NCBI GenBank assembly: GCA_000993205.1
Contig: LBVU01000002.1
Coordinates: 117,079-181,078, forward strand
From: Candidatus Woesebacteria bacterium GW2011_GWB1_39_10
Lineage (GTDB): Bacteria > Patescibacteriota > Microgenomatia > UBA8517
Reading direction: 5' to 3'
Length of the DNA: 64,000 nucleotides
Under the pieces are notes generated by a model. It searched no databases and was not told the origin of the DNA. It saw only the letters and a list, made by a program, of their open reading frames with translations. This document shows, piece by piece, positions 1-64,000 of the stretch. The translations under genes were made by a program, and so were the position numbers. Within the stretch, counting starts at the first letter, position 1; the number at the start of each line of letters is the position of its first letter.

Positions 1-20
1 CCAAACCCTGAACGACTAAC

Positions 21-69
21 CGCTTGCGGAACAATGATGTTTCTACATCACTCCGCAAGCGTTTTTTTT
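21..69 (+). terminator. Rho-independent terminator: 10-bp perfect stem (CGCTTGCGGA / TCCGCAAGCG) followed by T8
   Basis: Inverted repeat 21-30 / 52-61 then tttttttt 62-69, read directly from sequence. Confidence 0.55.
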
Positions 70-103
70 GACAAAATGGGGCGTATGATGATATAAACCA
101 CTT

Positions 104-790
104 ATGGCCGAAAGAATTGTCGTGAGTCCCAGAGAGATAAAATTTGGCGGTGAGGGAAAGGCGGAGAACATCAATCGCGGTTTTGCGATTGCCACACTCA
201 GGAATCCCAGACCCGAATATAACTTTTCAAGAGGTGAAAGGATACTGGCCAACTGTTTTGACGACAACCAAAAGGTTCCGGTTGTGGTGGTGGCGAATGA
301 AATAAAACAACTTAAAGACTTTTCTGTCCCCCAGCTTGCCCTGGATGGATTTTTCTCCGTTCCCCACGTTGTAAACGGAATGAAAATGTATCCCGGTTAT
401 GAAAAAATAAATAAAAAATCGATAGTTCAAGCCATTACTTTCGTTAAAGAAGACGCCTTTAATAAATTACATAAAGATCTGCAAAAAGATATTTTGGCGC
501 ATTATGATGTTTTTGACGGATTGGTAAAAATGCCGGAACTCAGGCTCCTGTTCTTCCCAACCATGTGTTTCTGGCTTACCGAAAATGGCGCAAATATAGA
601 AGACTGGGTAGATTTTCTGGAAGTAAATCATCTTATTTCAGGTGAAGAAAAAAAGAAAATGGAAAGTTATACGCGTATGGGAAGCAATATGTTTAAACTT
701 CTAAAGGGCCGGTCCCGCATGTTGCAAGAGGTTTCCACAAAACCCGAGGATGGGTTATTCAGACCTTTAATTTTGGGTGCTTTTGATTAA
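104..790 (+). CDS. hypothetical protein (228 aa), no recognisable motif
   Basis: Long ORF in track; no family recognised. Confidence 0.5.
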   Translation: MAERIVVSPREIKFGGEGKAENINRGFAIATLRNPRPEYNFSRGERILANCFDDNQKVPVVVVANEIKQLKDFSVPQLALDGFFSVPHVVNGMKMYPGYEKINKKSIVQAITFVKEDAFNKLHKDLQKDILAHYDVFDGLVKMPELRLLFFPTMCFWLTENGANIEDWVDFLEVNHLISGEEKKKMESYTRMGSNMFKLLKGRSRMLQEVSTKPEDGLFRPLILGAFD

Positions 791-2026
791 TTAATCAAAA
801 AGATCTATAGCTCCCTGAAGAATTACATCTTCTTTGTCGGTATCTTTTGGCGTAATTACAATATCCGGTGTAAGTCCGATTCCATGCACCCAATTCCCCG
901 AAGGGGTCAACCATTTGGCGGTGGTTACATGTAATCCGCTCCCGTTTGCCGCATCAATAGGTTCCTGAACGGTACCCTTCCCAAAACTCTTCTCCCCTAC
1001 TAGTTTGAAATGGCGGACATCACGAAGCGCGCCGGAAAATATTTCACTGGCAGAGGCGCTTCCCCCATTAATCAAAACTGCAGCCTCATAATTTTGAAGT
1101 CTTTCAAGTCTGTCGGATCGATATTCAATCTTTCTTCCGTCTCCTCTTTCCTCAATAACGACCGTTGTCCCTACGGGAACAAAATCACTGGCCACGTCAA
1201 CCGCAGATTGCAAATAACCACCAGGGTTATTTCTAAGATCTATAATTATTCCTTTTATTTTTCCGTTTTGCAGGATCTGATCAACAATTTTATCCCACTC
1301 ATCGGTCGTTTGGGAATCAAATTTACTAAGTTTAACATGAGCGATACTTTTATCCTCTCCTACAAGATTAAGGGTAACAGACGGAACATTAAGCTTTGCT
1401 CGAGTAAGTTCGATTACAATAGGAGTCTTGTCCCCATCACGAATTAGAGTTAATGTAACTTTTGTCCCTGCCGGTCCTCTTATATCCTGAACGGCCTCGG
1501 GAAGAGTTATTGCGCTGGTTGAAACATCGATTTTTTTAGATACGTCGGTAATACGTACTATAAAATCTCCCGCCTTGACCCCGGCGCGTTCGGCCGGAGA
1601 ATCTGGCAAGGGGCTTACTACCGCCAATCTATTTTCTTTATAACCGATCTCAATACCAACACCTTCAAAAGAACCGCTCAAGTCCTCGTTGACTACTTTG
1701 TTTTCTTTTGGAGGCAAAAACATTGTATAAGGGTCTCCAACCGCCGCAACCATTCCGCTAATTGCGCCATAAACCATTTCTGAAGGCCTAAGTTTGCTTT
1801 TATCATAATATTTCGCGCTCAACGTATCCCAAACCTGCCAAAAAAGGGAAAAGTCTACATTCTTATCAGGAGGGGTTTGTCTGTCTATTTTTACCTGAAG
1901 TGATTTTGAAACTTCGGCCGTAAATCCCCTTACCCCGAGTTGATAGCCAAAGGTAAAGACAATAAGAAGTACGAAAATCCCGAGAACCGATTTTCTAACT
2001 TTTGAAAAACTAAGTTTGAAAGCCAT
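791..2026 (-). CDS. C-terminal processing (tail-specific) peptidase, S41 family, N-terminal membrane anchor plus PDZ
   Basis: LINGGSASASEIFSGALRD motif typical of S41 peptidases; hydrophobic N-terminus. Confidence 0.8.
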   Translation of the reverse strand: MAFKLSFSKVRKSVLGIFVLLIVFTFGYQLGVRGFTAEVSKSLQVKIDRQTPPDKNVDFSLFWQVWDTLSAKYYDKSKLRPSEMVYGAISGMVAAVGDPYTMFLPPKENKVVNEDLSGSFEGVGIEIGYKENRLAVVSPLPDSPAERAGVKAGDFIVRITDVSKKIDVSTSAITLPEAVQDIRGPAGTKVTLTLIRDGDKTPIVIELTRAKLNVPSVTLNLVGEDKSIAHVKLSKFDSQTTDEWDKIVDQILQNGKIKGIIIDLRNNPGGYLQSAVDVASDFVPVGTTVVIEERGDGRKIEYRSDRLERLQNYEAAVLINGGSASASEIFSGALRDVRHFKLVGEKSFGKGTVQEPIDAANGSGLHVTTAKWLTPSGNWVHGIGLTPDIVITPKDTDKEDVILQGAIDLFD

Positions 2027-2064
2027 ATGGAGATGATATCGGCTTTGAGCCGTTAACTCAAGAA

Positions 2065-2319
2065 CTAAATTCTGGGAGTGTATGGCAGAAGTGCCAAATG
2101 TCTGGCGCGTTTAATGGAAAGGGCAACACGCCTTTGATGTTTTGCACAAAGCCCGGTTCTATCTTTTCCCAAAAGTTTAGCACGGTCGCTTATATATTTG
2201 GTCAAGATTCCAATATCTTTATAGTCGGGCTCTGTTTTATTTTTGTCAAAGGGACAATTACGTGCAACAGGCGCTTCTTTCAATATCCTTCTTTTTTTAT
2301 TGTCTTTTTTCTTTGCCAT
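2065..2319 (-). CDS. rpsR: 30S ribosomal protein S18
   Basis: RRVALSIKRARHLALLPY motif; rpsF-ssb-rpsR operon context. Confidence 0.9.
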   Translation of the reverse strand: MAKKKDNKKRRILKEAPVARNCPFDKNKTEPDYKDIGILTKYISDRAKLLGKDRTGLCAKHQRRVALSIKRARHLALLPYTPRI

Positions 2320-2355
2320 AAAAATAGTTATTAGATTTTAGTTATTAGTTCTTAG

Positions 2356-2859
2356 TTAAAATGGTATATCCTCCTCACCGACTTCCTCCTTGTCCGCCGT
2401 AGCCTCGACGGAGGCGGATGCCTTTTTGTCTTTTTTAGCCGGCTTCTCTACTGACTCGACAGGTGCTTCTTGTGATTCAATCTTTGGCTCAGGAACTTCA
2501 ATTTCCCCTCCACCAACTTCATCGGATTTCTTATCCAAAATCAGCATATCGCTTATAACTACTTCTGTTCTTTGTTTTTGGGTTCCGTCAGTACCTTGCC
2601 AGCTACGTGTGGCAAGACGTCCCTCTACGTAAACTTTTCGGCCCTTTTTCAAAAGATTCGCGCAGATTTCGGCCAACTTGTTCCAAGCGACTACGTTGTG
2701 GAATTCAACATCCTCCTTTTTTTCACCACTGTCGGTATTCCAGCTTCTATTGGTTGCAACCCCAAAAGTACAAACCGCAGTTCCTTGCGGCGTATAACGC
2801 ATTTCGGGATCGCGAGTCATATTCCCGATCAACATTACTCTATTTAGTGATTTTGCCAC
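2356..2859 (-). CDS. ssb: single-stranded DNA-binding protein
   Basis: N-terminal OB-fold sequence MAKSLNRVMLIGNMTRDPEMRYTPQG and acidic C-terminal tail ending DIPF. Confidence 0.9.
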   Translation of the reverse strand: MAKSLNRVMLIGNMTRDPEMRYTPQGTAVCTFGVATNRSWNTDSGEKKEDVEFHNVVAWNKLAEICANLLKKGRKVYVEGRLATRSWQGTDGTQKQRTEVVISDMLILDKKSDEVGGGEIEVPEPKIESQEAPVESVEKPAKKDKKASASVEATADKEEVGEEDIPF

Positions 2860-2878
2860 TTCGTCTCGCCGTAGCTCC

Positions 2879-3178
2879 TTAAGCGGAGGCGGATCCTTCC
2901 TTTCTAATTAAAAGATAGCGTATCACATCAACGTCCGTTCTTAGTTTATCATCAAGCGCTTTGGCCCCGGTTGGGTCAAGCTCTATCTCAAAAAATAGGT
3001 ATAAACCGGTTTCGCTTTTGCCGATTTTGTAGGCCAATTCTTTAACTCCCCACTCTTTGGACTCTTTGATAGCGCCTTTAAAAATCTGAAGGGTTTTTTC
3101 AAAAGCCTCGACAACCTTCTTTTTCTTGGCCGCCCCGGCCTTGCCGTCCAAAACTACAGTCAGTTCATATTTGTTCAT
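2879..3178 (-). CDS. rpsF: 30S ribosomal protein S6
   Basis: MNKYELTVVLD start typical of S6; operon context. Confidence 0.88.
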   Translation of the reverse strand: MNKYELTVVLDGKAGAAKKKKVVEAFEKTLQIFKGAIKESKEWGVKELAYKIGKSETGLYLFFEIELDPTGAKALDDKLRTDVDVIRYLLIRKEGSASA

Positions 3179-3193
3179 ACAATTGGAATTATA

Positions 3194-4375
3194 TCAGCTT
3201 CCGATTTTGAACTCAACCACATCTCCGTCGTGCATTATATAGTCCCGGCCCTCGCTCCTGACTTTGCCTTCCTCACGACAAACCTTCCACCCGCCTACGC
3301 CCGGCTTCGGCGAGGCAGGCCCTCCAATAAAGTCACTAAAATCACAAACATCAGCTTTAATAAATTTTTTAATAAAATCCGTATGAATTACACCGGCGGC
3401 TTCTTGGGCACTGATCCCAACCGGAATGGTCCAAGCCCTAACTTCCTTCTCCCCTGCCGTTAAAAATGTAATTAGGCCGAGGGTTTTAAAAGCTTTCTGG
3501 ATTAACCTCTCCAATCCCGATTTTTTAATTCCAAGATCCTCCATGTATATTTTTTGGTCATCGTTAGAAAGTTCCGCAAGCTCGCTTTCGGTTTTGGCGC
3601 AAATTGCCACAACTTGATCGGGATTTAACTTGAGCTTTTCGGCAAAAGAAATTTCCAGATCATGCGCGTTTGCTAAATCTTTCTCATCCACATTCATAAC
3701 GACAAGGACGGGCTTGATTGTCAAAAGTCCTAGTTCTTTGGCTATTTTCCTCTCCTCCTCTGATACATCGTTATATAACGATGTATCACTGGATAAAATT
3801 GTTTTTAATCTCTGAACTGCTTGCCAGCGATCTTTTAATTCTTTATCCGGGGTATTGCCTGGGTCTTTTTGTTTTTCTAAAGTTTGAAGATCGGCCAGCG
3901 CAAGTTCAGTATTTAAGACCTCAAAGTCGCTTACGGGATCTTTTACTCCCTGTTTTACAATATCAGGGTCGGTAAATGCGCGAAGAACAAAACAAATCGC
4001 ATTGGTTTCCCTAATATGGCTTAAAAATTTGTTTCCTAATCCCTCACCTTTGCTAGCCCCGGCGATGAGACCAGCTATATCTACGAATTCGACAGTTGCT
4101 GGAACAATGGGGATACTCGATACTCGATACTCGATACTGGGTGGTTTTTTGTCCCCGCTTAGTATCTTAGTATCTCTATATCCTAGTATCTCCGACTCGA
4201 CAACTTTTCTAAGTTGTTCGAGGCGGCCGTCCGGAACCGGTACAATCCCTATGTTTGGTTCAATCGTTGCGAACGGAAAGTTCGCCACGTACGCCTGCTG
4301 CTTTTTAAGCAAAGCGTTAAAAAGTGTGGACTTCCCAACGTTTGATAACCCTACAATTGCCACACTAAGACTCAT
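3194..4375 (-). CDS. ychF: ribosome-binding ATPase YchF (Obg-family GTPase) carrying an about 30-aa in-frame insertion
   Basis: MSLSVAIVGLSNVGKSTLFNAL G1 motif, C-terminal TGS-like region; insertion ESEILGYRDTKILSGDKKPPSIEYRVSSIPI encoded by repeat 4112-4190. Confidence 0.88.
   Translation of the reverse strand: MSLSVAIVGLSNVGKSTLFNALLKKQQAYVANFPFATIEPNIGIVPVPDGRLEQLRKVVESEILGYRDTKILSGDKKPPSIEYRVSSIPIVPATVEFVDIAGLIAGASKGEGLGNKFLSHIRETNAICFVLRAFTDPDIVKQGVKDPVSDFEVLNTELALADLQTLEKQKDPGNTPDKELKDRWQAVQRLKTILSSDTSLYNDVSEEERKIAKELGLLTIKPVLVVMNVDEKDLANAHDLEISFAEKLKLNPDQVVAICAKTESELAELSNDDQKIYMEDLGIKKSGLERLIQKAFKTLGLITFLTAGEKEVRAWTIPVGISAQEAAGVIHTDFIKKFIKADVCDFSDFIGGPASPKPGVGGWKVCREEGKVRSEGRDYIMHDGDVVEFKIGS
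4112..4190. repeat. Palindromic oligonucleotide repeat (GATACTC)x4 ... (AGTATCT)x3 inside ychF coding sequence, in frame
   Basis: gatactcgatactcgatactcgatact at 4112-4138 and inverse agtatcttagtatc..tagtatc at 4161-4190; same heptamer family at 18470-18498 and 57339-57367. Confidence 0.8.
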
Positions 4376-4436
4376 TTTTTAGCCTCCCTTTCTTGACTTC
4401 TTGGGTAAATAGACATATAATATCCTCAAATTGGCG

Positions 4437-4880
4437 TTAGCCACGACCTTCTCGCTTCGGCGGGAAGGGCAAAACAAAGAATTTCGAAACTTCCTCTAAG
4501 ACTCTGAAAAAGTCACCCTCATCCATTTCTGATAATTTATTCCAAATTCGTTTTGAACTAAACACACGGATTTGTGAAATCATAACAGAAACAGTTTTAC
4601 CTTGCACTGATACCGGAACATAATATTTATTATCCTTAAGCTTTGTGCTCATGGGGATTCCCAAAAACAATTCACGATTGAATTTTTTGATAATTAGAAC
4701 GGGTCTAACAAAGTTTTCATTTTTACCATCCTCTTCAAAACCAACATTTACACCAACAGAAACCCACCAAATATCACGTTCTTTAAAAAGAGGTGGTGTT
4801 TTGATTTTGTAATGAGACTGCTTTTTCTTTTCAATCCATCCATCAAAATCTTTTGGGAAATTTACATCCATATAAAGCAA
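4437..4880 (-). CDS. PemK/MazF-family toxin-like protein (likely true start at an internal ATG, MDVNF...)
   Basis: RDIWWVSVGVNVGFEEDGKNENFVRPVLII and FLGIPMSTK match the PemK/Kid pattern GEIWLVSLDPTAGHEQQGTRPVLIV...LPVVVPVTS; track start is TTG. Confidence 0.6.
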   Translation of the reverse strand: MLYMDVNFPKDFDGWIEKKKQSHYKIKTPPLFKERDIWWVSVGVNVGFEEDGKNENFVRPVLIIKKFNRELFLGIPMSTKLKDNKYYVPVSVQGKTVSVMISQIRVFSSKRIWNKLSEMDEGDFFRVLEEVSKFFVLPFPPKREGRG

Positions 4881-4982
4881 TTATAATACTTTGAAGGAAA
4901 ATATTTACCTTGAAGTAGAAATTTATCCCTCAAAGTTTCAGCGAAGTGGGATCAAACTGTCCTTCGGCATGCTCAGGATAAA

Positions 4983-5008
4983 TTGGGACAGTGAAAAGAC
5001 TGTCCCAA
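4983..5008. promoter_or_regulatory. Perfect 10-bp inverted repeat TTGGGACAGT-gaaaag-ACTGTCCCAA in the divergent region between the PemK-like gene and the 5088 ORF
   Basis: Read directly; no T-run so probably an operator rather than a terminator. Confidence 0.4.
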
Positions 5009-5087
5009 TAGAAAGCGACGTGGCTAGATTTTAACATACTCTTTCCCCGATTTTTACTCGTCAGAAAAGAAGTGTATAATTCCCGCC

Positions 5088-5453
5088 ATGAAACAAGAAA
5101 TACTATTTGCGGAAGCCAAAAACCTGAAAGCTGAATTCACCTTTTCAAAACTGGATGCAGAGGAAAAAGAAATAGTTGACTCACTTGTCACATGGTCCAA
5201 TCCGGAAAGGTTTTCGGGTCAAATCAAACAACTTCACGGCAGAAGCGTTGTTATCAAAAGTCCGACAAGACACGTTTCTGATCCCATCGACTTTTTCATG
5301 GAAAAATATGACGGAATCCAAATTTTCGGATTTGGAGGCGCAAGGACAATGATCCGTGAAGGTGTCGCAGAAGTACCAAGCAAAATTGAAATTACACAAC
5401 TTAACGAATCCGACCATTCAAAAGAGCTTGCACAGATTCAGGAAAATTTTTAA
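5088..5453 (+). CDS. hypothetical protein (121 aa)
   Basis: ORF only. Confidence 0.45.
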   Translation: MKQEILFAEAKNLKAEFTFSKLDAEEKEIVDSLVTWSNPERFSGQIKQLHGRSVVIKSPTRHVSDPIDFFMEKYDGIQIFGFGGARTMIREGVAEVPSKIEITQLNESDHSKELAQIQENF

Positions 5454-5485
5454 GAACTCTTCACCAGACATTCGATTTAGCTTAT

Positions 5486-5917
5486 ATGGATGGACATTTG
5501 GGAAATATGAGTCTTCTTAGAACTGAGAAAAAAGCCGGAATTTATGCAACCGATTTGGGAAGCGTCAAAGATATAAAAAGCCACCCGTTTGCAGAAAAAT
5601 TCAGAGGAATTGATATATACACTTATATAGCAACATCACGTCGGCTTATGGCAAGCTATGCTAGTTATTTGGAAGCAAGGCATGGACAAGATAATGCAAT
5701 AAAAGATTTCCAGAATTTACTTACATTTATAAGTATTTCCGGCCTTGCTTCCGGATATTTTGAAACAGAAATAACAGATGGTGAAAGTATGTCTCCAACA
5801 GAAGTTGTTAAGAAAGGGAAAAAATTTGGAAACGATCTGGTAAAAATTTTCTCTCCGAATATCAGTCCTCAGGTCTCACTGGACATGTTCGAGATATACC
5901 TTAAGGAAATTATTTAG
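5486..5917 (+). CDS. hypothetical protein (143 aa)
   Basis: ORF only. Confidence 0.45.
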   Translation: MDGHLGNMSLLRTEKKAGIYATDLGSVKDIKSHPFAEKFRGIDIYTYIATSRRLMASYASYLEARHGQDNAIKDFQNLLTFISISGLASGYFETEITDGESMSPTEVVKKGKKFGNDLVKIFSPNISPQVSLDMFEIYLKEII

Positions 5918-6255
5918 AAGTAATTATACCGCAATTGTCTTTTGTTCCAGTTTGGAGACTCTTTTTTCCAATTTATCGAATTCTTCAACCGTCGGCGCAT
6001 CATCCTCCAAATTTGCAACCTGTAAACCGATTTTATCTATTCGCTTGGTTAACCTTTTTTCAACACCATCAATTTTTTGTCTAACTCTCCAAACTTACCT
6101 TCAAGTCCATCGATTCTACCTGACAATTTTTTGTCTAAACCATCAATTTTTTGCAATAATTCACTTTTCATGACACTTTGGCCATTAATTATTATTCGTA
6201 GCATTTTCTTTGTATCGTCCATTGGAATTAATATACTATCAAAAAACAGCCGATT

Positions 6256-6930
6256 TCAATATCCTTTATATACAATCTTTATTCTTCCCCCATTAAATGT
6301 TGCGTCGGCACCGTTTAACGACTTAATTTGCACCCGATAAATGTTTTGGCCTCTCCAAAAATAAAGTCTCCCGGATGCAACCCTAACACCGATTGTATCA
6401 TTGCTTTCGAGTTCGCTTCCGTTAACGGCAATTTTATTTGTCGCATCATAAAGTCGAACAAACACTTTGCTTCCGGAACTGGATGTGTTAATTGACGCAT
6501 CCCAATCAACATAGGCATCTTTACCGTATTCAGTCTCTAAATTAATCGGGGTATCGGTCCCACCAATGTCTGCCCAATCAGTATTTTTTGTAGTAAACGT
6601 ACCGTTTAAATTCAGATAAGCTGTCCTTTTTGTAAAAGGAGTAGTTGAAACAACCCTAACCGGTATCGGCGTTGATGTCTGTGTAGAAGCCGGAGTCTGC
6701 GATTTTAAAACTGACTCAATAACTTGAGTGACATAGTCTTTTATGTCATTTAAATTTACCTGCTGTACAGCTGTTTTTGCACCGTCTTGAGTAACAATTT
6801 TACTGTCTTTGACTTTTTTGACTTCACCAAAGAGAAAGAGAAAACCAACTGCCAACGCTACTATGCAAATTGAGAAAAATATATGAATGAGCGTGTCCGA
6901 AGATGTTTTTTTGTAATTCACCAGACCCAT
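6256..6930 (-). CDS. hypothetical membrane-anchored protein (N-terminal TM helix, extracytoplasmic Thr/Ser-rich domain)
   Basis: Hydrophobic segment IHIFFSICIVALAVGFLFLF near N-terminus. Confidence 0.5.
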   Translation of the reverse strand: MGLVNYKKTSSDTLIHIFFSICIVALAVGFLFLFGEVKKVKDSKIVTQDGAKTAVQQVNLNDIKDYVTQVIESVLKSQTPASTQTSTPIPVRVVSTTPFTKRTAYLNLNGTFTTKNTDWADIGGTDTPINLETEYGKDAYVDWDASINTSSSGSKVFVRLYDATNKIAVNGSELESNDTIGVRVASGRLYFWRGQNIYRVQIKSLNGADATFNGGRIKIVYKGY

Positions 6931-7091
6931 ACTAAAATCTTAACCTTTTTTATTCAGACTTTGCAAATACTAGCATCTTGATGCTAGGACGAAGCAATCA
7001 GTGAATATACCTACCCGAAGGAATATCTTACGGTTCAACGCATAGAAACCTACTCACAAATTCAATTTCGCTGGTTAGTGTTGCCGAAAGG

Positions 7092-7406
7092 TTATGCTAG
7101 TGTAATTTCAAAAATACTTTTAATCTTTGGGCTTGCGACCTTGTAAAAAATATTTTTACCCTGGCGTCTTGAATTAACTAGCCCAGTGAGTCTTAATATT
7201 TTTAGATGTTGGGAGGTGTTTGACTTTCTGACCTTCAGAATTTTTGATAGCTCATTTACCGTAACCTCGGAATTCATAGTCATACTTAAAATTTCGAGTC
7301 TTTTGGAGTTTGCGATAGCTTTGAATAGTTCAGCCATCTGTTCGTAAGCTTTTGGAGTGAATGAAAGTTTGTTTAATACCATATCTAATATGCTAATATG
7401 TTGCAT
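7092..7406 (-). CDS. ArsR/SmtB-family winged-helix transcriptional regulator (start taken at MQHIS; track ORF extends to 7460)
   Basis: KAIANSKRLEILSMTMNSEVTVNELSKILKVRKSNTSQHLKILRLTGLV is an ArsR-type HTH. Confidence 0.75.
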   Translation of the reverse strand: MQHISILDMVLNKLSFTPKAYEQMAELFKAIANSKRLEILSMTMNSEVTVNELSKILKVRKSNTSQHLKILRLTGLVNSRRQGKNIFYKVASPKIKSIFEITLA

Positions 7407-7429
7407 ATTTGTAACATGTAATTTCAGGG

Positions 7430-7460
7430 TTGTCAAGTTCCAACTGCTGGCACTTGACAA
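7430..7460. promoter_or_regulatory. 9-bp inverted repeat TTGTCAAGT-N13-ACTTGACAA, putative ArsR autoregulatory operator
   Basis: Read directly, 24 bp upstream of the MQHIS start. Confidence 0.5.
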
Positions 7461-7515
7461 TGTTTGGTATCTGCGATGTAATGAAACTAAGTTACTGATT
7501 TGTAACTATATATAA

Positions 7516-7935
7516 ATGAAGAAAATACTTATAGTTGAGGACGAACCGTCGTTTCTTAACCTACTCCACAAAGAGTTGACATCAAAAGGATATACGGTAG
7601 TTGACGCCAAGGATGGGAAAGAAGGATACGATACAGCAATGCTGGTTAAACCCGACCTTATTCTTCTGGACATTCTTATGCCCGGAGTCGACGGCCTAAC
7701 TATGCTCGAGCTTCTTCGAAAAAACAGAGACGGAAGGGATAAGGTCATTATCCTTACCAACCTAGAATTGGATAATAACGTTATGAAACGGGCGCTGGAT
7801 GCCAAACCGTTATATTATTTTGTTAAAAGCGACATCTCTCTTTCCGCCTTGATTCAAAAAATTGACGAGGAGCTTATGGAACAAGAAGTAAAAGAACTGG
7901 TTGAAGAAGACAATGAACACAGGGGGATAATTTAA
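7516..7935 (+). CDS. response regulator receiver-domain protein (CheY-like, no output domain)
   Basis: MKKILIVEDEPSFLNLLHKEL...LILLDILMPGVDG receiver motifs with conserved Asp positions. Confidence 0.8.
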   Translation: MKKILIVEDEPSFLNLLHKELTSKGYTVVDAKDGKEGYDTAMLVKPDLILLDILMPGVDGLTMLELLRKNRDGRDKVIILTNLELDNNVMKRALDAKPLYYFVKSDISLSALIQKIDEELMEQEVKELVEEDNEHRGII

Positions 7936-7943
7936 TACACCAC

Positions 7944-8186
7944 ATGAATGTTATTATCTGGATTACAATCGGAATTGTGGGCGGGTGGCTAATCGCCACG
8001 TTTGTAAAACACTCTACAAGCAATCTAATTGACCTAATCTTTGGACTTGTTGGTAGTCTGGTTGGCGCTTTTATTGCCAATTTGTTTATTGGGACTCCGT
8101 CAACAAGTGTTTACACTTTTATATCAGCCGCAATCGGAGCAGTTGTTTTTATTTTCTTGGGAAGACTGCACGGGATTTTTAAGTAA
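7944..8186 (+). CDS. GlsB/YeaQ/YmgE-family small membrane protein (transglycosylase-associated)
   Basis: WITIGIVGGWLIATFV...GLVGSLVGAFIANLFIG pattern typical of the family. Confidence 0.7.
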   Translation: MNVIIWITIGIVGGWLIATFVKHSTSNLIDLIFGLVGSLVGAFIANLFIGTPSTSVYTFISAAIGAVVFIFLGRLHGIFK

Positions 8187-8208
8187 GTTTGCACAGACTT
8201 AATATTCT

Positions 8209-9177
8209 TTAATGAAGTTTATGTCCATAATTAAGAGCTTTTACTCCATCTTTTGCTTCATTAATTTCTCTAAATGAAAGGAATAGAAAAATGCCGAGAA
8301 GTAAAAATGTGTTAACAGGCGCCAACCAAAAAGGATATTCGTTGCCAAAAGCCTCAAGAACCATTATTCCCCCAAGAAAACCTATTGAATACATCGCCCC
8401 GTTTTTGAGATATGCAAACTTGGTAATTAAATCAATTCCACGAACCGTAAACTCCCGAACAACGTATGCGCCCAAACCATTTCCTAAAATAATTAAAGGG
8501 ACTGAAAGTGTAAACGCAAATGCACCGATTACTCCATCAATCGAAAAACTTGCATCCAATATCTCTAAGAAAAGAATTTTGCTCAAAGCGCCCATATGAG
8601 AAGTCATTAGCTTCTCTTCTTCTTTTGCGGCATTCTTTTTAAATCCGTCTGTAATAAAAAATGCTGTCGCCCCGATTGATGCGGAAAGAGCCAAAATCGG
8701 ATGAAGATTTACAGAGAAATAAATAATCGCAGTTACGAAAACTGACGAGAGTGCATAAAACCAGATCGATGCTTTATGAATAAACCCCTCAACCAAAAAC
8801 GCGTATTTTTTTTCTTCGGTAAAAAGCCATGACAAAAAAACCAGAAAAAGATAAACTCCCCCACCAAGAAGTAAAATCGGTTTTGAAGCTTCCATTGATT
8901 TTTCCACTACTCCATCTTGCGCAAAAGAAGAACCAACGACCTGAATTAAAGTAAATTCAGGATTTGCAATCCAAACAATTAAAAATGGCAGTATCCCGCG
9001 TATTATAACTACCGCGAATATCAGTCCCCAAAACAAGAAGAATTTTTTATATTTTTCCGGGACCGTGGAGAGAACGTGTGCATTAACTATTGCATTATCA
9101 ATGGAAGAAACAGTCTCAAAAAGAGCAAGTCCGAAAATTACGATTATTGTATGCAAAACCATAAAACTATTATACAA
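8209..9177 (-). CDS. multi-pass integral membrane protein, possibly TerC/DUF475-like
   Basis: Multiple hydrophobic helices; SSIDNAIVNA motif reminiscent of the TerC family. Confidence 0.45.
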   Translation of the reverse strand: MYNSFMVLHTIIVIFGLALFETVSSIDNAIVNAHVLSTVPEKYKKFFLFWGLIFAVVIIRGILPFLIVWIANPEFTLIQVVGSSFAQDGVVEKSMEASKPILLLGGGVYLFLVFLSWLFTEEKKYAFLVEGFIHKASIWFYALSSVFVTAIIYFSVNLHPILALSASIGATAFFITDGFKKNAAKEEEKLMTSHMGALSKILFLEILDASFSIDGVIGAFAFTLSVPLIILGNGLGAYVVREFTVRGIDLITKFAYLKNGAMYSIGFLGGIMVLEAFGNEYPFWLAPVNTFLLLGIFLFLSFREINEAKDGVKALNYGHKLH

Positions 9178-10856
9178 TGAAATACATGAAGTTCGTCTTC
9201 GTGTCTGGTGGAGTTTTATCGGGCCTTGGAAAAGGGATTACTGCTTCAGCCCTTGCTCTTCTTCTCAAATCGCGCGGAATAAAAGTAACGCTAATGAAAT
9301 GTGATATGTATTTAAATATCGACGCAGGCACCATGAACCCCATGGAACACGGTGAAGTTTTTGTAACACACGACGGCCTGGAAACCGATCAAGACTTGGG
9401 ACATTACGAACGTTTTACGGGACTTACCCTTAACAAATCAAATTATCTAACCAACGGACAAATTTACAAAGTTGTTTTAGACAAGGAGCGGGCTCTGGGA
9501 TATGGAGGAATTTGTGTACAACCATATCACCACATTCCTCCCGAAATTATAAAAAGATGGAAAGAGGCTGGTGAAAAAAATAAAGCAGATGTTGTAATCG
9601 TTGAATTCGGCGGAACTGTTGGAGAATATGAAGGCCTCCTTTTTTATGAAGCATACCGGAGACTAAAGATGGAAAATCCGTCAGGTGTTTGTTTAATTCA
9701 TGTTGGTTACTTACCCGCACCGAATCACATTGGTGAACTTAAAAGCAAGCCCATGCAACAATCTATTATCAACCTTAATTCTCTTGGCGTTCAACCAGAC
9801 TTTATTGTTGGTCGAGCGGAAAATAACATTGACCTTAAAAGAAAAGAGAAAATTGCCTTTATCGCGGGACTTCCAATAGAAAACATTATTAGCAACCCCA
9901 ACTTATCATCTGTTTATCTACTTCCGGACAAACTTGAAAAAGAAAAATTGGCAGAAAAAGTAATTAAAAAACTACGTCTTGGAACCGGTAAATTAAATTT
10001 GAGCAAATGGCATGCCTTGATCAAAAAGATAGAAAAGGCCAATAAGGAAACCAATATCGCCATCGTTGGTAAGTATCAAAAAACCGGCGATTATATTCTG
10101 GAAGATACATATGTCAGCGTTATCGAAGCCCTAAAACACGCAGGATTTGAACTAGGAATTAAGCCAAAAATCACATGGATAGATTCCGAAGATTTTGATT
10201 ATAAGGAATTAAAAAATTTTGATGGGATTATTGTTCCTCAGGGTTGGGGCAAGCGCGGTGTTGAAGGGAAAATTAAAGCGGTTAAATTCGCCCGAGTTAA
10301 TAAAATTCCGTATTTGGGGCTTTGTTTTGGAATGCAAATGGCAGTTATAGAATTTGCAAGGACAGTCCTTGCAATGAAGGACGCAAATACAACTGAGGCA
10401 GATCCAAAAACAAATTGCCCGGTGATTCATGTAATGAACAATCAAAAAGAGTATCTGCTAAATAAACAATACGGTGGAACAATACGTCTTGGGGCCTGGC
10501 CGTGCAAATTAACCGGAGGGACAATTTTAGAAAAAGCCTACAAAAAATACGGAATGGACAAAGACGCCCCTTGGTTTGTGTCAAATACAAAGCACGAAGC
10601 ACGAAGCACGAAGACGGACATCGTTGTCTACGAAAGACATCGTCATAGATATGAGTTTAATAATAAATTCAAAGAAGAGTTTGAAAAAAATGGTTTTATA
10701 ATATCGGGGACTTCACCGGATGGAACATTGGTAGAAGCGATTGAGTTAGAAAACCATCCATTCTTTGTCGGTACGCAGTTTCATCCTGAATATATTAGTC
10801 GTCCGCTCTCCCCCCACCCAATATTTTTAGCGTTTGTTAAAGCATGTAAAAAATAA
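9177..10856 (+). CDS. pyrG: CTP synthase
   Basis: MKFVFVSGGVLSGLGKGITASAL N-terminus and C-terminal GATase domain (GLCFGMQ); contains in-frame KHEARSTK repeat insertion. Confidence 0.93.
   Translation: MKYMKFVFVSGGVLSGLGKGITASALALLLKSRGIKVTLMKCDMYLNIDAGTMNPMEHGEVFVTHDGLETDQDLGHYERFTGLTLNKSNYLTNGQIYKVVLDKERALGYGGICVQPYHHIPPEIIKRWKEAGEKNKADVVIVEFGGTVGEYEGLLFYEAYRRLKMENPSGVCLIHVGYLPAPNHIGELKSKPMQQSIINLNSLGVQPDFIVGRAENNIDLKRKEKIAFIAGLPIENIISNPNLSSVYLLPDKLEKEKLAEKVIKKLRLGTGKLNLSKWHALIKKIEKANKETNIAIVGKYQKTGDYILEDTYVSVIEALKHAGFELGIKPKITWIDSEDFDYKELKNFDGIIVPQGWGKRGVEGKIKAVKFARVNKIPYLGLCFGMQMAVIEFARTVLAMKDANTTEADPKTNCPVIHVMNNQKEYLLNKQYGGTIRLGAWPCKLTGGTILEKAYKKYGMDKDAPWFVSNTKHEARSTKTDIVVYERHRHRYEFNNKFKEEFEKNGFIISGTSPDGTLVEAIELENHPFFVGTQFHPEYISRPLSPHPIFLAFVKACKK
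10591..10613. repeat. Tandem heptamer (AGCACGA)x3 in frame inside pyrG
   Basis: agcacgaagcacgaagcacgaag read directly; encodes KHEARSTK. Confidence 0.75.
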
Positions 10857-10942
10857 ATTGTGGATACTAAAAGAATATTCCGAACCACAAGAAATGCCTG
10901 AAAAATCGCCAATCCTTTGACCAAGAGTTTGGTCACGAACTG

Positions 10943-11821
10943 CTAAGTCCGCGAAGAAATAACTGTTTCTAAAGCCGGAGCAATATCAATGATTTCGAAT
11001 TTCTTGGGCAAATGGGACGGTGGCTTTACCGAGTTAGAAGTTATTACTTTTTTAATCAATTTACTTTTCTCCAACTTTTTCCAACCACCTCCGCTGTAGT
11101 CCATGTGTACTGAAGCGACATAAATATTTTTTGCTCCGTTTTCTTTAAGAGTCGCTGTCGCCGTGATAGTTGTACCTCCGGATTGAACCATATCGTCCAC
11201 CAACACGACATTTTTATCCTTGACATCGCCCAGAACTTCCAAAATTTTAACACTTGTGGGAGATATTCGATTTTTTCTAATCCTCACGATTTTTTTCTGT
11301 CCTAGATATTTGGCAAATTCCATCGCTCTATTTACTCCCCCCTCGTCGGGGGAAACGATTGAAAGATTTTTTAAATATTTGAATCTTTCTGCCAACTCTT
11401 TTATTAAACTTATATGCCGTAGTGGTACTTTGAAAAATTTTACGATTCTTTTACTATGAAGGTCTACGGCAATTATTTTGAGTTTCATTCCCCCTATAGA
11501 TTCAATCAAATTCACCAAAACTCTGGAACTCACGGATTGTCCCGGTACTTTCTCCATATCGCTTTTACTATAGCCAAGATATGGAATCACAACAGTAATA
11601 CTTTTTGCTCCGTGATGAAAAACGGTATCGATTGATAGCAAGAGCTCAACTAAATTCTCCGCCGGTGGCTCAGTGGAACCGATAACAACTACGTTCTTAT
11701 TTTTAACATCTTCATTTAACACAACTGATACTTCTCTGTCCGGAAACCTCCCTATAATCAGGTCTCCGTTATCAAGTCCTAAATGTTTAGCGTTACTCGT
11801 TGCCAAAATTATATTTTTCAC
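10943..11821 (-). CDS. prs: ribose-phosphate pyrophosphokinase
   Basis: VLVDDMVQSGGTTITATATL PRPP-binding motif. Confidence 0.85.
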   Translation of the reverse strand: MKNIILATSNAKHLGLDNGDLIIGRFPDREVSVVLNEDVKNKNVVVIGSTEPPAENLVELLLSIDTVFHHGAKSITVVIPYLGYSKSDMEKVPGQSVSSRVLVNLIESIGGMKLKIIAVDLHSKRIVKFFKVPLRHISLIKELAERFKYLKNLSIVSPDEGGVNRAMEFAKYLGQKKIVRIRKNRISPTSVKILEVLGDVKDKNVVLVDDMVQSGGTTITATATLKENGAKNIYVASVHMDYSGGGWKKLEKSKLIKKVITSNSVKPPSHLPKKFEIIDIAPALETVISSRT

Positions 11822-11892
11822 GACTAAAATTATATATCAAATTATGAAGCTGTGTTTTTCGGCATTGATTTAATATAAATTTTTAGCGAAAA

Positions 11893-12225
11893 TTGGACAT
11901 GACAAAATACAAGGAATACTTTAACCGAATGGTTGAAGAAAATAAGGAGGCCTTTGATAAATTTACGCAAAAACACTTTGAATATTCTACGGATGAGGAT
12001 AAATTTCAGACAGAATTCAATAAAGCAGGGGAAGAAATATTAAAGATTATTCACGAATGGGAAGACAGACTTTGTAAAACTTCAGAGAAAGCCGGTTTTA
12101 GCACCTACACAGGTAATCTTGCAGAAAAGTTTCAGGAAGAAGTGCGCGGCCATTTTCCCCTGATTGATCACGTAGGAATCATCGTTAAGCCCGCATTTTC
12201 CCTTAAAAAAATAGTACCCAGATGA
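11893..12225 (+). CDS. hypothetical protein (110 aa)
   Basis: ORF only. Confidence 0.4.
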   Translation: MDMTKYKEYFNRMVEENKEAFDKFTQKHFEYSTDEDKFQTEFNKAGEEILKIIHEWEDRLCKTSEKAGFSTYTGNLAEKFQEEVRGHFPLIDHVGIIVKPAFSLKKIVPR

Positions 12226-12233
12226 ATCCGGAG

Positions 12234-13490
12234 CTATAAAGCTAGTAGTATTGAAGCAATTATCACCAATATCCCCACTCCGCCCGCAACAACTGTCGGC
12301 CAATCCGTACCCGTAACAGGAATTGGCCTGGGTGTTGAACTGGTTCCCGCTGAGGAGCCACTTGCAGTCCCTGTCGCGGTTGGTGTCGCAGTGGCAGTGG
12401 CGGTTGCTGTGGGAGTAGCCGTTGCTGTGGGAGTAGCTGTCGCGGTTGGTGTCGCAGTGGCAGTGGCGGTTGCTGTGGGAGTAGCCGTTGCTGTGGGAGT
12501 AGAAAGACATGTAATCGAAAAATTATCAAATTTTGCAGTAGTTGCTGGAAGTGGGTTGCCAGTTACCGGCATAGCAGCAAGACTGATAATCAAATCATCA
12601 GTTAGCGTGGTTGTAAAAACAATTAATTCTGTGAAAGTTGACGAGTTGGATAGTTTGTATGAAGTTGTAATTTTACCAGACTTTCTTTCGACCTTAAAGC
12701 TGACACTGTCAGTTCCATTAATTACCACAGATTTGTTTTGGTTGCCTGGAACAAAATTAACAGCCACATTATGCGCTTCTTGTTTAATATTTCTTCCAAC
12801 TGTAACTATTTTTGAACCATCTGGACTCACCAAAATAAGTGTTCCAGTAACCGCTCCTGTCCCCGTCTTAGTAAGAGCAGGCGCATCAAAAGTAATCACA
12901 AAATCTCCTGTTAAATATTTGGTACTGGTTATTTTAGATCCAGTTTGTTGCCCAGAAGTTACATCGAGAACCAACTGACCAGAAGACACTTTTGCATCCC
13001 CGACCTTACTCCATTTAGCAGAATCAATTGTGCTATCAAAACTATCAGAAAAGTTGTCTGAACAAGTCATACTTCCAGTTGGCCCCGGAGTTGGGGTCGC
13101 GGCAGCGCACTCAGTCATATCTTTGGTCCAAGCTCCGTTAAGTGACGGGCAGCAATATTGACTCCCTCCACATGATCCTATCCTACCGACTCGGTTACAA
13201 AGCTGTTCGTCCGGAGATCCATCGGCCTGGGCAGGGGTACAATTTCTTAAATGCGAAGGCGCCCCCGTGACAGGACACTGCTCGGCAGTAGGACAAGTTG
13301 TAGTCTGGGCCTTCTCTTGAATATTCTGTCTTTGACGCACAAGAAGTACTCCAGCAACAACACTAAGGATTAAAAAAACAACAATTAAAAAAGTCACTAT
13401 GATCCCCTTTTTTCCAAAACTCTTCTTCTTTGTTGAGGTTACTATTTCAAACGGAGAGGTTGTTTGCTTGTTAAGATTTTGGTCAGGCAT
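12234..13490 (-). CDS. cell-surface protein: N-terminal signal anchor, Cys-rich module, jelly-roll (LamG/ConA-like) segment, Pro-Thr-Ala repeat linker, C-terminal IPVTG plus hydrophobic anchor
   Basis: N-terminal TM IIVTFLIVVFLILSVVAGVLLV; (PTATAT)n repeats; C-terminus PIPVTGTDWPTVVAGGVGILVIIASILLAL resembles an LPXTG-type sorting signal. Confidence 0.6.
   Translation of the reverse strand: MPDQNLNKQTTSPFEIVTSTKKKSFGKKGIIVTFLIVVFLILSVVAGVLLVRQRQNIQEKAQTTTCPTAEQCPVTGAPSHLRNCTPAQADGSPDEQLCNRVGRIGSCGGSQYCCPSLNGAWTKDMTECAAATPTPGPTGSMTCSDNFSDSFDSTIDSAKWSKVGDAKVSSGQLVLDVTSGQQTGSKITSTKYLTGDFVITFDAPALTKTGTGAVTGTLILVSPDGSKIVTVGRNIKQEAHNVAVNFVPGNQNKSVVINGTDSVSFKVERKSGKITTSYKLSNSSTFTELIVFTTTLTDDLIISLAAMPVTGNPLPATTAKFDNFSITCLSTPTATATPTATATATATPTATATPTATATPTATATATATPTATGTASGSSAGTSSTPRPIPVTGTDWPTVVAGGVGILVIIASILLAL
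12340..12510. repeat. DNA-level tandem repeat (about 66-bp unit x2 plus partials) encoding the PT/AT-rich linker
   Basis: gttgctgtgggagtagccgttgctgtgggagtagctgtcgcggttggtgtcgcagtggcagtggcg repeated. Confidence 0.7.
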
Positions 13491-13542
13491 ATCTACAAAT
13501 CATAATACAATGTATACCAATAGCTAGTCAATCGCGTTTTTA

Positions 13543-14928
13543 CTATTCGATCGGAGAATCGTTGACACCAAATCCCGCGTCTTCAATCTGCTTTCTGATT
13601 TCGTCAGCCTCCTCAAACTTTTTCTCTTTTCTTAGTCTCTCCCTTTCAGTCATTAGAATTTTGATATTGTTTGGAATTTCGGATTTAGAATTTCGGATTT
13701 GGCCTAAATTTAGGCCTAATACTTCATCAAAACTAATTGCAAGATCGTATTTATCCTCCGATGGAATGTTACTTTTTAGCACCTCCCACAAAACAGCCAA
13801 TGCCTGAGAAACATTGATGTCATCCGAAAGAGCCATTACAAAATCGTTTCTAAAAGATTCAATTTTTGTTTCCTTGTCCTGAGAAAGAACCGTACGATTT
13901 GTTTGGGATTTAAGATTAGATATCTGAGACCTGAGATTATCAAGCGCATTCTGTGCCGATTTCAGAGATTTCCAAGAAAAGTTAATGCCTTTTTTGTAAT
14001 GAGATGTCAATATAAGATATCTCATGGCCAGTGAATCAAACTCTTTCGCTACAAGTTCCTGAGCAGTAACAAAATTTCCAAGACTTTTACTCATTTTTTC
14101 TCCACCCTTACCCATCAACCAACCATTATGGAGCCAATAATTTGCTGTTTGTTTGCCGAATGCCGCAAACCCCTGAGCAATCTCGTTAGTATGGTGAACC
14201 GCGATGTGTTCAATTCCACCGGTATGGATATCAAAATTATTACCTAAATATTTTGTGGACATTGCAGTACACTCTATATGCCAACCGGGATAACCTTCGC
14301 CCCAAGGACTCGGCCATTTCATAATGTGTTTTGGATTAATTACCCAAAGAAAAAAGTCCCAGGGAAGTTTTTTATCGGGGTCGACCTCTACGTCATTTCT
14401 GGTTTTAGTTTTTTCTAAATTTAGATTCCCAAATTTTGCATAATCAGGAAATTTAGACGTGTCGTAAATTAAACCTTTTTTAGTAGTATAGGAGAATCCA
14501 TTTTTTTCTATTGCCTGGTTTAGTTTTATTTGTTCCGAAATATTTTCAGTGGCCCGGCATAAAACATCCGGTGGACTTATTCCCAAAAGTTTCATACTGT
14601 CTTTAAATTGATTTATATATTTATCGGCAATTTCCCAAACAGTTAATCCTTCTCGTTTTGCGCCTTTTTCCATTTTATCTTCACCAAAATCTTCGTCCGA
14701 TGTCATATGTCCCACATCTGTAACGTTCATTACCCATTTAACATCATTTCCAGCAAAACGAAGGAATCGGACCAATATGTCCCATTGAACGTATGCATAC
14801 ATATGTCCTATATGCTGGTTCCAATATACAGTTGGACCACAGGAATAAATGCCTACCACACCGGGAACATTGGGTATAAACTTTTCTTTTTTGCGGGTTA
14901 GAGAATTTGTAAGGAAAATATCAGCCAC
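13543..14928 (-). CDS. cysS: cysteine--tRNA ligase
   Basis: HIGH-type motif GHMYAYVQWD region and KMSKSLGN motif. Confidence 0.92.
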   Translation of the reverse strand: MADIFLTNSLTRKKEKFIPNVPGVVGIYSCGPTVYWNQHIGHMYAYVQWDILVRFLRFAGNDVKWVMNVTDVGHMTSDEDFGEDKMEKGAKREGLTVWEIADKYINQFKDSMKLLGISPPDVLCRATENISEQIKLNQAIEKNGFSYTTKKGLIYDTSKFPDYAKFGNLNLEKTKTRNDVEVDPDKKLPWDFFLWVINPKHIMKWPSPWGEGYPGWHIECTAMSTKYLGNNFDIHTGGIEHIAVHHTNEIAQGFAAFGKQTANYWLHNGWLMGKGGEKMSKSLGNFVTAQELVAKEFDSLAMRYLILTSHYKKGINFSWKSLKSAQNALDNLRSQISNLKSQTNRTVLSQDKETKIESFRNDFVMALSDDINVSQALAVLWEVLKSNIPSEDKYDLAISFDEVLGLNLGQIRNSKSEIPNNIKILMTERERLRKEKKFEEADEIRKQIEDAGFGVNDSPIE

Positions 14929-14933
14929 GAGCT

Positions 14934-14965
14934 AATTGTAAATTGTAAATTGTAAATTGTAAATT
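14934..14965. repeat. Intergenic tandem octamer (AATTGTAA)x4
   Basis: aattgtaaattgtaaattgtaaattgtaaatt; reverse-complement copy caatttacaatttacaatttacaa at 39589-39612. Confidence 0.8.
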
Positions 14966-15512
14966 AGCCAGAAGGAGGAACTGGTTTTTCTACTCTTGTT
15001 TGCTGTTTTTCTGCCTCCTGTTTTTGTCCCCCCTGTTTTCTTCCCTTTTTGGCAGTACCAAACAACGAGCCACCACCTTGCGACTCAGCAAACTCATGTT
15101 GTTTCTTTTGGAATGCCACCGCTTCCATTTGGGCTTTGAGTACTTGTTTTTGTTCCATTGAAAGCTCCGAATAATCCTCCAGTGGAATTATTTCTCCATC
15201 AGTAATTCTGGCTTGAAGATCTTTAAAAATATCCTGTTTGTGAATATCCCCAAGCTCACGTTCCAAGGCTTCTATTAACCTGCTGCTTTTCATTTTATCT
15301 TGAATTTCCTGCTGGTGATGAATAAGTTTTGTTTGTTCTTCTTGGGTTTGGGGTTGTGATTGAAATTCTCCGGAAGATCGTTTTTCCTCTCCGGTTACCT
15401 GAGAACTTGCGGTTTTTAGAACCTCCAGTGGCTCCCGAGCCATTTGCTTGGCAATCTGTTGGGCCAGATTTTTTGCAGATTTAGTTGTGTCTTGGGCAAG
15501 TCCTGTTTTCAT
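14964..15512 (-). CDS. hypothetical Gln/Glu/Lys-rich protein (182 aa), probably coiled-coil or disordered; co-oriented immediately downstream of the 906-aa ORF
   Basis: ORF with 6-bp gap to upstream gene. Confidence 0.45.
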   Translation of the reverse strand: MKTGLAQDTTKSAKNLAQQIAKQMAREPLEVLKTASSQVTGEEKRSSGEFQSQPQTQEEQTKLIHHQQEIQDKMKSSRLIEALERELGDIHKQDIFKDLQARITDGEIIPLEDYSELSMEQKQVLKAQMEAVAFQKKQHEFAESQGGGSLFGTAKKGRKQGGQKQEAEKQQTRVEKPVPPSG

Positions 15513-15518
15513 ATATCT

Positions 15519-18239
15519 CTAGTTTTTAAGGGCAAATTCCGCCTTTAATCCCAGTCTACTATATAGTTTTGTTAACTCCACCACATCGTTAGGGTTTAGA
15601 GTCATTAAGTAATCAAAAAATCCTACACCAAATTTACCGTCTATCACCTTTTTCGCCTCATCTTCAGCTTTCTGGTCGCCAATCCTAGCTAACATCAAGT
15701 TGTCATATAGGCCATGTTTTTTTGTGCCCGTTTTCTCAATTAGCATTCTTAAAGGTAAACCGGCGGCATTGAGATATGACATAGGTGAATCTGCTTGACC
15801 GATAAATCGCTCCTTATACAGAAAATTATAATACGTAATTGACGAAAGCGCTTCTTCCAGAAATCTGCCCCTAACTTTTACATCAGGATTATCATAATCA
15901 AAACTATTTTGGAAAGCACGAACAAATCTCTTTTCTCCATTAAATTCAATAAAATGCCTGCCAGTACTATGGAATAACTCCTCAAACAACCTGTCTAAGT
16001 CATCTAATACGAATTTCTGGTCATTTTTCAAGATTGCAAAAGCAATATTTGTATTAGCCCTGTATAACCCTTTCGGTTCGTATTCTGGGTCCAACTCACC
16101 AATCCGAACACCCGCTCTAAAAAATCTATCCGCATCTGCTTCAGATACTATATAAAGTTCACAGCCTTTATAATCTACGCCTAACGGCACATTTTGCTCA
16201 AGAAAATCTTGAGCTTGTTTTTTAATTATTTCCACTCCTGGCATGGCTTCGTCGAAGGCCTCATAAAACGCTTTTGTCCTGTCAATCAAAAAAACTTCGT
16301 GCTCATCTTTTTTCACCGGATCTTCAACAAAATCAGGATAGCTCTCGGGCCTGGGAAGTAAAACTTGAATGGCATCTAAGTCTTCTGGCTTTAGTTTTTT
16401 TTCAAATGATTTTACTGAATCGTAGCCAACAAATTTACTAACTTTCCCCATAATTTGCTTTACCAATCTTCCGGCCAGCCAATCAAGCGTTTCTTTCTCG
16501 CCAAGGTCCCCGCCATCCATGTCAAACTCACTCCCCCCAGGTGCCATACTTTTTACTTTTTCTACAAACTCAAGTGGATTATCCTTATCATGCATCGCAG
16601 CGTAATAAGGTGAATCTACCTGGTCAGCCAGTTCAAGCATTCTTTTTAGAAGATTATCCTTCTTTTCGATGTTTTCAATCTTTAAAAGTTTTCTTGCCAA
16701 AACAAGCCAGTAAATTCCCACATCCATTTTTAAGGACCCCCTGGGAATTACAAGGGTGTCAACTTTCCCAGAAATTAAGGACATATACATCCTAGAAAGC
16801 GCCCTCGGCGTGGGAAACCTAGTTTCACGCACGTAGAAAAAATCCACAGGCCCTGCACCCTCAAGTAAATAATTTGCCCCAATATTTATTACATGTGTTC
16901 CGAAAATGTTTCTTACAGGGTCCGCTGAAACTTGGGACGATTCCTGAAGGTAGCTGGCAAGCGCGTTTAAAGAAATTACTAAACCGTCTTTGGTAAAAAG
17001 AACTTCGTTCAAGGTTTGGTCTCTATCCCCCAGATAAAGTGTATAACCTGTCGGGCCTGTTGAGTTAATTCTTTCGACGTCTTTCGGATCAACTCCGTAT
17101 TTATCTTTTAAAACATTCAGCTCAAATTCATGGTCTATTTTGCCAAAAGTTACAAGATCTAAGTCAGATAGGGGGAGTTCGGCATCTGCTGACAGATTAA
17201 AAAGTATCTTTGCGACAACCCTTGCAAGTCCGCCCTTAATTGCCACTTCGCCATTTACATTTCTTTCTGGCAATGGGTATTCAAAAGTTCCCATTTTGGA
17301 ATGTATAGTTAATTTTTTGTCACTTAAAAAGATTGTGGTAGAACCTGATTGAGCTCCCTGGAACTCTGTTATTGGAATTAATATACCTTCATGGTTTGCT
17401 TCTTTTTGAGGCCCAACTAAAATATCTGATTGAAAATGCATAATATTCAAAACAAAGTCATAGTTAATCAAACTTTCGACTGCTAATTCCGACCTGTCAG
17501 CCGTAGCCAAACGATATTCTAGATATTCTATAAGCGGACTTATATACTTCTGGCAAAAAATCTTCTTAGGATCATTTGCTTCGTCTCCTTCGATAGCGTA
17601 GACACCGTTTCGAACTGCAACCAATCCTTTCAACATGGTTTTTGGATAATCTGCTACAGATTCGACTCCATGTAGACCAGCCAGAAACTTCTCTGTTAAA
17701 GCAGTTTCGTAATAGGTTTTAATTTTTTCTCGCTCACTTTCGCTTAACCCTTTAAAAACTGTTTCATCTAACTGATTCGGAACCTTTGGCTTTTTATCTA
17801 GTTCTGACAATGCATAACTTAAATCAGTCTTTTCAGCAATGGATGCAATTCCCCGAACGGCATCTACTTTGTTTTCAAAAGTTAGATAACGATCACCGCC
17901 TTCTTCATTTTTTTCAAATCCGTAAACGGCATATGGGCCAAAAAATCTAGCAATCTCAAGCTTTACACCTTTTCGTTCCATCGAGGCTACAACATCTTCA
18001 GACAACGGGCCGTCGCTTATTAAACAAGGCTCGTAAACCAAATGGGAAAGTTTTTGTAAAACCTGTGGAGTTAATTCTAAAGGTGGCAATAGCTCCTCCC
18101 CAGTATCAATATTTAATGACTCGCTATCTACTAAGCTAAAAAGTCTTGGATCTGGTTCTTGCACTAAAACAAGTAACGGCTTCGTTAATCCATGAAGTTC
18201 TTCTTGAGATATTTGTTGTTCAGTAAATTGTTCCCCCAT
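15519..18239 (-). CDS. large hypothetical protein (906 aa); possible nucleotidyltransferase-fold segment
   Basis: Uninterrupted 2.7-kb ORF; segment IKGGLARVVAKILFNLSADAELPLSDLDLVTF resembles the GlnE/GlnD/Pol-beta NTase signature G[GS]...SD[IL]D[LI] but with a long spacer. Confidence 0.55.
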   Translation of the reverse strand: MGEQFTEQQISQEELHGLTKPLLVLVQEPDPRLFSLVDSESLNIDTGEELLPPLELTPQVLQKLSHLVYEPCLISDGPLSEDVVASMERKGVKLEIARFFGPYAVYGFEKNEEGGDRYLTFENKVDAVRGIASIAEKTDLSYALSELDKKPKVPNQLDETVFKGLSESEREKIKTYYETALTEKFLAGLHGVESVADYPKTMLKGLVAVRNGVYAIEGDEANDPKKIFCQKYISPLIEYLEYRLATADRSELAVESLINYDFVLNIMHFQSDILVGPQKEANHEGILIPITEFQGAQSGSTTIFLSDKKLTIHSKMGTFEYPLPERNVNGEVAIKGGLARVVAKILFNLSADAELPLSDLDLVTFGKIDHEFELNVLKDKYGVDPKDVERINSTGPTGYTLYLGDRDQTLNEVLFTKDGLVISLNALASYLQESSQVSADPVRNIFGTHVINIGANYLLEGAGPVDFFYVRETRFPTPRALSRMYMSLISGKVDTLVIPRGSLKMDVGIYWLVLARKLLKIENIEKKDNLLKRMLELADQVDSPYYAAMHDKDNPLEFVEKVKSMAPGGSEFDMDGGDLGEKETLDWLAGRLVKQIMGKVSKFVGYDSVKSFEKKLKPEDLDAIQVLLPRPESYPDFVEDPVKKDEHEVFLIDRTKAFYEAFDEAMPGVEIIKKQAQDFLEQNVPLGVDYKGCELYIVSEADADRFFRAGVRIGELDPEYEPKGLYRANTNIAFAILKNDQKFVLDDLDRLFEELFHSTGRHFIEFNGEKRFVRAFQNSFDYDNPDVKVRGRFLEEALSSITYYNFLYKERFIGQADSPMSYLNAAGLPLRMLIEKTGTKKHGLYDNLMLARIGDQKAEDEAKKVIDGKFGVGFFDYLMTLNPNDVVELTKLYSRLGLKAEFALKN

Positions 18240-18276
18240 ATTTGTGGATACGTGACAGGGTCCGACCCTGTCAATG

Positions 18277-18882
18277 CTATAGTTCGCGGCGGCCTTCTAA
18301 GGCTTGGGTCAGAGTTGTCTCATCAGCATATTCTAAATCTGCTCCCGTTGGAATCCCCATCCCCAGGCGCGTAATTTTTAATTTTAAATTATTAATTTTT
18401 AATTGCTTGCCGAGGTACATGGCGGTAGCATTCCCTTCCATTGTGGGGTTTGTAGCAATAATTAGTTCAGATACTGGATACTCGATACTAGATACTCGCT
18501 TCAGTAAATCGTCAATATATAGTTCATCCGGGCCTATATTTTCCAATGGATTAATCGCCCCATGAAGAACATGATAAACACCTTTAAAATGAGTTCTTTC
18601 GAACGCAAGAATATCTAGGGGTTGCTCTACTACCATCACTAACGATTTGTCCCGCATCGGGTCTGTGCAAATCGGACAAGGGTCGTCCTCACTAATATTT
18701 TTGCAAATTGAACAAAGTTTTGTGTTTTTCTTCAAATTTAGGATTGAATCGGCAAACTCATCGAGTTGGACTTGAGGAACATGCAAAAGATAATAAGTAA
18801 GGCGCTGAGCGCTTTTTGGCCCGATACCAGGAAGCTTGCTAAAAGATTCAATTAGAGCGGTAATGGGACGAGCTATTTTCAT
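18277..18882 (-). CDS. recR: recombination protein RecR
   Basis: C4 zinc finger CSICKNISEDDPCPIC and Toprim LIIATNPTMEGNATAMYL; dnaX-ybaB-recR context. Confidence 0.92.
   Translation of the reverse strand: MKIARPITALIESFSKLPGIGPKSAQRLTYYLLHVPQVQLDEFADSILNLKKNTKLCSICKNISEDDPCPICTDPMRDKSLVMVVEQPLDILAFERTHFKGVYHVLHGAINPLENIGPDELYIDDLLKRVSSIEYPVSELIIATNPTMEGNATAMYLGKQLKINNLKLKITRLGMGIPTGADLEYADETTLTQALEGRREL
18470..18498. repeat. GATACT(G/C/A) heptamer tandem x4 in frame inside recR
   Basis: gatactggatactcgatactagatactcg; encodes ...SSIEYPVSE... Confidence 0.75.
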
Positions 18883-18905
18883 AACATCATCGTGTCGTTC
18901 TAGAC

Positions 18906-18962
18906 CTTGTCATTCTGGAGTCCCGCCCTGCGGGACGATAGAATCTTATTAGTATAGAATCT
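18906..18962. mobile_element. MITE-like palindromic intergenic element, copy A (inverse orientation, core about 45 bp)
   Basis: cttgtcattctggagtcccgccctgcgggacgatagaatctta is the reverse complement of 41148-41192. Confidence 0.6.
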
Positions 18963-18966
18963 AACT

Positions 18967-19263
18967 ATGATATCAAAAAGTTACTATATATACATCCTCA
19001 CTAATAAATATAACAAAGTCTTATATATTGGTGTCACAAACGACCTGATTAGAAGAGTTTATGAGCACAAAAAACATTTTATTGAAGGCTTCACTCAAAA
19101 ATATCATGTCGACAAATTGGTTTATTACGAGATGTTTGACGATCCTCTAACAGCAATTAAAAGAGAAAAAACTCTAAAAAATTTGTTAAGGAGAAAAAAG
19201 GAAGAACTAATAAACAAAATGAATCCTATGTGGAAAGACTTATATGAAGAAATCTTGAGTTGA
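18967..19263 (+). CDS. GIY-YIG domain nuclease-like protein (98 aa)
   Basis: YYIYILTNKYNKVLYIGVTNDLIRRVYEHK is a canonical GIY-YIG motif. Confidence 0.8.
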   Translation: MISKSYYIYILTNKYNKVLYIGVTNDLIRRVYEHKKHFIEGFTQKYHVDKLVYYEMFDDPLTAIKREKTLKNLLRRKKEELINKMNPMWKDLYEEILS

Positions 19264-19264
19264 T

Positions 19265-19331
19265 AAGATCCTATCGGCCTTCGGGCCTCCAGGATGACAA
19301 TTGGCCTCCAGGATGACATCCTCAGGATGAC
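19265..19331. mobile_element. MITE-like palindromic intergenic element, copy E (with internal duplication of the CTCCAGGATGACA end)
   Basis: agatcctatcggccttcgggcctccaggatgacaattggcctccaggatgacatcctcaggatgac; same architecture as 41108-41192. Confidence 0.55.
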
Positions 19332-19618
19332 TATTTTCCCAATCCCCCCAGAAGCCCTCCCAAACCCCCGCCCATTTCCATCATTTTCTTAGCAGATTCT
19401 TTTTGCACCCTCTTCATTGCTTCGTTTATCAAATCAACCAACTCCTGCAAATCTTCACCATCTTTTTTGATATAGCGGATTTTCTGATCCCCTGTAACGG
19501 AAACGGTCCAGCCCTTTTTTTCCAAAGTTTCAATTATTTTTTCAAGTTCCTTCTGAAGTTCTGCGGCCTTTTTCCGCATTTCGTTGAGTTGTCCCAGTTG
19601 TTTAAATTTGTCAAACAT
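19331..19618 (-). CDS. ybaB: nucleoid-associated protein YbaB/EbfC (start taken at MFDKFKQ)
   Basis: Size, DNA-binding central region, gly-rich C-terminus; located between dnaX and recR. Confidence 0.8.
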   Translation of the reverse strand: MFDKFKQLGQLNEMRKKAAELQKELEKIIETLEKKGWTVSVTGDQKIRYIKKDGEDLQELVDLINEAMKRVQKESAKKMMEMGGGLGGLLGGLGK

Positions 19619-19619
19619 A

Positions 19620-21062
19620 TTAATTCCCAAATATCTCTTCTGCAACCTTGATTATATCCTTATCCTTTCCTTCAGTCAAAATTGGTTCAATTTTTGTCTC
19701 TTCAATTATTTTTTTAGCCGGAGGCTCAACCAATGTACAAACGACTCTCGTGGGCGACTGTAAAACTCTGGCAACTATATTCTCTAAAACCTGTCTGTGC
19801 TGTGTATCTTCCAAGCGTTCTTTATGAAATTTGTAATAAACTCCCAAGGTCAGAGTTTTACCATCATAAGCCACTGGGCGAGCAGCCCGAAGTAACGCTT
19901 CGATTGAGGCATTTATTGGTTTTATTGAAGACAAAATAGTATTCCAAATCTCTCCTTCAACCTCCATATTTTCGACAGCCGCCTCAACTGTTTCTACAAC
20001 TTCCTCGACAGAAGTCTTGTCTCCCATGTCCCCACTCTTAGTTATCAGTTCTTCGTTCTTAGTTTCACCTCCACACCATTTTATTACGGCGATCTCGAGT
20101 GGTAATTCTTCGATAGGCGAGTCGGGTACTTGTCGGTTGGCCTCAATCAGGAGTTCTGCCAAAACTATCAGTTCGCGATTTTCTGAAATATCCAAGATAA
20201 TATTTTTGTGTATTTCAATTAGAGCCTGCTTAAGTATTCCTTCGGCACCCGCACCTGCCTCAACTGCGTTCTTAATGTAATTAAGGGCATTATGCAGATT
20301 TTTCTTGTATAGAAAACCGACAAACTCATCTACCCCCTGCGCTTTGCCTTTTTCCAAAAAATTATTACCTTCAACACTAACCTGCTCTAAAAGCTTTACC
20401 GCGTCCCTAAACGATCCGTTGGCGGCGCCGGCGATATCTTCCAAAGTTTTTGGATCAAAATCGAGTTTTTCCCCTTTAATCACACGTGTTAAAGATTGCC
20501 GGATTTCTTCAGAGCTTGCTTTCCTGAACCTGATAAATGTTGTCCTCGACCGGATTGTATCAATAAGTTTTTCCGGATTTGTTGTTGCTAAAATAAAAAC
20601 TACGTGTTCCGGGGGTTCCTCAATGGTTTTGAGAAGTGCATTACTGGCCTCAGTTGTTAACATGTGAGCCTCATCAATAATATATACTTTTTTATTCGCT
20701 TTTACCGGGGAGAGTTTGACGACGTCTCTTAGTGTTCTTACATCATCAATTCCACGGTGAGAAGCGGCATCCATTTCAATTACATCCAAATTATTACCTT
20801 TTGTTACGGAAACACATTGTTCACACTTATCACAAGGTTCATAGCTTTTCACTTTTAGCTTTTCACTTTTAGCTATCTCCTCACAGTTTATTATCTTTGC
20901 CATTATTCTCGCCGCGGAAGTTTTGCCTGTCCCTTTTGGCCCGGCGAATAAGAAAGCATGAGGAATTTTGCCCGAACTTACGATCTTTTTTAATGACTCA
21001 CGAACCTCAGGCAAGTCAAGTTCATCTAAATTATTTGAACGGTATTTTAGATAGAGAGTCAT
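19620..21062 (-). CDS. dnaX: DNA polymerase III subunit gamma/tau
   Basis: AAA+ Walker A GPKGTGKTSAARI, zinc module CEEIA..CDKCEQC; contains in-frame KSEKLKVKS insertion. Confidence 0.92.
   Translation of the reverse strand: MTLYLKYRSNNLDELDLPEVRESLKKIVSSGKIPHAFLFAGPKGTGKTSAARIMAKIINCEEIAKSEKLKVKSYEPCDKCEQCVSVTKGNNLDVIEMDAASHRGIDDVRTLRDVVKLSPVKANKKVYIIDEAHMLTTEASNALLKTIEEPPEHVVFILATTNPEKLIDTIRSRTTFIRFRKASSEEIRQSLTRVIKGEKLDFDPKTLEDIAGAANGSFRDAVKLLEQVSVEGNNFLEKGKAQGVDEFVGFLYKKNLHNALNYIKNAVEAGAGAEGILKQALIEIHKNIILDISENRELIVLAELLIEANRQVPDSPIEELPLEIAVIKWCGGETKNEELITKSGDMGDKTSVEEVVETVEAAVENMEVEGEIWNTILSSIKPINASIEALLRAARPVAYDGKTLTLGVYYKFHKERLEDTQHRQVLENIVARVLQSPTRVVCTLVEPPAKKIIEETKIEPILTEGKDKDIIKVAEEIFGN
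20843..20873. repeat. Tandem repeat (CTTTTCACTTTTAG)x2 inside dnaX, reverse complement of the AAAGTGAAAAG family
   Basis: agcttttcacttttagcttttcacttttagc; encodes AKSEKLKVKS in dnaX. Confidence 0.75.
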
Positions 21063-21172
21063 AAAACTAATTAAAAACTAATAACTTAGATCTAAAAATC
21101 ATAACTTAAATCTTAAAACTTTTGTTTTTTGTCTTTAGATAGGGTTATTAGTTATTAACTTTTAGATATTAA

Positions 21173-21562
21173 TTAATCATCTTCGTGGTGTATACCAAGA
21201 AGATGATTTGCTCCGTGTTCAGCCAGTTCGTAAACCCTTTCGTCGATTAAAATATTTTCTTCTTTTGCTTCCTTAAGCGCTTCGGGATAACAAATAATTA
21301 CCTCCCCAAGATGTATAGTTGCATCCGGGGGGTATACGAACCCTTTTACTTCAGTTGGAGTAAAGGAAAGAACATTGTGAAGTTTCCGATCTTTAAGATA
21401 TTTTTTGCCAATCTCCGACATTTTGGCCTCTCCCACAATGGCTACCGAAATTTCAGCGTCAGAAACTATACCATTTTTAGCCAAAAAATCGGCTAGTTTT
21501 TTCTTAATAACCGTTGCCTTAACGGGATAATTTGACTGTTTCGTAACGAAGACTCGAATCAT
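21173..21562 (-). CDS. ybeY: rRNA maturation endoribonuclease YbeY
   Basis: HGANHLLGIHHEDD metal-binding H..H.....H motif. Confidence 0.8.
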   Translation of the reverse strand: MIRVFVTKQSNYPVKATVIKKKLADFLAKNGIVSDAEISVAIVGEAKMSEIGKKYLKDRKLHNVLSFTPTEVKGFVYPPDATIHLGEVIICYPEALKEAKEENILIDERVYELAEHGANHLLGIHHEDD

Positions 21563-21996
21563 GATAATTTGTTTTTGACCAGTTCTGCAATTTTTCCTCC
21601 TTCAACACTTGGGGCCTTGGCCTTGACCGCCCCGATTACTTTTCCAAGGTCAGAAATTGTTTTAGCCCCCAACTGACTTATTGAATCACTGATTAGCTGA
21701 TTTAGCTCCTCCTCCCCCATCTCCGGAGGTAGAAATTCCTGAAGTATGGTTAGTTCCAATTTTTCCGATTCAACCAAATCGGACCTCCCCGCCTTTTCAT
21801 ATGCGTCGATGGAATCTTTTCTTTGTTTGGCCTGTTTACGAATTACGTTTAATTCTTCATTATCCGTTAAATCATGTTGTTTCGCGATTTTTTCATAGTT
21901 AAAAGAGCTAGAAAGCAGTTTAAGAGTCGAAAGCCGCACCGTATCGTGCGCCTTCATCGCGTCTGCTATTAATTTAGTAATATTTTCAGTCAGCAT
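21559..21996 (-). CDS. GatB/YqeY domain protein
   Basis: Sequence pattern KQAKQRKDSIDAYEKAGRSDLVESEKLELTILQEFLP typical of YqeY. Confidence 0.75.
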   Translation of the reverse strand: MLTENITKLIADAMKAHDTVRLSTLKLLSSSFNYEKIAKQHDLTDNEELNVIRKQAKQRKDSIDAYEKAGRSDLVESEKLELTILQEFLPPEMGEEELNQLISDSISQLGAKTISDLGKVIGAVKAKAPSVEGGKIAELVKNKLS

Positions 21997-22000
21997 TTTG

Positions 22001-22396
22001 TTATTTTGTAGCGGATTTTATTTTATCTGCAATTTCCGACATTTCCTCAGGTTTAAAACTTTTACGTCTCGAGGTGTTGATAAACGCCTCTTTTTCATAA
22101 ATAGGAACTACCCAAATGTGAGCATGACGGACATCCATTCCGTGAGTCAAAAATTCCACCATCGGAGCCCCCAACGCCTTCATCGCACCCATCGCCACAT
22201 TCCTGGCAACCTCCCAATACCCCCCAAAATTGGGAACATCCCATGTCCATCGAAAATGCTCCTTCGGAATCACTTGGATGTGTCCTTTATTAAGGGGTGA
22301 AATATCTAAAAAGGCCACAAAATCGGCATCTTCGTACACTTTGTACGAAGGAATCTCCCCATTAACAATTTTACAAAAAACACAGTCAGAATTCAT
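22001..22396 (-). CDS. HIT-family (histidine triad) nucleotide hydrolase
   Basis: Histidine triad HAHIWVVP near C-terminus; N-terminal CVFCKI. Confidence 0.8.
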   Translation of the reverse strand: MNSDCVFCKIVNGEIPSYKVYEDADFVAFLDISPLNKGHIQVIPKEHFRWTWDVPNFGGYWEVARNVAMGAMKALGAPMVEFLTHGMDVRHAHIWVVPIYEKEAFINTSRRKSFKPEEMSEIADKIKSATK

Positions 22397-22503
22397 AGCC
22401 GAACCAGTATATCCATTTTCACGGAGTACAACAAGAGATCAAACTATCCCGATTACTTCAATACTATATAGTATTGAAGTATTTGAGCACAAATCTGAAT
22501 TAG

Positions 22504-23715
22504 TTATTCTTGAAGCCTTCGGGCCACTTCCTCAAAACTTAAAAGTTCAGATTTATCAGATGTTCTTTCCTTGTGTTCAATTTTATCACCAGTCTTGTCC
22601 GAAACCACAAGTCTAACCGGAATTCCAATTAAATCGATATCTCCAAATTTTTCCCCAGCAGAGACATCTCTATCATCCCACAACACATCAAATCCCATCT
22701 GTTTTAATTTATCATAAATTTTTTCAGCTTTTCCTTCTCCGCTATCGCTTTTTAACTCAACCAGATGAACATCGTATGGCGCAATTTGTTTACTCCAAAT
22801 AATCCCTTTATCATCATGCGAAACTTCCACCCATGTTCCCATTACACGAGTCGGGCCAATTCCGTAGCTTCCAAACCAGATTGGCTTCTTGCCACCGTCA
22901 CGGTCTGTAAAGTACGCCCTCATTCTTTCCGAATAAAAAGTTCCAAGAGGAAAAATATTTCCGACTTCAATAGACTTTGCGCTTTTGTATTCCGCTTTAT
23001 CCCCCTCCATCACTTCTTCATTAACGGCCTCTTCGTCCCCTTCTTTCCAATAAATTGTATCCTCACCAACGTCACTTAGAACCTGAAATTCGTGGGTAAA
23101 TTTATCTGTAAATACCCCACCCGACGCTTTGGCAATTTTAAAATTGAAGCCCAAGCGGGTAAAAATCTTAGAATAAGCTACTTTAACTTTTTCGTAATAT
23201 TCCATTAAATCCACTTCATTTGCATGAGCGGAGTACAAATCTTTCATCATGAATTCCCTACCCCTTAAAATTCCGCTTTTGGCGCGTAGCTCGTTTCTAA
23301 ACTTAGTTGAGAAGTGGTAAATAGAAACAGGAAGATCTTTATAGCTACTTATGGTTTTCCTCAAAAGATCCATAACTATTTCTTCGTGAGTAAAAGAGAG
23401 GGCGTATTCTTTGTCTCTTGAATCTTTAAGCTTATACATTATTTCGTCTGCCTTATCCCACCTTCCTGTTTCGTTCCAAATAGTTTTTGGGTGAAGTAGC
23501 GGCATGAGCATCTCCTGCCCCCCGACAGCATTAATTTCTTCCCTGATTATTTGGTTAATTTTTTGCACAACCTTAAAACCCATCGGAAGAAGTGTCCAAC
23601 TACCCGCCATAAGTTGATCCATAAACCCTGCACGAACCAGGAGTTTATGATTAATGCTTTCCGCGTCCTTTGGCGCTTCTTTTTTAGTTTTTGGGAAAAG
23701 TTGAGATTGCCTCAC
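22504..23715 (-). CDS. proS: proline--tRNA ligase (short form without editing domain)
   Basis: N-terminus MRQSQLFPKTKKEAPKDAESINHKLLVRAGFMDQLMAGSWTLLPMG parallels bacterial ProRS. Confidence 0.8.
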   Translation of the reverse strand: MRQSQLFPKTKKEAPKDAESINHKLLVRAGFMDQLMAGSWTLLPMGFKVVQKINQIIREEINAVGGQEMLMPLLHPKTIWNETGRWDKADEIMYKLKDSRDKEYALSFTHEEIVMDLLRKTISSYKDLPVSIYHFSTKFRNELRAKSGILRGREFMMKDLYSAHANEVDLMEYYEKVKVAYSKIFTRLGFNFKIAKASGGVFTDKFTHEFQVLSDVGEDTIYWKEGDEEAVNEEVMEGDKAEYKSAKSIEVGNIFPLGTFYSERMRAYFTDRDGGKKPIWFGSYGIGPTRVMGTWVEVSHDDKGIIWSKQIAPYDVHLVELKSDSGEGKAEKIYDKLKQMGFDVLWDDRDVSAGEKFGDIDLIGIPVRLVVSDKTGDKIEHKERTSDKSELLSFEEVARRLQE

Positions 23716-23735
23716 AGGAGTTATTTTACTATATA

Positions 23736-24824
23736 TTACTTAACAATGCTTTTCAGGAATCCGTCTATACTTCCTGCTATCACCAGCCTCCGAATATCTC
23801 CTACCGTGATTAAAAGAATAAGTGCTAAAAGAATTATCATTCCGATTGTATGAACTATTGCCTCCACCTTAGGGATAATTTTTTTACCGATGATCGTTTC
23901 TATCACGATAAACAGCAGACGCCCGCCATCCAACGCCGGAAAAGGAAGAATGTTTAAAATGGCCAAATTTACGGACAAAACTCCGACAAAATTAATTAAC
24001 GTTATGATTCCATTTTTTGCAGCCTCGGTTGTCACTGCAAATATCCCTACCGGCCCGCTAACGTCCGTCGGGACGTCTCCTTGCCATAAGCCATAAGCCA
24101 TATGCCATAAACCAGACAGTATTGTTCGTCCCCAGAAAAACGCGTCTTTAAATCCGTAATAAATTCCGTAAAAAGGTCTCTGCCAAACAGGTGGAAAATA
24201 AATTTCAGTTGAGGTGATGGTTACACCTAAAGGCCCCTCTCCGGCAGGCGGACTAACCCTTGGGGTTACGGTAATCTTACCTTTTTCGGTCTCAATAATA
24301 ACTTTTTGCCCTTTTTTGGCATCAACATTTTTTATAAAGCTATTAACATCGGTTACATCTTTTCCGTCAACTTTATTGATAACATCCCCCACAACCAGAC
24401 CGGACGAAATCGCCGGAGAATTTGCGGAAATATCTACTACTTTTATTTGATGGGTGTCTTTTGGAATTCCGGTAAATGAGTAAACTATAGCAAAAGCAAC
24501 AACGGCCAAAGCGAAATTCATGATGACTCCGGCAACAACAACGGAAGTTCTCACACTTTTGCTTTTATTAAGAAAGGCGCGTTTGGGATCGGTAATTCCA
24601 CCTTCCTCTTGTTCGCCATGAAGGCGGACAAATCCACCGAAAGGAAGAGCGTTTACAGAATAAATTGTTTCCCCTATTTTTTTGCCAAATAAACGGGGGG
24701 GGAGTCCAAAACCAAATTCCTCGACCCAAATTCCGGCACGCCTGGCCATTACAAAATGGCCAAGTTCATGAACTAAGATTAGGACTGAGAGGACAAGGAG
24801 AAAAATTAATATCGAAACAAGCAT
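23736..24824 (-). CDS. rseP: RIP zinc metalloprotease RseP (M50 site-2 protease with PDZ)
   Basis: HELGHFVMAR zinc motif, PDZ segment, multiple TM helices; contains in-frame (GCCATAA) repeat. Confidence 0.88.
   Translation of the reverse strand: MLVSILIFLLVLSVLILVHELGHFVMARRAGIWVEEFGFGLPPRLFGKKIGETIYSVNALPFGGFVRLHGEQEEGGITDPKRAFLNKSKSVRTSVVVAGVIMNFALAVVAFAIVYSFTGIPKDTHQIKVVDISANSPAISSGLVVGDVINKVDGKDVTDVNSFIKNVDAKKGQKVIIETEKGKITVTPRVSPPAGEGPLGVTITSTEIYFPPVWQRPFYGIYYGFKDAFFWGRTILSGLWHMAYGLWQGDVPTDVSGPVGIFAVTTEAAKNGIITLINFVGVLSVNLAILNILPFPALDGGRLLFIVIETIIGKKIIPKVEAIVHTIGMIILLALILLITVGDIRRLVIAGSIDGFLKSIVK
24083..24113. repeat. Tandem repeat (GCCATAA)x3-4 in frame inside rseP
   Basis: gccataagccataagccatatgccataaacc; encodes repeated (M)AYGLW. 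Confidence 0.7.
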
Positions 24825-24914
24825 GAATAAAAGTATATCGTATATTGAATATCGTATGAAGGGTTAAAAACGTTGGATCGCGCTTCGACCTGCCTGAAGT
24901 GGATTTTGTGTAAA

Positions 24915-26405
24915 CTAAGGATAAAAATCAGATTTTTTAGCACCTCTAGGGTAAGAGGATGTGTCAAATCTGACCTTGTTGACTACAAAATCCCTATTTA
25001 AAACCTTACCATTGAATGTCAATTTGCCCAATATACTTTTTGCTATAGCATCTGTGGTTCCAGCGTAAATATATGCCCCACCCTCGCCACCAAAACGAAT
25101 ACCGTTAGGTTTATCCGAGTTTTTTGTCTGGAAAAGTTCAGCACCATCAAATATTCTGCAAAAATCTTCAAGAGTGAGGGAAGCACTTTTTACTTCGTTA
25201 GGTGTTCCGCTACTTTCAGATATTCCCACTGAGTCAACTAATCCTCGTTGGATGCCAAATGCCCATTCAAAAACCTTTCCCGATTTGGCAATCCGCACAA
25301 ACCTGACGGCCTCTCTAACCACAGCCGGAGAACTTTTTTCCAACTCGTCCTCGTTAATTTTTAGTCCACAACCCTCACTCTTTTTCTCTTTTTTCTCCTG
25401 CTTGGGTCTTTGCCTGTGTTCAACTGCAAAACTTTGACCCCTAAAGACCTCTGTTCCAATTTTTAGATGCTTAAGAACATCCATAACTGCCTCACGATCA
25501 TCGGCAGATTTAGGTCGAGCTATTTGTAAATTAATTCCTGCTTTTCGTAAAACATAATTAAAATCGTCAACATTCACAGAAAGCTGTGTTGGTCTTTTTG
25601 CTTGCTCCTTCCTTCTACCCAATTGATAAGAATACTTTTGAGTAAAATCTTCTGACATTGCTTTTAACGGCCTTGGGGGTTCTGCAATTTTATCACTAAC
25701 AAAAACTATTCTGTCATCTTCGGGTCTACTGGCAATGATATAACCCACTCCGGCGTTGGGGTCATCCCAAACACGCCTCAGTTCCAAATAATGGTCACTA
25801 ATTGGATTGCCCTCATCAACAAATGGTTGCCTATCGGTGCGCGAGGCTGGTTGACGGGAAAGCATAGAGGGGGTTCTTACTTCGGCTGTTTTTTTATTTG
25901 CCCACCAACGTCCACCACTTACATTACTTAATTTTGAAAAATCTAATGTATAATTCCCATCACTGTCGGGTCCTACTCCATCGACCTCAGCATTCCCATT
26001 TTTTTCTTCTAAATCTTGCCCATCCAACCATTTTGAAAACTCCGCTTTAAGCTCTTCTTCGTCTACATCTTCATACGGAATTAAACCCACAGGTTTTCCT
26101 CTTTCATCTAAAGGGAGTGAATAACCATTTGCGGGAACAAACTCGTTAACATAACGAGCGCGAAGCTCCGGGTCTACTTCACCTGGCCGGTCAAAAAGCA
26201 TGTCTACTGCATCGGTCTTGCCCATGTCACCAATATATTTCTTCTTATCGGGGTTTCCGTGCGGCCAAGCATTACTACCCTTCTCGTACATTTCTTCCAA
26301 TTCTTCTGGTTCTTTTACCGTATCTATACTACCTTTCACACCACTTTCCAGCAACACATCGTAAGCACTACCTGAAGGATACGGATGAAACGGTCTGTCT
26401 GCCAT
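24915..26405 (-). CDS. hypothetical acidic protein (496 aa), no recognisable domain
   Basis: Uninterrupted 1.5-kb ORF between rseP and frr. Confidence 0.5.
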   Translation of the reverse strand: MADRPFHPYPSGSAYDVLLESGVKGSIDTVKEPEELEEMYEKGSNAWPHGNPDKKKYIGDMGKTDAVDMLFDRPGEVDPELRARYVNEFVPANGYSLPLDERGKPVGLIPYEDVDEEELKAEFSKWLDGQDLEEKNGNAEVDGVGPDSDGNYTLDFSKLSNVSGGRWWANKKTAEVRTPSMLSRQPASRTDRQPFVDEGNPISDHYLELRRVWDDPNAGVGYIIASRPEDDRIVFVSDKIAEPPRPLKAMSEDFTQKYSYQLGRRKEQAKRPTQLSVNVDDFNYVLRKAGINLQIARPKSADDREAVMDVLKHLKIGTEVFRGQSFAVEHRQRPKQEKKEKKSEGCGLKINEDELEKSSPAVVREAVRFVRIAKSGKVFEWAFGIQRGLVDSVGISESSGTPNEVKSASLTLEDFCRIFDGAELFQTKNSDKPNGIRFGGEGGAYIYAGTTDAIAKSILGKLTFNGKVLNRDFVVNKVRFDTSSYPRGAKKSDFYP

Positions 26406-26450
26406 AACTTAAATATAGTCTACTTGGAAACTATTAATCAAGAGGTTAAT

Positions 26451-27005
26451 TTATATTTGGAGCAACTCAGCTTTTTTCTTTTCCCCCATCTCCTCTATTT
26501 TTGCAATAAAGGAATCTGTTATTTCCTGAAGTTTCTTTTCACTGCCAAACTTTTCATCCTCTGTAATTTCCTTTTCCTCAAATTTCTTTTTAATTTCGTG
26601 CATTTCGTCGGCGCGGACTTGCCTGATCATTACCTTGCCGTTTTCTAATTTAACGGAAAGGAGTTTTACATATTTTTCCCGGTCTTCAGTTGTTAAGGGC
26701 TGTATGACTATTCGAAGAATTTCCCCGTCGATAGAAGGATTCATACCTATGTTTGCCTCTAATATTCCCTTACGGATATCCCCGATTATGGACTTATCCC
26801 AAGGGTTAATTACAATAGAAGTTGGGTCGGGTGAGGTAATACTGGCCACCTCCATTACTCTAAGGCGTTGTGTTCCACCGTATGCAGGAACAATAATATT
26901 TTCTACAAGGGATGGTGTTGCGCGGCCAGTACGGACACCGGCAATATCCGAGGCAATAGAGTCCACCGATCCTTGCATCTTGTCTCTTATTGAAGATTCA
27001 TCCAT
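26451..27005 (-). CDS. frr: ribosome recycling factor
   Basis: Typical RRF sequence RTGRATPSLVENIIV; frr-tsf-rpsB neighbourhood. Confidence 0.92.
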   Translation of the reverse strand: MDESSIRDKMQGSVDSIASDIAGVRTGRATPSLVENIIVPAYGGTQRLRVMEVASITSPDPTSIVINPWDKSIIGDIRKGILEANIGMNPSIDGEILRIVIQPLTTEDREKYVKLLSVKLENGKVMIRQVRADEMHEIKKKFEEKEITEDEKFGSEKKLQEITDSFIAKIEEMGEKKKAELLQI

Positions 27006-27084
27006 TTAATAAATTCCCAATTATTCTAATTGATCTAATTATTTTAATCAAATCCCAATTAGAAATTAGGTTAATTAGAGCAAT

Positions 27085-27537
27085 TTATCGGCCAAGCTCT
27101 ATCCGATAGACACGGCCGATTTTGATATTTTCTCCGGTCTTGGCAATAACTTCTTTAACAAGATCCGAAATTTTCTTTGACGGGTCTTTTATAAAATCCT
27201 GTTTTTCTAAATCGGCTTCCCCCATTGAAGCGGCCTGCATGGCGATTTCGCGGCCCAGGTTTTCAAAAAGCTCGTTTTTGGCAACAAAATCAGTCTCACA
27301 AAGAAGTTCGACTACTCCGACGACTTTTCCTGTGTGGTGGGTGTAAACAAAAATCTTTCCTTGTGAAGTGGCTCTTCCTTCTCTTTTTTCTGCTTTGGCC
27401 AATCCTTCTTTCTTGAGAATTACCAAAGCTTCCTTCTCATTACCTTTTACATCCTCCAAAACTTCGCGGATACGAATAAAAGCAACCCCTGTTTCTTCAC
27501 GAAGTTTTTTGATAAGTTCTATGTTGATTTTAGACAT
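27085..27537 (-). CDS. tsf: elongation factor Ts (short form)
   Basis: N-terminal UBA-like LIKKLREETGVAFIRIREVLEDVKGNEKEAL and dimerisation region. Confidence 0.88.
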   Translation of the reverse strand: MSKINIELIKKLREETGVAFIRIREVLEDVKGNEKEALVILKKEGLAKAEKREGRATSQGKIFVYTHHTGKVVGVVELLCETDFVAKNELFENLGREIAMQAASMGEADLEKQDFIKDPSKKISDLVKEVIAKTGENIKIGRVYRIELGR

Positions 27538-27629
27538 CTTGGTAATTAATAACTGAGAATTAATATCTAATAACTCGAATTAAAAACTTAAAGCAATCTC
27601 GGTTTTTAGATTTAAGATATGGTTATTAG

Positions 27630-28337
27630 TTATTGGTTATTAGTTTTTAATTTGGACTTACCCTCTAAAATTGCCTCCTTCACCAAACCAAGTACATATT
27701 CCAGCGCTTTGCTTGCATCATCATTCATAGGAATTGGGTAATCAATTGCATCCGGATCGGAGTTGCTATCGACTATACCAACGACGGTCACATGCCCCGC
27801 GTTTGCTTCCCTTACCGCCGATGCTTCTCTTTTTGTGTCAATAACAAAGAGCACGTCCGGAACTTTTTCCAGAGTTTCGACTCCCCCAAAAAATCTTTCA
27901 AGTCTGGTTATTTCGCGGTCAATTAAAAGCCTCTCTTTTTTTGTAAATTTAGCGTAACCACCCGAGGCCATATTTTCCCTCATCTCTTCCATTTTTTTAA
28001 GTGACTTTTTGATTTGACCAAAATTCGAAACTGTTCCACCCAACCATCTTTCGTTAACATATGGCACCCCGATTTCTTCCGCAACTTCCTTTACCTTTTC
28101 CTTGATTTGTTTTTTTGTTCCCAAAAGAAGTATTGTTTTGCCTTCTTTGGCAGATTTTGTTAGAAATTCCAAAGCTTCTTCGATAAGGGGTTTGGTTTTG
28201 GTTAAATCGAAAATATGAACTCCGTTTTCCGAGCCATAGATATACTCCTCCATTTTGGGGTTCCAACGTTTGGTTTGATGCCCAAAATGGGCACCTGCAT
28301 CCAATAAATCTTCGAGTGAAACTTTAAGTTTATTCAT
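27630..28337 (-). CDS. rpsB: 30S ribosomal protein S2 (start at MNKLKV; the track ORF is extended upstream through a repeat element)
   Basis: LLDAGAHFGHQTKRWNPKM conserved S2 N-terminus. Confidence 0.92.
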   Translation of the reverse strand: MNKLKVSLEDLLDAGAHFGHQTKRWNPKMEEYIYGSENGVHIFDLTKTKPLIEEALEFLTKSAKEGKTILLLGTKKQIKEKVKEVAEEIGVPYVNERWLGGTVSNFGQIKKSLKKMEEMRENMASGGYAKFTKKERLLIDREITRLERFFGGVETLEKVPDVLFVIDTKREASAVREANAGHVTVVGIVDSNSDPDAIDYPIPMNDDASKALEYVLGLVKEAILEGKSKLKTNNQ

Positions 28338-28340
28338 AAT

Positions 28341-28452
28341 GTCATTCTGGAGCGCTTTGCGCGATATGCTAAGCATTCGCTGCGCGATAGAATCCCAGAC
28401 ATTCCGTTTCCTTTGTCCGCCGCAGATCGGAAGTAATCCAGGAAACCTGACC
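28341..28452. mobile_element. MITE-like palindromic intergenic element, copy B, immediately upstream of rpsB
   Basis: gtcattctggag-cgctttgcgcgatatgctaagcattcgctgcgcg-atagaatc ... ggaaacctgac; ends related to copies A, C, D. Confidence 0.55.
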
Positions 28453-28479
28453 TGCGTGTGAGACTGTAGTATAAGACAA

Positions 28480-29010
28480 CTAACCGAGCTTGACAAGAGC
28501 AAGCTTGTTTATCTTGATATTCTCCAACGCGCTTTTGGCTGCGGCGCGGGCAAGATGAATTGCGACTCTCCCGTCGCTTACGGCATTTTTATTGCCCACC
28601 TTGGAAACTCTATAACCAAGCTCTTCAAGTTCATGGGAAAGCTTCCTAACTTCCATCGGAACCTCGATTGCATATTTTAGCGTCTTTTTTATGTTTTCTT
28701 TTCTACTTGTACCTGTAATACTTGTATCACTTTTTGCTTTATAAGCTTCCATAACCTTTTGGTATGCTTTTGCGTCGTCTTCTGCAAGAACCGATAGGCG
28801 TTTTTTGATTTCTCCCGTGTCCTTGGCAATCTTTAAAAGGATTTTTTCTTTATCTTCATAACCCTTCTTGCCGATAGTGAGATTTACCACCATTTCGATT
28901 AAGGATGCCGCAAAGCTTGCCGCAAGTGCCGCAACAACTCCGCCACCGGGAGTCGGATTCTTGCTACTCAATTCTCTTTGAAATTCTTCGATTGTTTGTT
29001 TGTTTAACAT
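28480..29010 (-). CDS. formiminotetrahydrofolate cyclodeaminase-like protein (FTCD C-terminal domain, stand-alone)
   Basis: NPTPGGGVVAALAASFAASLIEMVVNLT matches the cyclodeaminase/cyclohydrolase family signature. Confidence 0.75.
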   Translation of the reverse strand: MLNKQTIEEFQRELSSKNPTPGGGVVAALAASFAASLIEMVVNLTIGKKGYEDKEKILLKIAKDTGEIKKRLSVLAEDDAKAYQKVMEAYKAKSDTSITGTSRKENIKKTLKYAIEVPMEVRKLSHELEELGYRVSKVGNKNAVSDGRVAIHLARAAAKSALENIKINKLALVKLG

Positions 29011-29051
29011 ATTTAGCTTCGAATACTACAATACTATATAGTATTGTAGTG

Positions 29052-29930
29052 CTATTCATATAACTTTTTTTCAAGAATTTGATCTGATTTAAAGTTATCG
29101 GCTTGAAATGTTGATTTAATCGCCGCAACAAGCGATTCCAGCGGAATCATACCATAAATTTCCGAGCTTTTAATTTTAATTCCCAATTTATTTGCTTCCG
29201 TTTCAATTGCACGATATACCTTATCAAAATTCGTAACCTCAAAATCCACCAAATTCATTGAAACCTGAGCAAATCCGTCTACCTCAAAACCCAAAGCTTT
29301 TACAGCTTTAAAACCGCCATCTTTTTCTCTAATTTTTTTGGCAATGTCTTTTGCGATTTGAGCATCGGGTGTATCGAGATTCACATTATATGCCACCAAA
29401 TACTTTCTGGCCCCAATCACCATGGCGCCAGCTGTAGGATGGACTTTATCAGGACCGTAGTCCGGAGTTTTCATTTTTACTCTTAGACTCTCCAGCTCCC
29501 CCGCTCTAACATCAGCCAAATTTTTATTTTCCGGTTTTGTTGCAGCTTCCTCGTACAAAAAGACCGGGATCCCAAGTTCTTCACCAACTTTTTTGCCCAA
29601 TTTATTGGACAATTCCACACATTCTTCCATGGATACTCCCGAAACAGGGACAAAAGGAACAACATCTGTTGCCCCAATTCTGGGGTGCTCACCAACGTGT
29701 TTATTCATGTCAATTAGTTTTGTAGCGGTTTTAATTGATTCAAAAACAGAATTCATTACTGCTTCCGGCTCTCCGACTATTGTAAATAGCATGCGATTGT
29801 GTGAGGCATTAAATTCAAGTTCAAAAACTTTAACTGATTTGATAGATTTGGCTGATTCGAAAATGGCATCAATAATTTTTTTGTCTTTCCCCTCGCTGAA
29901 GTTTGGAACGCATTCTACAATTTTTTGCAT
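29052..29930 (-). CDS. glutamate formiminotransferase (FTCD N-terminal domain, stand-alone)
   Basis: MQKIVECVPNFSEGKDKKIID is the characteristic formiminotransferase N-terminus. Confidence 0.8.
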   Translation of the reverse strand: MQKIVECVPNFSEGKDKKIIDAIFESAKSIKSVKVFELEFNASHNRMLFTIVGEPEAVMNSVFESIKTATKLIDMNKHVGEHPRIGATDVVPFVPVSGVSMEECVELSNKLGKKVGEELGIPVFLYEEAATKPENKNLADVRAGELESLRVKMKTPDYGPDKVHPTAGAMVIGARKYLVAYNVNLDTPDAQIAKDIAKKIREKDGGFKAVKALGFEVDGFAQVSMNLVDFEVTNFDKVYRAIETEANKLGIKIKSSEIYGMIPLESLVAAIKSTFQADNFKSDQILEKKLYE

Positions 29931-29948
29931 TTCAAGGATATTATAACA

Positions 29949-30668
29949 TTAACGTCTCTCGTGCCCCCCGCGATTCCCTTCGGGAGATTTGAATGCTTTT
30001 TCCCTGACCTCATTCCATACAAGGTTGTGAATTTCTTCGGGAGTCTTAAGTTTGCCCTCTTTTGTACAATCTATTCCAACTATATTAGGAAAAAAATTTG
30101 GAATATCTTGATATATTCCGGCAACTTCTAACTGGTATGCAACATCGGCCTCATGAATATCTTTTTTACCACCATCTAGGTATGCCCTAGCCTTTTTCAG
30201 TTCTATAAGTTGGGCACTTATTTCTGCGGGTATGTGCAAAACGATATTTAGGTCTTCTTTTGGAATTCCGTAAACTACATATTCCAACTCCTGTAAAAAT
30301 TGTATAAATTTTGGACGCTCCTCAACTGGGAGTTTTGCTGACTGGTGAGCCACATTTGATAAAAAATATCTGTTCGACACCACATTCACTCCACCCAATA
30401 ACATTTCATTAATTTTTGAACTGGCCTGCCATCTGTCACCGGCATAAGTTAATGAAGCGAGGTATGGATTTACTTCCTTAAGACCCCCAAATTCACCTTT
30501 TAAAAACCGGCCAACCAAATTTCCAAAAAAACTTGTCTCATATTGGGGGAGGTCAAAAAACTCAACAGGAATTCTCTGTTCTTGAAAACGCGACATTAAC
30601 AGCTTGGCCTGTGTCTCTTTTCCTGTTCCATCAGGACCCTCAATGACAACAAAGCTTCCTTTCTTCAT
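29949..30668 (-). CDS. tmk: thymidylate kinase
   Basis: FVVIEGPDGTGKETQAKLL P-loop in dTMP kinase context. Confidence 0.85.
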   Translation of the reverse strand: MKKGSFVVIEGPDGTGKETQAKLLMSRFQEQRIPVEFFDLPQYETSFFGNLVGRFLKGEFGGLKEVNPYLASLTYAGDRWQASSKINEMLLGGVNVVSNRYFLSNVAHQSAKLPVEERPKFIQFLQELEYVVYGIPKEDLNIVLHIPAEISAQLIELKKARAYLDGGKKDIHEADVAYQLEVAGIYQDIPNFFPNIVGIDCTKEGKLKTPEEIHNLVWNEVREKAFKSPEGNRGGHERR

Positions 30669-31288
30669 GATTTATTTTTACCCGGTCGCCCTGGAACTTC
30701 GTGATGCTGACGACACCTGGCTTCATAGTCACTTTCTGCCCCAACTAGAATTAACGGATCGTCATAATTTGCAGGAATTCTTTTTCCGTCTATTATCTTG
30801 ATTCTTTGCGTAAATGAAGCCTCCCTATGACAAACGTTGCAAAAAGCATGCATCGAATGCACGTCCTCCGCCTCCTGTTTAAGAACTGCCATTGGTCCAA
30901 AAGGTTCACCTCTAAAATCTTTATCAAGTCCTGCAACAATCACTCTTTTTCCACGCAGAACAAGTTCACGACAGATGTCGGTAAGCCCCATATCAAAAAA
31001 ATTTCCTTCGTCGATACCTACAATGTCATGTTCAGGTGAAACCAGGTCCAGGATTTCAGATGAATTGTGTACTGTCACAGCAGGATATTGCGCCCCATCA
31101 TCGGAATTAATTGTATTTTTTTCCCGCCTGTCATCGACCGCCGGAGTAAAAGCTATCACCTTTAAACCCGCATGAGGGGCTCGCCTTAGTTCCGTAATTA
31201 ATTGGCTGCTCTTTCCGCTAAACATCGGTCCGCAAAATATTTCGAGTCCGGGATGCAAATGTTCTTTTTCTGTGATTCTTTCTTTCAT
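30665..31288 (-). CDS. tdk: thymidine kinase
   Basis: FCGPMFSGKSSQLI P-loop and C-terminal zinc ribbon CNVCHREASFTQR. Confidence 0.88.
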   Translation of the reverse strand: MKERITEKEHLHPGLEIFCGPMFSGKSSQLITELRRAPHAGLKVIAFTPAVDDRREKNTINSDDGAQYPAVTVHNSSEILDLVSPEHDIVGIDEGNFFDMGLTDICRELVLRGKRVIVAGLDKDFRGEPFGPMAVLKQEAEDVHSMHAFCNVCHREASFTQRIKIIDGKRIPANYDDPLILVGAESDYEARCRQHHEVPGRPGKNKS

Positions 31289-31289
31289 A

Positions 31290-31499
31290 TTATTTTTTAA
31301 CTATTCCAAGTTTTGTAAGTTTTTCCATTAACTCTTCTCTTTCTCTTTTATTAGTAAGGCCGACAGCCTTTGAGGCCTGATTTACCTGATCTTCAGTAAA
31401 AACCAGTCCCGGTATAACTTCCCCAAGCCATTTTTCAGCACCGGGATTAACGGTTCGTTTTGTTGGTTCGGGTTCCCGATTTTGAAATTCAGCGCTCAT
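31290..31499 (-). CDS. small hypothetical protein (69 aa)
   Basis: ORF only. Confidence 0.4.
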   Translation of the reverse strand: MSAEFQNREPEPTKRTVNPGAEKWLGEVIPGLVFTEDQVNQASKAVGLTNKREREELMEKLTKLGIVKK

Positions 31500-31600
31500 G
31501 TTATCTTTATCTGAAAGCTTTTTATCAGTTGACGAAGAGGGGTGTCAATACACAAATTGTGTCTCTTTATTTTTGCGCAATTTCTTGATATTAATATTGT

Positions 31601-32176
31601 ATGAAAGAGCTTCTGTGTATAACAGGACTTACTGGTTCCGGTAAAAGTGTCGCTTCAGACTTTTTTGTAGACAAAGGTTACCAATATGTTAGGTTTGGTC
31701 AAATAGTTTTGGATGAAATCAAAAGAAGAAACTTGGAGCCAATTGAAGCAAATGAGCGGCCCATCCGTGAAGAGTTCAGACAAAAATACGGAATGGCCGC
31801 AATGGCAATATTGAATCTTCCAAGGTTTAAAAAACTATTAGAAATTGGGGATGTTTTGGGTGATGGGCTTTATAGTTTTGAAGAATACAAAGTCTTAAAA
31901 AAAGAATTCGGAAAACAATTTATTACTGTCGCAGTTTATGCCCCGCCTGAGTTGAGATACGAAAGGCTGACGAAACGGAAATTAGTAAGCTCAGATACGG
32001 CGCTTAGAGATCGTCCCGCAACCAAAGAAGCCGCCGAGTCCAGAGATTACGCAGAACTTGAAAATTTAAACAAAGGCGCGACTATCGCCATGGCCGACTA
32101 CACCATTTTGAATACAAAAGATTTAGATTTTTTTAAAAAACAATTGGAAGAAATTTTTAACGAAATTCAATCCTAA
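31601..32176 (+). CDS. P-loop nucleotide/nucleoside kinase-like protein (dephospho-CoA kinase-like fold)
   Basis: ITGLTGSGKSVASDF Walker A at N-terminus. Confidence 0.55.
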   Translation: MKELLCITGLTGSGKSVASDFFVDKGYQYVRFGQIVLDEIKRRNLEPIEANERPIREEFRQKYGMAAMAILNLPRFKKLLEIGDVLGDGLYSFEEYKVLKKEFGKQFITVAVYAPPELRYERLTKRKLVSSDTALRDRPATKEAAESRDYAELENLNKGATIAMADYTILNTKDLDFFKKQLEEIFNEIQS

Positions 32177-32185
32177 ATATGGTGA

Positions 32186-32213
32186 TGTTCTACTGTTCTA
32201 GAACAATAGAACA
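32186..32213. promoter_or_regulatory. 28-bp near-perfect palindrome TGTTCTACTGTTCTAGAACAATAGAACA (CTAG core), putative operator of the TrpR-like regulator
   Basis: Identical 28-mer at 63008-63035 and related 20-mer at 63537-63556 flanking the TrpR/YerC-like gene. Confidence 0.55.
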
Positions 32214-32299
32214 GACAAGCCAAGTGAAACACAAAATTTCTAAAGACATGAGTGATACATCTATATATAACGATATATCATAGAGTTGCCTCCATATCT

Positions 32300-34339
32300 T
32301 TATATTTCTTCCTTTTTCGGACTCCTCCAAGAGGCATATTTACAATCCGGATAGCGGGAACAGCCAAAAAACCTTCTACCCTTTCCCGTCTTTTTTACAA
32401 TCACTTCACCCTTTTTACACTCCGGGCAAATTACTCCCACTTTTTCCAAATATTTTTCGGTGTGTTTACATTCAGGGAAAAGCGAACAGGAAATGAACTT
32501 TCCAAATCTTCCGGTCCTTACTACCAACTCACCTGTTCTGGTTTTGTCGCCATCTGTCCTAGCTTGATCGCAGTCGGGGCAAGGTCGGCCCAGTTTTTCC
32601 GTTTCAATTTTTACCCTTTCGCTATTTTTCTCAACATCTTTTAACTTCTTTGCAAATGGTTCGTAAAATTCTTTAATTGGGGACTCCCACTTTATTTTGC
32701 CATTTGCTACATCGTCCAAATCATTCTCCATTTTCGCAGTAAATTGATAGTCAAAAGTTTCCGGAAAATTTCCGATCAAAAAATCGTTAACAGCGATACC
32801 TATGGATGTGGGGGTAAATTGCTTGCTTTGGTTTTTTTCAATATAGTTTCTAACCTGAACGGTTGAAATTGTGGGGGCATACGTTGAAGGTCTTCCAATC
32901 CCCAACTTTTCCAAGGTTTTGATTAATGACGCCTCGTTATACCTTGCCGGAGGTTGCGTAAATTTCTGATCTCCCCAAGTTTTAATTAGATCAAGTTTTT
33001 CATCCTTTTCAACATCGGGTAAAACATTCACCTCGGGAGAGTCAAAGACCACTCCCGAGGTGTCTTTCATTTGTTTAACCGGAATCACTTTACGCCAACC
33101 GTCGAAATTCATTATTTGACCGCTGGATCTAAGCGTATAGATGTTAGCATTTAGCGTACAGGTAGCTAAAATTTCAAGAACAGTCTCGTCAAAAATTGAG
33201 GCACTCATCTGACATGCAACAAATCTCGCCCAGATTAATTCATATAGTTTTTGTTCTTCTTCGAAGAATTTGTCATTTGTTATTTGCTTGTCCCCAGAGG
33301 GGGATAATTTGTTATTTACAGACGTCGGCCTGATGGCTTCATGCGCTTCTTGAGCTACTTTAGAGGTGGTCTTAAAAAATCTGGGAGAGGCCGGCAAATA
33401 TTTATCGCCATATTCTTTTTGAATAAATATCCTGGCAGAATCCACCGCGGTTTTGGCTAAGTTCAACGAATCGGTTCTGTGGTATGTAATATAACCCTCT
33501 TCATATAACTTCTGAGCGACTGACATTGTTTTTTTGGATGACCATCCAAAAACTCTCGACCCCGCTTGAGATAACGTTGATGTTGTAAAAGGAGGGTAAG
33601 GACTTTTTGTAACCTGACGTTTTTTTACGTCCGCAACCTTGTATTCCGATTTTTCCAGTTCAGCAGTGATCAGTTCAGCAGTTTTCATATCTTTAGCCTC
33701 ATTTTTTACCAACTGAACAGTGAACGCTGGCGAACTGTTAAACTGTTTAACTGTTGCAAATATTTCCCAATACTCCTCTGCTTTAAACTTTCCAATCTCC
33801 CGTTCTTTTTCGACAACCAAACGAACCACAACCGATTGGACCCGACCGGCAGACAAACCAACTCTCACCTTTTTCCAAAGAAGTGGAGAAAGCTTATAAC
33901 CCACAAGCCGATCGAGAACACGTCGAGCTGTTTGAGCATCAACAAGATTGGTATCAATATCGTGTGGATTTTTAAGAGCTTCATCAACAGCACCTTTAGT
34001 AATTTCATGAAAAGAAACTCGCTTTATGCTATATGCTTTATGGGGTACGGTCAGGATTTCACTCACATGGGATGCGATTGCTTCACCTTCGCGGTCAGGA
34101 TCGGATGCAATAAAGATTTGCTTTGCGCTTTTGGCTTTATGTTGTATGGCTTTGATTGTATCTTTTCTTTTTTCTACGTCCACAAATTCAGGTGCAAAAT
34201 CATGTTCAATGTCTACCCCAAGTGTGCTTTTGGGCAAGTCCTTAATGTGACCCATGGTCGCCTCCACGTCATATTCGCCCCCGAGAAATTTGGAGAGTGT
34301 ACGAGCTTTTGTCGGACTTTCTACGATAATTAATTGCAT
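32300..34339 (-). CDS. topA: DNA topoisomerase I with C-terminal zinc ribbons
   Basis: MQLIIVESPTKARTLSKFLG Toprim N-terminus, active-site Tyr region, C4 zinc ribbons at C-terminus. Confidence 0.93.
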   Translation of the reverse strand: MQLIIVESPTKARTLSKFLGGEYDVEATMGHIKDLPKSTLGVDIEHDFAPEFVDVEKRKDTIKAIQHKAKSAKQIFIASDPDREGEAIASHVSEILTVPHKAYSIKRVSFHEITKGAVDEALKNPHDIDTNLVDAQTARRVLDRLVGYKLSPLLWKKVRVGLSAGRVQSVVVRLVVEKEREIGKFKAEEYWEIFATVKQFNSSPAFTVQLVKNEAKDMKTAELITAELEKSEYKVADVKKRQVTKSPYPPFTTSTLSQAGSRVFGWSSKKTMSVAQKLYEEGYITYHRTDSLNLAKTAVDSARIFIQKEYGDKYLPASPRFFKTTSKVAQEAHEAIRPTSVNNKLSPSGDKQITNDKFFEEEQKLYELIWARFVACQMSASIFDETVLEILATCTLNANIYTLRSSGQIMNFDGWRKVIPVKQMKDTSGVVFDSPEVNVLPDVEKDEKLDLIKTWGDQKFTQPPARYNEASLIKTLEKLGIGRPSTYAPTISTVQVRNYIEKNQSKQFTPTSIGIAVNDFLIGNFPETFDYQFTAKMENDLDDVANGKIKWESPIKEFYEPFAKKLKDVEKNSERVKIETEKLGRPCPDCDQARTDGDKTRTGELVVRTGRFGKFISCSLFPECKHTEKYLEKVGVICPECKKGEVIVKKTGKGRRFFGCSRYPDCKYASWRSPKKEEI

Positions 34340-34422
34340 ATGCTTTTGCTTGCCCCGTTAGAAGCGATAGCTTTCTAATGGGGTTGGTGACTCGACAATA
34401 ATTAAATCCATATCGTTAAAAT

Positions 34423-35508
34423 TTAGGCCTTTTTAAAAACCCCCTGGCCTAAATTTCTAACCATTCCTTTCATTTCCATAATGGTAAGTCTAGCAGACAC
34501 TTCACTTGTAGCGCCACCTGATATTCTAACAAGCTCGTCAAGATGCAGGGGCTCTGTCATCAATATTTTTAAAATTTTCTCTTCATACACATCTCCCGGC
34601 ATAACTTTTTTGACTGCTTCTTTATCTACCTTAAATTGCAAATGAAGTTCGTCCAAAATGTCCTTTGTGGAAGTTGCCAACTTACTACCGTTCTGAATTA
34701 AATAGTTTGGAGCCTCTGAAGTCGGTGAAGTTATTGGGCCCGGCACCGCAAAAACAGTGCGCCCCTGATCTGCCGCAGCCTTAACGGTATAAAACGTCCC
34801 ACTTTTCATTCTTCCCTCAACAACGATAACCGCTTTAGATAAACCAGAAATTAGTCTATCTCTCACCGGAAAATCGTAAGGATGAGGCTCATAACCCAAA
34901 GGGTTTTCGGAAACGACAGCGCCTCCGTCCTTTGAAATAAACTCAAGAGCAAGTTTTTTATTTGTATAGGGAGAGATGATGTCCAACCCCGACGCAAGTG
35001 CTGATATGGTCCGTCCGCCAACAGAAAGCGCCGCTCTTTGAGCTTCCGCGTCCACCCCAAGCGCCAAACCGGAAACGATGGTAACACCAAAACTTGCGAG
35101 TTCCCCAGCAAACTTTTTGGCTACCTCGCGACCGTAAGAAGTCATCATGCGCGATCCCACTATGGCAACTGCGTTTGAATCTGTATTTTTAAAATTACCC
35201 CGAATATACAAAACGAATGGCGCGTCAGACAAACCTTTAAGATTTTCCGGATAATCGTCGTCAAAAATCGTTACAACTTTTATTGAAAGTTTTTCTAGTT
35301 TTGAAAGATAATCTTGAATATTGAAAGAATCCCTATGCTTGATAAATTTTTCAGCAGTTTCTTGTTTGACACCAACTTCTGTTAATTCTGACAATTTGAG
35401 ATCCCAAATCTTTTTGGCAGATTTGAAGTAAGAAAGAAGAAGTTTTGTCCTCGCCGGACCAAACATTGTAAAGGTGTTTAGAGCAGTTAAATATTCTTTT
35501 TCGGTCAT
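34423..35508 (-). CDS. dprA: DNA-processing protein DprA
   Basis: Rossmann-like GLALGVDAEAQRAAL region typical of DprA/Smf. Confidence 0.85.
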   Translation of the reverse strand: MTEKEYLTALNTFTMFGPARTKLLLSYFKSAKKIWDLKLSELTEVGVKQETAEKFIKHRDSFNIQDYLSKLEKLSIKVVTIFDDDYPENLKGLSDAPFVLYIRGNFKNTDSNAVAIVGSRMMTSYGREVAKKFAGELASFGVTIVSGLALGVDAEAQRAALSVGGRTISALASGLDIISPYTNKKLALEFISKDGGAVVSENPLGYEPHPYDFPVRDRLISGLSKAVIVVEGRMKSGTFYTVKAAADQGRTVFAVPGPITSPTSEAPNYLIQNGSKLATSTKDILDELHLQFKVDKEAVKKVMPGDVYEEKILKILMTEPLHLDELVRISGGATSEVSARLTIMEMKGMVRNLGQGVFKKA

Positions 35509-37118
35509 TGGGTAGTTGAAACTCCGGCAAAATAATAATCAAAAATTTTTCTTGCAACGGGACCTGCAACTTGCGACCCTTGTCCGCCTTTTTCAAATAA
35601 TATCGTCGCGACAATCTGAGGTTTGTCGATAGGAGAAAATACCGTAAACCATGCATGAGGGTTCCCGTCTGCAGAAACTTCAGCTGTTCCTGTTTTACAA
35701 GCAACTGTTTGACCAGAATGTTTGGCAGAAAAATCAAAAAAAGTATATGCAGTTCCACCCTCGCTACACACTCCTTTCATTCCCTCTTTAACCAAATTTA
35801 TATTTTGTTGATTAATCCTGTAGTTTTTACACCTAGCGGGTGTGGAAGCTATAAGATGTGGGACGCAAGATAATCCATCATTCGCAATTCCAGTTATAAA
35901 GGTATTAATTTCTATTGGGGTTAAGGCAACATATCCCTGACCTATACTCATGTGATACGTGTCTCCCAAATACCACTGTTCTTTTATTGTGTCTTTTTTC
36001 CAATCTGTTGAAGGAATCAGACCACTGGTTTCACCCGGTAGATCGATCCCTGTAATTTTATCAAGTCCAAAGGTTTTTGCCCATTTTGTAATATTGTTTG
36101 GACCAACCATTTCCCCAACCTTGTAAAAAAATGTGTCAGTTGAACGCGCAATTGCGCGCGTCAGGTCTATTTCTCCTTCTGTACGGCCATATTCCACCAG
36201 ATACCAATTTCTGTAAGTAAATCCATTGACAGTAATTGAACCAGTATCGTTATAACGAAAATTTTTATCGATAACATTTTCCTGTAAGGCTGCGATTGCT
36301 GTGACGGGTTTAAAAACACTTCCCGGATGGAATGTCCCGCTTACCACTCTATTAAAAAGAGGGAGATTTTGATCATTCAACGAAGCAGCAATATTATCCG
36401 GATCAAAAGACGGCGAAGAATAAAAAGCTAATATTGCGCCTTCTACGTCGGTTACAATAGCGGCCCCTTTTTGGTTATCCATGTCGTTTGCTACTTCGGT
36501 CTGTAAACCAAAATCAATTGTTGTTTTAATATCTTGCCCGGGGATCGGATTACGTTTCCCAAGTGATCTAATTTTAACTCCTTGGGTATTTACTTCGATA
36601 AGTTCTTCGCCGGGCATGCCCAATAACAGACATTGATATTCTTCTTCCAACCCCGTTCTCCCAACTAACGTACCCGAAAGTGTTTGGCCTTTTTCAGAAC
36701 ATTTTGGATCAATTCTACCAACTTCAGTGTCTCCTGCCTGGGTTAAATAGCCGATCGCATGTGCTCCTTTGCCACCGAGTGAATAATATCTTTTATAATC
36801 AGTGATTATTTCATCGGGAGACGCATCTGTTAGATCGTCCGTAATTTCAAAGCTTCCATTTTTGTTAAATTTAACCCTTTTTTTTGTCTCGAAATTCCCC
36901 GCCAAAATCTCACCACCACGCGCGATTATTTTCCCGCGAGGGGCAGGAATCGGAATATGGCGGACTCTATTTTCCTCGGAAAGTTTTCGGTAGTAATCAC
37001 CTTTGATTATCTGAACCTCAATAAGTTTTGCAAAAAGAACTAAAAAAACGACAATTAAAAGTCCTCTCAAAAACCACGAAAGCCAAGACTGTTGATTGTT
37101 TGAAGAGAAAGAATTCAT
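35505..37118 (-). CDS. mrdA: penicillin-binding protein 2 (peptidoglycan D,D-transpeptidase)
   Basis: N-terminal TM, SVFK (SxxK) and KTGTAE (KTG) motifs; adjacent to mreB. Confidence 0.85.
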   Translation of the reverse strand: MNSFSSNNQQSWLSWFLRGLLIVVFLVLFAKLIEVQIIKGDYYRKLSEENRVRHIPIPAPRGKIIARGGEILAGNFETKKRVKFNKNGSFEITDDLTDASPDEIITDYKRYYSLGGKGAHAIGYLTQAGDTEVGRIDPKCSEKGQTLSGTLVGRTGLEEEYQCLLLGMPGEELIEVNTQGVKIRSLGKRNPIPGQDIKTTIDFGLQTEVANDMDNQKGAAIVTDVEGAILAFYSSPSFDPDNIAASLNDQNLPLFNRVVSGTFHPGSVFKPVTAIAALQENVIDKNFRYNDTGSITVNGFTYRNWYLVEYGRTEGEIDLTRAIARSTDTFFYKVGEMVGPNNITKWAKTFGLDKITGIDLPGETSGLIPSTDWKKDTIKEQWYLGDTYHMSIGQGYVALTPIEINTFITGIANDGLSCVPHLIASTPARCKNYRINQQNINLVKEGMKGVCSEGGTAYTFFDFSAKHSGQTVACKTGTAEVSADGNPHAWFTVFSPIDKPQIVATILFEKGGQGSQVAGPVARKIFDYYFAGVSTTQ

Positions 37119-37251
37119 CGAATTATTCTAACATTAAAAAGAAGTATGTCTAACTCACTATATTGATATGTACCAATATAGTGTCGGCAACAAATCTGAC
37201 TTAGAATTGTACCATTGTTACATAACAATGGTACAAAACGTCAATTTATTA

Positions 37252-38328
37252 TTAAAGACCTTTTGTTATCCTTATCTTCTTCAAAAGCCCGTTGTCTTCA
37301 AGGCACGCGCCACAACCCCGTACTACGCAAGTTAATGGGTCTTCAGCTATCCAAACAGGCATTTTAGTTGCCTCAGAAATTACTTTATCAATTCCCCCAA
37401 TGAGTGAACCACCACCTGCAAGTGTTATTCCTTTTTCCATAATATCGCTGGTAAGTTCCGGCGGAGTCTCCTCCAGAGTGTCGACTATATTCGCAACAAT
37501 TTCCTGGATAATGGTTGAAAGAGCTTCCTGAATTTCACCGCTCGTTAATTTGATTGATTTTGGCAACCCTGTTTCCAAATCCCTCCCCCGAACAACTGTA
37601 AATTTACCAGCAGGTTGATCCTTTGAAGTAAAGCCTGCAATTTCTATTTTTACTTTTTCGGCTGTGGGTTGTCCCAAAAGAAGTGAGTATTTAAGTCTGA
37701 CATAATTTATTATAGCCTCATCCATTTCATCTCCGGCAACACGGACACTTCTCCCGAGAACTATTCCGCCCAATGAAATTATCGCAATTTCGCTTGTTCC
37801 TCCTCCTATATCAACTATAAAATTGCCCTCGGGGCCTTCTATTGGCAACTTTGCTCCAATTGCCGCAGCTATCGGCTCTTCGATTAAATACGCTTCACGG
37901 GCGCCGGCATCGAGTGCCGCGTCCGCCACGGCACGCCTTTCCACATCCGTTACGCCCGAAGGAATTCCGATAACAACTCTTGGACGCGGAATTTTTGGCA
38001 TTATGGTTCCTGATTCGTGAACTTTCTGAATGTAGTGCTTAAGCATCGCCGCCGTTGCATCAAAATCGGCAATTACCCCGTCCCGAAGCGGCCTGATTGT
38101 TTCAATTGTTGCGGGCGCTCTTCCATACATCCTTTTTGCGCTTGTTCCGATTGCCAAAATTTCTTTGGTTTTTTTGTGACGCGCAACAGCCGAAGGTTCT
38201 CGTATTACAATACCTTTACCGCGGACGTAAACTAGAGTATTGGCCGTCCCCAAATCGATACCAATGTCATGCGAGAAAAGTCCCAAAAAGCAGTCTATCG
38301 GATTTACAAATCTAACAAAATTTCGCAT
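37252..38328 (-). CDS. mreB: rod shape-determining protein MreB (start taken at MRNFVRF)
   Basis: DIGIDLGTANTLVYV actin-fold phosphate-1 motif. Confidence 0.9.
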   Translation of the reverse strand: MRNFVRFVNPIDCFLGLFSHDIGIDLGTANTLVYVRGKGIVIREPSAVARHKKTKEILAIGTSAKRMYGRAPATIETIRPLRDGVIADFDATAAMLKHYIQKVHESGTIMPKIPRPRVVIGIPSGVTDVERRAVADAALDAGAREAYLIEEPIAAAIGAKLPIEGPEGNFIVDIGGGTSEIAIISLGGIVLGRSVRVAGDEMDEAIINYVRLKYSLLLGQPTAEKVKIEIAGFTSKDQPAGKFTVVRGRDLETGLPKSIKLTSGEIQEALSTIIQEIVANIVDTLEETPPELTSDIMEKGITLAGGGSLIGGIDKVISEATKMPVWIAEDPLTCVVRGCGACLEDNGLLKKIRITKGL

Positions 38329-38406
38329 CGCAACGCAGTATAACCAGTCATGCAAAATAATCAAATATCCAAATCTCAAATTACAAATAAATGATAAAAT
38401 GCATAA

Positions 38407-40524
38407 ATGATTAAATTACAAAAAATTATTTTCATTCTTTTTGCAATTCTTTTTTTCTTCGTTCCTTTAGTTTTGTGGCCGTATACATCTGAAGTTTTTG
38501 AATTTAACAAAATAGTCTTGGTATACATATTTACGGTTTTGATAGTTGCCGCATGGTTTGCAAGGACTGTCCTTGCACAAAAGATAATATTTCGTCGCAC
38601 AATATTAGATATACCACTTTTGGCATTTTTAGCTTCGCAATTTAGCTCAACCATTCTTTCGATAGACCCATCAACTTCTTGGTTGGGATATTATTCCAGG
38701 TTTAACGGCGGACTGCTTTCTACTATTTCCTATTCCCTACTTTATTGGGCCTTCGTTTCCAACTTAGACCGAAAACACGCCCTATATACTATATATTATA
38801 TACTTGCCTCCGCCTCGCTTGCTTCTGTTTACGGCGTATTAGAGCACTTCGGCATCGATAAAGCCCTCTGGGTTCAGGATGTTGCTTCCCGTGTATTTTC
38901 TACTCTTGGACAGCCGAATTGGCTGGCGGCGTTCCTCGTCGCGCTCCTGCCTATTACATGGGCTTTGGCGCTCACAAGATTCCAGATTCCACAACGAAGT
39001 TGGTTACGTAATTCCAGATTCTTGATACATTTCTTGCTTTCGATCCTATTTTTTTGGACATTAATATTTACCAAATCAAGATCGGGGCTTTTAGGATTTG
39101 GTGTAGCATTTCCGATTTTTTGGATGGGATATTTTTGGCTAAACCGAAAAAGTTTCTTGAAATGTCTTTCCCCTTTTGCCATTATTAGTTCTTCACTATT
39201 AATTATTAGTTTAATTTCCGGTACTCAATATACTCCCAACCTATATAACTTCTTAATTAAAACCAATAAAGGCTTGCCGGCCGAAACCCTGGTGAAGGCT
39301 GGGCCGGCTCTTGAAGTCGGTGGAACCGAGTCCGGTACTATCCGGAAAATCGTATGGCGCGGGGCTATCGAAATATGGAAACAGTACCCGATTTTTGGAA
39401 CAGGCGTCGAAACTTTTGCTTTTTCTTACTACCAATTTAGGCCCGTCGAACACAATTTAGTCTCCGAATGGGATTTTATTTACAACAAAGCACACAATGA
39501 GTACCTTAATCTCGCAGCCAATACAGGTAGTTTTGGATTAATTGCCTATTTAGTTCTTGTTAGTTTCTCGATATATCAAATGATTAAGAATTTACAATTT
39601 ACAATTTACAATTTACAAACAAATTCTAAGTTTGAAAATTTCAAAAATGAAAATTTATTGAAAATTGGTAATTGGAAATTGGTAATTCTCGGCCTCTTGG
39701 CCGGTTATACAAGTCTTCTCGTAACCAATTTTTTTGGTTTTTCGGTCGTTCCAACCCAACTCCAGTTATTTTTATTTCCGGCGATAGCGATTATTTTAGC
39801 TAAAAGTGAAGAGGTAAAAGTGAAAAGTGAAACGATAAATACCAATCAAAAAGTTCTAATTCTTATAACGCTCTTAGTTCTTAGTTATTCGCTTTTCGTT
39901 ATCGGCAAATATTGGTATTCCGATACTCTTTATGCCAAAGGTAAGGGATATAACAGCATTCAACGACCGGATGCCGCCATCAACTATTTAGTCCGGGCTA
40001 CTAATATGAAACCCAACCAACCACTATTTCACAGTGAGTTGGCAAACTCATACGCGGCCATGGCGCTTGCTCTTTATAACCAGAAAGACATAAATGGATC
40101 TAAAAAGTATGTCGATTTGGCAATTAGCGAATCAGACAAATCTGTTACCCTTTCTGCCTCTATGCTGAATTTAAAAAGATCGCGTTTTGGAGTATTCGTA
40201 GTGCTTTCAACTATAAATCCGAACCATCTTCTTATTGCCCAAGAAACTTTAATTGATGCTATAACATTTGCTCCAACCGATGCAAAACTTTATTACAATT
40301 TAGGTCTGACCTACGCAAGAACCGGCCAACCGGACCGCGCAATTGAAATTCTAATTAAAACAATCGGTTTAAAAGCCAATTACAGAGACGCAAGGCTTGC
40401 ATATGCATATCTCTTAATTGACAAGAACAAGAACACTGAGGCAAAAGAACAACTCGGATATATTCTTAAATCTATCGACCCCAACGATTCACTTGCCAAA
40501 CAGGCGCTTGAGAGCATCAAATAA
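38407..40524 (+). CDS. O-antigen ligase (Wzy_C) family membrane protein with C-terminal TPR repeats
   Basis: RKIVWRGAIEIWKQYPIFGTGVETF matches the R..W....P.GxGxG.F ligase motif; about 10 TM helices; TPR-like C-terminus; contains three in-frame oligo repeats. Confidence 0.75.
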   Translation: MIKLQKIIFILFAILFFFVPLVLWPYTSEVFEFNKIVLVYIFTVLIVAAWFARTVLAQKIIFRRTILDIPLLAFLASQFSSTILSIDPSTSWLGYYSRFNGGLLSTISYSLLYWAFVSNLDRKHALYTIYYILASASLASVYGVLEHFGIDKALWVQDVASRVFSTLGQPNWLAAFLVALLPITWALALTRFQIPQRSWLRNSRFLIHFLLSILFFWTLIFTKSRSGLLGFGVAFPIFWMGYFWLNRKSFLKCLSPFAIISSSLLIISLISGTQYTPNLYNFLIKTNKGLPAETLVKAGPALEVGGTESGTIRKIVWRGAIEIWKQYPIFGTGVETFAFSYYQFRPVEHNLVSEWDFIYNKAHNEYLNLAANTGSFGLIAYLVLVSFSIYQMIKNLQFTIYNLQTNSKFENFKNENLLKIGNWKLVILGLLAGYTSLLVTNFFGFSVVPTQLQLFLFPAIAIILAKSEEVKVKSETINTNQKVLILITLLVLSYSLFVIGKYWYSDTLYAKGKGYNSIQRPDAAINYLVRATNMKPNQPLFHSELANSYAAMALALYNQKDINGSKKYVDLAISESDKSVTLSASMLNLKRSRFGVFVVLSTINPNHLLIAQETLIDAITFAPTDAKLYYNLGLTYARTGQPDRAIEILIKTIGLKANYRDARLAYAYLLIDKNKNTEAKEQLGYILKSIDPNDSLAKQALESIK
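39589..39687. repeat. In-frame tandem repeats (CAATTTACAA)x3 and (GAAATTGGTAATTG)x2 inside the O-antigen ligase-like gene
   Basis: aatttacaatttacaatttacaaa 39589-39612 and gaaaattggtaattggaaattggtaattc 39654-39687. Confidence 0.75.
39798..39832. repeat. AAAGTGAAAAG-family tandem repeat in frame (encodes EEVKVKSET)
   Basis: agctaaaagtgaagaggtaaaagtgaaaagtgaaa. Confidence 0.75.
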
Positions 40525-40567
40525 CTTGAAATATCAGATTAATCCGATTCTCTGGTATAATTCGTAA

Positions 40568-41101
40568 ATGATCAGAAAGATAATTCAATCGGGTAACCCG
40601 ATTTTAAGACGAAAATCCAAAAACATTGCCAAGGTGGACAAAAAGGTTCAGGAGATAATCAGGGATCTGAAGGATACATTAAAGACCCAAAAAGAACCGG
40701 AAGGTGTGGGCCTGGCAGCTCCCCAAATCGGCAAGAATCTGAATATCTTCATTGCTAGCTACAAAAATTTTCAACGAGTGGTAATAAACCCTGAAATTTT
40801 GAAAATTTCAGGAGCTAAAAGTGAAAAGCTAAAAGTGAAAAGTAAGAAGGAAATACTCGAAGGCTGCTTGTCACTTCCTTATTACTACGGACCTCTAAAA
40901 CGAGCGGATAAAATCACCGTTAAATATCTAAACGAAAAAGGAGAAGAAATTACGGAAGATTTAGAAGGTTTTGATGCTCAAATAATTCTTCACGAAATTG
41001 ATCACCTTGAGGGAAAATTGTTCATCGACAGACTTTTTGAAGAAAAGAAACCCTTGTATAAAGTTGATGGAGATGAATGGGAAGAGGTGGAGCTTTCGTA
41101 G
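40568..41101 (+). CDS. def: peptide deformylase
   Basis: EGCLSLP and HEIDHLEG metal-binding motifs; def-fmt pair; carries in-frame KSEKLKVKSKK insertion. Confidence 0.92.
   Translation: MIRKIIQSGNPILRRKSKNIAKVDKKVQEIIRDLKDTLKTQKEPEGVGLAAPQIGKNLNIFIASYKNFQRVVINPEILKISGAKSEKLKVKSKKEILEGCLSLPYYYGPLKRADKITVKYLNEKGEEITEDLEGFDAQIILHEIDHLEGKLFIDRLFEEKKPLYKVDGDEWEEVELS
40813..40842. repeat. AAAGTGAAAAG-family tandem repeat in frame inside def
   Basis: agctaaaagtgaaaagctaaaagtgaaaag. Confidence 0.8.
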
Positions 41102-41107
41102 GAAAGC

Positions 41108-41192
41108 GACATCCTGAGGCGGCAGCCGAAGGATCCTGTCAATATTAAATAAGATTCTATCGTCCCGCGTTGCGGGACTCCAGAATGACAAG
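41108..41192. mobile_element. MITE-like palindromic intergenic element, copy C (85 bp, between def and fmt)
   Basis: gacatcctgagg...gaaggatcct...aataagattctatcg-tcccgcgttgcggga-ctccagaatgaca; imperfect TIRs GTCATCCTGAG / GTCATTCTGGAG. Confidence 0.65.
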
Positions 41193-41200
41193 ATAACATT

Positions 41201-42046
41201 ATGAAAATAGTATTTTTTGGCACACCGGATTATGTTCTTCCTGTTCTTACCACCCTTCACAAGAAGTTTGTATCTGGACCGGGAAAGTCCCCAATTGTTG
41301 CTGTGGTTACCCAAAGTCCCAAACCAACCGGCAGAAAACAATATCTAACGTATTCTCCGGTAGACAAATGGGCTCATGAACGCAAAGTTTTTACACATTA
41401 TTCGGCCGAGGAACTAATTGATGCCAATCTTGATACGGAGGTCGGGATTCTGGCCTCCTACGGACAGATTATTTCTAAAGAGGTAATAGATTTATTTCCC
41501 AAAGGAATACTTGTAATCCATCCGTCTCTTTTGCCAGCATATAGAGGCGCTTCCCCCATTCAGGCGGCAATTACAAACGGTGACACTCAAACTGGTGTCA
41601 CGATATTTAAGATGGATGAAAAGATTGACCACGGCCCAATCGTCTCTCAGTTTAAGGAAAATATTCACCTGAATGATACATTTGAGACTCTCCGGATACG
41701 ACTTTTTGAAAGGTCTGCAGAAGTTTTAGCAGAACTTATCGAACCTTATTTAAAGGGTAAAATTAGTTTAAAAACACAAGATGAAGGCGGTGCCACCTAC
41801 ACCAAAATCGTCAAGAGAGAAGATGGATTTGTTGATCTTAAAAAAGACAGTCCCGAGAAAATCGAACGATTGTCCCGTGCAATGTATCCCTGGCCCGGCA
41901 TTTGGACCTATTTGCCTAACGAAAAGCGCCTCAAAATCCTTAAATGCCACCTCGAAGATGGTAAGTTGATTCTTGATGAAGTCCAGTTGGAAGGCAAAAA
42001 TCCTGTGAGTTGGAAGCAGTTCACAGAGGCATACCCAGAGCCGTAG
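41201..42046 (+). CDS. fmt: methionyl-tRNA formyltransferase
   Basis: MKIVFFGTPDYVLPVL and HPSLLPAYRGASPIQ formyltransferase motifs. Confidence 0.88.
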   Translation: MKIVFFGTPDYVLPVLTTLHKKFVSGPGKSPIVAVVTQSPKPTGRKQYLTYSPVDKWAHERKVFTHYSAEELIDANLDTEVGILASYGQIISKEVIDLFPKGILVIHPSLLPAYRGASPIQAAITNGDTQTGVTIFKMDEKIDHGPIVSQFKENIHLNDTFETLRIRLFERSAEVLAELIEPYLKGKISLKTQDEGGATYTKIVKREDGFVDLKKDSPEKIERLSRAMYPWPGIWTYLPNEKRLKILKCHLEDGKLILDEVQLEGKNPVSWKQFTEAYPEP

Positions 42047-42281
42047 TGTGTTTTGGGGCCAATTTGCCGACATTTTTAAATTTACTAATACAGTCGGTAC
42101 ATAACTTCATTTGTGTCTTTTTACCATTGACCATAACAGCAATCTTTTGAAGATTGGGCGCAAAGGTGCGGAGTGTGACCTGGGCTCGTTTCTTCCAACG
42201 TTTACCTGCAACACCTCGGTGATGAGTGCTGGTTCTGCCTGAAACTGTTCCTTTTCTGCAATTGTCGCAAATGTAAGCCAT
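42021..42281 (-). CDS. rpmB: 50S ribosomal protein L28 (start taken at MAYICDNC)
   Basis: CDNC...C zinc-ribbon-like L28 pattern with FAPNLQKIAVMVNGK. Confidence 0.75.
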   Translation of the reverse strand: MAYICDNCRKGTVSGRTSTHHRGVAGKRWKKRAQVTLRTFAPNLQKIAVMVNGKKTQMKLCTDCISKFKNVGKLAPKHTTALGMPL

Positions 42282-42320
42282 TGAGAAATAGATTATACTA
42301 TACATTGAGGCTTAAATTCA

Positions 42321-42962
42321 ATGGAGTTACTATTAATTATTTTAGGAATAGCCGGACTTGCCTATACCATAATCATTCATGAGGTCGCCCACGGCTGGGT
42401 GGCCAATCGTCTGGGCGACCCTACCGCAAGATTAACGGGCAGGCTAACCCTTAACCCTATTCCGCATATTGATCCTTTGGGAACTATAATTGTCCCACTC
42501 CTTATGTATTTTTCCCCTGCGCATTTCGTTTTTGGTTGGGCAAAACCGGTCCCCATTGACCCATATAACCTCAAGAATCCAAAAAAAGATACTCTCCTAA
42601 TTGCCTTGGCTGGGCCACTCTCCAATATAATTCTAGCTGTAATTTTAGCCATCATTTTTTGGCTCATACCAATGCCACAAATCTTCGCGGATTTGGTCAA
42701 AACCATGGTCGGACTTAACGTAGGCTTGGCTGTTTTTAATTTGATCCCGGTCTCCCCACTCGATGGAGAAAAGATACTCGTCGGACTTTTACCTGACAAA
42801 GAAGCCAGAGAATTTGAATATTTTATGAACAAATTTGGATTCATTCTTCTTGCATTCTTAATATTCCCGATTTTTGGAGGCGTATCTCTAATATCCCCAA
42901 TTCTATACCCAATAATTAACTTTATATTGAATCTTCTAATACCGGGTTTCCCACGGTATTAA
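42321..42962 (+). CDS. site-2 protease family (M50B) membrane zinc metalloprotease
   Basis: IIIHEVAHGWVANRLGD HExxH in first TM, multiple TM helices. Confidence 0.8.
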   Translation: MELLLIILGIAGLAYTIIIHEVAHGWVANRLGDPTARLTGRLTLNPIPHIDPLGTIIVPLLMYFSPAHFVFGWAKPVPIDPYNLKNPKKDTLLIALAGPLSNIILAVILAIIFWLIPMPQIFADLVKTMVGLNVGLAVFNLIPVSPLDGEKILVGLLPDKEAREFEYFMNKFGFILLAFLIFPIFGGVSLISPILYPIINFILNLLIPGFPRY

Positions 42963-43586
42963 CTTTTTCACATTGACTTACATGGTACAATTATATTGAC
43001 CCTGTTAAAGAAGGATGCGGTCGGAATTTCCTGATCAAGTATATTCTAAAATGGGAGGACGGAGTCCGTTAAGTAATGCGCAAGCTAGCTTGATGGCAGT
43101 TCACCCACCTGGTTTTTCCAGGAATATCGCCGTACTTTTGATAGCAGGGTCACTTTTTTGCCTGAGAACAAAAACAGGGGTCAATCTTTTTCAAAACAAG
43201 GCACTTCGGCATTGTACAAGAGCGAAGTGCCAAAGAGGATATTATGCCTGTGTAAGTTTATTTAGGCTTTGGTTGCAGGAATCTCTGTCGGTGTACTGGG
43301 GAGGGAAGTTAGCTGTACTTGTTTTAATTGTACCTGCCTTTGCCTAGCTAATTCGGCGGTCCTGTAATCTAGAACTTTTTCCATATCTTGTTTGTTTTGA
43401 CCTTTCGGTTTTTTAATGGCCGTCTTGGACAGATCCGAAAGGGTTTGAGTACACCGAGGCGGCCATTTAAGATCTAAAAAGAAAATTTTTGTGTTTTTGG
43501 GTACAAAGGAATTCTCGCCGACACTTTGCGGAGGCGCAGGCTTTAGGCCGAGCCGGCCTGCCCTGCCGATCTGACTTCCATTTCAG

Positions 43587-43671
43587 TGCCAAGAGCAGGA
43601 TTCGAACCTACGTAGCCCTTCCGGGCGCCTGATTTACAGTCAAGTGCGTTTGACCACTCCGCCATCTTGGC
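43587..43671 (-). tRNA. tRNA-Tyr (anticodon GTA), class II with long variable arm
   Basis: Manual fold: acceptor GCCAAGA/TCTTGGC, anticodon loop CTGTAAA, variable hairpin GCCC-GGAA-GGGC, T-loop GGTTCGAATCC. Confidence 0.8.
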
Positions 43672-43673
43672 AT

Positions 43674-44306
43674 CTAATTCAAAAGGTCAGTAGCAATTAT
43701 ATCAATATCTAAAAGGATTTGCCTTAACAATCTGGTATCGTAATATCTTACATGGACAAGTCCGTACGGCATTTTCCCCACTTTTTCGGTTTTAAAATCT
43801 CTACGTACATATGGCTTAGAAAATTGTTTTTGAGGAATATTCAATTTCTCCGACCAGTATTCAATTAATTTGCCACTATTCTGATTGGAAAAACAGTAAA
43901 TATATACTCTCAATCGCTTTTCATTCACAAAGTAAATTTTTCTAAGCATTCTAGTAAATATTAAGAGCATTTTCTCGTTACTGTTAGCAAAATCGACAGC
44001 CGCTTTGTTTGCTTTTGACCCTTCGGCCCAGTATAGCGACAGCCCACTAATAAATAATTTTTGTAAGTTTATATCTAACTTATCTATTCTCTTAAAAGAC
44101 AGAGGGCTTCTCTCAAATTGAATTTTAATAGTTTCTGACGGTTTTCTTCTTTTGATTTTATTTCGCCTCATAAAACTAATAACTCTCCAAACAGAAATAT
44201 TATATTTCTGGGCAATTTCATTGGCACTCAAGCCGAACTTATTGTAAAGCTTCAATACATCAATCTTGTCAAGCATACCAGATCTATGGTATTCTCCACT
44301 TGCCAT
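43674..44306 (-). CDS. HTH DNA-binding protein, possibly LAGLIDADG-like homing endonuclease
   Basis: N-terminal HTH GLSANEIAQKYNISVWRVISFM; segment LFISGLSLYWAEGSK weakly resembles a LAGLIDADG motif; located between tRNA genes. Confidence 0.4.
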   Translation of the reverse strand: MASGEYHRSGMLDKIDVLKLYNKFGLSANEIAQKYNISVWRVISFMRRNKIKRRKPSETIKIQFERSPLSFKRIDKLDINLQKLFISGLSLYWAEGSKANKAAVDFANSNEKMLLIFTRMLRKIYFVNEKRLRVYIYCFSNQNSGKLIEYWSEKLNIPQKQFSKPYVRRDFKTEKVGKMPYGLVHVRYYDTRLLRQILLDIDIIATDLLN

Positions 44307-44402
44307 ACTGTCAACTATTCAAATTTGATATAATTCACACTACATGCAGGGATAAACAAGTTTCGTCTAACGACGTAAACAAAGTTTGTCCCAGCATTGC
44401 AT

Positions 44403-44474
44403 GCCGGGATAGCTCAACGGTGGAGCAACGCTTTTGTAAAGCGAAGGTTGAAGGTTCAAATCCTTTTCCCGGCT
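44403..44474 (+). tRNA. tRNA-Thr (anticodon TGT)
   Basis: Manual fold: acceptor GCCGGGA/TCCCGGC, D-arm GCTC..GAGC, anticodon loop TTTGTAA, T-loop GGTTCAAATCC. Confidence 0.7.
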
Positions 44475-44574
44475 CTTGGCAAACTTTCATTCCACCCACT
44501 CCGGCTGGGCAAAGTTTTGCATATAAACCGACTTCCATAACCACGTACACATTTTTTGGTATAATTGAGTCCGC

Positions 44575-44646
44575 GCCTGGGTAGCTCAGTGGTAGAGCAC
44601 CAACTTGGTAAGTTGGGGGTCGTGAGTTCAATCCTCACCTCAGGCT
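44575..44646 (+). tRNA. tRNA-Thr (anticodon GGT)
   Basis: Manual fold: acceptor GCCTGGG/CTCAGGC, D-arm GCTCAGTGGTAGAGC, anticodon stem CCAAC/GTTGG loop TTGGTAA, T-loop GAGTTCAATCCTCAC. Confidence 0.75.
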
Positions 44647-44666
44647 CAAAATGAAGTCTCAAAAAC

Positions 44667-45092
44667 TTACTTTTCCTCAATGGATCTCAAAACAACATAT
44701 TTGAGATCTCCTTCGTCGTCGTTCACCCTAACATAATCAACTCCGTGTATAACCGATTTCGCTCCCCATTCGTCCTTACCCCTCGGAGTTAGATTACCAT
44801 TTTGAAAAGTATGTTCAATTTGCATCAAAAGCTCTTTTGATTCTCCCGGTTTCCAAAGTGCTATATCAGCGTCAATTTCACCCTTCAAAAAAACCTGCTT
44901 CAAACTCTCGGCTATATTTTCAACCCTAGAACTATCTTTAACCGAGCCAACACCGCCGCTGGGCAATGTCACAGCTAAGGCCTCCGGGACTCTTAACCCC
45001 TCCTCCACAAAGACTTCATCTTTAACGGACACTTTTTTAAGCCATTCCGGGGTTGCCGTGTCAGACATATATTTATTGTATAACATGAACAT
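44667..45092 (-). CDS. hypothetical protein (141 aa)
   Basis: ORF only. Confidence 0.45.
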   Translation of the reverse strand: MFMLYNKYMSDTATPEWLKKVSVKDEVFVEEGLRVPEALAVTLPSGGVGSVKDSSRVENIAESLKQVFLKGEIDADIALWKPGESKELLMQIEHTFQNGNLTPRGKDEWGAKSVIHGVDYVRVNDDEGDLKYVVLRSIEEK

Positions 45093-45126
45093 TGCGGTAT
45101 TGCAAATTTAAGTATAAAATAGGCAC

Positions 45127-45312
45127 ATGGCAAAAAAGGGGGCGCGAGAACTTGTGAGCATGATTTGTTCCGTCTGTAAAAATCAAAATTACATTACAAA
45201 CAGGAATAAGGTAAATATGGATGTTAAAGGCAAAGGCAAGCTCCAAATCAAGAAATATTGTAAATTTTGCCGCAAATCTCAACTTCACAAAGAAAGCTCC
45301 AAACTAAAGTAA
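45127..45312 (+). CDS. rpmG: 50S ribosomal protein L33
   Basis: CSVCKNQNY...CKFCRK zinc-ribbon pattern and size typical of L33. Confidence 0.85.
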   Translation: MAKKGARELVSMICSVCKNQNYITNRNKVNMDVKGKGKLQIKKYCKFCRKSQLHKESSKLK

Positions 45313-45963
45313 GATTTTTTCTCCCAACTTCCGAGCCTCATTTTCAAAAAACCTAATCATCTTCTGCCTATCAAGTTTGATTTTCATTCTGGGAAAATCT
45401 TCCAATTCATTCACCTTGAGTAAGTTCTTGACCAACTCAACCTCAGAAATCTTAATATCAAACTTTATTCTGTGAAGATCCAACGCGCGTTTGAGCCTCC
45501 ATTTTTTACGCTTCGCGATTTCATACAAATCAATAAAATCGCGCGCTTTTTTACGAAGTAAAATTGTTTCAACCTTATTTGCATAAATATCTTTTATTGA
45601 ATCTATTTTGACTCCTCTGAAATAACTTGGTTTCCCGAGCTGTGGAAATGAATAATAGACAAAATCGATTATCAGCTCTTCTCCGTTATTCCACTTAAGC
45701 TTAAACCCGTTCACATTAGTTTTTAATCTTTCGATTGTTGTATAACCCAATTCCTTTTTGGAGCTAAAGATGAAGTTTGCAACATCGACAAAGGTGAATT
45801 CTTCCGTGGAAAAAAAATCCAAATCTTCGGAATATCGGTGATTTAAATAATAACCAGCAAGAGCGGTTCCACCGGTTAAATAGAAATTGCTAAATTTTTT
45901 GTTTTGACCAACCAATCCAAGTAGTTGCTTCTGTCTGGTTGTAAACCAGGTTCTTTTTTCCAT
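45304..45963 (-). CDS. AbiEii/AbiGii-family nucleotidyltransferase (type IV toxin-antitoxin / abortive infection toxin-like)
   Basis: FYLTGGTALAGYYLNHRYSEDLDFFS matches the DUF1814/AbiEii G-G...S-E-D-[IL]-D-F signature. Confidence 0.75.
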   Translation of the reverse strand: MEKRTWFTTRQKQLLGLVGQNKKFSNFYLTGGTALAGYYLNHRYSEDLDFFSTEEFTFVDVANFIFSSKKELGYTTIERLKTNVNGFKLKWNNGEELIIDFVYYSFPQLGKPSYFRGVKIDSIKDIYANKVETILLRKKARDFIDLYEIAKRKKWRLKRALDLHRIKFDIKISEVELVKNLLKVNELEDFPRMKIKLDRQKMIRFFENEARKLGEKILL

Positions 45964-46166
45964 TTTCTTCCCCATACCAGGAATTCTATCGCCTTTTTGG
46001 TATCAATATCCAGGTCTTCCGAAATCTTACCCCAATTTTTGATAATCTCTGCCCTTTTTACCCTTTCCCCACCGTAAGTTAAAGCCTGCTTTATCCTCCA
46101 AAGTTTGTATTCTTTAGGATTGTTTTTCCTAAATAATTTTTCGTCCGTGTTCCAATTTACGATCAT
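45876..46166 (-). CDS. hypothetical small protein upstream of and overlapping AbiEii-like gene (possible cognate partner)
   Basis: 97-aa ORF starting at MIVNW after removing the part antisense to tRNA-Trp; overlaps AbiEii ORF by about 88 nt in another frame. Confidence 0.35.
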   Translation of the reverse strand: MIVNWNTDEKLFRKNNPKEYKLWRIKQALTYGGERVKRAEIIKNWGKISEDLDIDTKKAIEFLVWGRKWKKEPGLQPDRSNYLDWLVKTKNLAISI

Positions 46167-46199
46167 ATGCCATGATATAATATCACCTAGAAGATAGAT

Positions 46200-46273
46200 A
46201 GGCTCGTGATGAAATGGTATCATAGCGGTCTCCAAAACCGCTCTTTCAGGTTCGAATCCTGACGGGCCTGCCA
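46200..46273 (+). tRNA. tRNA-Trp (anticodon CCA) with encoded 3' CCA
   Basis: Manual fold: acceptor AGGCTCG/CGGGCCT, D-arm ATGA..TCAT, anticodon stem GCGGT/ACCGC loop CTCCAAA, T-arm TCAGGTTCGAATCCTGA, discriminator G then CCA. Confidence 0.8.
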
Positions 46274-46344
46274 ACAAAGTTCGACTGTGTCCTTCTGAAG
46301 CTTTAGCGGAAGAGGATTCTATCCACCCCTGCAAGATAGCCTGC

Positions 46345-47289
46345 TTACTCTTTAATCCCCAATAACTCATTAACCTGAATATTTACTCCCCGGTGGTCTT
46401 TTATACTTACCCTGTAGCCATATTGAGTTTTGGTTCTCTCGAATAATTCGGGTCGAGTGAGATAAATTGGGACAATCATGTCTTGGATACACATTTTCCC
46501 GTCTCGTTTTTCTGACTCAGGTAAGACTCCGGGCAGATTTCTTCCAACACTGCGGGATATTGCAGAAAGTCTTTGAAGTTGTCTGTTCCGTGTTTCTAGC
46601 CCCTCAGAGACAAACTTGGCAAGTGGGTCAGTCGATTTCTCCAAAACCTGGACCATTTCCCTTGTAACTCCATGCTCCAACACCCCACCCCAATCATAAA
46701 GTAAGGTTTGCCCTGAATCTCGTAGATAATCTAAGGCAGCTCGGTCTTGTTTTGTATTAAAACTCATTCCTTGCCCTTCTACATCCTCCGCCGGAGCGGT
46801 GATTACTATTTCGGATATTTTCTCAGCTAACCCTTTTTCTTTTGCCAACCTGACAACTTCAGCAAAGTCTGTAAAAGCACCCAATCCAACAAGTGTGATT
46901 GGTTCGGGAGAATTAGAAAGCAATTCGACAACTCTCTGTACGGCCTCCAGGTTTGGTTTTCTCGCCTCAACCGCACCTTGAGCTATCGGTGGAATACCCT
47001 CGCCCCAAGCATCCCTTACCCTTGATAGCGAGTTATAACTCGTCCGACCATCCCCGTTATTTGTAAAAATTGACATTATAAATAATGGGTTTAGTTTTTG
47101 GTCTTTCGTGGCTGTTCGGATCATAAACAAGGCTAACCCATCATCTCTTTCCTGCGGAGCTTCTTTAATTCCACCAAAATATGCACCCGAAGTTATATCT
47201 GTGGAGATAATTAACCTTTTTCTTATTTCACGCTTAACTTCCGGGGTAATCTGTGATTCCTCAATCGGAATTTCACCAACCTCACCCAT
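46345..47289 (-). CDS. hypothetical protein (314 aa); weak resemblance to nucleoside hydrolase N-terminal Asp cluster
   Basis: ORF; LIISTDITSG...ERDDGLAL only loosely like DxDxxxDD of IU-nucleoside hydrolases. Confidence 0.45.
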   Translation of the reverse strand: MGEVGEIPIEESQITPEVKREIRKRLIISTDITSGAYFGGIKEAPQERDDGLALFMIRTATKDQKLNPLFIMSIFTNNGDGRTSYNSLSRVRDAWGEGIPPIAQGAVEARKPNLEAVQRVVELLSNSPEPITLVGLGAFTDFAEVVRLAKEKGLAEKISEIVITAPAEDVEGQGMSFNTKQDRAALDYLRDSGQTLLYDWGGVLEHGVTREMVQVLEKSTDPLAKFVSEGLETRNRQLQRLSAISRSVGRNLPGVLPESEKRDGKMCIQDMIVPIYLTRPELFERTKTQYGYRVSIKDHRGVNIQVNELLGIKE

Positions 47290-47416
47290 AACTACATTCT
47301 AACACCAACCCCGGAAATCCAAACTTGAAGAAGTTCCCTACATCGTTCATTAGCCCCTGCATAATAGGTACTGAATAGTACTTGACAAGACCTTTTTTAG
47401 GTACTAATATAGTACC

Positions 47417-47680
47417 ATGTCTAACACACAAGCAACACAGGTTAAGATAACTCTCCCAGACGAATTATATCTGCATCTTAGAAGTAGGGCTGAAAGGTTT
47501 GGTCTAAATTTGGCAGCTTACATTAGGAACCTTATTATTAACGATGTTAAGGGTGTTGATATTCCTGTTTTTAAAATGAGCGAAGAGAGAGAAAAAATAG
47601 CTTTAAAAGCGTTGAAAGATTATAAGAGCGGAAAAACCAAGGTGGTAGACAATCTAGATAACTATCTTGCCAACCTGTAA
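47417..47680 (+). CDS. ribbon-helix-helix (CopG/ParD-like) antitoxin
   Basis: KITLPDELYLHLRSRAERFGLNLAAYIRNLI is an RHH motif; 14-nt overlap with downstream toxin gene. Confidence 0.7.
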   Translation: MSNTQATQVKITLPDELYLHLRSRAERFGLNLAAYIRNLIINDVKGVDIPVFKMSEEREKIALKALKDYKSGKTKVVDNLDNYLANL

Positions 47681-47945
47681 GGAAATGAATATCAGGACTA
47701 CAACCTATTTTGACAAAAATCTCTCAAAGAAAATAAGAAAAAACCCTCAACTTAAAGCAAAAGTTAAAAAACAAATTGAACTATTAAGGGAAAATTTTCG
47801 TCATCCTTCCCTCAGACTTCACAAACTAACCGGAAAAAGAGCGCAGGAATATTCCTTCTGGATAGAAGGAAACTTAAGAATTACTTTTGTGATTATTGGT
47901 AATGCAATTCTGTTTACAGATATTATTACCCACGACGAATATTGA
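47667..47945 (+). CDS. RelE/ParE-family toxin
   Basis: HPSLRLHKLTGKRAQEYSFWIEGNLRITFVIIGNAILFTDIITHDEY matches the RelE/ParE C-terminal pattern. Confidence 0.7.
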   Translation: MPTCKEMNIRTTTYFDKNLSKKIRKNPQLKAKVKKQIELLRENFRHPSLRLHKLTGKRAQEYSFWIEGNLRITFVIIGNAILFTDIITHDEY

Positions 47946-47949
47946 TTTA

Positions 47950-48705
47950 TTAGGCTTTTGTCATCCCCAACTTTTTGGGCCAGGAGTCGCCCTTCGGAGT
48001 AATTACAAACATCATTCTTTTGTCAGTCACGGTACGGGGTTTGGAAGTTCCCCCAACTTTAATCTCGTTTGAATCCCACCAGCGCCTTTGAAAATCCTTG
48101 ATTCTAAATCTTCTATCCACCCCTGCGAACTTATGGAACGGGTCTGCAATCCGAATATAGCCCCGTTCTTTATCTACCCGAGTAATAACGCCGTAATGCC
48201 CATCGTCTTCGTCGGCGTCTTCATAAAATACCCCTTGCCACTCCACACCCACAGGAAACCTGTATTTATTTACAATTGCGTCCAAATCGCTGATTTTAGA
48301 ATTTGCCTTTTTCCAGAAAGAAAAACCCCCTTTGCCGGCTATTTTGGCGCCGCGCGCCAAATCTTTTATGCTCATTCCCCATTTCCTGATTTTCTTCTGC
48401 GCGCGGAGTGAGACTACAATCCTCTTCTGAAAAGTTTTAACACCCAAGAAAGAAAACAACATAGTGATCACCGCCGGCCCACAGCTATAAATATCAACCT
48501 GACGTAATCTTGACATGCCGGGAAACGCAACCCCGCGGATTCTGTCTTCTAAGGCTAAAAGACGTCTAATGACCTCCCGAATTGTCTTATTTGTATTGAT
48601 TTCCATTTGGCCCAATTGTACGGCCATTAAACAAATTTGTCTACTGAAGATTCTTGGCGTATTTGGAAAGAAGACTCCCCAAAGTTTCCGAAAATTCCAC
48701 GCCAT
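47950..48705 (-). CDS. papain-like cysteine peptidase/acyltransferase, peptidase C39-like fold
   Basis: RQVDIYSCGPAVITML (Q...CGxA) plus downstream DDGHYGVITRVD (His) resemble the C39 / BtrH-like catalytic arrangement. Confidence 0.55.
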   Translation of the reverse strand: MAWNFRKLWGVFFPNTPRIFSRQICLMAVQLGQMEINTNKTIREVIRRLLALEDRIRGVAFPGMSRLRQVDIYSCGPAVITMLFSFLGVKTFQKRIVVSLRAQKKIRKWGMSIKDLARGAKIAGKGGFSFWKKANSKISDLDAIVNKYRFPVGVEWQGVFYEDADEDDGHYGVITRVDKERGYIRIADPFHKFAGVDRRFRIKDFQRRWWDSNEIKVGGTSKPRTVTDKRMMFVITPKGDSWPKKLGMTKA

Positions 48706-49717
48706 TCATAGCCATTACTTCCGTCATTGGAAGACCCATATCTGGTCCGAATGCTGTATTGGGGTTACTATCAGTAAAATATGGAATGTGAGTGTTCTCG
48801 TCTACTCTAATATCAAACTTTGCATAATCTTTGTGTTGAAGACCTCCAAAGGCCCGTACAGCAAGTTTTTTAATTTCATACTTAAGACTTTCTTCTACAG
48901 GAACGTATTTATACGCTCTGGCATCTGAATACGATTCAAAACTTGTAAAAAAATGTTTGCCGTCAGGTCTTTTCCTGAATATTTTTTGCGCCATATAAAC
49001 GTGACGTTTGATATTGTCTTCAAAAACCACCACTGTTATTTCCGGACCGTCAATAAACTTTTCTACAATGACAGGAACTTTATATAGTGTAATCATGTTG
49101 TTAACCCTGAGTTTGGCGGCTCTGTCTGTTTCCTTTACTGCCGTGTCATTTATACCAACACTGCCACCACCCTCGTTCAATTTAACTATCAGAGGCAAAC
49201 CCAAATCTTCATCTATGTTTGTTCCGACACGCCTTATAAATTGAAACGGAGGTGTTGGAACATCGTAGGCCATGAGAAGTCTTTTTGTTAGATTGCGGTT
49301 GTTGCCAATAATAAGGCCTTCCATTCCCGCCCCGGTATATGGAATATTGGCAAGCTCAAGAGCCGCTGGGACCGACGGCTGAAGCTGATCCCGACCTTTT
49401 AAGGTGTCAACAAGATTAATGACCAAGTCCGGTCTATCTACCAACAAATTCGTATAAAAATATTGATCTCCGGGAAGGGTGCGTGTGGGAATTCCAAGCT
49501 TACGTACCTCCTCCGATACCTCTATCGCCCTCGCCTCCACTTCAATTTCCGCTTCGTAAGCGTCTTTTGTGGCAAAATTTTCCCGTTCAACAGAAGAATA
49601 TGCAACCACAACCAGCCGAAATTTTTTGAGAGCTTCTTTGTCTATAGACAAACGGATATTTTCCCTGGACGGAGATTTTTTTATTTCAACTTCTTCCTCA
49701 ACTTTGGCAGTGGGCAT
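48641..49717 (-). CDS. ATP-grasp enzyme of the D-alanine--D-alanine ligase family with atypical N-terminal region (start taken near MPTAKVEE)
   Basis: LIVKLNEGGGSVGI, IDGPEITVVVFED and C-terminal KFDIRVDENTHIPYFTDSNPNTAFGPDMGLPM parallel Ddl motifs. Confidence 0.7.
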   Translation of the reverse strand: MPTAKVEEEVEIKKSPSRENIRLSIDKEALKKFRLVVVAYSSVERENFATKDAYEAEIEVEARAIEVSEEVRKLGIPTRTLPGDQYFYTNLLVDRPDLVINLVDTLKGRDQLQPSVPAALELANIPYTGAGMEGLIIGNNRNLTKRLLMAYDVPTPPFQFIRRVGTNIDEDLGLPLIVKLNEGGGSVGINDTAVKETDRAAKLRVNNMITLYKVPVIVEKFIDGPEITVVVFEDNIKRHVYMAQKIFRKRPDGKHFFTSFESYSDARAYKYVPVEESLKYEIKKLAVRAFGGLQHKDYAKFDIRVDENTHIPYFTDSNPNTAFGPDMGLPMTEVMAMNGVEFSETLGSLLSKYAKNLQ

Positions 49718-49753
49718 ATACATATAGTAAAAGGTAAAAAGTAAAAGGTAAAG

Positions 49754-50194
49754 ATGTATAATTTTAGTATGAAGAAAAAGGTCTTGGTCGGCGGGTGTTT
49801 TGATATCCTCCACTATGGACATATTCATTTCCTTAAAAACGCCAGGGCGCTTGGCGATTACCTGGTAATTGCGCTGGAATCAGATAAAAATATAAAAAGG
49901 ATAAAGGGATCTTTCCGCCCTATTCATGATCAGGATAAAAGGCGCGAAATTCTTGAATCTTTAAATTTTGTAGATGAAGTAATAATTTTAAAAGACGAAA
50001 TGCAGGATAGCGACTATTTTGAGTTGGTTGACAGGGTGCGACCCTGTACAATCGCCGTAACTTCGGGAGATTCCATGATTGAAAAGAAAAAAGCTCATGC
50101 GGCAAAGGTCGGGGCCAAAGTCATTGAAATCCCCAAAATTGAGTCTGCCTCAACTTCCAAGATTACCAAACTGCTGGAACTGGAAACGTCATAG
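49754..50194 (+). CDS. cytidylyltransferase-like (HIGH-motif nucleotidyltransferase) small protein
   Basis: VLVGGCFDILHYGHIHFLKNA is the (H/T)xGH nucleotidyltransferase signature. Confidence 0.75.
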   Translation: MYNFSMKKKVLVGGCFDILHYGHIHFLKNARALGDYLVIALESDKNIKRIKGSFRPIHDQDKRREILESLNFVDEVIILKDEMQDSDYFELVDRVRPCTIAVTSGDSMIEKKKAHAAKVGAKVIEIPKIESASTSKITKLLELETS

Positions 50195-50249
50195 GGGAAA
50201 AGACTAATTGAAAAACTAATAGTCTTTTCCCCTTTTTGTCACAAACCCA

Positions 50250-50741
50250 CTATTGAGACGCAGAAATTGTTACTTTCGAAGATTTTTCCTGGCTCGAAAT
50301 CTGTTTTTTCATATACTGTGCGCCCGTCAGGGTCCATTTTCCCGATTGGAAAATGTATGTATTGCCTTTTTGGTCGTAGCAAAAGTCTCCCACTTTATGC
50401 AGGGGAACACTGTTTGCAAATATTGTAGGCAAAACATATACCCCTGGCGTGCTCTCAACAAGAATCTTTATGCCGAGAGATGCAAACCCAAACTCCAATA
50501 CTTCAACCTCATCTTCCTCCCAAAAAAATCTGTCGCTGTATGGGCTATTTCCGCCGGACATTTCGGCCCACCCTTTAGACGAGCGTACGTAATAATTTCC
50601 ATCCTTGTCGATAACTGTATCAGAATCAACTCCCGTTACCTCCAAAATTCTTCCATCATGAAAAATTTGTTTTCTTGTTGGTTTTGAAAAAAATGGAGTG
50701 CCCGGAACCCATCTTTCTCTCTTTTTTCTTTTTCTGCCCAT
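50250..50741 (-). CDS. hypothetical protein with basic N-terminus (163 aa)
   Basis: ORF only. Confidence 0.4.
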   Translation of the reverse strand: MGRKRKKRERWVPGTPFFSKPTRKQIFHDGRILEVTGVDSDTVIDKDGNYYVRSSKGWAEMSGGNSPYSDRFFWEEDEVEVLEFGFASLGIKILVESTPGVYVLPTIFANSVPLHKVGDFCYDQKGNTYIFQSGKWTLTGAQYMKKQISSQEKSSKVTISASQ

Positions 50742-50807
50742 TTGGGCTCCTTTCTGGTAATGTACGATTTGTGACTTGGGTATTTTAGCACAAAATACCT
50801 CCAGCTA

Positions 50808-50835
50808 TTGACAAAATTCCTGTTGACCCTATAAT
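50808..50835 (+). promoter_or_regulatory. Sigma70-like promoter TTGACA-N16-TATAAT upstream of the 50891 ORF
   Basis: ttgacaaaattcctgttgaccctataat read directly. Confidence 0.5.
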
Positions 50836-50890
50836 AAAGCCGAATACACACGAATGTTGTGTAAATCTTGTACATTAATTAAGGAGTAAC

Positions 50891-51124
50891 ATGGGTGAAT
50901 CCACTCAAACAGCACCAACGACAGTGACTGTAAAAGGCTCAAAAAAGTCCAGGCAAAGGCCATTGTTGACCCCGGATGAATTGGAAGCAATCAGGCTGAA
51001 CGACATCGAATGTAACAGTCGTCGAAAAGGCCATGCCGGGAAAACATGCCCAAATTGCGAAGCATTCAATTTGGCTGACCAGTATAAATGTCATACCTGT
51101 GGCTATGTTTTCGCCTGCCAGTGA
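50891..51124 (+). CDS. small zinc-ribbon protein (77 aa)
   Basis: CPNCEAFNLADQYKCHTCGY CxxC...CxxC pattern. Confidence 0.5.
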   Translation: MGESTQTAPTTVTVKGSKKSRQRPLLTPDELEAIRLNDIECNSRRKGHAGKTCPNCEAFNLADQYKCHTCGYVFACQ

Positions 51125-51258
51125 ATAAGTTCTTTTTTAAAGGAGAGCAGAAAACAACCAAATCACAAAAATTTGATTGCATACTCTACTCTCCGCACCA
51201 CCCCTATCCCCAATTTTTGGAAATAAACAGACAAAATAGTCCTCTTTTATGCAAAATT

Positions 51259-51286
51259 TTGAAAATTGGAATTTTGTGTATATAAT
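51259..51286 (+). promoter_or_regulatory. Sigma70-like promoter TTGAAA-N16-TATAAT upstream of the 51340 ORF
   Basis: ttgaaaattggaattttgtgtatataat read directly. Confidence 0.45.
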
Positions 51287-51339
51287 AATGGCCTGTATCT
51301 GGCACGTTCGAAAATAAAAAAATTTTTCGGAGGTTCACC

Positions 51340-51597
51340 TTGAAAGAGATTAAATGCATCTGCAAACCGGAAGGCTCGGGATTAAACAAGAAATGCAAAC
51401 ACTGCCATCCAACGAGCAGATTACTCGCCAAACGTGAAGAGAAATGGTCCGCCAGAAAAGCCGGACATGACAAACATCGGTTGGCCGAAGATGTGCGGCG
51501 CGCAGCCAAAGGATATAAATTGGGAGAAATTCTCGCTGGTCACGGACCTGTCCAAGTCCCAGATCAAGAGGAAGAGGATTATGTCCCCCTCGCGTAA
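51340..51597 (+). CDS. small Cys/His-rich hypothetical protein (85 aa); an overlapping alternative-frame ORF at 51434-51712 makes the frame uncertain
   Basis: ORFs in track; CICKPEGSGLNKKCKHCH motif. Confidence 0.35.
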   Translation: MKEIKCICKPEGSGLNKKCKHCHPTSRLLAKREEKWSARKAGHDKHRLAEDVRRAAKGYKLGEILAGHGPVQVPDQEEEDYVPLA

Positions 51598-51729
51598 TAT
51601 GTACAAGCAAGCCAAACCAATCTACCCAAAAGGTCCTTCTAAACCCAAAAAGTCGGCCAATAAACATAAAAGCCAAGGGGCAAGAAAGATCACAAGGGAC
51701 GGGAAAAAGTAGTTTTAGTTGAACAAAAA

Positions 51730-51780
51730 TACCGAAAGGTGGAATGAAAATTTTTCAGCCCACCTTTCGGTACGTCTTTT
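51730..51780. terminator. Bidirectional terminator hairpin, 13-bp perfect stem TACCGAAAGGTGG / CCACCTTTCGGTA with T-runs on both sides
   Basis: Read directly between convergent genes (51597/51712 plus strand and gmd minus strand). Confidence 0.6.
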
Positions 51781-51803
51781 AAGTTCTTCTTATTCGCTAT
51801 TCG

Positions 51804-52811
51804 CTATTTTAGCCTAGCTATATGCGCATCAACCATCATTCGCACTAATTCTTTAAAAGTTGTCGTCGGCGTCCAACCTAAAATCTTCTTGGCCTTTGCC
51901 GGGTTGGCCACCAAAGGACCTGTCTCGGTCGGGCGTACAAACCGCTTGTCAATCTCAACATATTCTTCCCAATTCAACCCAACGTACTCAAATGCCACTT
52001 CGCATAGCTCCCGAATCGAATGAGTTTCCCCCGTCCCGATTACAAAATCGTCCGGCGTAGATTGTTGCATAATCAACCACATTGCTTCAACAAAATCCCC
52101 TGTAAAACCCCAATCCCGTTTTGCTTCCAAATTCCCCAAGGCAACTTTTCCGTCTTTGACGATCGACTCCCCTTCTTCGTTCAAGTGGTCCGAGTTTTTG
52201 ATTCCCAGCTTCGCCGCTGCGGCTGCGTAAGTTACTTTTTGTGTCACAAAATTCAAGTGCCTCCTGGGAGATTCATGATTAAATAGTATTCCACAGGTGG
52301 CAAACATGTCGTAACTTTTCCTGTAAATTTTAGTCATCGCATGGGCATAGAGTTTGGCCGCTGCATAGGGGTTTGCGGGATTAAAGGGAGTTTCTTCGCT
52401 TTGGGGGATTTCCTTTACCCAACCATACATTTCGGAAGAGCTTGCTTGGTAAAACTTGGCTTTGGGAACCACGTCCCAGACTGCGTCAAGCACTCTGTGA
52501 GCCCCAATTGCCGTAATTTCAGCAGTGTGTATTGGTTGTTTAAAACTTTCGGCAGGATGGCTTTGGGCCGCTAAATTATAGACTTCATCCGGCTGGACCT
52601 TTTGTATAGCTTCACGGAGTGATACCGGGTCAAGTAAATCTGCCTGAATCAGGCGTAATTGGTCCTGAATATGGCCGATATTGTCATAAGCCATATTGCT
52701 GGTCTTCCTTACGATTCCTGCAACTTCGTACCCCTTGCCAAGAAGAAGTTCAGCTAAATATGAACCATCCTGACCGGTAATTCCTGTGATGAATGCTTTC
52801 TTCTTTGCCAT
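51804..52811 (-). CDS. gmd: GDP-mannose 4,6-dehydratase
   Basis: FITGITGQDGSYLAELLLGKGYEV Rossmann N-terminus and ILFNHESPRR motif. Confidence 0.88.
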   Translation of the reverse strand: MAKKKAFITGITGQDGSYLAELLLGKGYEVAGIVRKTSNMAYDNIGHIQDQLRLIQADLLDPVSLREAIQKVQPDEVYNLAAQSHPAESFKQPIHTAEITAIGAHRVLDAVWDVVPKAKFYQASSSEMYGWVKEIPQSEETPFNPANPYAAAKLYAHAMTKIYRKSYDMFATCGILFNHESPRRHLNFVTQKVTYAAAAAKLGIKNSDHLNEEGESIVKDGKVALGNLEAKRDWGFTGDFVEAMWLIMQQSTPDDFVIGTGETHSIRELCEVAFEYVGLNWEEYVEIDKRFVRPTETGPLVANPAKAKKILGWTPTTTFKELVRMMVDAHIARLK

Positions 52812-52814
52812 TCT

Positions 52815-53846
52815 TCATATATTAATGATAATTATCAATAAAATCCAGTGGACAATACTCAAAGGTTGAAACATTGAGTAGATTAGAAAAGACAAAAACG
52901 CGATTTTCTTGTTTATCTCAAGCCTAATGAACGCCTGATATAAAAATCCCAAAAATAAAATGAGACCAAGAATCCCCGTCCACATGGCAACATCCAAAAA
53001 TAAATTATGAGCGCGATCGACCGTTAAATCCGATAAAGGAAAGCCACTCTTAATAAAGGCATTGTCAAAAACAACTTCTCCACTCTCTGCCCCATAACCC
53101 AAAAGTGGCCTTTGTAATATTTGGCCAATTCCAAGTTTCCAAATAATCTGTCTGTTCTCAAAAGGAGAAATTCCTTTTCCTACTGTAAAAATATACAAAG
53201 ACAAAACCGCAACCGGAATTAAAATTATCAAGAAAGATTTTTTGATTCTCGCTAAAAGTGGAACTACCGCGAGAATTCCCGATCTTGATTGAGCGAAAAA
53301 AATCGCAAGAACGGGGATCAACAATAATAATTTGGGAAAGGACTCAAAGACAAAATATGAACCAATTGCTAAATATCCCGCCACTGCATTTGCCTCACCA
53401 ATTGTTCCCAGAGGATGACCCAGATATAATTTATTTCCCAAAAACTGAAAGAGTACAATCGCGCTTTCGATTAGAATTACCGCACTAACACTTTTGACCA
53501 AAAGTTTTTTGCGGTTACTACCCAAGATTCCAACAGTTTTACCGATAAGCCAAAGGGCAAGAAAAAAAATTACCCCTTGGTGTCTGTAACTTCCTCCCAA
53601 AAACGATTCCGCCGGATGGGCCCCGAAAAAACTGGAAATCGCTAAAATCAAAAGCCACACAAGAAAAAGGTAATCGGTTCTGGAAAAAACAAAATATTTT
53701 TTGTATCTCAATGCGCGCAATACCCAAAAAAGAATGAGCGGTATGCTTCCTATTAAAAAGTAGAAAATTTTAGGACCTTCGTATCCGCCTTTCCAAACGA
53801 CCAGAGGGAGAAGTGATACCCACAAAACAAAGAGGTATAAAATCAT
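52815..53846 (-). CDS. O-antigen ligase/polymerase (Wzy_C-like) membrane protein
   Basis: RQIIWKLGIGQILQRPLLGYGAESG and AHNLFLDVAMWTGILG motifs; multiple TM helices. Confidence 0.65.
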   Translation of the reverse strand: MILYLFVLWVSLLPLVVWKGGYEGPKIFYFLIGSIPLILFWVLRALRYKKYFVFSRTDYLFLVWLLILAISSFFGAHPAESFLGGSYRHQGVIFFLALWLIGKTVGILGSNRKKLLVKSVSAVILIESAIVLFQFLGNKLYLGHPLGTIGEANAVAGYLAIGSYFVFESFPKLLLLIPVLAIFFAQSRSGILAVVPLLARIKKSFLIILIPVAVLSLYIFTVGKGISPFENRQIIWKLGIGQILQRPLLGYGAESGEVVFDNAFIKSGFPLSDLTVDRAHNLFLDVAMWTGILGLILFLGFLYQAFIRLEINKKIAFLSFLIYSMFQPLSIVHWILLIIIINI

Positions 53847-53905
53847 TAAATTTAATTATACCCAAAATAGCTATTGATATTAAATAATTACATGACTAAT
53901 ATTAA

Positions 53906-55726
53906 TTGATGGATTTTAAAACCAGATTTGATTCTCTGCCGGTACCCACCAAAAGGCTCCTTGGAATAGGTGTTGTTTTGGCCCTCGCAGTTGCTCTTCC
54001 CCTTTTTGTTTGGTCCATTATTACTCAAAGATTTCTAATCAATAAACGCGCCGCGTCCGGAGAGCCGGGTGTTTGTATCGCGCAAAATAAAATCATTATA
54101 GTTACCCCATCCTCAAACTCCAACGGAACCTGTCATGATATCCAAATGGCGATTAATGCGGTAACGGGAGAAGGATACACTGTTCAAATTGAGCCGGGAA
54201 TTTATAACATTGCTTCTACTATTAATGTAAGTGGAAAAACAACTATAAACATCACGGGTAATCCGCAGGCAGGTTCCGGCGCAACCGTCATAAACTCAAC
54301 TCCGGGTGGCGGTTGGGGTATTTTAGTAGAAAACTCGTCGGGAACGATTCAGTACCTGACAATGCAAGGAGGAAGTTCAAACGGAATGCTGAGTATTAAA
54401 AATAGCAACAATTTTTCGGTGGGATATGCAAACCTTAATTCTCAGACCTCTCATACCATGGACATTCAGGGTTCAAACACAATTAGTGTTTTTAATACAG
54501 AAATAACAAGCTCGGCCGGCGCGCTCGAAATCGGTGGATCAGCAAATATAAATATTTCGAATAATAAAATTCACAATTCCAATAATGCCATTGCAATCAA
54601 CAATTCATCCGGTGTTAGACTACTCGGTAATCTTATATACGGGAATCGTGAATCAGGCCTTGTTATTAACACCTATACGAATAATGTTAGGGATTTTAAG
54701 GCCATGCATAATACTTTCGTAAACAACGCTTTGGGCGGCAACACTATTCCAACCATATCTTTATTGGGAACATCCGGCCGCAATCTTGAATTCAGCAATA
54801 ATATAGTTTTGGGAGGCTTGGGGGCAGGGATTGGCTCCAAAAATCGTTTGCTTTTTAACACTTTTACTCTCAACGATATTTTTGGAAATACTCCAAATTA
54901 CGAGAGATATCCAAATCAAACCGGCAGGAGCGGGAACATTTCAAAAGACCCGCTTTTGAATAGCAACAACTTTATTTACTGCCCCTCACCCGCATCTCCC
55001 GTAGTTTATGGAAATATCGCAAACGGCAAATACATGGGCTATATCGGGCCCTGCGGAACATCAACCCCGCCACCGACTCCGACTCCATCTCCTACCCCAA
55101 CCGGATATCCGAGTCCGACACCGACTACGACGCCGACTGCTGTGCCGTCAGGAACGCCGGGAACAACTCCTCCCCCAACCGTAAGGCCTTTTCAAATTCT
55201 ATTTAAGTTTGATGGTGTAACAGACGGCTCGGCGGCAACCTCGGGTGCCACCGTCCGGTTTAGAGGAGGTCCAAATGGTTCCATTGACTTGATAACACCC
55301 ACAATTCCAACGACTTATATTGGCAGCGGAATCTATCAACTATATTTTGCAACGAATTTGCCTGACGATACCAACTACTCGGTTTCATTAAAAGGAGAAA
55401 AACACCTTGCAATTAGATTTTGCTACCCAAGCGAACAAACTACTTATTGTTCAGATAGTCAAGGACACATTGGTGTTTACAACGCTTCCGGTCCTGAGAA
55501 TTTGGACTTTACAGGAATTCCTCTTCCTGCAGGCGACACATACCCGCAAGACGGAGTTGTCAATTCTACCGACTACGACAGAGTAAGAAGTTTATTTAGC
55601 AAACCGGATTCCGAATTAACAACTACTGACAAACTTGTAGGCGATCTTAATTACGATGGGTTCATCGATATCCGAGACTCATTCCTGATTAGGAAAACAT
55701 TAGGAACCAGATACGATGAAAGCTAA
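53906..55726 (+). CDS. secreted right-handed parallel beta-helix protein with Pro/Thr linker and C-terminal dockerin-like module
   Basis: N-terminal signal/TM; repeated N-x-G/I-x-N beta-helix rungs; PPPTPTPSPTPTGYPSPTPTTTPT linker; two Ca-binding-loop-like repeats DGVVNSTDYDRVRSLF and DLNYDGFIDIRDSFLIRKTLG. Confidence 0.65.
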   Translation: MMDFKTRFDSLPVPTKRLLGIGVVLALAVALPLFVWSIITQRFLINKRAASGEPGVCIAQNKIIIVTPSSNSNGTCHDIQMAINAVTGEGYTVQIEPGIYNIASTINVSGKTTINITGNPQAGSGATVINSTPGGGWGILVENSSGTIQYLTMQGGSSNGMLSIKNSNNFSVGYANLNSQTSHTMDIQGSNTISVFNTEITSSAGALEIGGSANINISNNKIHNSNNAIAINNSSGVRLLGNLIYGNRESGLVINTYTNNVRDFKAMHNTFVNNALGGNTIPTISLLGTSGRNLEFSNNIVLGGLGAGIGSKNRLLFNTFTLNDIFGNTPNYERYPNQTGRSGNISKDPLLNSNNFIYCPSPASPVVYGNIANGKYMGYIGPCGTSTPPPTPTPSPTPTGYPSPTPTTTPTAVPSGTPGTTPPPTVRPFQILFKFDGVTDGSAATSGATVRFRGGPNGSIDLITPTIPTTYIGSGIYQLYFATNLPDDTNYSVSLKGEKHLAIRFCYPSEQTTYCSDSQGHIGVYNASGPENLDFTGIPLPAGDTYPQDGVVNSTDYDRVRSLFSKPDSELTTTDKLVGDLNYDGFIDIRDSFLIRKTLGTRYDES

Positions 55727-56732
55727 ATTTTTTCTAAAGACTTTATTTGCTACCTGCCTTTTTTTTGTGGTAAGCGGATTTATGGGATCTGTGTCAGCAG
55801 CCCCCAGAATCTATTTCGAACCAGCCACTTACACCTCCTCTAAAAATACTGACTTCCAAATAAATTTAAAAATTGATGTCGAAAGTAAATCTACAACCGG
55901 CGCAAAAGTCACTCTTAATTTTCCATCCGATATCATAACTCTTAAGGATCCTGTCAGCGGAGGATATTTTAGCGATTTTTTGTTTTCACGAAGTGAGGGA
56001 AAAATTGTTATCAACGCTCAACCGGCTTTGGGCGACAGCAAAACTGGAAGTGGAATCTTAGCGGTTTTGACTTTGAGCTCCAACAAGGACACAGGAACCG
56101 GCGCAGTTATCATGGCTTGTTCGGGTAACGGAAATGATAGCTTTATACTTGACGCAACTGGCGCAAACATTTTGGACTGCGGGTCTATTAATCAATTAAA
56201 TCTTACGTACTCTTCAAGTGGCTCAAACGAGGGATCTGGCCCAACGAACGCGTGCGGAGGAACTTGTGGTAGTGTCTATAATTGCAACTCGGGACTATTC
56301 TGTTATCAAGGTTATTGTAGAAATCCGGACTGTAAAACCGATCTTACTTGTGGTTGTAAGGCCAGTCCGACACCGTCACCTACTGCGAAACCCAAAACTC
56401 CTGCCCCCACATTAAAGGCTTCGTCTACTCCCACTGTCGTCACATTGACAGAGTTTACTCCACTGCCCTCATCATCCGCTTCTGCTATACCGGCTTCGGT
56501 AAACTCAAAGCCCGGAGTCAATTTACAAAGCCTGGCGCTTTGGGCCGGGTTGGGAATTTTGGGGTTTGCTGTAATGTTTGCTGTAATCGGAATGATCAAA
56601 AGCAGAAACAAACCGCCAAAAATCACCCCTCCAACAGGATCAACAACTGAATCGCCTGTCCCTTCGGCGTATAATGTTCCGTCCGAGCCACCGCCCACAC
56701 CTCCGGTTGAGTCTCCTCCCGCCACTTTCTAA
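55716..56732 (+). CDS. membrane-anchored cohesin-like protein (signal peptide, cohesin-like beta domain, Cys-rich module, PT linker, TM anchor, Pro-rich cytoplasmic tail)
   Basis: Signal peptide FFVVSGFMGSVSA; domain PRIYFEPATY...FQINLKIDVES...KVTLNFPSD...GKIVINAQ...GILAVLTL resembles cohesin; TM WAGLGILGFAVMFAVIGMI. Confidence 0.5.
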   Translation: MKAKFFLKTLFATCLFFVVSGFMGSVSAAPRIYFEPATYTSSKNTDFQINLKIDVESKSTTGAKVTLNFPSDIITLKDPVSGGYFSDFLFSRSEGKIVINAQPALGDSKTGSGILAVLTLSSNKDTGTGAVIMACSGNGNDSFILDATGANILDCGSINQLNLTYSSSGSNEGSGPTNACGGTCGSVYNCNSGLFCYQGYCRNPDCKTDLTCGCKASPTPSPTAKPKTPAPTLKASSTPTVVTLTEFTPLPSSSASAIPASVNSKPGVNLQSLALWAGLGILGFAVMFAVIGMIKSRNKPPKITPPTGSTTESPVPSAYNVPSEPPPTPPVESPPATF

Positions 56733-56795
56733 AATTTCGGTTTTTGTGTTAAAATGGTAACTTAGAAAGATAGGTGATTTTATCAGACTATAAAA

Positions 56796-56990
56796 ATGTT
56801 CATACTAAAAAAGAATAAAGGCGAAAGCGACGACAAATTAATTGCCCGCTTTCGCAAAAAAACTATTGTAGAAGGTGTAATGCAGGAATATCGCGATCGC
56901 GAACACTATAAAAAACCTTCTGAAAAAAGAAAAGAGGCCAAATACAGAATTGCCCACTCTATTGAACTGGAAAAGAAACGCCACTTCTAA
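56796..56990 (+). CDS. rpsU: 30S ribosomal protein S21
   Basis: EGVMQEYRDREHYKKPSEKRKEAKYRIAHS matches S21 core. Confidence 0.75.
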   Translation: MFILKKNKGESDDKLIARFRKKTIVEGVMQEYRDREHYKKPSEKRKEAKYRIAHSIELEKKRHF

Positions 56991-57021
56991 AATAACTAAG
57001 AGCTAAAAAGTAAGAACTAAT

Positions 57022-57051
57022 AGCTTTTCACTTTTCGCTCTTCACTTTTAG
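57022..57051. repeat. AAAGTGAAAAG-family repeat (reverse complement) encoding the C-terminal KLKVKSEK of RNase HII and forming an imperfect hairpin with 57000-57021
   Basis: agcttttcacttttcgctcttcacttttag opposite agctaaaaagtaagaac. Confidence 0.65.
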
Positions 57052-57720
57052 TTTGTTGAGCCAAGTGGCGACGAAGGCTTTCCTGTGCAATTTAGTCGCT
57101 CCATATTTTTTGATGGCATTTTGGTGTTCTTTTGTCCCATACCCTTTGTTTTTACCCCATTTGTAAACTCTAAATTTTGGATTTTTGGAGATTTTTACCA
57201 TTAGTTTATCCCGATAGACTTTGGCGACAATTGAGGCTGCTGCGATTGAAATCGATTTCGTATCCCCTTTAATAATGGCCTTTTGGTTTTTTCTTCTTAG
57301 ACTCCTTACGTAAGGTATGAAGAAGGCGTCAATGAGTAGATACTCGATACTGGATACTTTGATACTCACACTTTTGATCGCTTTACGGAAAGCTATTTCT
57401 GAGGCTTTTTTTATCCCAAACCGATTTATTTGTGCCACACTTGCCTGTCCGATTCCAATCGCAAGTGCATTTTGCCGTATCCATTTATCTGCAACTTTCC
57501 TCTGTCTTGGAGTAAGTTGTTTTGAGTCGTTGATAATTATTTTGCGATTACCTTTCAAGACCGTGTCTTTAAAGGTGGTTATAGTATTTCTGTCAAAGAC
57601 AACACATCCTGCCACAATTGCGCCGGCAAAACAGCCTCTACCTACCTCATCCATACCGGCAACAACCTTAAAACCTTTATTCCACAGCTTCTTTTCAAAG
57701 GAGAAATCCGGAAGTGTCAT
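57028..57720 (-). CDS. rnhB: ribonuclease HII
   Basis: VAGMDEVGRGCFAGAIVAGCVVF catalytic N-terminus; contains in-frame SSIEYLLID insertion and KVKSEK tail. Confidence 0.88.
   Translation of the reverse strand: MTLPDFSFEKKLWNKGFKVVAGMDEVGRGCFAGAIVAGCVVFDRNTITTFKDTVLKGNRKIIINDSKQLTPRQRKVADKWIRQNALAIGIGQASVAQINRFGIKKASEIAFRKAIKSVSIKVSSIEYLLIDAFFIPYVRSLRRKNQKAIIKGDTKSISIAAASIVAKVYRDKLMVKISKNPKFRVYKWGKNKGYGTKEHQNAIKKYGATKLHRKAFVATWLNKLKVKSEK
57339..57367. repeat. GATACT(C/G/T) heptamer tandem x4 in frame inside rnhB
   Basis: gatactcgatactggatactttgatactc. Confidence 0.75.
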
Positions 57721-58103
57721 TTATTTATCTTTTGCTTATATTTTTCGGGGTATGCGTCAAAAAGCCTATCGGACAAGACGCCAATCATTCTATTCTTCTC
57801 TACGGGAAGAATGGTTCCTAAAGCAACAGCCGTCCTCACATTAGGAAAACTATTCACAATCATAGTTGCCAAGGTTTTATGTCCTCGACCTGCAAGATAA
57901 TACTGAAAAACTGAATCCTTCAAACTCATTGTTTGTTTTTCCTCTATTGGCTGCCAAAAATCACCATCGGCCACACCAAAAACATCTTCGGGAAGAAATT
58001 CTTTTATCCCAACCAAAACAGATTCCCATGACCCCTCTTTAGGCCGATAGCCCTTTGCCTTCTCTCTTTGGAATCTTGTATTCCTTGTCCTTTCTTTGTC
58101 CAT
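57717..58103 (-). CDS. hypothetical protein (128 aa)
   Basis: ORF overlapping rnhB start by 4 nt. Confidence 0.45.
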   Translation of the reverse strand: MDKERTRNTRFQREKAKGYRPKEGSWESVLVGIKEFLPEDVFGVADGDFWQPIEEKQTMSLKDSVFQYYLAGRGHKTLATMIVNSFPNVRTAVALGTILPVEKNRMIGVLSDRLFDAYPEKYKQKINK

Positions 58104-58146
58104 CGCCTTGATTATACCACCTGTAATCTGCTACAATTTAGCTTCG

Positions 58147-58332
58147 ATGAAACAAATTTTCAGCTTCTTTTCTGAGGTCAAAATCGAGCTTTCCAAGGTA
58201 ACCTGGCCCAGACGCGACGAGGTTATAAAGCTCACCTTGATAGTATTCGCCGTCTCGGCTATAATTGGAGCCTACGTCGGAGGTTTAGACTATTTGTTCA
58301 CAAAACTTCTAGCGTTAATTGTCACAAAATAA
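58147..58332 (+). CDS. secE: preprotein translocase subunit SecE (start taken at MKQIF)
   Basis: ELSKVTWPRRDEV motif then single TM helix; secE-nusG-rplK context. Confidence 0.85.
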   Translation: MKQIFSFFSEVKIELSKVTWPRRDEVIKLTLIVFAVSAIIGAYVGGLDYLFTKLLALIVTK

Positions 58333-58335
58333 TAT

Positions 58336-58962
58336 ATGCCTAACGATCAAAAGCCAGAGGATATAACTCAGATTGCCGAACGTGGAACCGGAAAAAAGAA
58401 AATTCCGGGACATATGATTATTGCGGTAACTGAAGATCCCAAGGCCAAATGGTATGTGGTTCACACGTCCTCGGGACATGAGGTACGCGTTATGGAAACC
58501 TTGCGCCAAAGGGTTGAGACTATGAATTTGGTGGGTAGAATCTTTGAAATGCTTGTCCCCACCCAAGACAGAGTCATCATTCGCGGAGGTAAAAAGGCCA
58601 CCATAAAGGAAAAGATTTTCCCGGGATACCTTCTGGTTAAGATGATTTTGGACGACCCAACTTGGTTAGCCGTTCGCACTACAGCAGGAATCACGGGATT
58701 TGTGGGCGCAGGCAATAATCCCACACCTCTATCAGAAATCGAAGTTGCCAACATTCAAAAGTTCGTAAGCTCCCCAGCCCCCAGATTCAAAACAAAGTTT
58801 ACAGTTGGAGAGGCAGTTAAAATTACCGACGGGCCTTTCAGCGACTTTCTTGGGACAATTCACGAAATGGATGACGAAAAAGGAAAAGTTAAAGTATTGG
58901 TAAGCATTTTCGGACGAGAAACCCCGGTTGAGCTGGACTTTCTACAGATCCAGAAGGTATAA
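58336..58962 (+). CDS. nusG: transcription termination/antitermination factor NusG
   Basis: KWYVVHTSSGHEVRV NGN domain and C-terminal KOW (GEAVKITDGPFSDFLGTI). Confidence 0.92.
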   Translation: MPNDQKPEDITQIAERGTGKKKIPGHMIIAVTEDPKAKWYVVHTSSGHEVRVMETLRQRVETMNLVGRIFEMLVPTQDRVIIRGGKKATIKEKIFPGYLLVKMILDDPTWLAVRTTAGITGFVGAGNNPTPLSEIEVANIQKFVSSPAPRFKTKFTVGEAVKITDGPFSDFLGTIHEMDDEKGKVKVLVSIFGRETPVELDFLQIQKV

Positions 58963-59071
58963 TATAAATACCACGGTTTTTCTGTGGGAGACGTAGGTCG
59001 AAACTTCTTTATAGTTTCTTCCTTGCGTTTAGAACAAAACTTGTGGTGAGCGAGTTTTACGAGTCGAATCC

Positions 59072-59500
59072 ATGGCCAGAAAAGTAAAAACAATCGTTAA
59101 GATCAATTTAAAGGCGGCTGAGGCAACCCCAGCCCCTCCTGTGGGAACAGCGTTGGGACAACACGGCGTTGCCATTATGGAGTTTGTTAAACAGTATAAT
59201 GATAAGACTAAAGATCTTAAAGGTCAGGTTGCTCCGGCTGTAATCACGATCTACGACGACAGAAGCTTCACTTTTACTATCAAAAGAGCACCTGTTGCCG
59301 ATATGATCAAAAAAACCTTGGGTATAGAAAAAGGTTCCGGTAAAACCCCAAGGGAAACCGCAGGAACTCTAACCCGCGAAATGGTCAAAAAGATTGCCGA
59401 GGAAAAGTTGGAAGACTTAAATACTAAAGATGTAGAAGCTGCAATGAAAATCGTAGAAGGAACAGCAAGAAGTATGGGAGTGACGGTAGCGTCATCCTGA
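59072..59500 (+). CDS. rplK: 50S ribosomal protein L11
   Basis: PAPPVGTALGQHGVAIMEFVKQYN conserved L11 N-terminal domain. Confidence 0.93.
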   Translation: MARKVKTIVKINLKAAEATPAPPVGTALGQHGVAIMEFVKQYNDKTKDLKGQVAPAVITIYDDRSFTFTIKRAPVADMIKKTLGIEKGSGKTPRETAGTLTREMVKKIAEEKLEDLNTKDVEAAMKIVEGTARSMGVTVASS

Positions 59501-59563
59501 GTTTTACGAAGGATCCTATTAATATAACAAAAGATTCTATCGCTAACGCTCCAGAATGACATC
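59491..59563. mobile_element. MITE-like palindromic intergenic element, copy D (overlaps last three codons of rplK, ends 7 bp before rplA)
   Basis: gtcatcctgag-ttttac-gaaggatcct-attaatataacaaaagattctatcg-ctaacg-ctccagaatgacatc; colinear with copy C. Confidence 0.65.
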
Positions 59564-59569
59564 AAAAAA

Positions 59570-60406
59570 ATGGGAAAAACTAAAACAGCATTTGTAAGTG
59601 AGACCCCGACTTCCGTCGGGGCAGGCAAAAACGAAAAGAAAAGTCACCTTGCTCACAAAAGTGAGGAGGGTAAAGTTCATGTCGCCGGACTTAAGGGTGG
59701 TCAAAGAGTTAAAGTGGTTGAAGCCGCCCCAACCGAGGAAGCACCTATTTTTGAGGAAGGAAAAGCGGGTTCTCTTGAAGTCTCGAAAAGTGGTGAGCGA
59801 AGTCGAACCAGAGTCGAACGGGTCAGGTCCGTAAAGTATAAAGACGCTAAAAAGAAAATCGAGCCGGGTAAAACTTATGCAATAGAAGCGGCAATTAAAC
59901 TAGTTAAAGAGGCGTCATATTCCAAATTTGACGGAACAATGGAAGCTCACCTAGTACTCAAAAAGGCCGGAATTTCGGCCCAAGTCACCCTCCCCCATGC
60001 CGCGGGACGCGAGAAAAAAGTAGAAATTGCGTCAGATGAAACAATAGAAAAATTAAAAGCAGGAAAAATCGATTTTGATATTTTGATTGCAACCCCGGCA
60101 ATGATGCCGAAACTTGTTCCCTTTGCCAGACTTTTGGGACCTAAGGGACTTATGCCAAACCCCAAAAACGGAACGCTTGTAACGGACCCAAAAAAAGCCA
60201 ACAGTTTCTCTGCAGGAACAGTCACCATCAAAACCGAAAAAGAGGCTCCACTTATTCATACAGTTGTCGGGAAAAATAGCCAGAAAGATGAAGAAATTGC
60301 AGACAACCTTAAAGCAATTTTCAAAGCTTTCGGAGGAGACAAACAAATTGTCAGAGCTTTTATTAAATCAACAATGAGCCCAAGTGTTAAAGTGGAGGTT
60401 AAGTAA
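59570..60406 (+). CDS. rplA: 50S ribosomal protein L1 with about 80-aa N-terminal extension
   Basis: Core from KTYAIEAAIKLVKE...VTLPHAAGREKKV matches L1; preceding Lys/Glu-rich extension. Confidence 0.88.
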   Translation: MGKTKTAFVSETPTSVGAGKNEKKSHLAHKSEEGKVHVAGLKGGQRVKVVEAAPTEEAPIFEEGKAGSLEVSKSGERSRTRVERVRSVKYKDAKKKIEPGKTYAIEAAIKLVKEASYSKFDGTMEAHLVLKKAGISAQVTLPHAAGREKKVEIASDETIEKLKAGKIDFDILIATPAMMPKLVPFARLLGPKGLMPNPKNGTLVTDPKKANSFSAGTVTIKTEKEAPLIHTVVGKNSQKDEEIADNLKAIFKAFGGDKQIVRAFIKSTMSPSVKVEVK

Positions 60407-60596
60407 TTTTTCCTTTGTCTCCAAAAATTGAAGTAAGTAACTCCTCTTTCAAATTGTCCGAAATCGGCAGTTTGCGAACCCATTCTGCAATTTTACTAGC
60501 CGAATCTTCAACGAAATTGGGAGATTTACCCGGAAATTCTACATGAACAACCCCTTTTATTCGACTAGATTTTTTATCTTTTTCTATTGCACTCAT
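60399..60596 (-). CDS. small hypothetical protein (65 aa), co-oriented downstream of the 276-aa unknown
   Basis: ORF only; 4-nt overlap with upstream ORF. Confidence 0.35.
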   Translation of the reverse strand: MSAIEKDKKSSRIKGVVHVEFPGKSPNFVEDSASKIAEWVRKLPISDNLKEELLTSIFGDKGKIT

Positions 60597-61423
60597 TTTT
60601 TGTCAGGCAAAAGGCCATACGCTTTTGCGTCGTATACAAACGTATCTATTGAGTTAGTGTTTGTTATTCTACCATAACAGTTCCTAACGGATTCCGAAGC
60701 ATACCCCGGAACAATGACTATAAATGGTCTTATAACTGCATTTCCCGTGTCTTGCTCACCCATTATCCAATGTGTTTGCCTAACCGTCGCCAAAAGAGTC
60801 CTGACATGCTCGGGCCCTACCTGACCATGAGTATCCAGGTTGGGATCGTCAGCTCTGAATATCTCAGGATTAATTACACTAGAATGTGACTTAAGTTGAA
60901 TAACACGAACAATTTCTTTGCCTTCTTGATCTCTTTCCCCGAACTTTAATATCAAATCAACCTTCCCCTTAACATCCATCGTAGCCGGGGCAATTATATC
61001 CAAAGCGCGAATTGCGACTCCGGCTTTCCTTGCTAAATCTATAAAAGTCACGATAGAGAAAGCCCCATACAAATGGTCTCTTACAACATCTTTAGAATTC
61101 GGTAAGCCATTAACCACTGAATCTTTTTCTGCGGTTGAGAACAATGCTTTGTCCAACAAGCTTTCAATTGCTAACCCCTGTCCTGTCCCAGCGAAATCTT
61201 GGGAAAAAATGTCAATTACGGCGGCTAATGAACCTTGTAAACTTGCTAATTTTTCCGGGTGACGATTGCCTTCTTTTTGATGAAGTTCGGAAATAAGTCC
61301 ATTTTTAAAATCAGTGCCAATCCACTTTAAAAGTATGTCATGCGATTTGCTTTGCAAACGTTCCTCTTTCGGCATCTCTAAAATCTGTCTTATGGGAACT
61401 TCAGCAATGGCGTCCAACATCAC
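60593..61423 (-). CDS. hypothetical protein (276 aa) inserted on the opposite strand between rplA and rplJ
   Basis: Uninterrupted ORF; no family recognised (weak nuclease-like VDLILKF...RVIQLK segment, not a canonical PD-(D/E)xK). Confidence 0.5.
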   Translation of the reverse strand: MMLDAIAEVPIRQILEMPKEERLQSKSHDILLKWIGTDFKNGLISELHQKEGNRHPEKLASLQGSLAAVIDIFSQDFAGTGQGLAIESLLDKALFSTAEKDSVVNGLPNSKDVVRDHLYGAFSIVTFIDLARKAGVAIRALDIIAPATMDVKGKVDLILKFGERDQEGKEIVRVIQLKSHSSVINPEIFRADDPNLDTHGQVGPEHVRTLLATVRQTHWIMGEQDTGNAVIRPFIVIVPGYASESVRNCYGRITNTNSIDTFVYDAKAYGLLPDKK

Positions 61424-61534
61424 CTAATTTAAAGGTATTTAACAAGAAAATACAACCAGGTGAAAGTTCCCTGCCTTGTTTTCTCGCCACTCCTATAGTA
61501 CAATTCCCCCTCGTAAGCCATTTTTTAATTAAAT

Positions 61535-61759
61535 ATGAAAGATAATATCGAAAATGAGGCTAGAAAAAGAGACTTGTTGAGGCTTGCCAGAAATATTAGC
61601 TTGGCTGAAACAGGAAAACTTGGATCGGAGATTGAAACCGGCTACCCGGAGGGTGAAATACCCGGCGAAAGCCCAAGAGTTAAACAAATACGCCTAGCGC
61701 GATCAAGGCAAGAATTGCTTGAGTATAAACCGGAAGGTGAATCTTCCCCTGTTGCATAA
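61535..61759 (+). CDS. small hypothetical protein (74 aa), uncertain
   Basis: ORF only, upstream of rplJ leader. Confidence 0.3.
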   Translation: MKDNIENEARKRDLLRLARNISLAETGKLGSEIETGYPEGEIPGESPRVKQIRLARSRQELLEYKPEGESSPVA

Positions 61760-61890
61760 ACATATTAGTTTGATATAATTACTCTTGTCCTAAGAAAGTG
61801 CGTGGCGAGCGTAGTCGAACCATAAATCGCGCTGGAGGAAGCTAATTTCTTCAGTGTTGGCGTACCCCTCCCCCTCTTTAGACAAAAAAT
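61760..61890 (+). promoter_or_regulatory. Untranslated leader upstream of rplJ, candidate L10(L12)4 autoregulatory leader
   Basis: 130-nt non-coding stretch with GC-rich segments directly 5' of rplJ; structure not verified. Confidence 0.3.
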
Positions 61891-62412
61891 ATGCTTAAGG
61901 CTCAAAAGATTACATTCGTAGAAGATTTAACCGGAAAACTGAAAGATGCAAAGTCGTTGGTTCTTGTTAACTACTCCGGACTTAACGTCAAAGCTCAACA
62001 AGACCTAAAAGAGAAGCTAAACGCGGCAGGAGCCCGTATGGTGGTAATTAAAAACACCCTGCTTAAAAGAGCCGGCAAGGCGGCAAAAATCGACGATGGC
62101 ATGCTTGAAGACTCCATCCTCCAAGGTCAAACAGCCTTGGTTATATCAAATGAAGACGCTGTTGCCCCTATTCAGATTTTGGGGAAGTTTGCAAAAGAGA
62201 ATGACGTACCAAAGTTTAAAGTCGGGATTATCGACGGAATGTTCCAGGATACCGTTTCTCTAACCAAACTTTCCACCCTTCCGGGACGAGATGTTCTTTT
62301 GAGCCAGCTTTTGGGAAGCTTAATGTCACCTATGTATGGATTGGTGGGAACTCTAAATGGACCAATGCAGAAATTAGTGTATATTTTGGACCAAAAATCC
62401 AAATCGAGCTAA
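61891..62412 (+). CDS. rplJ: 50S ribosomal protein L10
   Basis: Typical L10 sequence and position before rplL. Confidence 0.9.
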   Translation: MLKAQKITFVEDLTGKLKDAKSLVLVNYSGLNVKAQQDLKEKLNAAGARMVVIKNTLLKRAGKAAKIDDGMLEDSILQGQTALVISNEDAVAPIQILGKFAKENDVPKFKVGIIDGMFQDTVSLTKLSTLPGRDVLLSQLLGSLMSPMYGLVGTLNGPMQKLVYILDQKSKSS

Positions 62413-62439
62413 TAATATTTCGGACGGAGGTGAATATAT

Positions 62440-62847
62440 ATGGCAGAAGAAACAACAAAAGCAAACAAAGCAGTAGAAAAATTAGTTGAAGAAATTGCAA
62501 AACTTAGTGTTTTGGATCTTTCAGAACTAGTTAGCGCACTTCAAGAAAAACTTGGAGTTTCTGCTATGCCAGTAGCAGCAGCCGCGGCACCCGCCGCCGT
62601 CCAAGAGGGCTCTGGCGAGGCAAAGGACGAAGGTGGTCTTAAAACAGTTGTCATGACAAATGCGGGAGGAAACAAAATTGGTGTAATCAAAGCTCTTCGG
62701 GAGATTAACCAAAACTTGACCCTCATGGATGCAAAGGGCATGACAGAAGCGGTTCCTGCAGAAATTCTTAAGGACGCCAAAGCAGAAGATGCTAAAGCGG
62801 CCGAGGAAAAATTGAAAGCGGCAGGTGCCACAGTAGAATTGAAATAA
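62440..62847 (+). CDS. rplL: 50S ribosomal protein L7/L12
   Basis: Ala-rich hinge AAAAPAAV and C-terminal AGATVELK. Confidence 0.93.
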   Translation: MAEETTKANKAVEKLVEEIAKLSVLDLSELVSALQEKLGVSAMPVAAAAAPAAVQEGSGEAKDEGGLKTVVMTNAGGNKIGVIKALREINQNLTLMDAKGMTEAVPAEILKDAKAEDAKAAEEKLKAAGATVELK

Positions 62848-62935
62848 ATTTCAATCTACGTGGTAAACAACAGTCGAGCTTAAATAATCAAATTATTGTT
62901 ACTCAGTAATTCGTTACTTAAGCTGACAACAAATT

Positions 62936-62962
62936 ATCCCGCTTAAAATGCGGGATTTTTTG
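62936..62962 (+). terminator. Rho-independent terminator after rplL (ATCCCGC-ttaaaat-GCGGGAT then T6)
   Basis: Read directly. Confidence 0.7.
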
Positions 62963-63007
62963 TGCCCGAAAAAATACATTACTTCTCAATTATCCTTATC
63001 TGTTAAG

Positions 63008-63035
63008 TGTTCTACTGTTCTAGAACAATAGAACA
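63008..63035. promoter_or_regulatory. 28-bp palindrome TGTTCTACTGTTCTAGAACAATAGAACA directly abutting the stop codon of the TrpR-like gene
   Basis: Identical to 32186-32213. Confidence 0.55.
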
Positions 63036-63536
63036 CTATTTGCGATATAATTCACTATTCATTTCAGCTATTTCTTTATCTATTACCTCTTTTTCCGACA
63101 TTTTCTCAATTAGCTCTTTGGGAGTTTTATCTTGTTTCTCTGCTACAGCATATTGCCCAGTGGCTAACAGTAATTCCGGTAAATGAAATTCAATCGGACC
63201 ATGTGGAATTTTGGTTGGTTTGCCCCATTTTAATGGCAACTTCGCGATCGCCTTCTTAAATCCATTTCCACCTTTTTCCAACCAAATGTTAACTTTATTC
63301 ACAGTTCCCAAACTTGAATGAGTTTCCCGAACGACTTCACGCTGATGTTTGCCAGAGAGCAATAGTTTGGCTATACGAAGCCTTATTGAAAGAATTTTTA
63401 TTTCGTTGGCGGTAAGCAGATCCTCAAGGAAATCCGCTATTTCAGAAGCATTTCTTAAGTCCTTAAATGAGTTTACCAAATCAAACATCAAACTTACCTT
63501 TTCCTCGTTTCCTAATTTTTCCGCTTTCTGTTTCAT
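63036..63536 (-). CDS. TrpR/YerC-YecD-family DNA-binding protein with C-terminal extension
   Basis: FLEDLLTANEIKILSIRLRIAKLLLSGKHQREVVRETHSSLGTVNKVNIWLEKGG matches the Trp-repressor-like family pattern. Confidence 0.7.
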   Translation of the reverse strand: MKQKAEKLGNEEKVSLMFDLVNSFKDLRNASEIADFLEDLLTANEIKILSIRLRIAKLLLSGKHQREVVRETHSSLGTVNKVNIWLEKGGNGFKKAIAKLPLKWGKPTKIPHGPIEFHLPELLLATGQYAVAEKQDKTPKELIEKMSEKEVIDKEIAEMNSELYRK

Positions 63537-63556
63537 TGTTCTAGAACATTAGAACA
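63537..63556. promoter_or_regulatory. Palindrome TGTTCTAGAACA plus TTAGAACA directly abutting the start codon of the TrpR-like gene, putative auto-operator
   Basis: Shares the 12-bp CTAG-core palindrome with 32186-32213 and 63008-63035. Confidence 0.55.
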
Positions 63557-63720
63557 TGTACGGTGAAGGCTTGTCAAGAATGGCAAGACAAACAATAGCT
63601 GAAAGAATTTACTCGATATAAATTCGTGAAATGTTTGGGTGTGAAATAAGGTCGTATTTTCACGAACTGCTGGATAAAGGATTTGTTCGAAAGTGATAGT
63701 TAATACCCTATTTTGGGCAT

Positions 63721-64000
63721 TTATGCCAGGAGGTAATTTATAACTTTTTGTGCCACATTTATCTTAGTTGCAGATTCAAACCCCTCAAATTGACAGGATC
63801 TATTAACCTCCAAAACTATCCAGTTACCTTGGGTGTCCCGCATAAGATCTAAACCACAGTATTCCAATTTAAACAGTTTAACGGTATTCACAGCTACCGA
63901 ACTCGCTTCTGAATCTTCCCCTATTTTATATTCTTCTACCAGTCCGCCCTGAGAAAAATTACTTAGAAAATTCCCTGGTTTAGCAATCCTCTTCATAGCG
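63721..64000 (-). CDS. C-terminal part of a RimK/GshB-like ATP-grasp ligase (gene continues beyond window end)
   Basis: GLDLMRDTQGNWIVLEVNRSCQFEGFESATKINVAQKVINYL matches the ATP-grasp C-terminal subdomain. Confidence 0.6.
   Translation of the reverse strand, partial: AMKRIAKPGNFLSNFSQGGLVEEYKIGEDSEASSVAVNTVKLFKLEYCGLDLMRDTQGNWIVLEVNRSCQFEGFESATKINVAQKVINYLLA

Follow-up and report, generated by a model that had tools for sequence, protein, structure and literature searches.

Introduction

Among known systems, those closest to the repeats described here are the SRM hairpins, which together with the nuclease Ssn form a system first described in Neisseria (Chenal et al., 2025, Nat Commun 16:2388; PMC11893778). 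The SRM ("Ssn-related motifs") flank ssnA, a single-domain GIY-YIG gene for a protein of 94 amino acids (CDD cd10448), and are present near at least one side of the gene in 71% of the ssnA homologues and on both sides in 42% of them (PMC11893778). In Neisseria the repeat, termed NTS, reads CGTCATTCCCGCGMAVGCGGGAATCYRG. SsnA binds this hairpin only as single-stranded DNA and cuts a few nucleotides upstream of it, within the variable flank; it is inactive on double-stranded DNA, on RNA and on the reverse strand, and it does not bind RNA (PMC11893778). The three nucleotides preceding the palindrome matter most for cleavage and the C that follows it matters most for binding; the identity of the loop is irrelevant (PMC11893778). 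Enzymes have been characterized from Neisseria, N. elongata, N. wadsworthii and Wolbachia, and the sole biological role demonstrated for Ssn is that the N. meningitidis SsnA protein lowers transformation by NTS-bearing DNA (PMC11893778). Its discoverers likened the NTS-ssnA-NTS arrangement to an insertion sequence and to REP/RAYT systems, as a hypothesis only, and no strand-transfer activity is known for the Ssn family (PMC11893778). Their description covers mainly Neisseria and RefSeq reference genomes and does not mention CPR bacteria; our literature search found no work on Ssn later than that of Chenal et al. (2025).

These repeats had earlier been listed among the "CGTC-tagged REPs" of Di Nocera et al. 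[quoted passage not shown] These repeats "apparently lack a dedicated transposase", none of the RAYT or IS200 genes was found to be flanked by CGTC-type repeats, and the CPR is not among the five phyla listed for them (PMC3733652). As for the enzyme, a 2006 classification placed the minimal GIY-YIG domains near Slx1, as vertically inherited repair enzymes and not as selfish elements; Ssn (cd10448) has since been treated as a family separate from Slx1 (PMC11893778).

Here we analyze a 64-kb stretch of DNA from a member of the Candidatus Woesebacteria (Microgenomates, CPR) of the Rifle aquifer, referred to below in its full length as the window, in which both a GIY-YIG nuclease gene and a set of hairpin repeats are present.

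Results

A single hairpin module as the repeating unit

An initial annotation of the window had listed five copies (A to E) of a palindromic repeat. All five are found at the coordinates it had given, and the motif GTCATYCTGRRG, with at most one mismatch allowed, matches ten times in the 64 kb, as compared with 1.35 ± 1.14 expected matches; none of 100 dinucleotide-preserving shuffles of the window reached ten. Copies C (41108-41189) and D (59491-59560) are indeed colinear, with a 36-nt core that is 86% identical, and 45 nt of copy A are 93% complementary to the right half of copy C. The repeating unit is not, however, the palindromic element of about 80 nt that had been proposed, but a single hairpin module of 25-54 nt. 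Read in the 5' to 3' direction, this module opens with an unpaired GTC and an outer stem of 5-6 bp [ATTCT(G) or ATCCT(G)]. A 2x2 G·A internal loop separates this stem from an inner stem-loop that is variable and rich in GC, and the module closes with the complement of the outer stem and an unpaired C. The extent proposed for copy B, up to position 28452, also had to be revised, as its homologous part ends at 28394. The duplicated end attributed to copy E does contain extra heads, but these are two truncated heads standing beside one full module. The absence of coding capacity, finally, holds for copies C and D but not for copies A and E, which bracket an open reading frame for a GIY-YIG protein of 98 amino acids. 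This gene, the partner nuclease gene of the repeats, had been overlooked although it lies in the same window, between A and E.

The features discussed below are the following (window coordinates, strand, description):
18909..18945, plus strand: copy A, left-end hairpin of the gene-bearing unit, GTCATTCTGGAG-TCCCGCCCTGCGGGA-CGATAGAATC, outer stem ATTCT/AGAAT
18967..19263, plus strand: ssn-like gene for a 98-amino-acid single-domain GIY-YIG nuclease (Pfam PF01541, E = 6e-16)
19267..19298, minus strand: inner part of copy E, right-end hairpin of the unit, GTCATCCTGGAG-GCCCGAAGGC-CGATAGGATC, outer stem ATCCT/AGGAT
19299..19331, minus strand: truncated, "stuttered" heads outside the right-end hairpin (copy E), GTCATCCTGGAGGCCAATT and GTCATCCTGAGGAT
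28341..28394, plus strand: copy B, solo hairpin with a long inner stem-loop
41108..41135, plus strand: copy C, left hairpin, GACATCCTGAGG-CGGCAGCC-GAAGGATC, ATCCT stem
41153..41189, minus strand: copy C, right hairpin, ATTCT stem, inner stem arms matching those of copy A
46289..46323, plus strand: possible degenerate sixth hairpin, 19 nt past a tRNA gene, GTCCTTCTGAAG..GAAGAGGATTCTATC
59491..59515, plus strand: copy D, left hairpin, ATCCT stem, containing the end of rplK
59533..59560, minus strand: copy D, right hairpin, ATTCT stem, with 9 nt between its head and the start codon of rplA

When folded with DNA parameters, all seven clear modules adopt one and the same single-stranded shape in which the GTC and the C are unpaired, and in each of the seven the GTCAT (forward) strand slightly exceeds its complement in stability; only the forward strand carries the purine-purine G·A loop. 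The hairpin of copy A, for instance, has a folding energy of -9.9 kcal/mol (z = -3.9), and none of 200 shuffled sequences was equally stable. The candidate sixth hairpin folded no better than its shuffled counterparts and is thus a weak copy.

Copies A and B represent one module each. Copies C and D are doublets, i.e., two inverted modules that are joined tail to tail with their GTC heads outermost, each carrying one stem of each end type and no gene. Copy C (82 nt) separates def from fmt, and its left head carries a T to A mutation (GAC instead of GTC), a change seen in this one module of the window. Copy D (70 nt) lies between rplK and rplA, and its left hairpin supplies the last two codons of rplK together with the TGA stop codon (..GVTVASS*), which falls within the hairpin head. 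Both doublets reside inside operons. In copy E, the tail of the full hairpin starts 3 nt past the stop codon of the ssn-like gene and the two truncated heads occupy positions 19306-19317 and 19320-19331, the last base overlapping the ybaB stop codon; the head of copy B is 3 nt away from the rpsB start codon.

A gene for a GIY-YIG nuclease lies between copies A and E

The open reading frame at 18967-19263 is the only one of the GIY-YIG kind in the window, and the match to PF01541 spans residues 6-78 of its 98-amino-acid product. Because copies A (plus strand) and E (minus strand) flank it on both sides in inverted orientation, we regard them as the two ends of a gene-bearing unit; copies C and D consequently look like the same unit minus its gene. 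The AlphaFold model of the protein (pLDDT 90.7) has the beta-beta-alpha-alpha-beta-alpha topology of GIY-YIG domains. Among 22 homologues, Y9 and Y20 are invariant and E67 is nearly so, and the spacing of these residues (11/47) is that of the catalytic residues Y6, Y17 and E64 of SsnA (PMC11893778).

The nearest solved folds are of the UPF0213/Slx1-like type (profile E = 5.5e-7), with modest scores; Foldseek returned 1ZG2 as the top match of the model, followed by Slx1-Slx4, both ahead of UvrC. This agrees with the placement of minimal GIY-YIG domains near Slx1 in the 2006 classification. Neither NCBIfam nor PADLOC provided a meaningful assignment. We had also considered an Slx1-like, cruciform-cutting nuclease that spreads in a homing-type fashion, and dropped this candidate; the published biochemistry of Ssn, which acts on single-stranded DNA only and has no activity on double-stranded DNA (PMC11893778), makes the cutting of cruciforms unlikely.

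Hairpins and nuclease gene form one co-evolving unit

The protein family to which the nuclease belongs comprises at least 8,000 clusters at E <= 1e-5. From it, we assembled a sample of 80 metagenome loci (171 kb) that encode relatives with 53-67% identity to the window protein, and we searched these loci for hairpins by a simple rule: GTCAT followed by any three nucleotides and, further downstream, the complementary three nucleotides followed by ATC. Of the 80 loci, 65 had such a hairpin within 200 nt upstream of the gene and 72 had one within 200 nt downstream of it; in 60, both sides were occupied. In the usual layout, a forward hairpin stops about 22 nt short of the start codon, and its inverted counterpart begins about 2 nt past the stop codon. 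Altogether 304 modules were found across the 171 kb, as compared with 5.6 in block-shuffled sequence and 1-10 when the head or tail words were permuted. While GTCAT and ATC are preset by the search rule, the bases flanking them are not, and here a T precedes the head in 70% of the 304 modules and TC follows the tail in 70-71%.

To score head and tail independently, we defined heads without requiring a tail. The stem triplets covary strictly under these conditions, with the complementary tail found for TGC in 194 of 218 cases, for TCT in 21 of 23, for CCT in 18 of 21, for CGC in 14 of 14, for TCC in 6 of 6 and for TTC in 3 of 3; cross-type tails are almost absent. The hairpin type tracks the tree of the nucleases. 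Left and right ends differ in a consistent manner: throughout the clade to which the window belongs, an ATTCT stem stands upstream of the gene and an ATCCT stem downstream, and the related units L131-L133 have stems of these two types on the same sides as in the window. Adjacent modules are arranged tail to tail in 125 pairs and head to head in 46, and among the TCT and CCT types there are 20 mixed pairs versus eight pairs of the same type. Mixed-end doublets are what would remain if a unit whose left and right ends are distinct lost its gene by deletion, and copies C and D of the window have exactly this tail-to-tail, mixed-end form. Truncated, stuttered heads like those of copy E number 28 in the sample, next to 276 full modules (about 10%), and are located on the outer side, mostly 3' of the gene. 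Taken together, the hairpins and the nuclease gene form one co-evolving unit.

The window repeats as a probable divergent subtype of SRM hairpins

The nuclease of the window is 64% identical to the protein encoded at metagenome locus L140, whose gene is flanked on both sides by GTCATTCCCGCGAAAGCGGGAATCCAG, a sequence that matches the NTS consensus at 27 of 28 positions; this locus thus serves as a bridge from the window protein to the published Ssn family. The Neisseria NTS itself corresponds exactly to the generalized module defined above, with a TCC/GGA stem, and the GTC and the C that are conserved among our modules are the very positions that were found to be critical for cleavage and binding, respectively (PMC11893778).

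The search pattern published for SRM [HGTCWYN(0-2)YYVSBRHN(0-5)WNVSBRGN(0-2)RNCYNB; PMC11893778] matches none of the eight modules of the window and only four of the 304 modules near homologous genes, all four of the TCC/CCC type. Hairpins with ATTGC and with ATTCT/ATCCT stems, the commonest types in our sample, are missed by it. We take this failure to mean that the window modules belong to a divergent hairpin subtype; the pattern is a search tool and not a biological definition. Membership in the Ssn/SRM family is argued for by the shared hairpin frame, the protein and the bridge via L140, not by the published pattern. On these grounds, the repeats of the window are very probably SRM, i.e., the cognate single-stranded DNA recognition hairpins of the Ssn-family GIY-YIG nuclease encoded at 18967-19263.

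Sites without the repeats in close relatives

We compared the sites of the repeats with those of related bacteria. At the site of copy C, def and fmt overlap in L211 (CP066686.1; Fmt 92% identical), L212 and L216, and the site is thus empty; the overlap reads ..CTCGTATGAAAATAG.. in L211 and L212, with an ATGA stop/start. The site is occupied in the window and in L213 and L214 (Fmt 93% identical), where about 100 additional nucleotides are present. Relatives for the site of copy D (L217-L219) were drawn from the 90%-identity cluster of NusG; the corresponding clusters of RplA, RecR, RplK, YbaB and DnaX contained no relatives useful for the site comparison. This site is empty as well, with an rplK-rplA spacer of 15 nt in L217 and L218 and of 6 nt in L219, as compared with 69 nt in the window, and the ribosomal protein L11 ends in GVTVEK* in these relatives versus GVTVASS* in the window. 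The gene-bearing unit between ybaB and recR is absent from L223 (RecR 86% identical), which has a 15-nt spacer, and L221 and L222 (RecR 88%) carry an unrelated spacer of 137 nt with a possible remnant. In L224 (RecR 84%), an orthologous unit is present at this position, and its nuclease is 80% identical to that of the window. The outer stems of the L224 unit are the same and are on the same sides, with the ATTCT stem toward recR; its inner stems are entirely different and still complementary, which fits the finding that the identity of the loop does not matter to SsnA (PMC11893778). Besides copy C in L213 and L214 and the unit of L224, about 80 kb of syntenic DNA of the relatives contained no further modules of this family.

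Since they are missing at orthologous sites in close relatives, copies C and D and the A/E unit are insertions specific to their lineage and not conserved regulatory RNAs. The presence or absence of the unit and of the gene-less doublets at orthologous sites amounts to IS-like behavior, with MITE-like derivatives, in this lineage. Several further statements of the initial annotation can be judged as well. Its assignment of the copies to gene-less, hairpin-ended repeats of the MITE or REP kind is borne out by this pattern of presence and absence; and where it had set a mobile element against an RNA motif that relatives would share at the same positions, the relatives are without the sequence at the sites of C and D, which favors a mobile element there. 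It had placed every copy in a very short spacer; the copies do lie between closely spaced genes, but it is the insertions themselves that make the spacers, given that in the relatives the gene pairs overlap or are 6-15 nt apart. Its suggestion that the element doubles as a terminator or attenuator found no backing, because the modules of C and D lack a hairpin followed by a T-run and both copies are located inside operons.

These observations bear on the idea that the modules are structured cis-regulatory RNAs, or terminators or attenuators, of operons for ribosomal proteins and translation factors. The modules fold well as RNA, they stand 3-26 nt upstream of the start codons of rpsB, fmt, rplA and recR, and their stems covary, all of which speaks for such a role. 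The covariation is, however, explained by the requirement for a DNA hairpin, and SsnA does not bind RNA (PMC11893778); moreover, the modules occur in both orientations and within operons, the T-run is missing at C and D, and close relatives lack the sequences at the same positions. No Rfam family reaches its threshold: only tRNAs attain the gathering score in the window and nothing does so in 14 related loci, the best sub-threshold match being chrB-a with 21.5 bits against a cut-off of 43.9. We therefore consider a regulatory RNA highly improbable as the explanation for these repeats. Side effects of the modules on mRNA stability or translation are conceivable.

Copy C may be flanked by a duplication of AT or TAT, of at most 2-3 bp, for which chance could also account, and at copy D the native stop-codon region has been replaced so that no target-site duplication can be read. 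A classical MITE mobilized in trans by the DDE-type transposase of an IS element, or a REP/REPIN mobilized by a RAYT (an HUH tyrosine transposase), would share with the window repeats the inverted ends, the small size, the multiple copies, the doublets and the insertion polymorphism. Yet no clear target-site duplication was found at C or D, the tag is (C/T)GTC and not GTAG, and what the hairpins bracket, in the window as well as in 60 of 80 unrelated loci, is the gene of a GIY-YIG nuclease; the lack of RAYT or IS200 genes flanked by CGTC-type repeats (PMC3733652) points in the same direction. Mobilization by either kind of transposase hence strikes us as barely credible.

Hairpins beyond the sampled loci

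With each species represented by one genome (596 Gb), a scan for the hairpin pattern is estimated to yield about 4,000 matches by chance, so that single hits prove nothing; the case for a wider distribution rests instead on identical 27-mers, on doublets and on covariation. Many phyla are represented among the matches listed. Among these matches, identical 27-mers recur in Anaerolinea, Roizmanbacteria, Curtissbacteria, WWE3 and an archaeal MAG, doublets resembling copies C and D are present at about a dozen loci, the Y/R positions of the stem covary (T-A 64, C-G 41, T-G 3, C-A 18), and structured matches are mostly intergenic. A nuclease gene was present within about 4 kb of none of 120 hairpin loci from the species-representative genomes among the matches listed; this is to be expected when genes are few and repeats are many, and it is not positive evidence for the association. 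The association of gene and hairpin becomes visible only when the gene is taken as the starting point. On IMG/VR contigs, the ATTGC-stem type was found in at least 120 stretches, as compared with an estimated three or so expected, and the nuclease gene is rare, with eight loci.

Discussion

A mobile element or a domesticated host system

A more far-reaching reading, with a rough probability of 45% and hence somewhat less likely than not, is that ssn genes and their hairpin ends represent a still-active class of prokaryotic mobile elements driven by a single-strand-specific GIY-YIG nuclease. Such elements would have distinct left and right ends and MITE-like doublets with one hairpin of either end type, would land in the few nucleotides that separate, or are shared by, essential and translationally coupled genes, and would supply new stop codons to them. 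Given that the hairpin types most frequent in our sample escape the published pattern, the family would, on the same reading, also be much larger than described so far.

The full unit comprises a left hairpin (ATTCT), the ssn gene and an inverted right hairpin (ATCCT), with the GTC heads directed outward; the doublets C and D are gene-less forms with one hairpin of each end type, and copy B is a solo hairpin. By analogy with the characterized Ssn enzymes (PMC11893778), the nuclease of the window would bind its hairpin only if the GTCAT strand is in single-stranded form, as may happen during replication, repair or DNA uptake, and would cut a few nucleotides 5' of the GTC. The resident enzyme probably recognizes both the ATTCT and the ATCCT hairpins. 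As the heads point outward, each strand should receive one cut, located at one of the two outer boundaries. Nicks that Ssn introduces there might drive the process by which the unit and the doublets are copied, and the processing of ends at these boundaries might also give rise to the stuttered heads. One forward-strand cut 5' of each hairpin amounts to one cut per strand, which alone explains neither excision nor insertion. The hairpins may in addition mark incoming single-stranded DNA for cleavage, as they do in Neisseria; DprA is encoded in the window (34423-35508).

A role of this latter kind could also be the only one left. In that case, the system would be a domesticated one that is no longer mobile: the hairpin sites would be fixed, Ssn would trim single-stranded DNA that enters the cell and thereby adjust recombination in the vicinity of certain genes, and the spread of the repeats would be ancient or the work of other enzymes. 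The presence of DprA and the fact that lowered transformation with NTS-bearing DNA is the sole demonstrated role of Ssn (PMC11893778) are in keeping with this alternative. So is the constancy of the gene-bearing unit, which is identical in ten population contigs and thus gives no sign of ongoing movement; and the unit between ybaB and recR is shared with L224 at about the level of divergence of the hosts, which suggests vertical inheritance. However, relatives with an Fmt that is 92% identical or a NusG that is at least 90% identical lack copies C and D, and their genes overlap or abut at these sites, so that these insertions are recent on the scale of this genus. The doublets moreover combine the two types of end stem, as would be expected if they had arisen from a mobile unit by deletion, and the stuttered heads point to repeated processing of ends. 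Purely host-serving hairpins explain the recent insertions of C and D less well than mobility does, and we consider domestication alone unlikely.

Implications

The nuclease-plus-hairpin system as such (PMC11893778) and the repeat class (PMC3733652) were already known. New are the CPR host, a hairpin subtype that is missed by the published pattern, the distinct ends, the comparative evidence for insertion and a broader motif rule. The window offers a compact case, in which a nuclease gene, two distinct ends, doublets and solo hairpins are assembled within 64 kb of a reduced CPR genome, and the empty sites in close relatives provide comparative evidence for the IS-like behavior hypothesized by Chenal et al. 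(2025; PMC11893778). Members of the Ssn/SRM family are under-detected by the motif definition as published; with the rule GTCAT-NNN...N'N'N'-ATC, hairpins are recovered beside about 80-90% of the homologous genes in our set of metagenome loci. The insertions rewrite the ends of genes, as the C-terminus and stop codon of L11 were replaced and the overlap of def and fmt was separated, and this matters for the annotation of such organisms and for views of their gene expression. Newly found pairs of Ssn and hairpin are candidate reagents for the site-specific cleavage of single-stranded DNA.

Comparison with known systems

The UPF0213 and bacterial Slx1-like proteins (PDB 1ZG2 and 1YWL) are minimal, stand-alone GIY-YIG domains and provide the closest solved folds, but the window protein is only about 30% identical to them. 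With classical MITEs, copies C and D have in common that they are small, multiple and gene-less and possess inverted hairpin ends; the partner element with the same ends (A-ssn-E), in contrast, encodes a GIY-YIG nuclease and no known transposase. REP/REPIN-RAYT systems are likewise made up of repeats that form hairpins and inverted doublets, together with a small nuclease gene that has its own repeats on either side, and in both cases the nuclease would recognize single-stranded hairpins, which for the window is an analogy. Fold and chemistry are unrelated, however, a hydrolytic GIY-YIG nuclease standing against an HUH tyrosine transposase, the tag is (T/C)GTC instead of GTAG, and Ssn cuts only 5' of the forward-strand hairpin.

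The window repeats fit the class of CGTC-tagged REPs (PMC3733652), which are short palindromes with an unpaired xGTC tag at one end, often form dimers, occur across phyla, are sometimes inserted at or within the ends of genes and have no RAYT. They differ in that their tag is mostly TGTC, with T at position -1 in 70% of the modules, and in that the 2013 study reported no dedicated enzyme, whereas a GIY-YIG nuclease is the partner both here and in the study of 2025.

The likeness to the Ssn/SRM system itself extends from the protein, a single-domain GIY-YIG enzyme of about 94-98 amino acids with the same spacing of the catalytic Tyr, Tyr and Glu residues, to the frame of the hairpin (unpaired GTC, AT-stem...stem-AT, unpaired C) and to the genetic layout, in which inverted hairpins bracket the gene, many extra copies are intergenic, and hairpin and nuclease covary. 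Unlike the published members, that of the window resides in a CPR bacterium (Candidatus Woesebacteria) from groundwater with a tiny genome, and the stem of its hairpin is in two parts, with YCT/RGA as the outer pairs and a G·A internal loop. Finally, where IS-like behavior was only hypothesized for the published systems (PMC11893778), the clade of the window displays distinct left and right ends, gene-less doublets carrying both ends, and empty orthologous sites.

Presence and absence of GIY-YIG cassettes

A close relative carrying the same gene-less hairpin doublet between def and fmt as the window (L213; its Fmt protein is 93% identical) harbors a cassette of about 500 nt at positions 4990-5520, located 3' of a peptidase_M50 gene. 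It encodes a 91-aa GIY-YIG ORF that is distinct from ssn, the 98-aa GIY-YIG nuclease gene of the window, and ACGCG-type hairpins are present on its flanks. The matching site of the window (43176-43200) lacks the cassette and reads GGGTCAC-TTTTTTGCC-TGAGAAC. It represents a second family of small cassettes encoding GIY-YIG ORFs, present in some of these genomes and absent from others.

In a relative without the ssn unit between ybaB and recR (L221), we found ATTCTATTTGATAGAATGAC at positions 2495-2520, immediately 5' of the recR ATG. This string is similar to a hairpin tail plus head in collapsed form, and may be a remnant of excision or decay.

Putative expression signals at the hairpins

On its complementary strand, the hairpin head reads ATGACA, which is scored as a -35-like hexamer directed outward to recR (18886-18913, minus strand) and to fmt (41185-41213, plus strand). 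The hit counts did not exceed shuffled expectation, so that there is only a hint of outward promoters of the IS type. The tail word of the hairpin occurs a second time between the left hairpin and the start codon of ssn, both in the window (TATAGAATC; 18937-18961) and in a relative with the orthologous unit (GATAGAATC; L224, 2430-2465). In each of them, the TAGAAT of this word stops 6 nt 5' of the ssn ATG; it could be a -10 box from which a leaderless transcript would start.

Other repeats and ORFs of the window

Repeats were found at the following positions:

20845-20874, 40813-40842, 39797-39842 and 57016-57057: exact 30-nt repeat AGCTAAAAGTGAAAAGCTAAAAGTGAAAAG, within coding regions
14936-14965 and 39589-39618: 30-nt runs of the 7-nt unit TTGTAAA, the two sites being 100% complementary; the second falls within a 705-aa Wzy_C-like ORF

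In both Def and DnaX, the AGCTAAAAGTGAAAAGCTAAAAGTGAAAAG repeat translates into AKSEKLKVKS; in the Wzy_C-domain protein, the corresponding peptide is similar (AKSEEVKVKSE). It looks like an intragenic repeat inserted in frame.

Further features comprise:

32186-32213, 37208-37235, 63008-63035 and 63529-63556: perfect 28-nt palindromes of the family TGTTCTACTGTTCTAGAACAATAGAACA, two copies being identical
12348-12515: tandem array of 18-nt and 12-nt repeats (GTxGCxGTxGG-type, seven in-register copies)
15519-18239, minus strand: 906-aa ORF adjoining recR

The palindromes could be an operator-like site or a further repeat family. The 906-aa ORF had no Pfam match at E <= 0.001; shorter versions are called in some population contigs (856 aa in L003; 693 aa in L008 and L009, reaching the contig end).

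Related hairpins on viral contigs and, possibly, in an Rfam motif

Hairpins with an ATTGC stem, another type of the same family, are common on viral-classified IMG/VR contigs (L233-L312, among the matches listed), with four to six copies on some single contigs (L247, L268, L278, L309). On IMG/VR contigs, ssn itself is rare, with only eight loci. The Rfam motif chrB-a matched the window at 41097-41187, where the def-fmt doublet lies, with a sub-threshold score of 21.5 bits (cut-off, 43.9) because the string GAGGCGnCAGCCGAAGnATC is common to both; the chrB-a motif itself may contain an SRM-like hairpin.

Follow-up and report, generated by a model that had tools for sequence, protein, structure and literature searches.

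To our knowledge, 6S RNA (SsrS) is considered nearly universal in bacteria. It has been described as an RNA of 160-200 nt that forms a rod with a closing stem, a large 5' central bulge, an apical stem and a hairpin opposite the bulge, and in Bacillus subtilis 6S-1 and the 6S RNAs of lactic acid bacteria it is a small hairpin that lies opposite the 5' central bulge (PMC8414754). In the 64-kb stretch of DNA analysed here (the window), whose host belongs to the Patescibacteria/CPR lineage, an RNA of similar build lies after an M50 protease gene and beside a tRNA-Tyr gene, whereas ssrS of Escherichia coli is found in the context zapA-ssrS-fau. The window RNA resembles 6S RNA in its length (about 163 nt), rod shape, closing stem, 5' bulge of about 30 nt and apical stem, and its binding to RNA polymerase is predicted. 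Like 6S-1 of B. subtilis and the lactic-acid-bacterial 6S RNAs, it has a predicted hairpin opposite the bulge (CCUGG-UUUUU-CCAGG), although no sequence relationship to these RNAs is detectable beyond the family-level consensus. In its 3' bulge, as in E. coli ssrS, UUCACC precedes a CCUNG...CNAGG hairpin, of which the E. coli form is CCUUG/CAAGG.

Known tRNA-adjacent elements with serine recombinases include the large-serine-recombinase integrases and the Hin/Gin-type invertases, and in the IS110 family a non-coding bridge RNA is encoded 5' of the recombinase gene. At the tRNA-Tyr gene of the window lies a remnant whose intact relatives, termed cassettes here, are like the former elements in encoding a protein with Resolvase, Recombinase and Zn-ribbon domains, in their site at a tRNA 3' end and in the inverted repeats that bracket them. 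They differ in that they hold little beyond the recombinase gene and a structured leader, that their long inverted repeats (82-171 bp) start inside the tRNA CCA end, and that none was found in viral contigs; the window itself has only a remnant. As in IS110 elements, a structured RNA is located immediately upstream of the recombinase gene on the same strand; however, the enzyme is a classical large serine recombinase and not a DEDD/IS110 one, and the variable parts of the RNA motif, here called the H motif, pair together in covarying helices and do not sit in open guide loops.

The gap that separates tRNA-Tyr from the M50 protease gene probably combines two unrelated elements, namely a divergent 6S RNA and an insert with a decayed recombinase-cassette relic (Table 1). 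The first 165 bases are most likely the divergent 6S RNA gene of a Woesebacteria-like bacterium; what remains is strain-specific DNA with the decayed relic at its end. The initial annotation had read this gap as some 620 bp of GC-richer non-coding DNA with multiple GC-rich stems next to tRNA-Tyr, and had proposed that it holds a structured RNA. The tRNA-Tyr is indeed there, on the - strand. The higher GC content stands only weakly: 42963-43586 has 44.1% GC vs 40.3% in the whole window (sd 2.9% for 624-nt segments), a value reached or exceeded by 11% of 624-nt segments, and the only outlying part of the gap is its last 86 nt (43500-43585), with 59% GC and within the top 1% of segments. The GC-rich stems are real; they come from different elements, and those that had prompted the annotation lie in the cassette relic and not in the 6S-like RNA. 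Of these sequences, gaggcggccatttaag forms the 3' arm of a hairpin that is strand-specific (43395-43485, z = -4.87 on the + strand vs -1.25 on the - strand), and ggccgagccggcctgcc is located in the GC-rich tail adjoining tRNA-Tyr.

Table 1. Features of the gap from the M50 protease gene to tRNA-Tyr, in window coordinates.
Feature	Position	Strand	Evidence or remark
Putative promoter block TTGACT-N4-TGG-TACAAT	42973..42991	+	Conserved upstream of the 6S-like RNA
6S-like RNA gene, ~163 nt	42997..43159	+	Rfam 6S match, fold, conservation, covariation
Closing stem of 6S-like RNA	42997-43007 pairs with 43142-43152	+	
5' central bulge of 6S-like RNA, ~30 nt, AU-rich	~43024-43053	+	
Apical stem of 6S-like RNA	~43054-43107	+	
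3'-bulge hairpin of 6S-like RNA, CCUGG-UUUUU-CCAGG	43108-43122	+	
U-run after closing stem of 6S-like RNA	43154-43159	+	
Spacer block common only to relative L002	43160..43240		blastn, 87% identity to L002 5341-5425
Hairpin GGCACTTCG/CGAAGTGCC (inverted repeat I2)	43200-43208 / 43223-43231		Read on the - strand, then UUGUUUUG
Unassigned lineage-specific DNA, with a 40-aa - strand ORF inside	43241..43384		No similarity to any fetched locus
40-aa ORF	43262-43384	-	Within lineage-specific DNA; no Pfam match, no homologue in any fetched locus
Degenerate leader RNA copy (H motif)	43385..43471	+	Pattern match, blastn homology, covariation in family
P1 of H motif, 5' strand decayed	5' strand ~43389-43399; 3' strand 43443-43453	+	
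P2 of H motif	ACCUUUCGG 43400-43408 pairs with CCGAAAGGG 43435-43443	+	
Stem B of H motif	AAUGGCCGUCUUGG 43415-43428 pairs with CCGAGGCGGCCAUU 43454-43467	+	
Relic of longer (class 2) leader	43483..43556	+	Alignment with intact class-2 leaders; by eye past 43498
IRL-like AAAATTTTTGTGTTTTT	43483-43499	+	In class-2 leader relic
Start of GC-rich domain X, GGAATTCTCGCCGACACTTTGCGGAGGCG...GGCCGAGC	43508-43556	+	In class-2 leader relic
tRNA-Tyr (GTA)	43586..43671	-	3' end abuts cassette relic

The 6S-like RNA, which occurs in one copy in the window, with no evidence there of a second paralogue (6S-2), folds into a rod with z = -5.26. Seven relatives have it at 69-93% identity, in each case right behind the stop codon of the M50 gene, and R1, one of two covariance models (R1 and R2) built from the 6S-like RNA family of this clade, locates it directly after the M50 gene in 14 Microgenomates/Woesebacteria loci. 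RNAalifold predicts 41 pairs for the alignment, 13 of them with compensatory changes. When 14 sequences are compared, in an alignment that was fitted to the model, 28 of the 41 pairs have changed on both sides and 92.7% of cells pair, vs 37-51% (about 45%) in slid controls, and none of 500 shuffles reaches the observed values. The 3'-bulge hairpin (helix 7) has standard pairs at all five positions in every sequence with letters there, and two of the five have changed on both sides. Upstream of the RNA, TTGAC and TG.TA..AT are invariant in all eight aligned orthologous loci and end 5-7 nt before the first paired base. This block reads as a putative extended -10-like promoter (TGnTAnnAT); the spacing from TTGAC to TACAAT is 7 nt, which is not the canonical -35/-10 spacing. 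The RNA is probably transcribed from this promoter of its own, and its transcript probably ends at the closing stem and U-run, the exact ends being predicted ones. By analogy with 6S RNAs that have been characterised, it would mimic an open promoter and occupy the housekeeping RNA polymerase holoenzyme through a predicted interaction, and its release would be brought about by short product RNAs, the presumed synthesis of which would be templated from the 5' bulge.

Apart from tRNA, 6S (RF00013) is the one family among 4227 in Rfam with a match at E<0.1 in the gap, and this match spans the full model at 42996-43154 on the + strand (21.7 bits, E 0.038). The threshold of 46.4 bits is reached neither here nor at the orthologous site of six relatives (L001 27.4, L005 26.2, L002 22.4, L006 21.7, L009 29.3 and L044 25.6 bits), so that all seven scores lie at 21.7-29.3 bits, in alignments that are full-length and on the correct strand; in L008 and L011-L014, which also have orthologues of the 6S-like RNA, there is no Rfam 6S match. 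An Infernal/Rfam scan had been proposed as the check on the structured RNA, with 6S, RNase P, tmRNA and SRP as the families to look for, and it returned 6S below threshold and none of the other three. By a covariance-model hit at threshold the 6S-like RNA would fail this check, and it is the comparative evidence that rescues it. Bridging to the Rfam 6S threshold via more distant relatives failed: the sole find among them, a weak syntenic candidate located by R2 in L019 (18 bits), has no Rfam 6S match. Reciprocal detection of E. coli ssrS was not significant either, with R2 aligning over the full length (982-1176, annotated 984-1166) at only 3.6 bits (E~0.8) and R1 giving only a 2.2-bit partial match.

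The RNA at 42997-43159 is most likely a divergent 6S (SsrS-type) RNA, ordinary but unannotated. It is quite unlikely that it represents a lineage-specific Microgenomates small RNA that shares the rod shape with 6S and has another function. Such an RNA would fit with Rfam 6S scores that are all below the gathering score and with the lack of significant detection of E. coli 6S by R1 and R2, and long imperfect hairpins are a common shape; however, 6S alone among the families matches, each time across the full model and in the right orientation, at seven orthologous loci including the divergent L009 and L044, the layout is specifically that of 6S (a large 5' bulge, a 3'-bulge hairpin and G-C-rich helices flanking the bulge), and the UUCACC plus CCUNG/CNAGG motif is in common with E. 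coli. The possibility that the gap is protein-coding is very unlikely. None of its six ORFs of at least 30 aa has a Pfam match at E<=1, and none is credible, in agreement with the initial annotation, which had seen no convincing coding sequence here. The only long ORF (110 aa, 43015-43347 on the + strand) overlaps the conserved 6S-like RNA, and its 3' part extends into DNA missing from the closest relatives. A 110/98-aa ORF is predicted by some gene callers on identical contigs; against this, the ORF begins inside the covarying RNA and cannot be conserved because its end falls in DNA that relatives with 92% M50 identity lack, and the indels in the 6S-like RNA alignment are not multiples of three. 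The 40-aa ORF on the - strand, in turn, has no homologue among the fetched loci and no ribosome-binding site seen at a usable distance. A pseudogene of a neighbour's gene was also considered and rejected: the junction of some relatives carries a membrane protein, a 118-aa ORF, a GIY-YIG ORF or an 80-aa ORF, and tblastn of the relatives' junction ORFs against the window returned nothing in the gap.

We give next to no credence to the whole 620 bp being one large structured RNA, whether RNase P RNA, tmRNA, SRP RNA or a new one, and comparison with the relatives already refutes it. The + strand of 43155-43586 does fold better than shuffles (z = -3.9), and the region is somewhat GC-richer than the window; yet the fold signal was traced to two local hairpins, conservation in relatives is limited to the first ~165 nt, the tRNA follows directly in L004-L006, and L001 is without the remainder. 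RNase P RNA, tmRNA and SRP RNA are excluded as the identity of the gap, as neither strand of 42850-43700 gives a covariance-model match to them at E<=10 and a tmRNA search with ARAGORN is negative. The sequence that had been likened to the P4 box of RNase P, GGAGGACGGAGTCCG (43056-43070), proved to lie in the apical stem of the 6S-like RNA. A structured RNA is present in the gap, and 6S was among the four families proposed; it takes up only the first ~165 nt and not 620 bp. An Rfam scan of the whole 64 kb at threshold gives four tRNAs and nothing besides, in line with the initial annotation, by which RNase P RNA, tmRNA and SRP RNA are otherwise lacking from the window.

At standard threshold, Rfam finds no 6S in the window or in any of 14 related Patescibacteria loci, and we found no paper on 6S RNA in Patescibacteria/CPR. 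A clade-specific model such as R1 or R2 would permit 6S annotation in these reduced genomes, and such annotation would show that they keep 6S, a global regulator of RNA polymerase.

The DNA that follows the 6S-like RNA is an insert of 425 bp (43160-43585) that is absent from the closest relatives. In L004, L005 and L006, tRNA-Tyr (- strand) lies ~30 nt after the 6S-like RNA, and L001 has no homologue of the insert. A second copy was sought within the 64-kb window and none was found, which rules out a within-window repeat. The spacer block at the start of the insert contains a hairpin (43200-43231) that in L002 is located just 3' of minus-strand ORFs. This hairpin has a fold z of -2.3 on the + strand and -2.8 on the - strand and is not called by a simple terminator scan; it looks like a weak minus-strand terminator, which would stop transcripts arriving from tRNA-Tyr. 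The lineage-specific DNA after it (43241-43384) folds no better than shuffles on either strand.

The last ~200 bp of the insert are a degenerate, recombinase-less remnant of a cassette that is common in groundwater metagenomes. Homology to the family by blastn covers 43400-43498 of the window, and from there to ~43556 it consists of short domain-X motif matches made by eye, without a statistical alignment. Intact class-2 leaders read AAAATTTTTGCGTTTTT ... GTTCGAGCCGACAGTTTCGGAGGCG ... GGCCGAGC, and their core GTTCGAGCC is mutated to ATTCTCGCC in the window. In the H motif of the window, stem B is present (-35.5 kcal/mol on the + strand) with a U-rich tract after it, and P2 is kept, with P1 largely lost or down to G-U pairs. 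The duplex of the 5' strand with the loop has -13.5 kcal/mol vs a family mean of -28.0 and a non-cognate mean of -11.8, and the P1/P2 duplex is the second weakest among 70 copies. The promoter consensus is gone (CATATC vs TATAAT/TATATT in the family), as are the inverted repeats of intact cassettes. Because no homologue of the recombinase gene is found anywhere in the 64-kb window, the copy is classed as a recombinase-less relic. The 3' end of tRNA-Tyr (- strand) lies 114 nt after the H motif, and the tRNA begins 171 nt after the motif start, vs 89-514 nt in other recombinase-less copies.

The stretch 43385-43585 is most likely the non-functional debris of a past insertion and deletion beside tRNA-Tyr, a history (insertion, then deletion of the recombinase gene) that we infer from other loci and not from this tRNA-Tyr. 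It is unlikely that the H-motif copy (43385-43471) still works, as a small RNA or, between the 6S and tRNA-Tyr units that converge here, as a + strand terminator or insulator. A residual function of stem B as a small RNA or terminator is conceivable because the stem is intact and strand-specific, in energy and z score, and because its differences in the strain variant L085 all preserve pairing, the three in the 3' arm being G-U/A-U exchanges; the U-rich tract downstream of stem B points the same way. The loss of the promoter consensus, the decay of the P1 5' strand (-13.5 vs a mean of -28 kcal/mol) and the absence of the element from the nearest relatives argue against a working copy, and in ~90% of the informative family members there is a linked recombinase gene, which is missing here.

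Elsewhere, at least 120 metagenome contigs contain the pattern TTAATGGCCG-N25-45-CGGCCATTTAAG. An intact cassette is made up of promoter, structured leader RNA and large serine recombinase gene, set against a tRNA 3' CCA end, and in some cassettes the leader is lengthened by a GC-rich domain of ~300 nt (class 2). A recombinase of 500-550 aa with the Pfam domains Resolvase, Recombinase and Zn_ribbon_recom lies directly downstream on the same strand in 92 of 120 family loci among the matches listed. In nearly all loci that reach far enough, a tRNA gene on the opposite strand, of many types, overlaps the 3' end of the recombinase ORF, and in 41 of 54 such loci, long inverted repeats begin 4-5 nt inside the tRNA 3' end; these repeats of 82-171 bp are 80.6-100% identical within a locus, and at least 91% in 35 of 38. 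About 11 loci are recombinase-less copies that abut a tRNA, as in the window. Across 70 copies of the H motif, 94.3% of cells pair and nine of ten P1 pairs have changed on both sides, and stem B has the consensus AAUGGCCG...CGGCCAUU, with a covarying inner part, with which the window copy agrees. The H motif is a family defined in this analysis and not a curated one; in 12 loci that have intact copies, neither the H motif nor domain X gives an Rfam match at E<=1, and we found no description of the cassette family or its leader RNA in the literature. A phage attachment site or phage element was ruled out, as the hairpin pattern has 0 matches in 2.9 million viral contigs.

Two covarying helices interleave in the leader, with linkers of 1-5 nt, and by this geometric argument stem B and P1/P2 could hardly both form at once; a conformational switch is therefore suggested. 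In the model that follows, recombinase expression would be gated by P1/P2, a fold in competition with stem B, which together with its U-rich tail would serve as a terminator. That the inverted repeats are long and near-identical suggests inversion or movement of DNA around tRNA genes by the cassettes. We put forward only tentatively, as a possibility somewhat short of an even chance, that the hairpin 43415-43467 is the relic of a widespread undescribed class of leader RNAs that control large serine recombinase genes at many tRNA CCA ends in groundwater, probably CPR, bacteria, with a conformational switch and DNA inversion or movement. Mobility and inversion are possibilities and no more, because among the family loci the recombinase gene was never seen in another orientation with respect to the leader. 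Active inversion, be it of domain X or of the recombinase gene against the leader, was likewise set aside, as no locus combines an inverted state with an intact recombinase: part of X is reverse-complemented in L197, L110 and L151, and inversion is not claimed because these three have no recombinase gene on the DNA examined (the L110 contig ends 163 nt past the motif start). A role of the H motif as a guide or bridge RNA was rejected because its variable segments pair mutually and do not track the adjacent tRNA type, loci beside the same tRNA type carrying different variable sequences.

For the host genome the relic is unimportant; it led to the family in the metagenome contigs, which brings a large serine recombinase and its structured leader RNA together with a tRNA 3' end that long inverted repeats bracket. 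The cassette leader is a candidate RNA switch controlling the recombinase, and the family could help explain the differing order and orientation of tRNA genes among relatives.

The RNA encoded directly behind the M50-family protease gene is quite likely the 6S RNA of this Woesebacteria-like lineage. When both strands of 42850-43700 were scanned permissively against Rfam, the sole non-tRNA match with E<0.1 was 6S/SsrS at 42996-43154 (+), which covers model positions 1-187 and scores 21.7 bits (E 0.038; gathering score 46.4), and RNase P, tmRNA and SRP gave no match even at E<=10; of the families that the initial annotation had named for a scan, 6S was matched below threshold and the others gave no match. 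At curated Rfam thresholds, the whole 64-kb window contains four tRNAs and nothing else, and ARAGORN finds no tmRNA in it. The segment folds as a rod (z = -5.26), and its RNAalifold consensus has 41 pairs, with compensatory changes in 13. Its closing and apical stems are separated by a bulge whose 5' side is AU-rich and unpaired over ~30 nt and whose 3' side carries a CCUGG/CCAGG hairpin. This layout fits the published description of 6S RNA as a rod-shaped molecule of 160-200 nt in which a large 5' central bulge, faced by a hairpin, lies between closing stem and apical stem (PMC8414754), and UUCACC followed by a CCUNG...CNAGG hairpin is common to this RNA and E. coli ssrS. The segment GGAGGACGGAGTCCG, initially noted as loosely RNase P-like, is instead the 5' strand of the apical stem flanking the central bulge. 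The expectation of one essential structured RNA in the gap is partly borne out for its first 165 nt, as 6S rather than RNase P, and fails for the rest.

When the window was compared by blastn with 80 loci fetched through the M50 protein, 42964-43161 was found to be conserved in L001 (93% identity), L002 (86%), L004-L006 (75-76%), L007 (71%) and L003 (69%), always immediately 3' of the M50 stop codon. In the alignment, an invariant TTGAC...TG.TA..AT block ends 5-7 nt upstream of the first paired base, and a T-run follows the last. R1, a covariance model built from eight aligned sequences, places the RNA at the same site in 14 loci with E<=2e-6, its matches including L008, L009 and L011-L014, and a wider search adds L044 (E = 0.0085). 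Across the 14-sequence alignment, which was fitted to the model and so favours the structure, 28 of 41 pairs show changes in both partners and 92.7% of cells are paired, with slid partners still far lower at 37-51%; none of 500 shuffles attains the observed covariation values.

The Rfam 6S model also gives full-length matches to the orthologous RNA in L001 (27.4 bits), L005 (26.2), L002 (22.4), L006 (21.7), L009 (29.3) and L044 (25.6), and no other family recurs there in the scan of relatives. Set against this identification, all 6S scores in the window and its orthologues lie well under the threshold of 46.4 bits, and models of the 6S-like family give no significant match to E. coli ssrS, although in a test region of 2.2 kb the sole non-collapsed alignment of R2, another covariance model built here, spans 982-1176 (annotated 984-1166) with 3.6 bits and E~0.8. 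No more distant relatives were found that bridge to the Rfam threshold. This 6S gene adds a member to an established family, from a lineage whose 6S standard annotation overlooks, and by analogy with that family its RNA would be expected to bind RNA polymerase and support product-RNA synthesis. R2 also gives a weak match (18 bits, E 0.046), with no Rfam 6S match, directly after the M50 gene of L019 (4594-4836, +; M50 identity 49%), and the M50-then-RNA synteny may extend beyond the 14 confirmed loci to more distant genomes such as this one.

Features of the locus and of the related cassettes
Feature	Position	Strand	Remarks
M50-family protease gene	42321-42962	+	
Gap under study	42963-43585		between M50 stop codon and tRNA-Tyr
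6S-like RNA	42997-43159	+	Rfam 6S match, fold, conservation, covariation
Hairpin GGCACTTCG/CGAAGTGCC	within 43154-43236		then UUGUUUUG on - strand
tRNA-Tyr	43586-43671	-	
Class-2 domain X	~+60 to +370 nt after hairpin		L112, L131, L153, L212, L213, L219

There is no credible ORF in the gap, as had been judged from the sequence at the outset: its ORFs have zero Pfam matches, and a 110-aa ORF was rejected as a gene because it starts within the covarying RNA and ends in DNA missing from close relatives. The gap is only weakly GC-richer than its surroundings (44.1% vs 40.3% for the window, with 11% of equal-sized windows as GC-rich or richer), and the unusual GC that had been remarked on is confined to its last 86 nt (59%). 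The initial observation of a CDS-free gap holding structured, locally GC-rich sequence is partly right. The nearest public genomes are Candidatus Woesebacteria/Microgenomates MAGs (M50 92% identical in CP066686), and contigs identical to the window come from aquifer metagenomes.

Behind the 6S-like RNA, 43160-43585 is a 425-bp insert without counterpart in relatives. In L004, L005 and L006, tRNA-Tyr (-) follows ~30 nt after the RNA, while L001 has unrelated sequence at the same junction, then tRNA-Thr and tRNA-Tyr on the + strand; elsewhere this site is occupied by a membrane-protein gene (L003, L008), a 118-aa ORF (L011) or a GIY-YIG ORF (L002), of which the window retains no trace. Because relatives carry such differing contents at one site, the junction between 6S and tRNA-Tyr is a hot spot for insertion and rearrangement. 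Among the fetched M50 loci, blastn finds the insert shared only over 43154-43236 and only with L002, where the hairpin in this segment lies just 3' of minus-strand ORFs; from this position and the UUGUUUUG tract trailing it, we read the hairpin as a putative weak minus-strand terminator, although it went uncalled in a simple terminator scan. The stretch 43241-43384 yielded neither a homologue nor a significant fold. The segment CAGGGGTCAATCTTTTT (43180-43196) resembles the 6S 3' end, CAGGGTCACTTTTTT (43145-43159). In L002, a ~500-bp insert (4836-5345) lies exactly after the 6S closing stem and carries a 91-aa GIY-YIG-like ORF (4881-5156, -), named from sequence motifs. Insertions may recur at the 6S terminator.

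Close relatives differ in how tRNA-Tyr is oriented and in what adjoins it (window 43586-44647; L001 4962-5241; L007 4870-5196; L004 4880-5054): it lies on the + strand in L001 (after tRNA-Thr) and L007 (after another tRNA), and the window, L003-L006, L008, L009, L011 and L012 have it on the - strand. The tRNA cluster adjoining the 6S gene has undergone repeated rearrangement. Directly upstream of tRNA-Tyr on the same strand is a 210-aa ORF (43674-44306, -) with nothing above the Pfam threshold, only weak HTH-like N-terminal matches, and, by eye, a LAGLIDADG-like 'LYWAEGSK' motif; this could be a homing-endonuclease-like gene standing free within the tRNA cluster.

The insert also holds a strong strand-specific hairpin at 43395-43485 (z = -4.87 on the + strand, -1.25 on the -). 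The pattern TTAATGGCCG-N25-45-CGGCCATTTAAG was scanned against metagenome and viral collections and occurs in at least 120 metagenome contigs and no viral contig; by a rough, uncomputed estimate, chance would give only a few matches. In the metagenome contigs, this H motif is preceded by a promoter-like TTG...-N17-TATAAT, and the ~25 nt that separate promoter from hairpin form helices P1 and P2 with the hairpin loop (mean duplex energy -28.0 kcal/mol for cognate and -11.8 for non-cognate strands). In a comparison of 70 distinct copies, pairing holds in 94.3% of the cells of P1 and the hairpin (stem B) vs 25-49% in slid controls, both partners have changed in 9 of 10 P1 pairs, and G-U pairing is specific to the + strand. 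Since the interleaved P1/P2 and stem B are joined by linkers of only 1-5 nt, we suspect from this geometry that they are alternative conformers rather than a compact pseudoknot.

This motif is the leader RNA of compact cassettes set against the CCA end of many tRNA genes (L100-L219, e.g. L112:12015-12633(-), L131:2381-4443(+), L136, L109), in the order promoter, structured leader, and a 500-550-aa protein, which lies directly downstream on the same strand in 92 of 120 loci among the matches listed and has Resolvase, Recombinase and Zn_ribbon_recom domains; it is therefore a large serine recombinase. In class 1, the start codon lies within a few tens of nt of the motif (about 10-35 in loci examined). 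In class 2 the two are separated by domain X, which is GC-rich, ~300 nt long and closed by a 20-30-nt inverted pair, AAAGTTCTTTAAAATTTTTGCG / CGCAAAAATT...TTAAAGAAC, with a 3' part that is an inverted copy of the tRNA-proximal repeat. Domain X might form a large structured RNA or serve as a set of recombination sites. An opposite-strand tRNA gene (Thr, Gly, Glu, Gln, Leu, Lys, Val, Ala, Arg, Asn, Ile and Pro included) overlaps the 3' end of the recombinase ORF in nearly every listed locus that reaches far enough. By blastn, the region of this overlap matches the pre-recombinase region as an inverted repeat in 41 of 54 tRNA-bearing loci among the matches listed; in 38 of these 41 the repeats are 82-171 bp long and 80.6-100% identical (>=91% in 35 of 38). 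In 32 of the 38, the repeat reaches up to 6 nt (usually 4-5) into the tRNA 3' end and, at its other end, into the recombinase C-terminal coding region, and its partner either precedes the H promoter, in class 1, or lies within domain X, in class 2, with GGTTCGA cores at the inner repeat ends in loci inspected. About 11 informative listed loci, including L151, L174, L179, L197 and L210, have no recombinase, the leader lying directly against the tRNA. Among the matches listed, the alternative orientation was never found together with an intact recombinase, and therefore neither inversion nor transposition is demonstrated. The motif matches no Rfam family and no description of leader or cassette was found in the literature searched; both appear to be undescribed, and no other lead from this locus is as novel.

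The copy in the window is a relic of such a cassette, most likely debris. Homology extends over 43400-43498 by blastn and to about 43556 by motif, with an IRL-like AAAATTTTTGTGTTTTT and then ATTCTCGCCGACACTTTGCGGAGGCG...GGCCGAGC where the family reads GTTCGAGCCGACAGTTTCGGAGGCG...GGCCGAGC, and the copy ends at tRNA-Tyr (-). Its -10 consensus is lost, its P1 5' strand is degraded (duplex -13.5 kcal/mol, second weakest of the 70), no long inverted repeat is present in it, and no recombinase gene occurs anywhere in the 64-kb window. The GC-rich stems first noticed in the gap are real, and both of the examples offered lie in this relic. In strain variant L085, 3'-arm differences all preserve pairing. 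L088, an assembly of the same population, breaks at 43274, and four others (L086, L087, L095, L098) do so within 43426-43454; L085 (4094-4194, compared with window 43450-43500) switches there to a more canonical leader (..CCAGGACGGCCATTTAAG..AAAAAATTTTTGCGTTTTC), which together suggests a second, more intact leader copy or allele in the population.

Follow-up and report, generated by a model that had tools for sequence, protein, structure and literature searches.

In the window, i.e., the whole stretch of 64,000 nucleotides analysed here, rpmG and the tRNA-Trp gene are separated from secE by an arrangement that very probably (about 85%) represents a layered gene order that is specific to the class Woesebacteria (Microgenomates, CPR) and vertically inherited within it. 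The order is conserved among relatives and the segment lacks the signatures of an island; from this pattern we infer the succession of the layers, independent transcription of the units, and the CPR gene pool as the source from which the exchangeable genes arrive by recombination. The oldest layer, closest to secE, would consist of rpsU (+) and rnhB (-) and be class-wide, followed by the GDP-mannose 4,6-dehydratase gene GMD (-), common to a large subclade with at least 82% NusG identity. Layers of narrower clades would be the trio of C39 peptidase, ATP-grasp and cytidylyltransferase (CTPtr) genes and then the trio encoding Wzy, beta-helix-dockerin and cohesin-like proteins. Four slots, namely rpmG/tRNA-Trp, tRNA-Trp/C39, CTPtr/GMD and rnhB/secE, would be subject to turnover, species differing there by the gain, loss or exchange of one to four genes; most of the replaced genes are orphans, belong to toxin-antitoxin pairs or serve nucleotide metabolism. 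The junctions nusG/rplK and rplA/rplJ further to the right would behave in the same way.

Landmarks of the split cluster

The gene anchoring the classical block on the left, rpmG (L33; 45127-45312, +; Pfam Ribosomal_L33, E=2.9e-14), the tRNA-Trp(cca) gene (46200-46273, +; ARAGORN, Rfam 58 bits) and the secE ORF (58096-58332, +; Pfam; likely ATG at 58147) are spread over about 12 kb, the segment as such measuring 12.8 kb. The original prediction had described this separation and named most of the genes in between; its coordinates were confirmed throughout, its gene identities almost throughout. Genes it had not listed were those for an IU-nucleoside-hydrolase-like protein, a 96-aa ORF, hyp163, hyp85 and hyp128. 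The sequence stems from a metagenome-assembled genome, and nothing specific speaks for a chimera joining unrelated contigs. We consider such an artefact extremely improbable, since the gene order was recovered identically in assemblies made independently for the same population (L001-L005), from different samples and with different assemblers, and the closed chromosome CP066686 carries the same backbone.

On the right side, secE-nusG and rplK-rplA (58096-60406, +; Pfam) form tight units with median spacers across species of 29 bp and 27.5 bp, respectively, as does rplJ-rplL (61891-62847, +; Pfam), with a median of 35 bp and a maximum never above 249 bp. Altogether, the median spacer within units was about 30 bp and no more than one locus exceeded 300 bp, compared to medians of 570-1095 bp and up to 8.2 kb for the slots between units. 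A further interruption, about 1.5 kb long and not mentioned in the original prediction, lies between rplA and rplJ (60399-61759) and comprises hyp65 (-), hyp276 (-) and hyp74 (+), none of which matched a family in Pfam, NCBIfam, PHROGs or PADLOC. Of 63 species, 51 had more than 300 bp in this gap, with a maximum of 6.1 kb, and its contents differed in each. Consensus promoter matches were detected upstream of the ribbon-helix-helix (RHH) gene, the Zn-ribbon gene, hyp85, rpsU and secE, and the tRNA-Trp gene has an extended -10 element; with an own promoter for each conserved unit, the classical cluster would work as separate transcription units.

Conservation of the gene order among Woesebacteria

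For comparison, we used 80 species-level Woesebacteria genomes (NusG 58-98% identical); NusG identity, and not a phylogenetic tree, served to rank their relatedness. For the assignment of orthologues we relied on tblastn with E<=1e-5 and a minimum coverage of 40%, thresholds that strongly diverged copies may have escaped. The set of outgroups was thin, with one each of Beckwithbacteria (L087), an unassigned genome (L086) and a rearranged Woesebacteria genome (L077). Among the 80 genomes there was no case of tRNA-Trp adjacent to secE. The gap between both ranged from 1443 to 9391 bp in the 30 genomes in which it could be measured; since the compared sequence extended from the anchor by 10 kb in either direction, the left end was out of view in 22 further Woesebacteria species, in which the 9-10 kb of sequence preceding secE contained no tRNA-Trp. 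L077, with tRNA-Trp downstream of nusG, and L086 were set aside, as neither has an upstream tRNA-Trp. The minimal form consists of tRNA-Trp, GMD (-), rpsU and secE (L044, L099), and 24 Woesebacteria loci have rpmG upstream of tRNA-Trp.

The class-wide core is formed by rpsU (56796-56990, +; Pfam) and its 3' neighbour rnhB (57028-57720, -; Pfam). At the species level, 50 of 52 loci have rpsU (+) upstream of secE, and 39 of 52 have rnhB (-), usually between them, both in constant orientation. GMD (51804-52811, -; Pfam E=7.8e-116) is located upstream of rpsU in all 43 loci with both genes, its orientation differing in two of these, and as GMD (-) in 26 of 28 closer species (NusG at least 82% identical). 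In L168 (CP066686) and L169, the two nearest species, the stretch from C39 to nusG is collinear with that of the window, in the order C39-ATPgrasp-CTPtr...GMD-Wzy-betahelix/dockerin-cohesin-rpsU-rnhB-secE. Thus, about 8.1 of the 12.8 kb (c. 63%) can be regarded as a vertically inherited backbone. The proposal that the segment is acquired cargo therefore mostly fails, because related genomes show the same order for most of it.

Within the backbone, the genes for the Peptidase_C39 (47950-48705, -), a Ddl-like ATP-grasp protein (48641-49723/49828, -) and the cytidylyltransferase (49754-50194, +), all assigned by Pfam, keep order and orientation in 11-17 of 52 species as well as in L168 and L169, in the latter two with identities of 82/59%, 91/92% and 77/78%, respectively. 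To the right of GMD follow the genes for a Wzy_C membrane protein (52815-53846, -; Pfam), a beta-helix protein with a C-terminal dockerin (53906-55726, +; Pfam) and a membrane-anchored cohesin-like protein of 338 aa (55716-56732, +), a trio that is collinear in L008/L168, L009/L169, L013 and L016. The dockerin scored just below the cut-off (22.3 vs 22.9 bits), and the 338-aa protein gave no direct match in Pfam or in a PDB sequence search; after alignment of the N-terminal domains of the window copy and six orthologues, Pfam Cohesin was matched by five of the seven (best E=1.7e-10), but not by that of the window copy.

Search for island signatures

The leading idea of the original prediction was that one or several integrative genomic islands had entered at tRNA-Trp, with the caveat, which proved correct, that the segment does not form one simple island. 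It is in keeping with this idea that toxin-antitoxin genes flank the tRNA gene, that 41 nt downstream there is a relic of 20 nt from another tRNA-Trp 3' end, and that even species at 97% NusG identity have different contents in the two slots on either side of the tRNA. Apart from the collinearity described above, however, the segment revealed no integrase or transposase by Pfam, PHROGs or PADLOC, and the suggested search for a partial direct repeat of the tRNA-Trp 3' end between 46274 and 58146 yielded no repeat of the extant 3' end in the entire window. The relic directly adjoins the tRNA and so brackets nothing, and the sole second copy of its 16-nt core (48111-48126) lies inside the C39 gene, where it encodes the motif FAGVDRR, kept in all C39 orthologues with synonymous variation. 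Nor is the segment set apart from its flanks by composition, as had been proposed for checking: GC content was similar within the segment (0.420) and outside it (0.407; p=0.24), the same was true of codon-usage distance (p=0.53), and tetranucleotide distance stayed within 2 sd except over Pro/Thr-rich linkers. GC3 was slightly higher inside (0.40 vs 0.37, p=0.008), due to backbone genes (C39, GMD, CTPtr) and not to cassettes. For the segment as a whole, an island origin is thus largely refuted and very unlikely.

Variable slots and the tRNA-Trp gene

The variable part amounts to about 3.7 kb in four small slots, holding AbiEii with a small ORF, the nucleoside-hydrolase-like gene with RHH/RelE, hyp163 with Zn-ribbon and hyp85, and hyp128, respectively; in relatives, the slots contain ordinary genes (guanylate kinase, NUDIX, MFS, UDG, PRTases) or orphans. 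Between rpmG and tRNA-Trp, we identified a putative AbiEii-family nucleotidyltransferase toxin of 223 aa (45304-45975, -; Pfam E=4.3e-16, PADLOC E=1.1e-13), overlapped by an upstream 96-aa ORF (45876-46166, -) without a match in NCBIfam, PHROGs or PADLOC, which is a possible candidate for its antitoxin. L168 (CP066686) lacks the pair in this slot; in L169, the 96-aa ORF has an orthologue of 78% identity at the same position, while AbiEii shares only 47% identity, although neighbouring genes there are 92-98% identical.

Just downstream of tRNA-Trp, the IU-nucleoside-hydrolase-like gene (46345-47289, -; Pfam IU_nuc_hydro, 34.3 bits vs cut-off 34.2) occurs in none of the 80 related loci; its product was matched by only 8 protein clusters in 5.8 billion, and homologues with 56-62% identity occur in unrelated contexts. 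It is followed by an RHH antitoxin gene (47417-47680, +), with a consensus promoter at 47382-47410, and a YafQ/RelE-like toxin gene of 92 aa (47667-47945, +; Pfam E=2e-5), the start of which is overlapped by the RHH gene; both Pfam matches are weak and below the gathering score (19.2 vs 27 and 25.2 vs 30 bits). Only one other copy of the pair exists in the 80 species, namely in the distant L021 (81/74% identity), where it is inverted and situated between rpmG and tRNA-Trp. The whole cassette is unique to the window genome, and other genes fill the slot in both near relatives.

The CTPtr/GMD slot (50250-51772) contains hyp163 (50250-50741, -), without homologue in relatives, a Zn-ribbon gene (77 aa; 50891-51124, +), hyp85 (51340-51597, +), a coupled basic sORF of 37 aa (51599-51712) with third-codon-position variation across species, and a hairpin terminator (51730-51772). 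Canonical promoters had been proposed for the small genes, and both consensus matches were verified (TTGACA-16-TATAAT at 50808-50835 for the Zn-ribbon gene and TTGAAA-16-TATAAT at 51259-51286 for hyp85). The counterparts of the Zn-ribbon gene and hyp85 in the nearest species share only 36-51% identity, and these species also carry an MFS transporter in this slot. In the rnhB/secE slot, hyp128 (57717-58103, -), without family match in Pfam, NCBIfam, PHROGs or PADLOC, is patchily retained, with orthologues of 36-62% identity at the same position in seven species and none in the two nearest.

The tRNA-Trp gene has its own extended -10 element, read from the sequence as TGATATAAT (46173-46181), and its allele is of the type of L015, L108 and L048, unlike that of the nearest species. 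The 20-nt fragment downstream (46315-46334, +), GATTCTATCCACCCCTGCAA, comprises T-arm and acceptor positions and compares to GATTCTATCCACCCTTGC in L035 and GATTCTCTCCACCCCTGC in L028. Judged by its sequence, it is a relic of an earlier tRNA copy from a different Woesebacteria tRNA-Trp allele and shows past recombination at the tRNA.

In a second reading, which we regard as possible, only the small slots flanking tRNA-Trp would be active insertion sites, at which cassettes of one or a few genes and the tRNA allele are exchanged by recombination, possibly stimulated by a LAGLIDADG-like gene family recurring beside tRNA genes of the region. Accordingly, tRNA-Trp alleles are patchy with respect to NusG relatedness (L169 carries the allele of L020), and the unit of tRNA, spacer and relic is shared by the window and the distant L108 at 91% identity; differential loss, however, could also give such patchiness. 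In CP066686, two cassettes of the tRNA-Trp slot are bracketed by direct repeats of 70 and 37 nt, and similar repeat-flanked segments occur in L048, L065, L067 and L073, but the window cassettes lack flanking repeats and no cassette encodes a recognisable recombinase. As for that gene family, hyp210 paralogues lie beside tRNAs in the window, L015, L039, L060, L092/L098 and L169, yet hyp210 revealed no significant nuclease-domain match, its PHROGs match covering the N-terminal HTH region only. Such exchange would complement layered inheritance rather than replace it. Of the suggestion that a tRNA gene beside toxin-antitoxin genes marks an integration hotspot, what survives is the variability of the tRNA flanks, not an island spanning the segment.

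Comparison with known systems

Integrative islands targeting tRNA genes carry an integrase, and their att sites stem from duplication of the tRNA 3' end. Similarly, the tRNA in the window borders variable genes including toxin-antitoxin genes, with a tRNA-Trp 3'-end fragment nearby; in contrast, the integrase is missing, the extant tRNA end is unrepeated, the fragment, only 41 nt from the gene, belongs to another allele, and most of the supposed cargo is conserved backbone. As in the type IV toxin-antitoxin and abortive infection system AbiE (AbiEi/AbiEii), the AbiEii gene (Pfam, PADLOC) has a small gene directly upstream on the same strand, but this 96-aa ORF matches no AbiEi model and overlaps the AbiEii frame by about 100 nt. 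The RHH gene overlapping a YafQ/RelE-like gene behind a consensus promoter resembles RelE/YafQ-RHH type II modules, also in its patchy distribution and its different position and orientation in another species, whereas both Pfam matches remain under the gathering scores.

According to Oliveira et al. (2017, PMC5635113), horizontal-transfer hotspots are short intervals flanked by conserved core genes, with accessory content differing per genome and rapid turnover, many without recognisable mobile-element genes. The slots described here share the core flanks, varied accessory genes and rapid turnover, but are very small (0.2-4 kb, 1-4 genes), lie in genomes of about 1 Mb, and were compared between species of a class instead of within a species pangenome.

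For Gammaproteobacteria, multigene insertions between operons of this supercluster have been described, the tRNA gene being treated as an ancestral member of the secE operon, and for Enterobacteriaceae, an overlap of terminator and promoter was proposed to hold operons together (PMC6735719). Differences to that cluster are the host lineage, a CPR class, the lack of tuf between tRNA-Thr genes and rpmG, and that essentially every junction (rpmG/tRNA, tRNA/secE, nusG/rplK, rplA/rplJ) is open in most species. In both cases, an ancient translation/transcription cluster keeps its operon order, genes inside an operon stay tightly linked, and unrelated blocks appear only at operon junctions. With a mostly old, class-wide order and a few small cassettes that swap, mainly beside the tRNA, the segment is thus best seen as an ordinary case of this known pattern and not as a newly acquired island.

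Gene organization of the segment between rpmG and secE

For Candidatus Woesebacteria bacterium GW2011_GWB1_39_10, whose source was the Rifle aquifer, a listing of ORFs, a tRNA scan, and searches against known families confirmed the predicted gene map. Downstream of rpmG (45127-45312), an AbiEii gene (45304-45975, minus strand) and the 96-aa ORF preceding it (45876-46166, minus strand) are followed by tRNA-Trp (46200-46273), an IU-nucleoside-hydrolase-like gene (46345-47289, minus strand), which had been missing from the prediction, and an RHH gene with an overlapping YafQ/RelE-like gene (47417-47945). The trio of Peptidase_C39 (C39, minus strand), Ddl-like ATP-grasp (minus strand), and cytidylyltransferase (plus strand) genes extends over 47950-50194, and three more genes cover 50250-51597, namely the orphan gene hyp163 (50250-50741, minus strand), a Zn-ribbon gene of 77 aa, and hyp85 (51340-51597), a Zn-knuckle gene of 85 aa. 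The near-perfect consensus promoters described upstream of the latter two small genes turned out to be real. Then come the genes for GDP-mannose 4,6-dehydratase (GMD) and a Wzy_C protein (51804-53846, both minus strand), a beta-helix protein whose dockerin is marginal (53906-55726), and a 338-aa membrane-anchored protein (55716-56732), as well as rpsU, rnhB (minus strand), and hyp128 (57717-58103, minus strand), together spanning 56796-58103. To the right of hyp128 lie secE-nusG, rplK-rplA, and, after another interruption (60399-61759, c. 1.5 kb), rplJ-rplL.

None of the orphans hyp141, hyp163, hyp85, hyp128, hyp276, hyp65, and hyp74, nor the 96-aa ORF, matched NCBIfam, PHROGs, or PADLOC. Directly behind hyp85, with its start 1 nt past the hyp85 stop codon, we noted an unannotated 37-aa, very basic sORF (MYKQAKPIYPKGPSKPKKSANKHKSQGARKITRDGKK, 51599-51712, plus strand), followed on its 3' side by a conserved hairpin terminator (51730-51772). 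Detected in the three nearest species only and without a Pfam match, it is probably a real gene, since its last 17 codons are kept in these species with changes mostly in the third position, including AGG to CGC.

An Rfam search over 42-64 kb yielded four tRNAs and one sub-threshold Trp_leader-like match, and no L10 or L1 leader. Scoring 27 bits (gathering score, 41; E=0.098), this match lies at 62891-62963 (plus strand), with rplL on one side and a TrpR/YerC-like gene in divergent orientation (63036-63536) on the other, and is probably only the rplL terminator. The product of rplA (59570-60406) is a 278-aa L1 whose Pfam alignment is limited to residues 158-271 (profile positions 73-198), its N-terminal c. 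155 residues being divergent and including a Lys/Glu-rich extension. Away from the segment, the window harbors a perfect 66-nt tandem duplication (12371-12502) as well as about 1 kb bounded by direct repeats of 31 nt (39798-39828 and 40813-40843; 93% identity).

Comparison with other Woesebacteria

Using NusG as anchor, we took 10 kb per side from 80 species-level genomes (NusG identity of 58-98%) and mapped every protein of the window and all tRNAs onto these loci. Adjacency of secE and tRNA-Trp was never seen among the 80 genomes; the 30 measurable gaps ranged from 1443 to 9391 bp, and 22 further Woesebacteria genomes had no tRNA-Trp within 9-10 kb upstream of secE. Among the 52 genomes whose sequence upstream of secE covered 9 kb or more, rpsU (plus strand) was located in this upstream part in 50, and the interval between rpsU and secE contained rnhB (minus strand) in 39. 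GMD (minus strand) was found upstream of rpsU in 26 of the 28 species with a NusG identity of at least 82%, and preceded rpsU in all 43 loci having both genes. The minimal form of the locus consists of tRNA-Trp, GMD, rpsU, and secE (locus L044, and L099 via a second, GMD-anchored scan). Genes for the cytidylyltransferase, ATP-grasp, and C39 were present in 17, 16, and 11 of the 52 genomes, respectively, always in the order and orientation of the window; the Wzy, beta-helix-dockerin, and cohesin-like genes were present in a smaller clade including the nearest species. In both nearest species (the closed chromosome CP066686 and locus L169), for which the left side was retrieved too, the stretch from C39 to nusG was collinear with the window, and therefore about 8.1 of the 12.8 kb represent an inherited backbone. 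The species-specific or patchy part comprises only small cassettes, which add up to about 3.7 kb. As independent assemblies carry the identical gene order, an assembly chimera could be ruled out.

The original prediction had read the segment as acquired cargo and had itself named a shared gene order in relatives as the outcome speaking against this; it is this shared backbone order that we found, and the relatives keeping it did not display the empty site expected for a tRNA-integrated island. Altogether, the observation of a split cluster was confirmed, and its interpretation as acquired cargo was supported in part only. With a probability of roughly 85%, the split is an ancestral gene order peculiar to this lineage, with small slots for cassettes. 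A literature search yielded no earlier account of the synteny of this locus in Woesebacteria.

In a Beckwithbacteria outgroup locus (L087, 2107-9811), tRNA-Trp and secE are also split, in this case by 7.6 kb of housekeeping genes, i.e., rpoD, typA/bipA, and genes for a hydrolase, an AP endonuclease, a phosphomannomutase, and an NTP-transferase. This locus thus also has sugar-nucleotide genes just upstream of secE, like GMD in Woesebacteria.

Search for signatures of an integrated island

Searches against Pfam, PHROGs, NCBIfam, and PADLOC revealed no match to integrase, transposase, or recombinase families in any ORF of 45304-58146. An att-type repeat of the tRNA-Trp 3' end, as suggested for an integration hotspot, was likewise absent: searches of the 64 kb with 25 nt and 17 nt of the extant 3' end, tolerating up to 3 mismatches, found no further copy. 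The composition of the segment, for which a deviation from the flanks had been considered, was unremarkable with respect to GC content (p=0.24), codon-usage distance (p=0.53), and tetranucleotides (z below 2 apart from the PT-linker region), so that horizontal transfer of the whole segment on compositional grounds was dropped. GC3 is slightly raised, owing to backbone genes.

Located 41 nt past the extant gene, a 20-nt relic (46315-46334) corresponds to the 3' terminus of another tRNA-Trp allele of Woesebacteria, and the combination of tRNA, spacer (40 nt), and relic recurs in the distant locus L108 (5147-5290, reverse-complemented coordinates). The relic shows that recombination has taken place at tRNA-Trp; it brackets nothing. 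No 5' relic of a displaced tRNA-Trp was found upstream, and folding of the tRNA-Trp trailer gave no indication of structure (z=-0.01). A 16-nt exact direct repeat (46317-46332 and 48111-48126) enclosing the hydrolase and RHH/RelE genes was rejected as an att pair, because the copy at 48111 encodes FAGVDRR, a motif that every C39 orthologue retains while its codons vary synonymously, and because recombination between the copies would truncate C39.

Variable slots and cassette genes

Four small slots differ among the window species, CP066686, and L169, which share a NusG identity of 97%. The slot between rpmG and tRNA-Trp is empty in CP066686 (56 bp), contains AbiEii and the 96-aa ORF in the window, and in L169 harbors homologs of both (47% and 78% identical, respectively) plus a LAGLIDADG-like gene. 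Between tRNA-Trp and C39, the window carries the hydrolase and RHH/RelE genes, CP066686 four other genes, and L169 an Exo_endo_phos gene. In the slot between the cytidylyltransferase gene and GMD, the window alone has hyp163; the relatives share the Zn-ribbon gene and hyp85 at no more than 36-51% identity and additionally carry an MFS transporter gene in this slot. In the slot between rnhB and secE, hyp128 is missing from the two nearest species and was detected in seven more distant ones. Among the cassette genes, two cases show signs of movement: the RHH/RelE pair recurs solely in locus L021 (81/74% identity), in another slot and inverted, and the hydrolase is matched by only eight protein clusters among 5.8 billion, with homologs in unrelated contexts. 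The tRNA-flanking slots of other species hold orphans or genes for guanylate kinase, NUDIX, MFS, UDG, and PRTases, and no integrase is among the families listed for their ORFs.

AbiEii matched the models of the nucleotidyltransferase toxin of the AbiE toxin-antitoxin system (PF08843, 60 bits against a cut-off of 22.5; PADLOC AbiEii, E=1.1e-13), and no model of the wHTH antitoxin AbiEi matched the conserved 96-aa ORF upstream, a possible antitoxin gene. Both overlap by about 100 nt (45876-45975) in different reading frames, and a tblastn alignment suggests that both frames are conserved in L169 as well. The RHH/YafQ-RelE pair revealed weak matches only (25.2 bits for YafQ_toxin, with a cut-off of 30, and 19.2 bits for NikA-like RHH, with a cut-off of 27); gene sizes, a 14-nt overlap, and the promoter are consistent with the type II family RelE/YafQ-RHH.

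Dockerin_1 in the beta-helix protein scored 22.3 bits, below the cut-off of 22.9, and two DxNxDGxID-like loops can be seen in its C-terminus (DGVVNSTDYD and DLNYDGFIDIRD). For the 338-aa protein, the predicted cohesin identity gained no direct support, as Pfam as well as PDB sequence and profile searches gave no match. Indirectly, it may be a cohesin: among seven aligned N-terminal domains (the window copy and six orthologues), five matched Pfam Cohesin (best E=1.7e-10), the window copy being unmatched.

tRNA alleles and repeat-flanked cassettes

The tRNA-Trp allele types are patchy relative to NusG similarity, the allele of L169, for instance, being identical to that of L020. In the slot between tRNA-Trp and C39, CP066686 carries two single-gene cassettes flanked by direct repeats of 37 nt (5761-5797 and 6470-6506) and 70 nt (7123-7192 and 8182-8251; locus L168 coordinates), the latter duplicating the last c. 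23 codons of C39. The proteins of these cassettes revealed no family match. Repeat-flanked segments of 0.4-2.5 kb were also detected in L048, L065, L067, and L073. In the window, a 210-aa gene (43674-44306, minus strand) lies between tRNA-Tyr and tRNA-Thr; its N-terminal HTH matches PHROG HNH/homing-endonuclease families, it displays a LAGLIDADG-like motif (LYWAEGSK), and its paralogues or fragments adjoin tRNA genes in L015, L039, L060, L092/L098, and L169 (three copies or fragments in the last).

The repeat-flanked cassettes in relatives and the patchy tRNA alleles hint at an integrase-free exchange of cassettes and tRNA-Trp alleles in Woesebacteria, acting where conserved transcription units begin or end. 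Single genes would be inserted, flanked by 30-130-nt duplications of the end of the neighboring gene, and whole tRNA-Trp alleles would be replaced, leaving 3' relics behind, possibly driven by the LAGLIDADG-like genes recurring beside tRNAs. The window itself offers little direct support. We regard this mechanism as improbable; if true, the window would capture a single moment of a form of genome plasticity specific to CPR.

Operon junctions and comparison with known systems

Class-wide, spacers inside secE-nusG, rplK-rplA, and rplJ-rplL had medians of about 30 bp and exceeded 300 bp in at most one locus, and the junctions rpmG/tRNA-Trp, rpsU/secE, nusG/rplK, and rplA/rplJ were enlarged in the majority of species, reaching 6-9 kb; therefore, the cluster order is kept and has been opened at every transcription-unit boundary. 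Variation in both length and content, as expected for insertion slots, was found at rpmG/tRNA-Trp, tRNA-Trp/C39, cytidylyltransferase/GMD, rnhB/secE, nusG/rplK, and rplA/rplJ. In the window, rplA/rplJ (60399-61759) holds three orphans of 65 aa (minus strand), 276 aa (minus strand), and 74 aa (plus strand); in Woesebacteria, this junction reaches 6.1 kb and nusG/rplK 8.2 kb, with contents differing per genome. Since tRNA-Trp is preceded by an extended -10 element, and RHH, the small genes, rpsU, and secE by promoter matches, we infer that the pieces of the cluster may be transcribed separately.

For annotation, a broken textbook ribosomal cluster in CPR genomes should not be taken as a signal of recent acquisition, and the "normal" gene order must come from the lineage itself. 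The reference map for Woesebacteria is a backbone built in layers (rpsU-rnhB-secE first, followed by GMD and finally by the C39/ATP-grasp/cytidylyltransferase and Wzy/beta-helix-dockerin/cohesin-like trios) with fixed slot positions, which can be used for assembly checks and for spotting the few truly strain-specific genes in genomes of about 1 Mb, e.g., toxin-antitoxin pairs, the rare nucleoside hydrolase, or small Zn-ribbon proteins.

Genome organization of this kind is already known, and the Woesebacteria locus is a further example. The slots of the window agree with the hotspot concept as outlined by Oliveira et al. (PMC5635113). In Gammaproteobacteria, the ancient cluster was opened only at operon junctions (Brandis et al., PMC6735719); the same pattern was found here, which extends this observation to a CPR class.
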